Shown: positions 1 through 63,164, counted from the first letter of the whole stretch. The stretch: DNA of 63,164 nucleotides, filler included, from Octopus bimaculoides (GCF_001194135.2; 4 parts of 4 records of this genome joined end to end with filler, not necessarily neighbours in it); one strand, 5' to 3'. Numbers and translations are program-made. Notes: generated from the letters alone by a model not told the origin.

Positions 1-27620: not shown

Positions 27621-27859
27621 AAATATTGTAGTTTCGTTCGCAGGTGATCTAAACAAGTAGGTATGTTAAGTGCTGTAAAGAATTATGGATCCATTGTAGT
27701 TTTCCGATATAGCGGATATATAATTGATAGCGAAGACAACAAACGTTAAGGCAAGGCAAACATCTCAAGTCATGAGGGTAACGAGCGCACAGCTGAAACC
27801 GATGGAAATTCGAATAGCCATACCGATACAAACAGTACTAAATATATCATAGTCGTTAC

Positions 27860-28110
27860 AACTAATAATAGCTATACTTAAAATATTAATAGGATTGTAA
27901 TAATATTAATTCTAGCACCAACAGCAATATTACTAGTTCTGCAAATAATACTACTACTAACACTCCTAACACAAACACTACCATTAATTGTCGCAATAGT
28001 AATATCACTAATACCACCTTCACTACCACTACCACTACTAACACTACTACTACTACTCATGCTACTGCTACCACTACTGCTAGTAGTAGTAGTAATTATA
28101 ATAGCGGTGC
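27860..28110. repeat. Degenerate (ACT/AAT)n trinucleotide tract
   Basis: Visible 3-nt periodicity. Confidence 0.8.
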
Positions 28111-28297
28111 TGATAAGCAGAGAATAGCAGTTTCACATCACTAGCCAGCCACGTACACAATTTAATTAATAGGAAAATGCAATATAGATTTACTTGGGCT
28201 ATAATAGTGTCAATTTGTTTGACTAAAGGCAGTGCTTCAGCATAATTGCAATCAACTGACTGACACAAGTAAAATAATAAAGGAATATATATATGTA

Positions 28298-28336
<39 letters not shown>

Positions 28337-28452
28337 GTATATATATATATATNNNNNNNNNNNNNNNNNNNNNNNNNNNNNNNNNNNNNNNNNNNNTTAA
28401 TTAATTAANNNNNNNNNNNNNNNNNNNNNNNNNNNNNNNNNNNNNNNNNNNN

Positions 28453-28675
28453 GAGGAAGTTAACAGAGGTGTCAGAGATGGTAGAAGTAAAGTCAAGAGC
28501 AGGGTGGAAGTTAGAGAGGAAGGAGATGAAAAGGCAGAGCTGTTTGCGGGAGAGGGAGGTGGCTCCTATACAGTCATCTATGTAGCGACCGTATAGTTCC
28601 GGGGTCGGACCGGAGAATTGGGAGAATACTTGGGCCTCAATGTAACCAACAAAGAGGTTGGCGTAATTGGGCCCC

Positions 28676-28680
<5 letters not shown>
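28453..28680 (-). mobile_element. Penelope-like retroelement RT fragment
   Basis: MGPNYANLFVG..YGRYIDDCIG..NFHPALDFT..VNFL are PLE RT motifs 4-7. Confidence 0.9.
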
Positions 28681-28714
<34 letters not shown>

Positions 28715-28716
<2 letters not shown>

Positions 28717-28872
28717 GGGCTTCTTTCAGTTTCCATCAACCAAATCTACTCATAAGGCTTTGATTAGCCTGGGGCTATAACAGAAGACACTGGCCCAAAA
28801 TGCCATGCTGTGGAACTAAATCCAGAACCATGTGGTTGGGAAACAAACTTCTTGCTGCACATCCACACCTGC
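28715..28872 (-). mobile_element. SINE family A, 5' half
   Basis: gggcttctttcagtttcc..agaaccatgtggttg homologous to the full copies. Confidence 0.8.
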
Positions 28873-29211
28873 ACATAATATAGATAATAAAATTACTATG
28901 AAAAATTAGCTTTTGCTTGATTAAAATAAGTTTTTGTGTTTCTTCTTAGCCATTGTACTTGTTTTTTTAATGTACTGGAGTTTTTATTTGTTTGTTTGTT
29001 GTTTTTTAGTTTTTTTTTTGTTTTTTTTTCCAAAAATTATGTACATTGTAAAATACTATTTATGTTTCTCAATTAAAAAGACACTGAAGTACACATGATT
29101 AAGAATCACTGCACTACATGAAGATCAAGCAATATTCTTATAATCCAATCAATTTTAAGATTAATTAATCATTAGTTATCACAAGCTTATCATAGAATTG
29201 CAATTCCTGTT

Positions 29212-29318
29212 TCAGGTCACATTTTCGTTAATGACATCAACCTGCAGAAATGTAAACTGAACATTATCTTCATCGGTTTCAACAGCACAAATGTCTAGCT
29301 AAGTATTTAGCCACTTTC
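29212..29318 (-). CDS. Tandem-CARD gene, candidate terminal exon G (GKWLNT*LDICAVETDEDNVQFTFLQVDVINENVT*)
   Basis: Long T-tract with AGs giving exon starts at 29323 or 29318. In-frame TAG at 29299-29301 and TGA at 29212-29214. Minus-strand AATAAA near 28983-28988. Exact splice choice is ambiguous. Confidence 0.4.
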
Positions 29319-29409
29319 CTAGACTAAAATAAAACAGATAAAGAAAAAAAAAAAAAAAAATTNNNNNNNNNNAAAAAAAAAAAAAAAAAAAAATTATAAA
29401 TTACTTTAC

Positions 29410-29532
29410 CAGCTTCAGAAAGAGCTTCATATAAAGATTGTGACTTTCCTGGATATAAATCCGCCTCAAACTTATCCATAACCTTTTCAATGTCCCTTCT
29501 GCAGGTGTAGTCAATGCTGTTTGAAGGTAGCC
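29410..29532 (-). CDS. Tandem-CARD gene, exon F (second half of CARD3: LPSNSIDYTCRRDIEKVMDKFEADLYPGKSQSLYEALSEA)
   Basis: 123 nt, ttattacag| acceptor, G|gtaaag donor, phase 1-1. Joins exon E in frame. PGK.QSLYEALSEAG fits CARD helix 5. Confidence 0.8.
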
Positions 29533-31171
29533 CTGTAATAAGATAAGATACGATAAAATAAAATAATGTTAATAATAACTGTTTCTAACATAGGCACAGA
29601 GTCAGAAATATGAGGGATAGGGTTCAATTTATTAAATGAACACATGTACTTAACGACACTTACTGATCCCCCAAAAGGATGAAAAGAAACATTGATCTCT
29701 GAAGATAAAGAGCTAGAAGAAATTTTATAAGATATTTATTCTATTTATCTATACTATAAATTGCAGTGTTCTTGATTGCTTGATTGATTGATTGATTGAG
29801 TGTCGGCAGATTCACTCGAGAATGGTGCAGTGGAATCGCGTGAAATTCAGCACAGAGCGGCAGCATGGTCCGCTCATGTTCAGGAGATTTTTATTGCCCT
29901 CCAACTCCCATGGTTACCGAGATAATCGATTATTACTTTTTAAGATAGGAATATCCCATTCAAAGTGGGGAGGGGCGATTTTGTTGCCTTTCCCATGCGC
30001 GAAATTTTACGAAAAACCAGCACAATAAAGATTATTTTTTTCCAAGTAATGTGGCTGGGTTTGTTTTTCGAAAATTTTAATCAGNNNNNNNNNNNNNNNN
30101 NNNNNNNNNNNNNNNNNNNNNNNNNNNNNNNNNNNNNNNNNNNNNNNNNNNNNNNNNNNNNNNNNNNNNNNNNNNNNNNNNNNNNNNNNNNNNNNNNNNN
30201 NNNNNNNNNNNNNNNNNNNNNNNNNNNNNNNNNNNNCTCATTTAAATGTATTTTGCATGGAGTTGATGTACTTTTTAACAGGAGAGGAGTGCCTGCAGGC
30301 TGGTTCTTCTCAAGTTTATACATTTTCAGGTTCAATGTGTTTCAAATAAGTACTGACAATTGAAGGTGATTGCAAAGACAAAGAACTACCTGTTTTTTTT
30401 TAACAATTTTAACAGTGAGGACATTGGACAAAATATGTTATTGACATTAATAGTTTGTACCTCAGCTAATTACTGTTGAGAACTGCATAATCCATGTGTC
30501 ATGTTAGAGATCTAAAAGGCATTTTCGAATTTCATTATTTTCTTTAATCCAGGCAACGCTGGATATTTCTGCTAGTTATATCATATATTACAGGAGATAG
30601 TCTAGTAGCAACAACTGGTCCACACTGTGTAATATTTGATAGCACAATAATGTTATAGAGGGATGGTAAGGAATGTATCTGCTGTATCGTGTGGCAAGGT
30701 AAAAAGTCTGGTGTTGCTGGGTTGCATATCAACAGAAGGAAGCTGAGTGTTATGTTGTGCATAGCTGTGTGTGATTATTTTTAATTATTCTTAAAATATT
30801 ACTTTAAAGTATTATTAATATATTTAAGCAACTCCATTTTTGCACACATTGCTCATATGATTTTTCAAAACAAACACAGATCAATATTTTCTTCATCATG
30901 TTCATATCATATTTCAAAATATATTCAAGCAATAGACAATTCAAGAGAAAGCAGGCTTGAATTAACAGCTAAATGACTGAAACAATGAAAATTAGAGTAG
31001 AAGAATAAACTTGACAAACAGTGCATGCATGCATGCACATGTGTATGTGTGTGTATGTTTGTGTTTAATATTAATTGTGATTGTTTATTCATAGTAGCAA
31101 AAGCATACTTCCAAAGTTACATATCATATGAAAGGTAGCACTCTAGTAGTAAATAAAATATTTTAACTTAC

Positions 31172-31300
31172 CTAGATCCTGTACTAATTTGGGCCAAATA
31201 TCTCGTGGGTGGACAGTTTCAAGTATAAGCTGACGAAAATGCATGATCATTTCAGACCTGTCATTTGACATGTAATTTACTTTATCTTCACAGACAGGGA
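31172..31300 (-). CDS. Tandem-CARD gene, exon E (first half of CARD3: PVCEDKVNYMSNDRSEMIMHFRQLILETVHPRDIWPKLVQDL)
   Basis: 129 nt, ttttccag| acceptor, G|gtaagt donor, phase 1-1. FRQLILETVHPRDIWPKL is a RIG-I/MDA5-like CARD helix-1/2 motif. Confidence 0.8.
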
Positions 31301-31509
31301 CTGGAAAAGAAACATTTTTTAGGGAGAGAGTATTTTGCATCCATTTTAGTCCATGTTAGCATGAGAGAGAGTTTACTGCAGTAATCATAGCTCTAATGTC
31401 TTATTTAGTAGCAGGATGCCTTCTAAATACTAATCACAATAATTAACTACAAAAACCAGTATTTTATGAGTCAAATAAACAGAAGTAATACGTTTATGTC
31501 TTCAGTAGG

Positions 31510-31573
<64 letters not shown>

Positions 31574-31588
31574 GTATATATATACATG

Positions 31589-31619
<31 letters not shown>

Positions 31620-32748
31620 GAAATGAGAAGGAAACAAGAATTACATTATCAACTTCATTGGCTTACTGCTGTTTTTGGTATAAGAAGCAGTGTACTCACA
31701 GCTCAGTGCTTATGCATCACCTTATAGTCTCCTTGGAGCCATTAAAATAAAGTGTATGTTTATTTGGGAAATCATTTGAATACGTATCTGCTACAGACCT
31801 GTTATTATCTAATCTTGAATATTGTTGGGAGTGGCCTCTCTCCTTCAAACTGTATACACCTTTTCCATACTCTCCAAAAAAGACATACACTTTATTTTAA
31901 TGAGTCTGGGGAAGTTATAAGGTAACGTACAAGTAGTCAGCACTGAATAGCAAAAATAGCTGAAAGCCAATGAAGTTGATTACATAATTCCTGTTCCTTT
32001 GTCATTCAATTAATATTTAAATTATGATCTGTAGTCATATAACACTTTACTCTGAAGCATATGTATAATGAATTCTAACAATAGTTTATTACTGTTGCTA
32101 TGCCAAAGCAAAATCATAATATATATATACAGTTTCTGTCTACCAAATCCAATCACAAGGTTCTGGTTGGCCCAGGGCTACAGTAAAAGACACTTACCCA
32201 AAGTGCCAAATTTCAATAATAGATCACTTTATACCAGAGGAGATATTACAAACAAATTGAATTTTGATGGTTCTGACGAAATCAGGATATCTCAGAAAGA
32301 GTAAGCTGAGAGCGGTGATCTCTTTCTATTTCCCAGCTAAGATAGAGAACCAGAACATGGCAGTACAAGCTACTGAAATGCTCATTAATTAATAGCTACT
32401 CAACAAAAACTGATATTGGTCTAAACATTATCATCAACTTCACATAGTCAACCTATTTTTCTATGTAGGCATATCTTACAACTTTTCTCAGATGCCTTAA
32501 GGTCTCAAGTCTGCCTTGAATACTTCTTCCCAGAACTACCTGGTCTGCTGATACTAGCAATACTTTCCACTACAAACACAAAGCATCTCACTAGCTTACA
32601 TTCTCCATTCAAACTACATTTTTTAAACCAGCACAATCATCTCACATGCACAAATCTGACAAAATCTTTTCTAGCCCAAAATGAGAAACATAGGATAGAA
32701 ATATTTGAAAAGACCTAACTGAAAAAAATATATATATTTCTGTCTTAC

Positions 32749-33081
32749 CAGCTTCTTGGATTTTTTTCAACAAATCATTTCTGTCTAGGGATTTAAGATA
32801 TTTATCAAGGTCCTTCATCAGATATGATAAGGTAGAAGGAAAATATGAAAATAATAAAATAGCAGCTGAATTGGTTCCTTCTATTTTTTCAGCAAGTTCT
32901 ATATCTTTCAGTTGACTGTCATGAATAGTTTCCATTTTATTCAAATCATTTGCAAATGTGATAATGTTCAAATGACCTTCAGTTATTTCAGTGCTGAATA
33001 TTTCAAATATATTACAGTAGGAATTAAAATCATCTGCTTGTTCTTTCATAAATACATAGAGTTTGCAAATTGAGTTAAATT
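32749..33081 (-). CDS. Tandem-CARD gene, exon D (CARD1 last helix plus a complete CARD2)
   Basis: 333 nt, ttttcttcatttcag| acceptor, G|gtaaga donor, phase 1-1, fully open. Includes ORF 32642..33049. LKDIELAEKIEGTNSAAILLFSYF matches the CARD helix-3/4 pattern (I..E...G...AA.LL..L). Confidence 0.8.
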
Positions 33082-33189
33082 CTGAAATGAAGAAAAGATT
33101 AAATAATTATGTGAAATAGATAATTAAGTAGATAGATAAATAGATAAAAAGAAAATGGAAAAAATAATACAAAAAATAAAAGATCATAC

Positions 33190-34480
33190 TATTTTTACCC
33201 AAGCAGGTCAGTTAGGTGGGGTATGCACTGTTGCAGAATGTTGTCATCCCAAGCAACCCTCCAAGCAGTGTCCCAGTGAGTCCCCTTCTGTACGAGGTAC
33301 TTCCTCTCCTGCCATGACCATATGGCATGTGGCATGCGGCTGACCAACATAAGCTTTCACTTCAACTGGATCCTTAGACACAATGCACAAGATCCAACTT
33401 GAAAAATCAAGAAACACAATTAAACAGTCAGAGCTGACACTTCCAAATCATGCAAGTAACAGATGTATCTCAGTTTCTGATTATTGTCATTGGTTGAACA
33501 TGGAATCCGACCAACAATGACTCATAATTCTGCAAAGCATCCTGGTACCAAAAGAATTTAGGGGATACCTAAACAGCAACCAAGTCTCACAACTATATAG
33601 CAAGACTAGAAGGAGCAGAGACCTGATGACCAGAACTTTTGTCCACTTCCACAGATATCATCAGCACCAAACATCCTTATCTGGTGAGTCAACAACTGCA
33701 CCAGCACATCCAAGTTTTGTTAAAACTTTGGACTCTCAGCTATTTCATTCTCACCCACAAAGCAATCAGACAAGATGGAGTCCCCCAGGAAGCAAACAAA
33801 AGATTGGATCTTTTTCTTGACCCAAAAAACTTTAAGGCTAAATGATTTTGCTTCCTTACTCAGTGAAAGAGAGACTCAGCAAGAATAACTGCATCATCAG
33901 CAAAATCCAAGTCAGTAACCCTAGTTTCACCAATGAATACATCACAACCCAATCAAGCCACCATCTGGCCAGGTATCCAGTCTATGCAGACATTAAACAG
34001 AGTGAGAGTCAAAACACAACCCTGATGGAACCCAGATTCTAAGTAGGAAAAAGTCAGATGTTGAGCCCTCTTAACAGTCCCAGTCAGTTTCCATCTCTTC
34101 AAGGTACTTCCTCATCTGCCATGACCAAGTGACTTCCAACAGCCCAAACAGCCAGGACAGTATACTTTGCAGCTCCAGAATCCTCTAGAGCACACCCCTG
34201 TTCACTAAGTCAAAAGTTTTGCGGAGGTCAACATAAGCAGCAAGCAGACCCTGCCAAAAGCTACACCCGTGTACAATGAGTACACAGAGAGCAAGGATTC
34301 TCTAAGTAGCTGACTTTTTTGATGTGAGCCCTTACTGCTCCAGCTGCTGAGAGGCAAGTAGGTGATTCAACATACTGTTTTGAAAAACATTGGCAAAGAC
34401 CTTACCAGGCACGAAACTTCTCCCTCTATCCTCCACTGCCCAATCACCCAGTCCAATCCTATGTATTACTTCACTATATT
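33190..34480 (-). mobile_element. Old, rearranged RTE-type LINE fragments (intronic)
   Basis: Degenerate RxxWxGHV.R / GRP region. The gtacttcctc..ctgccatgacc segment occurs twice (about 33297 and 34104). Confidence 0.5.
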
Positions 34481-35559
34481 CTCCCACCCCACTATATCTT
34501 GAGAATATTATTTCCCCATCTTGAGAAAATGTCCTGACACATCTCTACCAACATCTCTCTCTCCCCCTCTCTATATTTCTAAGTCATTTTTCTCTCCTTT
34601 TTCTAACTGGAGTATCCTTGTATTTTCTTCTACAGCAAGACACCTCTCTATTCCTCTATTATTCTTTTTAATCTTTTATCAACTGACATAAAGCCAACTC
34701 TCTCAATACTACTCACCCTCCAGTCAAGGGGGTTTTAGCTTCTTAGTTAATTGGTGACCTTGCCAGTGCTGGTGCCACACAAAAAGCACCCAGGAAGTTG
34801 CATCCACCCGCAGAAACCATGTCAAAGCAGGCAATAGAGCTTGGTAGTCCGCTGTATTGTCAAACTCGTCAAATCATCTAATCCATGCCAGCATGAAAAA
34901 TGTGCATTAAATGTATGTATGTATGTACATACGTATGTATTTACTTACTAAAGTATACTGACAGTTCGAAAAAGAAAAAAGTGAACTTAGAATTTTATTT
35001 ACTTACAATTCAACCAGCTCTTGAAAACAATATACACACTTTAATTTATACTTATTCAGTAAGATGGAAATATACACTATTAATATCCAGCAGAAGTTCA
35101 CATATTTGAACAAATGAACCAACTTTCCATTTAATATTCTAACACTTTATTATAATTTAAATGCACAAAGTCAGATGAAACAGGTTCAAATTTTATGGTT
35201 ATTTTAAGTAATCAAACAGCTGTATCTGAGAACTATAAAATACATCAGAAGGCCTTTCTACAATCTACATGATTACATAAAATCACAACACTTAAACAAG
35301 CTTCTTTCAATTTTCATCTACACACAAGACTTTAATCAGGCTGGGACTGTAGAAGGCGCTTGTCTAAGGTGCCATGCAGTGAGCCTGAATCTAGAACCAT
35401 GTGGTTGGAAGTAAACTTCTAACCACACAACCATGCCTGCACCTATTGAGTTGTCTTTTTTTTCTTATAGTACATGCCTTTTTGTAAGCAGTTTTGAAAG
35501 AAACTATATAAAGTATTGTAGGTAATTGTCTATTCTCATAATCCATTGAGTCATACATG

Positions 35560-35980
35560 CAGTGCTGGATTAAGCATTATTAAGCAAAATAAGCATGTGC
35601 TTAGGGTATCAAGGGTAGGTGTTCACCAAAGAAATGGTAAATGGTTTATGGCACAAATGGAATCTCTTTAAACATGCTAAAATAATATTTAGGATGCCTT
35701 ATCTCTACTAAGTATAGAAGCAGATGTTTTACATAAGATTAATTTTGAGAATCTGATCAAAGATTTTACAATTAAAAAAGATAAGAGGAAACTTTGCAAA
35801 TATAAATAAAGTAAAAGTATACAAAAATAAACATTATTTCCCATCTTACTGTTAGTTTTGTTTCATTTTGAAAAATTAAAATTTATTTTATGGTTTATTA
35901 TTGTTTACATTTAAATTATATTTGGAGGCACCAAAATCTTTTGAGTGCTTAGCACCTGTATGGGTCTTAATCCAGCCCTG
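35560..35980. mobile_element. hAT-type MITE (421 bp, intronic)
   Basis: TIR cagtgctggattaag / cttaatccagccctg flanked by an 8-bp TSD catacatg / catacatc. Confidence 0.85.
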
Positions 35981-36144
35981 CATACATCAACATTTAAGAC
36001 TTGAAATTTATATTACAGAATTTCTGAAAGGTGAAACTCATGTACCAGTAATATATATTGCACATCCAATCCTTTGATATACTGATAGTCTAACAACCAA
36101 GTGAAATTCATTTAATGAAATGGATTATATATTTTTATGATTAC

Positions 36145-36276
36145 CTGCTTCTTTAAGTGCCACATAGTAAATATCCCATTTGTCTTCAGTAGTACTCTGT
36201 ATTAATGCATCATACATTACTTGAAATCCCTCTTCAGATGACTTTTTATGGGCTTTACAGATGGAACCTGCTTTGG
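36145..36276 (-). CDS. Tandem-CARD gene, exon C (second half of CARD1: KAGSICKAHKKSSEEGFQVMYDALIQSTTEDKWDIYYVALKEA)
   Basis: 132 nt, polypyrimidine tract plus AG (in-frame alternative AGs give starts at 36270 and 36267), G|gtaatc donor, phase 1-1. The pattern Lxx-S-x-x-E-x-x-W...AL-x-E resembles RIG-I CARD2 helices 4-5 as recalled. Confidence 0.75.
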
Positions 36277-36304
36277 CTTTGAAAGAAAGAAAATTAAACA
36301 ATTT

Positions 36305-36665
36305 ATCATCATCATCATCATTGTCGTTTAACGTCCACTTTCCATGCTAGCATGGGTTGGACGATTTAACTGAGGACTGGTGAAACCAGATGGCTACACC
36401 AGGCTCCAATCTGATTTGGCAGTTTCTACAGCTGGATGCCCTTCCTAACGCCAACCACTCCGAGAGTGTAGTGGGTGCTTTTACGTGCCACCGGCACGAA
36501 GGCCAGTCAGGCGGTACTGACAACGGCCACACTCAAAATGGTGTATTTTACGTGCCACCCGCACAAGAGCCAGTTCGGCGGCACTGGCAACGATCTCGCT
36601 CGAATGTCTTTACACGTGCCATCCGGCACAAGTGCCAGGAAGGCGATGCTGGGCACAGGAGCCAT
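36305..36665 (-). mobile_element. RTE-related short element with (GAT)n tail and internal 66-bp repeats
   Basis: (atc)n tail, gtttaacgtcc.ctttccatgctagcatggg and gatgcccttcctaacgccaacc, followed by three minisatellite units. A partial opposite-orientation copy lies at about 34730-34915. Confidence 0.7.
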
Positions 36666-37360
36666 TGACGGTTTCGCTCATTTTACCAACTGACTTGTAA
36701 ATTTAGCAATTTACAAGTTTATTCATTGCATTTTTGTAAATTATCTGTGTTTTAGTGAAAATAGTATTTTTTGGTATGAGTTGTAACTGTATGCAGAATA
36801 CTGCTTTTTAAATTTCAACTTCTAGCTTATGAAACAGTATGCAGAATCAAGACATAAAAAGGAAACTGAATCGCAGATCTGCATAGTATGTACTAGCATG
36901 AAGATATAGACATAAATAATAATGATAAAGCATATTCAATTCCAGTTTGCTATGCCTCCATTAGTGTCACAGAGAGGATACAGTGGAAGAGTCTGTCTTC
37001 CATTACCAATTCTTTCTAAGTATGAATTTTAACCTCTTGCACACTGTAGGTGCATCATGTCACTGTATGAGTTTTCTCCCCTGTAGTAACAGGACAGTGG
37101 CAGGGGAAACAATTCTAGAGAAAATGTAGTGTGCTTAAAGGTTAAGACTTTTGTGGTGAGGTAAATGTGATTTTTAACCTTCATATAGCTCTCAATGGTA
37201 CACGTATTATAAATACTTTATACAAGTGATATGAAGCAGGTATAATCAGATTGTTGTGGACTTAGCTTGCCAGAGGCTTACTGCATTGCAAAAAAATCTA
37301 AACATTCTCCTCTACATTTGATAAGATTATAGCAGAAATAAAAACGCATAACAAACTTAC

Positions 37361-37416
37361 GTCCTATCTTTAACACTGTGCCAATGTCAGGTAACGATAC
37401 AAAAACCAAGGAAATA
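37361..37416 (-). CDS. Tandem-CARD gene, candidate exon B (ISLVFVSLPDIGTVLKIG)
   Basis: 56 nt, cag| acceptor, C|gtaagt consensus donor, phase 2 to 1. VSLPDIGTVL parallels the VHPRDIWPKL CARD helix-2 motif of exon E. Confidence 0.5.
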
Positions 37417-37700
37417 CTGCATTCAAATTAGTGTGTAGTACATATGTCATTGTTATAATCAGAATATGCACAATATCAACTGTACTTCCACCCTGTCACC
37501 CTATAGCCACCTCATCACCAACTGTCTTTCCTTTCCCTTTACCATTCCATCACATTATCTTTGCAGTACATCCCTTTCAACTCTTCCAATACGACCCACT
37601 ATTTCTGATGTCCTTCACAAATGCACACACACACACACACACACATATATATGCATTTATATATATGTGTATGTGTGTGTGTACACACACACACACATAC

Positions 37701-37816
37701 ATTAGTTTCTTGATTAAAACTGGAGCTGAAAGTTTGTTTCTTTTCTCAAGTTTCACTCTCATAGAACATTGATCCATTAATTCATACAATGTATATTTCA
37801 CAATCTTCAGATGAAA
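37701..37816 (-). CDS. Tandem-CARD gene, candidate exon A (putative ATG at 37777; MDQCSMRVKLEKRNKLSAPVLIKKL)
   Basis: NAGNAG acceptor (tag/cag), open frame, donor AT|gtatgt in phase 2, which matches the phase-2 acceptor of exon B. Weak sequence similarity on its own. Confidence 0.45.
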
Positions 37817-37879
37817 CTGCTATAGCTCAGTATTGGAGGTGAGTGTATGTATGTGTGTTTATATATATATATGGGAGAA

Positions 37880-38450
37880 TTTACGAAAAAAACAACAGGG
37901 GAGGGGTCGATTAGGGAAGATGTGGGAGGTGGAGGGGTCGGACTGGAGGTGCCGGAAAGCTTGGAGTATGGTGCGTTGGAGGGGTGGTGGTGGGATGGTA
38001 GGTGAGGGGAAAAGGTAGGTGGGAAACGGCAGGGCGGGTTTGGGGGGAGAGAGCAGATGCACGGTCCCTGGAACGTGCTCTGGCAAGGGCGGTGTGGATG
38101 GTGGTGGAGGGATATGTAGGCTAAAGTGGCGAGCCATGAGTTGAGACTGAGTCTCAAAGTCATATATATTCATTTGATTCATGCCATCCAAAGCAAAACA
38201 CACAAGAGAATAATATCCCCAGCTTGGCCAAAAGGATTTGCATGATATTATCCAGTACAAATATCCATGACATAGAACTTCAAGGACTGAATCATATACA
38301 TTTTGACAGAAGCTATCCACCATCTTTAATTAATAAGAGAATACAACAAGCCAAGAAATTCAAAATCCAGGAACTAATACAAACAAAACATAGAAATATA
38401 TTGTAATTGAAAGTCCTACCATATAATTCTACCAACAATCCTCAAAAGAA
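37880..38450. mobile_element. Two head-to-head Penelope-like fragments (minus about 37880-38158; plus about 38162-38450)
   Basis: Minus: DFETQSQLMARHF..ILQAFRHLQSDPSTSHIFP. Plus: DSCHPK..LAKRIC..RSYPPSLINKRIQQAK. Both are PLE RT-thumb regions. Confidence 0.75.
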
Positions 38451-38536
38451 TGACACATCATATACCCAAATATTCCAACACTAAAAACAAAAACCCAGTC
38501 TAAACCAAATCCTCTAAACATATTACTCTTTTTTCT

Positions 38537-38748
38537 CTCTTTTACTCTTTTACTTGTTTCAGTCATTTGACTGCGGCCATGCTGGAGCACCGCCTTTAGC
38601 CGAGCAAATCAACCCCAGGACTTATTCTTTGGAAGCCTAGTACTTATTCTATTGGTCTCTTTTGCCGAACCGCTAAGTAACGGGGACGTAAATACACCAG
38701 CATCGTTTGTCAAGCGATGTTGGGGGGGACAAACCCAGACACACAAAC

Positions 38749-38787
<39 letters not shown>

Positions 38788-38950
38788 CAACGGGCTTCTC
38801 TCAGTTTCCGTCTACCAAATCCACTCACAAAGCTTTGGTCGGCCCGAGGCTATAGCAGAAGACACTTGCCCAAGGTGCCACGCAGTAGGACTGAACCCAG
38901 AACCATGTGGTTGGTAAGCAAGCAACTTACCACACAGCCACTCCCGCGCC
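38537..38950 (-). mobile_element. SINE family A, full length and young (tRNA-derived, octopus OK/OR-like)
   Basis: ggcgcgggagtggctgtgtggtaag head with A/B-box-like motifs, central (CA)/(TA) tract, (GAGTAAAA)n tail. Confidence 0.9.
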
Positions 38951-39142
38951 TATATATACCATCATAGAGAACAAAAGACATCCCAAATCAAAGGAAAAAA
39001 ATTAACAAAGGCCAAACTTCACACAATAACAATAGGATCAGCAACAAAACAAATACAGAAGACCCAACTGTGGTGTACATTTTAAACCTTTGCCTATCCT
39101 GTGTATCACATCTGATACACAGGACATATTTCACCAGCTTCC

Positions 39143-39143
<1 letters not shown>

Positions 39144-39179
<36 letters not shown>

Positions 39180-41830
39180 AATTATTGTATACAGTGCTCA
39201 GGTGCACTGCAACTTGTCAAAAGTGTGCATAAAGCATATGCAGTATTGTACAAATGTCTGGAAAGTGAATAGTGTATGAGTCAGATACATGCTTGCGTGT
39301 GTATGGAGGGGAGAAAATCAGGTGTAGTGTTGGCGAATCTTAGGAAGGATGGAAGTTTTGAAGGATGCAGTGCTCTGACAACTAACAACTGATGCCGGCA
39401 GCTTGTTCCATACTTCAGCAACTTTTATCATGAAAAAGTGTTTCCGAAAGTCATGGGAGCTGTGCTGTTTTCTGACTTTGTAAACATGTCCATGGGTGTT
39501 AGACAGGTGGAATTTGAAAAGGTGCTCAGAGTTATTGTTAGTAAGATGGTTAATAATTTTATGGGTGTCTGCCAAGTCAGCCGCCAGACGTCGGAGTTTC
39601 AATGTATCCATACCCAGGGAAGTAAGGCGTTTGGAATATGGCAAATGCCTGATGGAGGGTATTCTCTTGGTTGCACGTCGCTGAACGGTTTCCAGACGAT
39701 TAATATCCTGGGCAAGATAGGGGTTCCAGACCGGAGATGCAAATTCCAGGTGAGGCTGCACCATAGCTATATAAAGCCTCAGATAAATAGCTGGAGAGTA
39801 GCTCACAAAGGACTTAGTAAGTGATGTCAAGACACCCTCAGCCTTCTTGGCAATTTTAGCAATGTGTTTTGTCCAATGTAAATTGCTGTCAATAATAATG
39901 CACAGGTCACGTTCGCAAGAAGACTTTTTGAGATTAGTGTTGTGGAGGGAGTAAGTAAACGCTGGGTTTTTCCTCCCAAAATGCATGGTGGTACATTTGT
40001 CCACAGCCAGCTTGAGTTGCCAGTCCATGATCCATTGCTGGATCATGTCCAGGTCTGATTGCAATAAAGATCAATAGTGTACAGGATCTGTCCTTTTTAT
40101 TTCGAGGTACAGCTTGATGTCATCTGCCTATTTCAGCACTGTGACATTCTTTAAGCTAGCATCTATATCATTAATATATGCAACAAATAGAAGGGGGCCA
40201 ATAACAGATCCCTGTGGTACACCAGATGTCATCTCATAGGGTGAAGAGTGCTGTCCTAGAATTGTGACAACCTTTTTTCAGCTGATAATAAAGGACTTCA
40301 ACCAGTTATAGAGATCATCTCTTACATCTATTGCAGAGAGTTTTACCATAAGTCTTTTGTGTGGCACAGAATTAAAAGCCTTAGCAAAGTCAAGGTAAAC
40401 AACATCCACCCAGGAGCCGCCATCAGTGATTCGGGTAATGTCCTCAAGAAACTCAATGAGTTGATTACAGCAGCTGGAGTTAGGAATAAATCCAAATTGT
40501 GATGGTTGGATGAGGTTGTGAGACTTCCAGAAGTTCCAGAAGGTTTCTCAGACACAGGATTCCTTCAGTTTGGTGATGCAGCTAGTAAGACTGACAGGGC
40601 AATAGCTGACAGGTGATGTGCGGTCGCCTTTTTTGAACAGAGGGATAACACTGGCAGTTTTCCACTGCTCTGGAGTAACACCCTTGTCAAGACAGAGTTG
40701 AAAGAATAGTGAAAGCTGGTTCAGAAGAAAGTACCCACCACGTTTGAGAAGTAGGCATGTAACACCATTGAGACCAGGAGAGGCATTGCTGGTGTAAATT
40801 TCATAGTAGTTATACAGGGTGTCCACAAAGTCTGGGTACACATATATATACATATACAGGGTGTCCACATACATATACAGGGTGTCCACAAATATATACA
40901 TATACAGGGTGTCCACATATATGTGTACCCAGACTTTGTGGACCCCCTGTATATGTATATATATATGTGTGTACCCAGACACTGTGGACACCCTGTAGAG
41001 TCCAGTGTCAGGGGTGATGGAAATGGAACATTTTGATTTTCGACAGTAAAGATGCCTGCATAGCATCCAGCAATAATTTCTGCACATTCTTTAGGATTGT
41101 CAGTAATCTGGCCTGTGTGGGGATTGCAAAGGGGACCAACTGGAGAGTGAGGTCTCTGCTTCGAATGTACATACCTCCAGAACACTTTGCTGTCAGGGTT
41201 GGTTGCTATGCACTGTTCAAATTCAAGCACGGCCTTTTTTTTGTCACCTGCTTGAGATGGTTGGATGATCTATTGCGCTTTTTCCTGTTAATCTCTGATT
41301 TGTGCATTTTGTATTCCAGTTCAGCATTACGGCGTTCTTTCCTGGCAAGTCGGACTGCAGCAGTCTCCCAAATTGCACTATTGGGTGGTTTTTTGTGCTT
41401 GCATAGTACCGATGCTGCACATGCCGTCCATATTGAATTCAGAATGTTCTGAAGTATAGTGTTCACATCTCCATAGACATAAAATTCGAGCCAGTTTGGG
41501 CATCGCAGTTCGGGATGATAAGAGTTCCAGTTTGCTTTATTCCAGTCAAAGCGGGCAGTTTGAAGATGGTTGTGGTTTTTGCTACAACCAATCAGAGACA
41601 AGTCAGCTATGATCATGGAATGATCAGATCACTTAAAGGTTCTTCAGTGGTGACACTAATAATTGTTTCAGGAGAAGTGGTGAATAGCAGATCCAAAGTG
41701 TTGTTACCCCTTGTAGGATTTTTTTTACATCTAGCCCCTATGCAAAATTGGAGAAGAAACTGGAGAGGACATGAAATGTAAAAACCAAACTGGATTAGTT
41801 TATGCGCAACTCCATTGTCTCCCAAGATAA
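39144..41830 (-). mobile_element. CR1-group LINE, 5'-truncated (APE C-part + RT + C-terminus), multiple frameshifts
   Basis: PTRGNNTLDLLFT, WKTASVIPLFKKGDR..YxPVSLTS, GVPQGSVIGP, ADDIKLY, HLEFASPVWNP..LETVQRRATK. (ATT)n tail at 39144-39177. Confidence 0.92.
40815..40995. mobile_element. Tc1/mariner MITE inserted at TA inside the CR1 LINE
   Basis: TIR cagggtgtccacaaagtctgggtacac and its inverse. Removing it and one TA restores the host frame (..DSITTMKFTP..). Confidence 0.9.
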
Positions 41831-41838
41831 AAGGGTGC

Positions 41839-41888
<50 letters not shown>

Positions 41889-42208
41889 NNNNNNNNNNNN
41901 NNNNNNNNNNNNNNNNNNNNNNNNNNNNNNNNNNNNNNNNNNNNNNNNNNNNNNNNNNNNNNNNNNNNNNNNNNNNNNNNNNNNNNNNNNNNNNNNNNNN
42001 NNNNNNNNNNNNNNNNNNNNNNNNNNNNNNNNNNNNNNNNNNNNNNNNNNNNNNNNNNNNNNNNNNNNNNNNNNNNNNNNNNNNNNNNNNNNNNNNNNNN
42101 NNNNNNNNNNNNNNNNNNNNNNNNNNNNNNNNNNNNNNNNNNNNNNTATATATACACACACACACACATACACACACACACACATACACACACACGCACG
42201 CACGCATG

Positions 42209-42239
<31 letters not shown>

Positions 42240-42349
42240 TTTTATTCTTCCATTCTTTTATTACTTTCAACATGAAGGCTGGGGCCATGCTTGAACACTG
42301 CCAATGCAATTGGTACTACTTCAACAGTACTTAACTTTTGGTGAACAAG

Positions 42350-42950
42350 AGAGTTGAAGAAAAGCAACTGCACTCAGTTGCATTTCCTGCCATGACAATG
42401 ATTCATCTAAAATCGCAGCTAGTAAGTTATCCAGATGAATCTTGAATCTAGTAAATGTAGATTTAGAACTTTCTTTGGCAAGATATTAAAGAGTTGTGGG
42501 TCTTTGAAATATAGACTATTGATAAGGAGAGTAGGATCTTCAGGACTGTGCAGTGATGAGTAATTCAGGGATTGGTATTGCTCCAAAACCAAAATTTGGC
42601 AGGAGCCTTTCAGTGATTTTCCATCTATAGATTACCATTGTCCATCTTTCCTTTCCTCACATGATCATCTTTCTTTTCTTTCAGTCTGTCTTACAGCCTA
42701 GACACATTCTTATCTGTCTCCTCTTGTAACTTTTCTCTTGTCAAAGACAATATTCTTCCAGTGTTCGCTACCTTACCTCGTCTGGCCTACTGGCACCCCA
42801 TGTTTGTTTTCATTTGGTTTGTTGTGTCTGCAGTGTCCTGTTTTTGTTACCAAATTTGACCCTCTGCAAATCCCAAATTTTATTTTGGTTTGCAGGAGCA
42901 ACTGCCCTTCGAAGCCTCGTATTGTGGTTAATTGCTCGAAAATAGGAGTA
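42350..42950 (-). mobile_element. LINE 3' fragment (decayed)
   Basis: ..WKI..NF..NSLYFKDPQLFNILPK..FKIHLDNLL.., typical post-RT C-terminus. Confidence 0.6.
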
Positions 42951-43029
42951 GATGGACAACCGACAATTGATGAAGGGTCACTCTTTATGTTACTTGTCTT
43001 GTTTTCCATTTGTTTCTCTCATTGTTCGT

Positions 43030-43330
43030 GTACCCAAGTTGAGTCTGAAGCCATGTGGAAAGATGAATGGAGGCATAACATTGCCATCCCTAGTGATCAC
43101 TCCAAACACCATGATGCTCACTGGATGTTTGAGTTTTATCACTCTGGTACATGTTTTGGGGATACGGCAAGCCAACGATTGTTCTGTGTGTTCTCCATTT
43201 GTTTCTATTGGAGCTTCCGGTATGAATGCCAAGCTGTTCAGCATGTCATTGCCAAATTTCTGGCAGAGTGAATTGTGTCAACAGATTCCTATTCTCACAG
43301 ATGGTGCCCAACTGAACCTATACTGTGTAG
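43030..43330 (-). mobile_element. DD37D/maT-like transposase fragment
   Basis: KLKHPVSIMVFGVITRDGNVMPPFIFPHGFRLN. Confidence 0.7.
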
Positions 43331-43644
43331 TCAACAAAATCAAAAAACAATGTGCATGCATTGTGTGTGTGTGTGTGTTTGTGTGCGTGCGTGTGTGCGT
43401 GCATGCGTGTGAAAAGGCAAATGGTTTAATGGTTAGGGTCTTGTACTTGTGACTGGAAGATCGTGGTTTGGATTTCCTGGCCGAGCATTGCATTGTGTTC
43501 TTCAGCAAAGTACTTCATTTTAGGTTACTCTTCGATCATTTCCTCATCGCACATTTGGCACTATAGACAAGTCATCTGTATGGTTGTTCAACAAGAAATT
43601 GCTGAACTCACATACGTCATCTAATGACGGGAAAGTTCATTGTG

Positions 43645-43698
<54 letters not shown>

Positions 43699-43850
43699 TA
43701 TATATACACACACATATATAATATATATATATATGTATACACAAACATATATGTATGTATATATGTATACATTATATATATATATATATATAAATAGAGA
43801 AAAGGATAAAGAGAACAATGGTAAAGTTAGAAATATATTTTATGGATAGA

Positions 43851-43899
43851 GTCTTACAGCTGTTTCAGGGAAGATCCAATGCATCCCTTCATCGGAGAC
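43851..43899 (-). ncRNA. Minimal type-I hammerhead ribozyme in the PLE pLTR
   Basis: gtct-CCGATGA-aggga(tgcattggatct)tccct-GAAA-c agct g-TA-agac. Stem I 4 bp, stem II 5 bp, palindromic stem III, GUA cleavage triplet. The core has C at position 4. Confidence 0.75.
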
Positions 43900-44723
43900 A
43901 GAAATAGTAGAGGAATCGAATATTATATCTATAAGCGGTGAGTTATAGTAGGAAGTGAGAGTGAGTGTGATGCGCTGAAAAAAGAAAGAAAAAACAGTAC
44001 TTGGAGTGTAGCTTCATTCCAGTAGTAAGTATCAGTGTAAATAATCCTTGTGGGAATTTTCCAGAGATAGTTGTTGTAGCAAAGGCTGAATTAGCAGAGG
44101 TGGATATATGTCATATCGTGTCCGAAGTATACTGCGTGTGTTTACTTAAAGGATATCCCAAATCAAGTGAGAGATGTGTGCAGGGTAAATAGGTCAAGTC
44201 TTAAAGACAGAAGGGGAAGGGGATAGAGAAGTTATTCAGGTGGGGAATGGTAGTGATATGTTATGTGGTCAGTTAATCTGACTGGACAGAGAGAATAAGT
44301 ATTGGGAGTAAAGGAGGAAGGGGGGATAGAGGTAAAGGTTTAGTAAGGAAGAATGAATGCGCAGAGGTAGTATGGAGGGGTAGGCTACAAGTGGTGAGGG
44401 TATGGGTGACATTCCAAAGATAGTATTAAAGGAAAAAAGGAGTGAGAGAAAGAATTAGTAGTACCATATTTTAAAAAATAGAGCTAAACCTAATTTACAG
44501 ATGGTAGAAGGGGGATCAGAAGTTACTAAGGGTGGAATGTGTTTATCAACAAGGGGCCTGTATGTGGTGGTGGTGTTATTGGCAAGGAAGTGTAAAGGAA
44601 GTAAATTAGGGAAAAATATATTAAGTAGTGATAGGATCAAAAAAGAAATAAATCTATTCTAAAGATGGTGTAAGGGGGACTATTTTGCTAGGTCGAATAG
44701 GTTGCCTATAGGGAGCTGTGTGA

Positions 44724-45563
44724 TTATGTTGTGTGGTAATTTGTGCATTTTTGTCTGTGATAAAATTTAAATGTATGGAAAAAACGGTGATTGCAGGTAC
44801 TAAATGCTTCATTATATCGATTAAGTTGAGTGGGAGAATTGTATTTTAAAATATGGAATGCCTCCTTTAAGCAGAACTTGCAATTAGAGCGCTGGCCCTG
44901 GTATGGAATTCCGGAGTCTAGGATGAACCATTTTAAAGTATACTGGGTATTTGTGCTTTTGAGGTGATGAATGTGGTTGGCTAATGTTGTAGATTTACTG
45001 TGTTTGTCATATCTAAAAGAATGCAAATGGGCTGCGTAGCGATGTTTGAAGTTTTTAGTTGCACCTATGTATGTAGCTGTAGAGTTATGTAATAGATTTC
45101 TTACGGTGCATTTATATGTTACGTTGTATCTTACGCAATGCGTTTGAAGCGGGCAGATTGTCCCAGAGCGACAGTTACAAGTAGATGAGACTTGGGGGTT
45201 GTGTTCAGTGGTGGGTGAGATATTATTGTTGGAGGATATGTTATTTGGGGATGTAGAAGAATCTAGATCAATGGAATTATTGTTATAGTTATTTGTCCTA
45301 TCATTGTTATTATTATAGGGTATGGTATTGTTATTATCGAGTATATTAGTGGGTTGGGATTTACTGTGGTTTTGTTCAAGTGTACGATCGTTAGTGTTAG
45401 ATGAACGTATATTAATGTCCATGTTGGGTATACGCATGCACCGAGTGTTAGCGCTAGCATAGTTATAGTTGTGTAAGTTTTGGTAATAGAGCGAAAGTTC
45501 ATGTTTATTAGAAGTTGCTATAATAGATTCGAAGTTAGGAGTGGTAGAATATGACAGTTTCAA
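44724..45563 (-). CDS. PLE GIY-YIG endonuclease with Asn-rich linker
   Basis: KLSYSTTPN..CNCRSGTICPL..VTYKCTV..TYIGAT..FKHRY..CKFCLKEAFHI..LNRYNE..CNH. Confidence 0.9.
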   Translation of the reverse strand: MKLSYSTTPNFESIIATSNKHELSLYYQNLHNYNYASANTRCMRIPNMDINIRSSNTNDRTLEQNHSKSQPTNILDNNNTIPYNNNNDRTNNYNNNSIDLDSSTSPNNISSNNNISPTTEHNPQVSSTCNCRSGTICPLQTHCVRYNVTYKCTVRNLLHNSTATYIGATKNFKHRYAAHLHSFRYDKHSKSTTLANHIHHLKSTNTQYTLKWFILDSGIPYQGQRSNCKFCLKEAFHILKYNSPTQLNRYNEAFSTCNHRFFHTFKFYHRQKCTNYHTT

Positions 45564-46864
45564 AGTGGATCTGTCGAATATAGAATGGTATTTGTATTAT
45601 CGGGGGAAGTTAGAATCCAGTATTTTAAGTTCCTAGTGTTAAGTGAGAATGGTGGGGTATACCAAAGTATAGAGCGGCCACCACTTTTTTGTGGGGTTCT
45701 GTGTATGTTGTAATCTAAGTATTTAGGTGGAGGGCAGTTGTCTACATTTTTGGTGTAGCTAACTGTTTTATACATCTTAGATTTAGCCCTAGTGTTATAA
45801 GTGTGTTTGTGGGGTCTGTTGGAATATATGGGTGGTTGGTTGTGGTTGTGATTAATGTTATGTCTTTGGGGTGTGATTTGGGACATAAATTGTTTAAGTC
45901 TGGTGTTATGGATGTATTTTATTTGTTGGGAGAAACCACTAGCCGCGAGTGCTTGATTGTAGTATGGAGTGTGATTGTTAAAGATTTCTTCGGAAGAGGA
46001 TAGATCAGATATGCGGGTTGAGATACCCATGATTATGTTATCGAAAGTAGATCTGTGGTGATTAGAGTGAATATTGAGGTATTTTAGGTACTGGTTGGGT
46101 TTATGATAGGGGGAGTGTTGCGAGTTTGATAGGTTTAGAGAGACATCTAGAAAGTTAGCCGTTTTATACGCGTTTTCAAATGTTATTGATAGATTCATAT
46201 TTGAGAAGTATTTGTGTAGATCCTTTTTAGTCCTCTCCATGGAAGATTTATTAATAGCCTTGGTAATTAGTAAAGCATCGTCCCTATATAGACCACCACG
46301 GATATTAGGGAAATGTGATCGTAATTGGTGAAGTATATATAATCCAACTAAATCTGTGGCCTGAGCGGAATCAGAAGATCCCATGGTTATATCAAATAAT
46401 TTGTTAGAGCTATTACTATGTTGATTAGCTCGGCACCAGAGTTTGTTTTCGAAGGATATAAGAGTTCTGTGTGCATTGATTATAATGTTAATTTCCAAAG
46501 GGGTTATGCTAGTAAGATTCCTAGTGAAAAGAATAGCCTTATTTAAAAGTTTAGGAGAGATAGAGGAGTAATAGTTGTTAATATCAAATTGAAGGAACGA
46601 GAAAGAGTTTTTGTTCTCCAAGGTGTGGAACCATGCAATAACCTCCCCGGTGTGGTACCATAGATTAGCATGTAGTTTCTCTTTGACAATAGGTATTATC
46701 TTGTCTAAAATATTTTTGCTGATTCTTCCGAGGTCGGATTTGGTAGGGCATATTAGGCGTATAGATGGTTTTGTAATGAAATCCTTCTTATGATCCTTGA
46801 AGTTGAAGTGTGGAGGTGCAGGGCAGTACGGTTCTGTTCTGTCGTCCACATTTAGTTTCCTCAT
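45560..46864 (-). CDS. PLE reverse transcriptase (frameshifted near 45600-45640)
   Basis: SDLGRISK..FDINNYYSSI..FDITMGSSDSAQATDLVGLY..GLYRDDAL..FLDVSLNL..Y.NIHSNH. Confidence 0.9.
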   Translation of the reverse strand: MRKLNVDDRTEPYCPAPPHFNFKDHKKDFITKPSIRLICPTKSDLGRISKNILDKIIPIVKEKLHANLWYHTGEVIAWFHTLENKNSFSFLQFDINNYYSSISPKLLNKAILFTRNLTSITPLEINIIINAHRTLISFENKLWCRANQHSNSSNKLFDITMGSSDSAQATDLVGLYILHQLRSHFPNIRGGLYRDDALLITKAINKSSMERTKKDLHKYFSNMNLSITFENAYKTANFLDVSLNLSNSQHSPYHKPNQYLKYLNIHSNHHRSTFDNIIMGISTRISDLSSSEEIFNNHTPYYNQALAASGFSQQIKYIHNTRLKQFMSQITPQRHNINHNHNQPPIYSNRPHKHTYNTRAKSKMYKTVSYTKNVDNCPPPKYLDYNIHRTPQKSGGRSILWYTPPFSLNTRNLKYWILTSPDNTNTILYSTDPL

Positions 46865-47294
46865 GAGTTTGCAGTGGCTGGTGTTGACTTCATTTAAGGC
46901 AGATGTTGATGCCAGCTTGTAGGACCTGTTTAGTTCGTTCCTAATGAATTTGGTGTATTCCTCTATGGTGATGGGATATAGATTTCCTGTTTCGTCAGAA
47001 AATATGTGTAATTTGGGGGAATTAGTAAACTAGCCGGTAAACAGCACTTACTTGGTATTACCTGTATCTTTGTGTTTGGTTAAATCCAATACCCTCCTTA
47101 ACCTTATTATATATATATATAAATATATATATATATTATATATATATACATATATATATGTATACACACACACACACATATATATATATACATATATATA
47201 TACATATATACATATATATATATATACACACACATATATATATATACACATATATATACATATATATATATATATACATAGAATATATACACAC

Positions 47295-47325
<31 letters not shown>

Positions 47326-47338
47326 CATATATATATAC

Positions 47339-47385
<47 letters not shown>

Positions 47386-47759
47386 CACACACACACACAT
47401 ATATATATACATATACAAACACACATATATATATATACATATATATATACACGCTCTCATACGATCCCACATCAGCATTCTTCATGCCATCTTTGATAAT
47501 GAACACAGCAAAGATGACAAGGATGGAGGCACAGATGTAGATGAAAGATGTTGCCCCACTTGATAGACACCCAAGAAAACAAAGAAGATTCAAGCTAGAA
47601 ACCTGCCTGGAAACTAAACCCAAGTGCAAGTACCCCTACCACCTTCAAAGCGAAAAACCGTAGAGGGGAAAGAGCCAAGAAAGAACAACTAAAAGAAGCA
47701 AAAGCAAACATAAAAGATGAAACAGCTAAAGAAAGAAGCAAACCTGACTGCCCATATAA

Positions 47760-48818
47760 CACAAGGGATATAAAGAAACAACACACACAAATGTGCAAAT
47801 CCTACTTGAAAGGTGTCTGTTGGCATAGAGAGGAAGGTGCAAGCTGCTGTTTTGCACACCAAAGACCCTGCCACGCAAACATGAAACATGGCAGAAACCA
47901 CCTGCTAAAAGGAAAGGACTACGCACCACCTGCCCCAAAACGGAGGTACGCAAATGTAGTGCATGCTACAAACCAGTCTTATCAACATGTTGTTGAAAGG
48001 GCAGCTGCTGAACAACAATCATTTTGTGCATGGCACAAAACATTGTACAGCAGCTGACCTGGCTACATCAATCTCATAGATGGGACTATCTCCAATACAC
48101 AAGACCACCACAGCAAATAGACCCAAAATGGGCACCACTGGCAACAACACAGACAACACATCAGTGCTCTTACTGAAAACCAGACGACTGTTAACACTTA
48201 GTAACAGGACAAAAATTCCTTTCCTGCAAAACCTTGTTGCATGCAATCACGCCTTATGCATAGCACTTACGAAAACACACCTGAAACCAGATATAGCAAA
48301 TGCAGAAATACACATACCACAGTATGTTGTATTATGGATCAACAGGAAAGAAAGGAGTCATGGTGGAGTTGCTATGTACAGCCACGAAGACCTCACACCC
48401 TAGGTCCTTTTGTCACACTCAAATTCATTATGTAATACACTAACTGAACATATAAGACAACTTGATGTAATTATATGTGCTACATATCGCCCTCCCAATG
48501 CTCCGAATAATGTAGGCAAGTTTGAAGACTGCCTTACAAAAATAGAAGTTCTAGTCACATTAGAACAACACATAAGTGTACTTCTTATGGGAGACTTCAA
48601 TCTGCTCAGTGTCAGATGGCCAGAGGGCTTTCAGGAATGGCATGATGCGAACAAGGACAGGTGAAGTCCCTCCTGAACCTCATCAACACTTTGTACATGG
48701 AACAAATAGTACTCCAACCAACCAGAGCAAGTAACATACTGGATATCTGCTTCACAAATAATATGAATCTCATCCATAATGTAAAAGTAACACCGACGCT
48801 ACTCTCATATCACAACAT
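47760..48818 (+). mobile_element. LINE 5' portion: ORF1 CCCH-type zinc finger and APE endonuclease, decayed, ends at a gap
   Basis: CKSYLKGVCWHREEGASCCFAH; IALTKTHL..GGVAMY..YRPPN..MGDFNL..PTRASNILDICFTN..SYHN. Confidence 0.85.
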
Positions 48819-50244
48819 NNNNNNNNNNNNNNNNNNNNNNNNNNNNNNNNNNNNNNNNNNNNNNNNNNNNNNNNNNNNNNNNNNNNNNNNNNNNNNNNNN
48901 NNNNNNNNNNNNNNNNNNAACAACATGTTACTGTGTTTGAGTGCGTATGTCGTTATCTGTGTAACAATAGGAGGTTATGCGATTGTCAGCCGATATTTGC
49001 TGGCGCGTGGCTTAGTGGTTAGGACATTCGGCTCACGATCGAGCGTTCGAAAACTAGCGGCGTGTTGTTACACAGTACTCCTTCGGTTCACTCTGCTGGC
49101 AAAAGTGAGTTGTACTTGTAATTCACAAGGGCCAGCGAGAAGAAAAGGAGAGCGAGAGACATTTTTAAGCTTTAGTAGACAGATATATTTTTTTTAATTC
49201 ATATGAAATATTAAATTTCTATTCGGTCACCCGACCTGCTAGAAATAGCAATCAAATCAAATAAACCTTCACATTTTGAAAAACAACACAAAAATACAAA
49301 CAACAAGAAAAAATGGACGATCACCGATTAGAACGTGTTACTGTCACAGACAGAAATCTCAACACGAAAAACAAGCTACCGGCCATATGGAGCAAACATA
49401 GATGGAGGGAGTAGTTGACTTCAAATACCATGTTGTTATGAAACAGGTCGGTGTCAGTACAGAAACACTAGTTAACTGGAGTAACAATCTCAGAATGTAT
49501 TTACTAAGGAGGAGATGGAGTGCTTGCGGAGATCGACGAACTGAAATTACTATACCANNNNNNNNNNNNNNNNNNNNNNNNNNNNNNNNNNNNNNNNNNN
49601 NNNNNNNNNNNNNNNNNNNNNNNNNNNNNNNNNNNNNNNNNNNNNNNNNNNNNNNNNNNNNNNNNNNNNNNNNNNNNNNNNNNNNNNNNNNNNNNNNNNN
49701 NNNNNNNNNNNNNNNNNNNNNNNNNNNNNNNNNNNNNNNNNNNNNNNNNNNNNNNNNNNNNNNNNNNNNNNNNNNNNNNNNNNNNNNNNNNNNNNNNNNN
49801 NNNNNNNNNNNNNNNNNNNNNNNNNNNNNNNNNNNNNNNNNNNNNNNNNNNNNNNNNNNNNNNNNNNNNNNNNNNNNNNNNNNNNNNNNNNNNNNNNNNN
49901 NNNNNNNNNNNNNNNNNNNNNNNNNNNNNNNNNNNNNNNNNNNNNNNNNNNNNNNNNNNNNNNNNNNNNNNNNNNNNNNNNNNNNNNNNNNNNNNNNNNN
50001 NNNNNNNNNNNNNNNNNNNNNNNNNNNNNNNNNNNNNNNNNNNNNNNNNNNNNNNNNNNNNNNNNNNNNNNNNNNNNNNNNNNNNNNNNNNNNNNNNNNN
50101 NNNNNNNNNNNNNNNNNNNNNNNNNNNNNNNNNNNNNNNNNNNNNNNNNNNNNNNNNNNNNNNNNNNNNNNNNNNNNNNNNNNNNNACTGAACATGAAAT
50201 GAAATATATTTATTTATAAAGTTTAAACTGAATTTCATTTGTTT

Positions 50245-50323
50245 AAATTCTACGGAAACGCATTTTCTAATTTGATAAATTCTACGGAAATGCATTTTCT
50301 AATTTGATAAATTCTACGGAAAC
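50245..50323. repeat. 32-bp tandem repeat x2.5
   Basis: Unit aaattctacggaaa(c/t)gcattttctaatttgat at 50245 and 50277, partial at 50309. Confidence 0.95.
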
Positions 50324-51019
50324 AAACGAAGGTGGACGAGTGATAGATAGAGAGAGAGAAAGAGACAGATAGCTCCGGCCAGTCAGTAGCCAAAGAAACA
50401 GATTTCGACTCAAACCAGCAGTAACATTCCTTGTTTGGATTTTTCTACTTTCATTTCTGACAGCTAATACCATGACAGTGCCCTGTTTCTGATTGAAATA
50501 CCTCCACATCATTGTCCATTATTTGTTAATACATGTGGCCATTGACAGCACTTCGTTGATCCCAACGATGCAATTTTACACACAAACATTACATATTACA
50601 CTATGCATGAAACATTGAGTAATTTTTTCGCTCTCTCTCTCTCTCATTTACAGGAACATATGTCGTTTATATAAAATGCAGAATTTTTCTTTGGAGAGTT
50701 TTGCCTGCAACACTAAAGTTTCCCCACCCGTGGTTTAGACCATCAACGAAAAATTGCCTGTATGAATTCTATAACTGAAAAATTTACTATATTCGGTATA
50801 TACGAGTATACCAGCCTGCGGGTGCAATGAAATGGGCTTTGCTCACCGCTTGTCTAAATCTTCGGCAATTTCCGTCGTAAAGAATTTTTATTTATTTACT
50901 TTTATTTTCATGTCCTGTTGAAGCTGACATTTGTAAAGAAGCCGGTGAAAAGTGAATCAACGCGCGAGCGCGCACGCATACATTGACATAGTATGTATGA
51001 GAGTGAATACAAATAGCTA

Positions 51020-51319
51020 CAGTGGAGGTGCAATGGCCCAGTGGTTAGGGCAGCGGACTTGCGGTCATAGGATCGCGGTTTCGATTCCCAGACCGGGTGT
51101 TGTGAGTGTTTATTGAGCGAAAACACCTAAAAGCTCCATGAGGCTCCGCCAGGGGGTGGTGGCGAACCCTGCTCTACTCTTTCACCACAACTTTTTCTCA
51201 CTCTTACTTCCTGTTTCTGTTGTGCCTGTAATTCAAAGGGTCAGCCTTGTCACACTGTGTCACGCTGAATATCCCCGAGAACTACGTTAAGGGTACACGT
51301 GTCTGTGGAGTGCTCAGCC
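51020..51319 (+). mobile_element. tRNA-derived SINE family D (young)
   Basis: Clean A box TGGCCCAGTGG and B box GGTTTCGATTCC followed by a non-tRNA body, so it is not a tRNA gene. Confidence 0.8.
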
Positions 51320-52119
51320 NNNNNNNNNNNNNNNNNNNNNNNNNNNNNNNNNNNNNNNNNNNNTTAATTAATTAANNNNNNNNNNNNNNNNNNNNNNNNN
51401 NNNNNNNNNNNNNNNNNNNTATATATATATAATTGGTCTTATGTCAAATACACAAAAACAAGTTACAAGTATTGCGCAATGCTCTTTACCTGATTACATA
51501 ATTAGAATATTTAGAATCGTTAGAATTTTTAGCTTTGGAATTTTGGAATATTGCGTTAGCAGAATTTATTTCTTATCTGAGACTTTCAGTTTCTATATTC
51601 ATTATTGAACAACACTGCCTGAATTTTACTGCCTATTCTACACATCCATCTCGCTGCGGCACTTCGTTGATTTAGGAAAATCGTAGATAGATTAATTGTA
51701 GCTCGGATCTTATTAACTGAACTGTTACCTTAAGAATAGCGATTTTACGACACACATTCGATACTAAAGACGACACTTATTACATGCAGATACGAAAACC
51801 AACGTCTTTGAGAGTTCAGTTTATATTGTAGTATTTCCAGTATTGTGGGCGTGAATATTAACTTCGAAGAAACGAATTTTATTAACTTTCAATTCGTGCA
51901 ATAATTCAAATAGTGAATGATATTGTAATGGCTCCTTCTTCTCCAACAATTGTTTCGCATGTTGAACAACTCATTCTATAAATCATCACCATATTTTCAA
52001 TAAGTTCATGTCATTATAACTCTCTTGCTACAATGAAAATTTCCGTACTTTTCCGGTAAAAGATTGTAATTTGATATCATGAGAGGAACTGTTCACACAT
52101 GGCCTGGGTTTTATTCCTT

Positions 52120-52310
52120 TATTCTTTTACTTGCTTCAGTCGTTTGACCGCGGCCATGCTGGAGCATCGCCTTTAGTCGAAAAAAATCGACCCCTAGTAC
52201 TTATGCTATCGGTTTCTTTTGCCGAACAGTTCAGTTTCGGGGGACGTAAACAGACCCCAACATCTTTTATCAAGCGAGAGTGGAGGTAGAAACACAAACA
52301 CAAACATATA
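52120..52310 (-). mobile_element. SINE family A, 3' half
   Basis: cagtcgtttgaccgcggccatgctggagca..gccgaac..ggggacgtaaac. Confidence 0.8.
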
Positions 52311-55300
52311 TATATATGCAATGATTTACAAACGCTCCTTGTTGTCCTCCTGTCGTCATAAATGCCGTGAACTAAATCCATTGATCGTCAAAATTAATCT
52401 ATAGATTTTAAAGAATTCTCTATGTTTTCTGGAGACGCGTGTGAAAATTGCCACTCATTAGACGATATAACTTTGGGATTTATACTCATAACATAAACCT
52501 GCATTTCTGTGAATAATTTTATATCGATTCTGAATCAGTTTCTTACAAATGAAAAGTCCTCCATCATATTACTGCAAATTTATGTATAATAGTTAAAATT
52601 GACCACAGACATCTTCGATGCAGACATAGGCAGAACTTGAGTTTGGACAATAAAGCAACATTAAGATTCGATCGAAACGAATCTAGAATTTGAAATTTTT
52701 GAAGAACTGTCCAATTTTTGGACAAAAGAATTAAGTATTCCTTGTAGCATCAATCACTTCAACCTTTCAATATTAATTTAACCTTGCAATATTAACCTCA
52801 TTTGATTTTATTAATTACATACAACTTTCATAAAGAGTAGCACAATTTTCTATTGAATACATTGTAAAGAGAAATATTGTTTAGCGTTTTAAATATCATT
52901 CTCTCGGCTGCATTAAGAAAAGACGATAGATTAGTAACACGTCTACAGAAAACAGACAATTCTTAAAAAAAAAAAACCACTGAAATATCGATTTTTTTGT
53001 TTTGCATTTAACTTCCTAGTAACAATGTAAAATATTCTGATTATTTCTTTTTTTATAAAAATTGTAAATTTCTCGATAAAACAAAACTTTCTAAACGCAT
53101 CAAAACGCGGTAAGAATTACGAAAACAATAATGTTGTGGTAAGAAACCGCAGGAAGAGTTAAACAACAGAACGCCTTCAGAGAAAAAGCAAGTTTTTCGC
53201 CCCCTCCACCACCACCACCACCAGCGCTTTACATTCTAAGGAAGCCAGGGGCTGCATCTGGGCCATTACTCCCGGATATCCCTCTGCTGCCACATTTTGT
53301 ACTATTGTCTCAGTTGCATTAACACGCGATTGGTAAGATATACCAGAACCCCGGTATCTTGGGTTCTGGTAATCATTTCAAAGATGGAATTGGGCTGTAG
53401 CGTACATTATGACTTCTGAGGTACACTTCCATTCTTCATTAACTAGAACTAGTTGCAACGCTTCTCGGCTGCTTCTGCCATCGCTTTAAGAACGCTGGTT
53501 CTTAATTTGCACATAAATTAAAAGACATTTCATGAGAAAAAAGCAGATTTGTCTAGAAGCCATTTTGCACCTACTTCTATATCGAGGATTCAGATTATCA
53601 TTAATTGAAGTGGAATTGCAGATCCGATCTGAATCATATCATCACGAACGAAATGTACGCCATCATATAGCCAACAAGCAAATGATGTATAGATAAAACG
53701 AAACCATGACTTGCAGTCTAGTCAAGTCAACGACGGGCTTTCTCCCAATGATATAATGCAATGCGAAGATTTCCAACGAATGAAATTAAAATTTGAATCT
53801 GAAAATTTCTTAAGTTACCGGATTTTACAGCGAGAGAATTAAATATCTTTATAACATTAACCTTTTGCCACAGAATTTATATGCTTCCAGTAACTAGATA
53901 CAACATTGCTTATGAATAACAATGTTGAATTGAACACACTACCGACGCAAATAGAGTTTTACGTAATACGTACAAATCCCCTGATTGTACTGCAGAAGAT
54001 GGTATATTTGTAACACATGTATAATAATAATACAAAACTCTCCAGGAATTGTTGAATCCTTTGATGTTGATTATAAATTCAAATACCCAGACGAAATAGT
54101 AAAATTTTGTAACATCTTTGATATATCTCAGCATTTCTTTCTTGATAACTTACTGTAAAGCAACAAAGTCGTTTATAGCATACAACACACAAGCAAATGC
54201 ATATACACATACATACACATACATGCAGAGACGACCAAACATGCCCACGCAATCATGAAAGCACAAAGAGACATGTTCACATCACTTTCGTATAGAAACA
54301 CACAAAACCACATTATAAAGAAAAGGAAGGGTTTGAAAGACAAATGACAAATGAAAGTTATAAGTATACAGCATGATAATCATCACTGAATATTAACATG
54401 TCCATATTTTCTCCATACAATTTTAAACGACCTAATTTACAGCGTCTTTAAACCACTGAATCTGCAAAGATAAACAGTATGTGTTCATAAGGAGGCTTGC
54501 TTTCTCCACCTGTCCCTCTCTTTTTGGTAACACAGACTCACTTACGTGGATAAGAACTCACACGTATTCACATATAGATAGACAATTGTAGATATACATC
54601 TAGACAGATGCGTTGACAGATAGCTACATTGATCGACTGACTGACAGACTGGCAGTCGAACAGAGAGACCGTGGGGCGGACGGATAGATAGACAGATAGA
54701 TTGATAGATTTTGATATTCAAATTGATCAAGTTATTCACAACAATACGCCAGATATTGAGGCGAAACATCACATTGACGCAGTATCTTTGATATGCCAAT
54801 ATCCGTCGCCGACTGCAACGCCTGTGAAAACGCTTAGAATGTTAAATACAAGGGCTTCGAAATAGTAGAGATTATGCTAAATAAGATCTTAAATACCGGG
54901 AACTCAAAGTATAGAAACAACGAACAAAAATGTTCTCCTGGGAACAGGCCACATTCTAACAGTATCGCCAACTTAAAAATATTAGTATCATTTAAAGTCT
55001 TTTGAAATAGCAAATATGGGAACAAACTTTTAACGAAAATTAAATTTTTGGAATTTGGTCTCCTTTTGCTGAAGGGGAGAAAACTCATACGGTGACATGA
55101 TGTAAATACAGTGTGCTAAATATTAAGGAAACAACAAAGTCTAATGACCAATTCTACAATGAACTCAGAACAACGTATCATTCAGAAGGGGAGATAACTG
55201 ATACTTTATTTTATCGACCCTCTCGTTATATCGAGAGGCAATATTGAAGGTTTGATTGTATTTGAAGTGCGGGGTTGAAGGTAAAAAGTAAGCTAAACTA

Positions 55301-55419
55301 AATTAAATAACTTTCTAATATTAGAAATATTAAGAGTAATTGAATGTTGTAAGTCATTCTGATTGACACAAGAGATAATATCATCCATCGCTCTTACTAA
55401 TAAAAATAGCAGTAGCAAT

Positions 55420-55815
55420 GATGGTAATGATGATGATGATGATGATGATGACAATCATCATCATCACCATCATCGTTATCATCGATTTACTTCGGCAACA
55501 TCATCGCCGTCATTATCATCATTGTCATCATCATACTCAAGATAATAATGATGATGATGACGATGATGATAGCAGAGGTGGTAATTGTGGTGGTGATGAA
55601 TAATGACGATAACCAATCACATCATCACTATCCTCCTCATCATCACCACCGCCACAACCACCACCATCTGCTTGGTCGTCGGCGGCGGCGTCTCGTTACC
55701 ACAAGCACGACCCATGACCACCAGGACGACGACGGCGTCGACGGCGACGACTACGACGACGGCGTCGACGGCGACGACGACGACGACGATGACGACGACG
55801 ACGACGACGACGACA
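55420..55815. repeat. Mosaic trinucleotide tract (GAT/CAT/CAC/GAC)n
   Basis: Pure 3-nt periodicity. The poly-D/H/T ORFs are by-products. Confidence 0.85.
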
Positions 55816-56254
55816 AGACACCATAAATCAAAACCTGCAGCACATAATTAACAAAATGAAGGAAAAAAAAACCTCTGTGCTTTCAGACTAAATAAAAAAA
55901 ACGCACAAAAACAAAAACAAAAGACACGGATGGCAACCAGTGATATGATGACGTTTTAGTAAAACAGACAATTTGGATTGATGCCATAGAATACTTAATA
56001 ACAATGCAGATGTTTGAAGAGGTGTTGTTGCTAAGAAATTTATTGAAACAGGACGACAATCTAAAATAGATGACACTCTCCTACCAATTTCTAGTAAACG
56101 ACCAACCCCCCTATGAGAAAACATAAACAAAAAAAAAGAAGAAAAGAAATTTCACTTCTATGAAAGTACTTCAGACTGGTGAATAAAGTAACATGTTACG
56201 ATATGAAGCGGGTATTTGGGGGGAGGCGGAGGAATTCTGATACACACACACACA

Positions 56255-56312
<58 letters not shown>

Positions 56313-56510
56313 ATGTATGCATATATATATATATATATANNNNNNNNNNNNNNNNNNNNNNNNNNNNNNNNNNNNNNNNNNNNNNNNNNNNNNNNNNNNN
56401 NNNNNNNNNNNNNNNNNNNNNNNNNNNNNNNNNNNNNNNNNNNNNNNNNNNNNNNNNNNNNNNNNNNNNNNNNNNNNNNNNNNNNNNNNNNNNNNNNNNN
56501 NATGAATGTA

Positions 56511-56544
<34 letters not shown>

Positions 56545-56606
56545 TATGTATGTATATGTATGTATGTATAAATATATATGTCTACATATATACATATATA
56601 TATGCG

Positions 56607-56639
<33 letters not shown>

Positions 56640-56816
56640 ATATACAGAGAGACATACAGAGGCAAGAACAAACAGACGGATAGAGAAGCATAGACAGAGA
56701 AGTAATACAATATGATATCTTCATGGCAAAAGCTACACAGTAGAAAGCCGAGAGGTTTCATGGAAGATCGGAGAACTCTTAACAGGGAAATGGGAAAATA
56801 ACTAAAGAAATACATC

Positions 56817-56867
<51 letters not shown>

Positions 56868-57361
56868 NNNNNNNNNNNNNNNNNNNNNNNNNNNNNNNNN
56901 NNNNNNNNNNNNNNNNNNNNNNNNNNNNNNNNNNNNNNNNNNNNNNNNNNNNNNNNNNNNNNNNNNNNNNNNNNNNNNNNNNNNNNNNNNNNNNNNNNNN
57001 NNNNNNNNNNNNNNNNNNNNNNNNNNNNNNNNNNNNNNNNNNNNNNNNNNNNNNNNNNNNNNNNNNNNNNNNNNNNNNNNNNNNNNNNNNNNNNNNNNNN
57101 NNNNNNNNNNNNNNNNNNNNNNNNNNNNNNNNNNNNNNNNNNNNNNNNNNNNNNNNNNNNNNNNNNNNNNNNNNNNNNNNNNNNNNNNNNNNNNNNNNNN
57201 NNNNNNNNNNNNNNNNNNNNNNNNNNNNNNNNNNNNNNNNNNNNNNNNNNNNNNNNNNNNNNNNNNNNNNNNNNNNNNNNNNNNNNNNNNNNNNNNNNNN
57301 NNNNNNNNNNNNNNNACTGTGTATGTACGTATGTGTATAGTATATGTCTATATACAGAGGA

Positions 57362-57393
<32 letters not shown>

Positions 57394-57416
57394 CTGCCTA
57401 TCTGTCTGAGTAGGTT

Positions 57417-57475
<59 letters not shown>

Positions 57476-58013
57476 GCACCCATAGCTATATGTGTGTGTG
57501 AGCGTGTGTATGTGTGTCTATGAATGTGTTAACGTTGTCTATGTAAACGGATAAATATTTATACCTATGTATGCTTGTGTATGCGTGTGTCTGTGTTAGT
57601 GTGTGTATATGTGTGTGTGTGTACGTATGAGATGCCTGTACACGTGTGAGTCTGTTTCACTGCACCCGTGTCTCCAAAAGTTCAGCACTTGTTCATTGGT
57701 TTTTGTGAGGCAATAAACGACGGACGGTTTTGACAGAAACGTCAATATGGGAAAACTAGATTGATTAGAAATAAGGAGAAGCCTTTTAACCTGAAATATT
57801 CAAGTAATAAAGTGTTAAATTCATATTAGCTTTACCTTATTACAAATTCTGCACCTCTGCAGTCGTACTACCATAAACACCTATACAAAGACAATGAGAA
57901 TGAGAAATACTGAAACAAAGAGAAAAAAAAATAGTCTCGTACATTAGCGTTCTTATATATGTGTGTGTGTTTTAGTGTGTGTGTGAAAGCTACACATTGA
58001 TATATAGATATAT

Positions 58014-58420
58014 ACTCTTTTACTCTTTTACTTTATTTCAGTCATTTGACTGCGGCCATGCTGGAGCACCGCCTTTAGTCGAGAAAATCGACGCCAGGAC
58101 TTATTCTTTGGAAGCCTAGTACTTATTCTATCGGTTTCTATTTGCCGAACCGCTAAGTTACGGGGACGTAAACACACCACCATCGGTTGTCAAGCGATGG
58201 TAGGGGGGCCAAACACAGGCACACAAACACGCATACATATATACATATACATATATACGACGGGCTTCTTTCAGTTTCCGTCTACCAAATCCACTCACAA
58301 GGCTTTGGTCGGCCCGAGGCTATAGTAGGAGTCACTTGCACACGGTGCCACGCAGTAGGACTGAACCCAGAACCATGTGGTTGGTAAGCAAGCTACTTAC
58401 CACACAGTCACTCCTGGGCC
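58014..58420 (-). mobile_element. SINE family A, full length and young
   Basis: Colinear and highly similar to 38537-38950. Confidence 0.9.
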
Positions 58421-59899
58421 TATATGTGNNNNNNNNNNNNNNNNNNNNNNNNNNNNNNNNNNNNNNNNNNNNNNNNNNNNNNNNNNNNNNNNNNNNNNNN
58501 NNNNNNNNNNNNNNNNNNNNNNNNNNNNNNNNNNNNNNNNNNNNNNNNNNNNNNNNNNNNNNNNNNNNNNNNNNNNNNNNNNNNNNNNNNNNNNNNNNNN
58601 NNNNNNNNNNNNNNNNNNNNNNNNNNNNNNNNNNNNNNNNNNNNNNNNNNNNNNNNNNNNNNNNNNNNNNNNNNNNNNNNNNNNNNNNNNNNNNNNNNNN
58701 NNNATATATATATATATATATATAGGCACGTATATAGAGAGACTGCATTTTGCTACATATATATAGGGAGAGACAGACAGACAGACAAAACAGAGATAGA
58801 AACGCTGACAAATATATGTAGATATATTGTGACATTGTTTTTGTTTTCTACATTCAAACGATGGAGCTGTGTATCATTGTTAGGAACCAGCACCTTCTTC
58901 AAAGGAAGAATTTAAATAACTAATAACAGAAGAGGAACATGCGTACATGCATACATACATACATACATGCCTATCTACCTACCTACCTACATACATACAT
59001 ACATACATACACACATACAAAACTACCTCGTTGATTCTGTTGGAATTCCAATGAAGGAGCCTTGGATCTAGGTTAGAAAGCGGTTCTTTCGCTATTGGCA
59101 AGGAATCTTGAAACTAAACTGAATAATGCCATACATACATACATACATAGTGATTGGTGGAACTATGTGGGTGGATGGAAATTAAAATACTAAACTATCT
59201 TGGTATATTATCGTCAGGTGAGTGTGTAAAAAGGTGAGTGTGTAATTTTTAACACGTTTCGCTTTATTAACTCCTGTTTGCTTGAATTTAAGCGAAAACA
59301 AATTTCGTTATTGGATGAAATTAATCGTTGGTAATCTTTACTTCAATCACTGAAGTGTCTTCAACTTTGATCGTACAGATTTATGTAAGGCGATAATTTT
59401 GTGTAGTTCAAAAATCTTCCAATAACGATCAGAAGATAAGCATGAGAGGTTAATGCCCGAATTTCTGGAACATTTCCCTAAGGTGACAGAGGAGGTCAAT
59501 GTCCGAACGATGGAATATCTAGTAAGGTAACAGAAGGGGGTCAATATCTGATATTTCGATATTATGCAGTAATGTAATAAGAGAGAGAGAGAGAGACGGG
59601 GAAAGAGAAGGATAAACTCAAAGACAGAGAGTGAGAGAGAGAGAGGGCAGAGAGTGAGAGAGGGCGGAGAGAGAGAGAGAGAGTATTTTCAAATTTTGGA
59701 GGCAAAACGAATCCTGTTGATACGATTGTGTATCAGCTGAAAAGTTTAACATTTTAAAAGATCAGAAAATTTTGAGATTTTATTTCAGAGAAGATTAGAT
59801 TCCTATAAGCTGCACGATGTAGAAGAAGATACCATTGCTAAGGAAGATTTTGAAGAGGGCAGCCATGTTGTGTGTTCATATCTTTAACAGAGATAACAT

Positions 59900-59920
<21 letters not shown>

Positions 59921-59994
<74 letters not shown>

Positions 59995-60037
59995 ATATAC
60001 ATATATATATACATATAAACATATGTACATATGTATA

Positions 60038-60072
<35 letters not shown>

Positions 60073-60161
60073 GCATAAATACATATATACACATATAGAT
60101 GCATATGTGTATATATATATATATATATATGCATGTATATCTCTATGTATGTGTGTGTATA

Positions 60162-60198
<37 letters not shown>

Positions 60199-60632
60199 NN
60201 NNNNNNNNNNNNNNNNNNNNNNNNNNNNNNNNNNNNNNNNNNNNNNNNNNNNNNNNNNNNNNNNNNNNNNNNNNNNNNNNNNNNNNNNNNNNNNNNNNNN
60301 NNNNNNNNNNNNNNNNNNNNNNNNNNNNNNNNNNNNNNNNNNNNNNNNNNNNNNNNNNNNNNNNNNNNNNNNNNNNNNNNNNNNNNNNNNNNNNNNNNNN
60401 NNNNNNNNNNNNNNNNNNNNNNNNNNNNNNNNNNNNNNNNNNNNNNNNNNNNNNNNNNNNNNNNNNNNNNNNNNNNNNNNNNNNNNNNNNNNNNNNNNNN
60501 NNNNNNNNNNNNNNNNNNNNNNNNNNNNNNNNNNNNNNNNNNNNNNNNNNNNNNNNNNNNNNNNNNNNNNNNNNNNNNNNNNNNNNNNNNNNNNNNNNNN
60601 NNNNNNNNNNNNNNNNNNNNNNNNNNNNNNNN

Positions 60633-60695
<63 letters not shown>

Positions 60696-60738
60696 ATATA
60701 CATATATATATACATATAAACATATGTACATATGTATA

Positions 60739-60773
<35 letters not shown>

Positions 60774-60862
60774 GCATAAATACATATATACACATATAGA
60801 TGCATATGTGTATATATATATATATATATATGCATGTATATCTCTATGTATGTGTGTGTATA

Positions 60863-60898
<36 letters not shown>
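59921..60898. other. Probable false duplication across an assembly gap
   Basis: The irregular TA/CA pattern at about 59930-60198 is repeated essentially base for base at about 60633-60898. Confidence 0.85.
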
Positions 60899-60901
<3 letters not shown>

Positions 60902-62159
60902 CGTATGTGTATTTCGTGTGCATATATATATATATATATATATTTGTGTGTGTGTGTGTGCGCGCGTGTATGTGTGTGTGTTTGTGTATGAGAATGAATG
61001 AATAAATCAATGAATGAATGAATGAATGAAATAAAACAATATACTGTTGAGAAGATAGATTCAGTCACTTAATACCTCAGCTTTGTCAAATAACCATTCG
61101 TATTCCAAAGCTAGAATGACAGATGATTGACAATTGAAGCCCTCATCAACAATATCTTCCAAATACTCCATTTATCTTTAAAGCAGTGGAAATATTTTCC
61201 AACCAGTTTTCAATTTTAAATTTGCTATAAATAGAATCTTTTCGTTCTTGCTTAGATTTAGAAATATTTTATCGTGCGTAATCTAATGACAGGATGATGT
61301 TGAAGTTATATATATCTTTTTTTTTTTTTGTTTAATTTGTTCATATAAGAGAATTAGTAAATATTAATAGATAAGCCCAATGGACAATGTAATGCACAAG
61401 GGGAATGGAAGATAATCAAGTTTAAAGTACTCTAAATAACATTCAATAATGTTTTGTTTGTTTCTTTTTTATTGTTTTTTTTGTTTTGTTTTGTTTTTGA
61501 TTTTTGTTTTTGTTTTGGTTTGTTCATTCTGAGTCTCTCATCAGAATCTGCAGTTTGGTAGTGCATCACTAAAATCTCAAAGTATGAACATCAAATTTTG
61601 GCGCAAAGCCAGAAACTTCGGTGAGGGGATAAATCGATTNNNNNNNNNNNNNNNNNNNNNNNNNNNNNNNNNNNNNNNNNNNNNNNNNNNNNNNNNNNNN
61701 NNNNNNNNNNNNNNNNNNNNNNNNNNNNNNNNNNNNNNNNNNNNNNNNNNNNNNNNNNNNNNNNNNNNNNNNNNNNNNNNNNNNNNNNNNNNNNNNNNNN
61801 NNNNNNNNNNNNNNNNNNNNNNNNNNNNNNNNNNNNNNNNNNNNNNNNNNNNNNNNNNNNNNNNNNNNNNNNNNNNNNNNNNNNNNNNNNNNNNNNNNNN
61901 NNNNNNNNNNNNNNNNNNNNNNNNNNNNNNNNNNNNNNNNNNNNNNNNNNNNNNNNNNNNNNNNNNNNNNNNNNNNNNNNNNNNNNNNNNNNNNNNNNNN
62001 NNNNNNNNNNNNNNNNNNNNNNNNNNNNNNNNNNNNNNNNNNNNNNNNNNNNNNNNNNNNNNNNNNNNNNNNNNNNNNNNNNNNNNNNNNNNNNNNNNNN
62101 NNNNNNNNNNNNNNNNNNNNNNNNNNNNNNNNNNNNNNNNNTTTTACGCGAGGTGTTAA

Positions 62160-62378
62160 CGATCCTTTTTTACTAAAGGCACAAGGCCTGAAATTTGTGG
62201 GGAGGGGACTAGTGGATAACATCGACCTCAGTGTTTCACATGTACTTAATTTATCGAGCATGAAAGGATGAAGGGCAAAATCGACCACGGGGGAATTTGA
62301 ACTCAGAACGTAGCGACAGACGAAATACCGCTAAGCATTTCGCCCGGCGTGCCAAAGTTTCTGACAGCTCGCCACCTT
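62160..62378 (-). mobile_element. SINE family B, near full length
   Basis: cgaaataccgctaagcatttcgcccggcgtg..cagctcgccacctt head plus core. Confidence 0.85.
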
Positions 62379-62934
62379 TGAAGTCCCCAATATCAATACA
62401 TTTTATCGGTTTACACATTAATTTACCGAGAAGTTCAAGAACGACATTGAAAACAAATAAACCACGTATCAAACTTTCCGTGGCGGCTATAGTCTAGAGC
62501 AGAGTTACGCTAGGCCCGGCCCACAAAAACGCACAAGTTTTTAATGACCCGTGTTGGATTTTGTATATATAGGGAAAAAGTTAATATGCATATTTCGGAG
62601 GCGTACTTGCCAACCAAGTGAAATTATGTAATACCATGTGTTGAAACTGAAACGAAGGCAGTGTTGCAGACACAAATTCAAAAACACACAAACACTGTTA
62701 ACTTCAAACATTTATTTGGTGACGCCAAATAAAAATTAATAGTAAAAGACAAATCATAACTGTTTAAGTGAAGTTAACAGTCTTCGTGAGGTTTTGGATG
62801 TCTAATATGTTTCTACCATTCTGTAAGCAATATGTGCATAATGATTTAGATATTTGTTTTGTTTTTAATTTGATATTTTTCTTTTTCAAATAAACGAGTG
62901 ATACATATTTTTTTTCATAGTTTTTTATAGGTTT

Positions 62935-63040
62935 CACTCATCTGAGAGGGCCATGCTGGAGCACCGCATTTTAGTCGAACAAATCAACCCCAACACTTAT
63001 TATTTGTAAGCCTAATACTCTTTTGCCGAACCGCTAAGTG
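62935..63040 (-). mobile_element. SINE family A, partial
   Basis: ggccatgctggagcaccgc..agtcgaacaaatc..gccgaaccgctaag. Confidence 0.75.
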
Positions 63041-63164
63041 ATGTCGCTGCAGATTTCCGCCCCGACATCCGAAACTCGGAGTTTTATCATGGGTACCGAA
63101 TAATTGTCACATATATTTACAGATAAATTCTTCTATTTACATAATATCAAGGTCTTTTTAATTC

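What the first reader, a model, noticed from the sequence alone, without database searches (positions are those of the whole stretch)
29212..37816. Hidden gene encoding three tandem RIG-I-like CARDs with no visible helicase
Seen: exons A-F have GT-AG ends and compatible phases, and join into 850 nt of open frame: MDQCSMRVKLEKRNKLSAPVLIKKLIISLVFVSLPDIGTVLKIGPKAGSICKAHKKSSEEGFQVMYDALIQSTTEDKWDIYYVALKEAEFNSICKLYVFMKEQADDFNSYCNIFEIFSTEITEGHLNIITFANDLNKMETIHDSQLKDIELAEKIEGTNSAAILLFSYFPSTLSYLMKDLDKYLKSLDRNDLLKKIQEAVPVCEDKVNYMSNDRSEMIMHFRQLILETVHPRDIWPKLVQDLGLPSNSIDYTCRRDIEKVMDKFEADLYPGKSQSLYEALSEAG. Only exons D and E show up in the ORF track. Established: RIG-I and MDA5 carry two N-terminal CARDs ahead of a DExD/H helicase, and CARD-only proteins act as decoy regulators in vertebrates. 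Inference: three ~90-aa CARD-like units followed by an early stop and a polyA-like signal suggest a 3xCARD-only adaptor or decoy of cephalopod innate-immune or death signalling. Caveat: an artificial join at 28353-28452 could separate it from downstream helicase exons, and exons A and B are less secure.
Basis: partly seen in the sequence, partly recalled or inferred. Interest (0 to 1): 0.8.

Follow-up and report, generated by a model that had tools for sequence, protein, structure and literature searches.

The report
CARD exons of octopus RIG-I-like receptor
The stretch holds four real exons (2 to 5) of the already annotated RIG-I-like viral-RNA sensor gene of Octopus bimaculoides, which goes on to a fourth CARD, a helicase and an RNA-binding domain outside this piece, so it is not a hidden CARD-only decoy gene.

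Summary
Joined, they are identical to residues 34-272 of RefSeq XP_052821716.1, "ATP-dependent RNA helicase DHX58 isoform X1" of Octopus bimaculoides. Exons A and B are not supported. They lie in intron 1. The true first exon is about 10 kb beyond the piece's edge and is conserved in Argonauta.

Exon F does not end at a stop. It ends at a phase-1 GT donor and is spliced to an exon 6.7 kb beyond the piece. That exon encodes a canonical RLR CARD, and a DExD/H helicase and the RIG-I C-terminal domain follow.

"RIG-I-like CARDs" is supported. A profile of units 1 and 3 finds mouse RIG-I tandem CARDs in the PDB (E 4.8e-5). Unit 2 aligns with the canonical unit 4 (E 3.9e-5).

Both N gaps are intronic and hide no exon.

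One modest new point: the protein seems to carry four tandem CARDs in an A-B-A-B pattern, which suggests a duplicated 2CARD module. Three of them fall below Pfam thresholds. The one survey found classed this receptor as CARD-less because the old gene model was split.

The parts
36145..36276 (-). It encodes residues 34-77 of XP_052821716.1, helices 3-5 of CARD-like unit 1. It is skipped in isoform X2.
   Evidence: Exact match to P0007. Conserved in Argonauta P0003 (tblastn E 2e-7). X1 minus X2 = 44 aa.
32749..33081 (-). It encodes helix 6 of unit 1 plus helices 1-5 of CARD-like unit 2.
   Evidence: 99-100% identical to P0001 and P0007. Homologues: P0002 at 64%, P0003 at 39%, P0005 at 31%. AF2 gives a helical bundle, pLDDT 70-86 in the alignment-based model. 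hhalign to canonical unit 4 gives E 3.9e-5.
31172..31300 (-). It encodes helix 6 of unit 2 plus the first half of CARD-like unit 3.
   Evidence: 100% identical to P0001 and P0007. Good AG acceptor and GTAAGT donor.
29410..29532 (-). It encodes the second half of unit 3 up to helix 5 and ends at donor G|gtaaag, not at a stop.
   Evidence: 100% identical to P0007 residues 232-273. P0007 continues ...SEAG|YEILCLKIDGG from an exon at L001 44797-45201, outside the piece.
36277..51319 (-). Part of intron 1. Exon 1 lies beyond the piece. The stretch is rich in retroelement fragments, SINE-like repeats, microsatellites and assembly gaps.
   Evidence: The piece equals L001 38095..15229 and exon 1 is at L001 5001-5105. 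Exon 1 was not found in the piece. Weak RVT_1 and endonuclease-RT hits.
37701..37777 (-). It is an ORF fragment in intron 1 whose proposed donor sits in a TG microsatellite.
   Evidence: Absent from P0001 and P0007. No counterpart in the Argonauta locus. Sequence context.
37360..37414 (-).
   Evidence: Absent from P0001 and P0007. No counterpart in Argonauta. The residues that precede exon 2 in both species come from the conserved exon 1 (..HMSFIR / ..NMEFLR).
30085..30236 (.). Assembly gap inside intron 4, between exons E and F.
   Evidence: The same gap is in GCA_001194135.2. No residues are missing at the E-F junction in RefSeq or the Argonauta orthologue.
29363..29372 (.). Assembly gap in an A/T homopolymer of intron 5, 38 nt downstream of the exon 5 donor.
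28453..29409 (-). Start of intron 5. It contains a SINE-like repeat and an RT fragment with a YIDD motif, and no RLR exon.
   Evidence: The next exon is 6.7 kb beyond the piece.

Best explanation
Shown: the minus strand of window 36276-29410 carries exons 2-5 of the Octopus bimaculoides RIG-I-like receptor gene. RefSeq names it 'DHX58' (XP_052821716.1, 1122 aa; CM046602.1, an 86-kb gene). A 2022 survey lists it as the only RLR it found in this species. The four exons encode residues 34-272, which are most of CARD-like unit 1, all of unit 2, and unit 3 up to helix 5. Every exon boundary falls in the helix 5 / helix 6 loop ('..EAG') in phase 1. Helix 6 of unit 3 is therefore encoded by the next exon, and the domain cannot be complete without it. 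Outside the piece the protein continues with a canonical RLR CARD (unit 4), an SF2 DExD/H helicase with the RIG-I-type insertion domain, and the RIG-I C-terminal RNA-recognition domain.

Inferred from the established RIG-I/MDA5 mechanism: the C-terminal domain and helicase bind viral RNA in the cytosol. This releases the N-terminal CARD array. The array oligomerises and seeds CARD-CARD polymerisation of a MAVS-like adaptor, and antiviral transcription follows.

Supported but not proven: the N-terminus is a four-CARD array with an A-B-A-B pattern, meaning a tandem duplication of the 2CARD module. The exon pattern repeats in the same way (two exons for the A-type unit, one exon for the B-type unit, twice).
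For: Identity with the annotated gene:
- Exon D found P0001 at 99% identity in 1.84 billion representatives.
- The cluster members are named RefSeq and UniProt octopus proteins.
- Exons C-F joined are an exact substring of P0007.
- The piece is 100% identical, gaps included, to the chromosome locus. Exon 1 lies upstream and exons 6 onward lie downstream on the same strand.

Architecture:
- Pfam on P0001 gives CARD_2 7e-14, DEAD 1.6e-23, RIG-I_C 4e-7, Helicase_C 7e-17 and RIG-I_C-RD 7e-19.
- The Argonauta orthologue has the same collinear architecture and 41% identity over the N-terminus.

CARD nature of the window-encoded units:
- A profile of units 1 and 3 hits mouse RIG-I 2CARD 6bzh at E 4.8e-5. 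Next come human RIG-I 2CARD and Apaf-1 CARD.
- There are sub-threshold CARD_2 hits for each unit in at least one species.
- hhalign gives U2~U4 E 3.9e-5 and U1~U3 E 3.2e-4, with the other four pairs at E 0.087 or worse.
- The pair U1-U2 against the pair U3-U4 is collinear over 138 columns, E 3e-5.
- AF2 gives six helices for unit 2, and the top Foldseek hits are MDA5 and RIG-I 2CARD and MAVS CARD.
Against: - None of units 1-3 reaches Pfam's gathering score. The octopus unit 3 scores best against Death rather than CARD.
- AF2 confidence is low outside unit 2 (mean pLDDT 51.7). All Foldseek E-values are above 0.4.
- The profiles rest on only 2-4 sequences.
- I examined no transcript reads. The splice junctions rest on RefSeq predictions, splice consensus and orthologue collinearity.
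- RNA sensing and MAVS signalling are inferred from family membership. They have not been tested in any cephalopod.
Confidence: 0.93

Rival explanations
1. One reading: besides the full-length receptor, the locus produces a CARD-only product that acts as a decoy or regulator of CARD signalling. It could arise by intron retention or early polyadenylation.
For: - The 2015 annotation holds a 365-aa CARD-only model, P0008 (XP_014782651.1 / A0A0L8GAN5). Its last 15 residues are a read-through of the intron after exon 6 up to a stop.
- On the minus strand a ctgcag acceptor at 29243-29242 would give G + TGA directly after exon F. I read this from the sequence.
- Isoform X2 shows that the N-terminus is alternatively spliced.
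Against: - P0008 comes from the fragmented first assembly, where the helicase half was a separate model, P0010. It is most simply a truncation artefact.
- It would contain four CARDs, not three, and would end after exon 6, not after exon F.
- Stopping right after exon F would leave unit 3 without helix 6. That helix is encoded by exon 6 (the Argonauta unit 3 CARD_2 alignment runs to profile position 92 of 93 only when the exon 6 residues are included).
- No transcript evidence is available.
Confidence: 0.06
2. Units 1-3 are death-fold domains of another subfamily (Death domain proper), or a helical linker, rather than CARDs. The receptor would then be a single-CARD ('cnidarian-type') RLR with a long N-terminal extension.
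For: - The octopus unit 3's only Pfam hit is Death, at E 0.001-0.014.
- Octopus unit 2 has no Pfam hit.
- The unit 2 profile against the PDB gives no CARD hit.
- Death-type N-termini exist in other lophotrochozoan RLRs (PMC8998645).
Against: - Argonauta unit 3 scores better against CARD_2 (E 0.0012, near full length) than against Death (E 0.041).
- The units 1+3 profile finds only CARDs at the top of the PDB list.
- Unit 2 aligns in register with the canonical CARD_2 unit 4.
- The unit 2 homologue P0005 hits CARD_2 at E 4e-4.
Confidence: 0.12
3. The exon chain is a chance assembly of open frames and GT-AG sites in AT-rich intronic DNA.
For: This is true for exons A and B only. They have no database or orthologue support, and the donor of A lies in a TG microsatellite.
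Against: C-F are identical to a RefSeq protein. They are conserved at 37-45% identity, with the same exon order, in Argonauta.
Confidence: 0.01

Closest known systems
Vertebrate RIG-I (DDX58) and MDA5 (IFIH1)
   Same: - N-terminal RLR-type CARDs, then a DExD/H helicase with a Hel2i-type insertion, then the RIG-I C-terminal domain (Pfam).
- The best PDB matches of the cryptic units are RIG-I and MDA5 tandem CARDs.
   Different: - There appear to be four CARD-like units instead of two. Three are too divergent for Pfam thresholds.
- Per PMC8998645, lophotrochozoan RLRs do not show the RIG-I/MDA5/LGP2 divergence.
LGP2 (DHX58), the name RefSeq gives this gene
   Same: Helicase core and C-terminal domain.
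   Different: LGP2 is defined by having no CARDs. This protein has a significant CARD_2 plus three more CARD-like units, so the name reflects best-hit naming rather than architecture.
Oyster CgRIG-I and other mollusc RLRs (PMC5557890; PMC8998645)
   Same: They are lophotrochozoan RLRs with CARD or other death-fold N-termini. Variation in the N-terminal domain through exon-level changes is the theme of PMC8998645.
   Different: - That survey lists the N-termini Death, CARD, CARD-CARD, DED, IG, SAM and CASc, with no four-CARD type mentioned in the text or legends I read.
- It scored the octopus gene from the helicase-only model XP_014769581.1, as type V2.
Vertebrate CARD-only proteins (COP/CARD16, ICEBERG/CARD18, INCA/CARD17); from my own knowledge
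   Same: Death-fold CARD units.
   Different: Those are single-CARD proteins that end after the CARD. Here the reading frame is spliced on into a helicase, so there is no CARD-only product in the RefSeq models.

Membership tests
RIG-I-like receptor (RLR) | SF2 DExD/H helicase core with a RIG-I-type insertion domain | tested here: met
   On P0001: DEAD 1.6e-23, ResIII 1.9e-21, RIG-I_C 4e-7, Helicase_C 6.7e-17. These exons lie outside the window piece.
RIG-I-like receptor (RLR) | RIG-I C-terminal RNA-recognition (regulatory) domain | tested here: met
   RIG-I_C-RD E 7.2e-19, 68.5 bits against a cut-off of 25.6.
RIG-I-like receptor (RLR) | The window's exons belong to the same gene and protein as the helicase | tested here: met
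   Exons C-F are an exact substring of XP_052821716.1. The piece is 100% identical to the chromosome locus, with the helicase exons downstream on the same strand.
RIG-I-like receptor (RLR) | RNA-dependent activation and MAVS-type signalling | not testable with these tools
   This needs biochemistry or cell assays. It is inferred from family membership only.
CARD (death-fold) domain, for units 1-3 encoded in the window | Significant match to a CARD profile (Pfam CARD or CARD_2 at gathering score) | tested here: not met
   Best scores are U1 at 14.5 bits, Argonauta U3 at 19.2 bits and P0005 (U2) at 20.8 bits, against a cut-off of 28.2. Only unit 4, outside the window, passes, at 52.1 bits.
CARD (death-fold) domain, for units 1-3 encoded in the window | Profile-level homology to solved CARDs or to the canonical CARD in the same protein | tested here: met
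   The U1+U3 profile hits RIG-I 2CARD 6bzh at E 4.8e-5, and nine of the next ten hits are RIG-I 2CARD or Apaf-1 CARD chains. U2 vs U4 by hhalign gives E 3.9e-5, probability 70%. The two-unit pair alignment gives E 3e-5.
CARD (death-fold) domain, for units 1-3 encoded in the window | Six-helix bundle fold | tested here: inconclusive
   AF2 gives six helices for unit 2 at pLDDT 70-86, but units 1 and 3 are below 50. The top Foldseek hits are CARDs, with E of 0.44 or higher.
CARD-only decoy proteins | The protein ends after the CARD(s), with no effector or sensor domain | tested here: not met
   There is no stop after exon F. The donor is used in both RefSeq isoforms and the orthologue has the same architecture.
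LGP2 / DHX58 | Absence of N-terminal CARDs | tested here: not met
   CARD_2 at E 7e-14 at residues 248-338 of P0001, plus three CARD-like units.

The most novel reading that the evidence does not exclude
Octopod RLRs (Octopus, Argonauta) carry four tandem CARDs that arose by duplication of the whole 2CARD module (A-B-A-B, with a repeated pattern of two exons then one exon). The three N-terminal units are cryptic to Pfam. A single receptor molecule would then contribute two 2CARD modules to the helical CARD assembly that seeds MAVS. This could lower the oligomerisation threshold for signalling, and skipping of exon 2 (isoform X2) could tune it.
Probability: 0.5. Interest if true: 0.45.

Novelty: already known. 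Interest (0 to 1): 0.3.

Why it matters
As a gene discovery it does not matter, because the gene and these exons are in RefSeq and UniProt.

Its use is corrective:
- The sole octopus RLR listed in the 2022 lophotrochozoan survey was scored as a CARD-less (V2, LGP2-like) receptor, from a split gene model. RefSeq still names it DHX58.
- The window shows that it has an unusually long CARD array.

If the four-CARD, duplicated-2CARD architecture holds, it adds a new N-terminal type to the catalogue of invertebrate RLRs. It would also give a natural test case for how CARD copy number sets the threshold for MAVS nucleation.

Tried and rejected
- **The search for homologous proteins** with exons C-F and with the corrected N-terminus returned nothing, although the proteins are in the collection. 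The word-index search evidently does not reach them.
- **Spliced queries**: I used the contiguous exon D instead, and that search solved the case.
- **Exact-ORF look-up** of the exon D ORF found nothing.
- **Direct pairwise BLAST/MAFFT** of the three units showed no significant internal similarity. Only profiles built with the orthologue did.
- **Unit 2 profile against the PDB** gave only spurious weak hits, PAN3 and Abraxas. The unit 1 profile alone gave none.
- **RefSeq exon 1** could not be found in the piece because it lies outside it.
- **Literature search** for a four-CARD RLR found none.
- **Chance explanation** was considered and rejected for exons C-F. The early stop was rejected as well.


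Full report
**1. What is in the sequence**

The coding strand is minus. Four of them have textbook splice sites and are all phase 1-1:
- C: 36276..36145 (132 nt)
- D: 33081..32749 (333 nt)
- E: 31300..31172 (129 nt)
- F: 29532..29410 (123 nt)

Each of C, D and F ends '...GAAGC[AT]G|gta', which encodes '..EAG'.

After exon F there is no stop. The frame continues KVIYNFFFF... into a poly-T run and the 10-N gap. The sequence at that point is a donor of the same form as those that end C and D. This alone suggested that the gene continues towards lower coordinates, beyond the piece.

**2. The gaps, tested first**

- 30085-30236 lies between the donor of E (31171) and the acceptor of F (29533), so it is inside an intron.
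- 29363-29372 lies 38 nt downstream of the donor of F, in an A/T homopolymer, so it is also inside an intron.
- The piece is 100% identical to the public chromosome-level assembly, including these gaps.
- The reading frame of the spliced product does not depend on the gap lengths.
- A hidden exon between E and F is excluded. The RefSeq protein and the Argonauta orthologue are collinear, with no extra residues at that junction. The Argonauta E-F intron is ungapped.

**3. Identification**

The PDB sequence search gave nothing. The word-indexed protein search also gave nothing.

A full HMMER search of 1.84 billion representatives with the contiguous exon D translation returned these hits:
- P0001: 1078 aa, 99% identical.
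- P0003: 1097 aa, 39% identical.
- P0002 and P0005: two short ORF-like homologues.

The cluster look-up named them:

| Id | Accession | Name / note |
|---|---|---|
| P0001 | XP_052821717.1 | 'ATP-dependent RNA helicase DHX58 isoform X2 [Octopus bimaculoides]' |
| P0007 | XP_052821716.1 | isoform X1, 1122 aa |
| P0008 | A0A0L8GAN5 / XP_014782651.1 | 'CARD domain-containing protein', 365 aa, first assembly |
| P0010 | XP_014769581.1 | 'probable ATP-dependent RNA helicase DDX58', 754 aa, helicase only, first assembly |
| P0003 | GAB1607394.1 | 'probable ATP-dependent RNA helicase DHX58 [Argonauta hians]' |

Exons C-F joined are an exact substring of P0007, starting at residue 34.

**4. The locus**

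The look-up of encoding contigs returned the gene on CM046602.1 (GCA_001194135.2). It spans 86 kb.
- The piece equals L001 38095..15229 on the reverse strand.
- Exon 1 (MAEGYEKLFNSIKPLCAGYIEATHLLPHMSFIR) is at L001 5001-5105, about 10 kb beyond the piece's upstream edge. That is why it is not in the piece.
- The exon after F is at L001 44797-45201, 6.7 kb beyond the downstream edge. At least nine further exons follow, out to L001 90789.

The window therefore holds exons 2-5 only.

**5.

- They are in neither RefSeq isoform.
- In Argonauta the residues that precede the exon C equivalent (MEFLR|PKAGK) match the tail of octopus exon 1 (MSFIR|PKAGS).
- The open frame upstream of the annotated Argonauta start reads MDDFKYETLFNSIKDLCETYIISSHLLTNMEFLR. 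It is 62% identical to octopus exon 1.
- The A+B peptide has no counterpart in the Argonauta locus.
- The proposed donor of A sits in a TG microsatellite.

A and B are best regarded as chance open frames in intron 1.

**6. Architecture**

Pfam on P0001 gives CARD_2 (248-338, E 7e-14), DEAD, ResIII, RIG-I_C, Helicase_C and RIG-I_C-RD. All are above threshold, and P0003 gives the same. This is a RIG-I-like receptor.

The old CARD-only model P0008 ends in 15 residues read through from the intron after exon 6. It belongs to the fragmented first assembly, in which the helicase half was a separate model.

**7. Are the window-encoded units CARDs?**

Individually they are weak:

| Unit | Best Pfam hit |
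|---|---|
| U1 (with the true exon 1) | CARD_2, E 0.036, near full length |
| Octopus U2 | none |
| Argonauta U2 | CARD_2, E 0.048 |
| P0005 (a U2 homologue) | CARD_2, E 4e-4 |
| Octopus U3 | Death, E 0.0065 |
| Argonauta U3 | CARD_2, E 0.0012 (profile 5-92 of 93) |

With small profiles the picture sharpens:
- hhalign gives U2~U4 at E 3.9e-5 (79 columns in register) and U1~U3 at E 3.2e-4. The other four pairs give E 0.087 or worse.
- The pair U1-U2 aligns collinearly with the pair U3-U4 over 138 columns, E 3e-5.
- A four-sequence profile of U1+U3, which contains no canonical CARD, finds mouse RIG-I tandem CARDs (6bzh) at E 4.8e-5. Human RIG-I 2CARD and Apaf-1 CARD follow.

The structure predictions point the same way but weakly:
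- AF2 of exon D alone is all-helical with pLDDT 60.
- In a 5-sequence run unit 2 reaches pLDDT 70-86 as six helices, but the rest is poor.
- Foldseek lists MDA5 2CARD, RIG-I 2CARD and MAVS CARD first, without significant E-values.

I conclude that the units are divergent RLR-type CARDs (death-fold with good confidence, CARD subfamily likely). The array looks like a duplicated 2CARD.

The exon pattern agrees with a duplication. U1 is encoded by two exons, U2 by one, U3 by two and U4 by one. All the boundaries between units lie in the helix 5 / helix 6 loop, in phase 1.

**8. Mechanism**

Shown:
- gene identity
- exon structure
- domain architecture

Inferred from established RLR biology: RNA is recognised by the C-terminal domain and helicase. 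The CARD array is released, and CARD-CARD nucleation of a MAVS-like adaptor follows. An oyster RIG-I/MAVS pathway has been characterised (PMC5557890; only its title and abstract were seen).

Speculative:
- Four CARDs in one chain supply two 2CARD modules per receptor.
- In-frame skipping of the 132-nt exon 2 (isoform X2) removes helices 3-5 of unit 1 and may modulate signalling.

**9. Comparison with the literature**

Yao et al. 2022 (PMC8998645) surveyed lophotrochozoan RLRs.
- They list one octopus gene, ObiRLR = XP_014769581.1. They label it 'ObiRLR-V2', the CARD-less type, and report that it is expressed in five tissues.
- That accession is the helicase-only half from the first assembly. 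The CARD-less classification is therefore an artefact of a split model.
- Their N-terminal types, in the text and legends I read, do not include a four-CARD array.
- A text search for 'four CARD' with RIG-I and mollusc found nothing.

**10. Verdict**

- The CARD assignment is supported.
- 'Hidden', 'three', 'early stop' and 'CARD-only decoy' are wrong.
- The feature is an already annotated gene.
- The residual interest is the cryptic, apparently duplicated CARD array and the correction of the published classification.

Noticed in passing
literature / P0010 (XP_014769581.1) against window 29410-36276: PMC8998645 classifies the single O. bimaculoides RLR as CARD-less type V2, using the helicase-only model from the first assembly. 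RefSeq names the full gene DHX58 (LGP2). Both conflict with the CARD array encoded here.
   Followed up: yes
L003 2914-3015 (Argonauta hians BAAFZT010000059.1): The Argonauta model GAB1607394.1 starts at an internal Met. The open frame extends 29 codons upstream (MDDFKYETLFNSIKDLCETYIISSHLLTN...) and matches octopus exon 1, so that model is probably N-terminally truncated.
   Followed up: partly
window 36145-36276 (-): Exon 2 is a symmetric 132-nt cassette that RefSeq isoform X2 skips. Skipping keeps the frame but removes helices 3-5 of the first CARD-like unit.
   Followed up: partly
window 29237-29243 (-): A ctgcag acceptor-like site lies 167 nt downstream of the exon 5 donor. If used, it would give Gly then TGA at once. 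It is not used in any model I saw.
   Followed up: no
window 44724-46864 (-): Two long adjacent ORFs (434 and 279 aa) lie in intron 1, in the same orientation as the gene. They have no Pfam hit at E <= 0.01. The second contains a YIGATKNFKHRYAAH motif that reminds me of GIY-YIG endonucleases of Penelope-like retroelements (from memory, untested).
   Followed up: partly
window 39318-40064 (-), 48410-48664 (+), 28453-28713 (-): Retroelement fragments. There is a weak RVT_1 tail (E 0.004) and an endonuclease-reverse transcriptase hit (Exo_endo_phos_2, E 7e-5). An ORF with a YIDD motif is cut by the piece's edge.
   Followed up: partly
window 28712-28882, 38787-38958, 35351-35446: Three copies, about 79% identical, of a short SINE-like repeat lie in introns 1, 2 and 5 of the gene.
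   Followed up: partly
L002 10001-10366 (ENA ERZ21867824, contig ctg123290l): A 121-aa ORF, 31% identical to exon D, has the best CARD_2 score of any unit 2 homologue (E 4e-4). It sits on a 748-kb contig from an organism that the tool output does not name. No other RLR exon was found within 10 kb.
   Followed up: partly
window 36300-36680: Directly upstream of exon 2 (higher coordinates, in intron 1) there is a GC-richer repeat with an internal direct repeat (36479-36573 against 36546-36638). It is probably another interspersed element.
   Followed up: no
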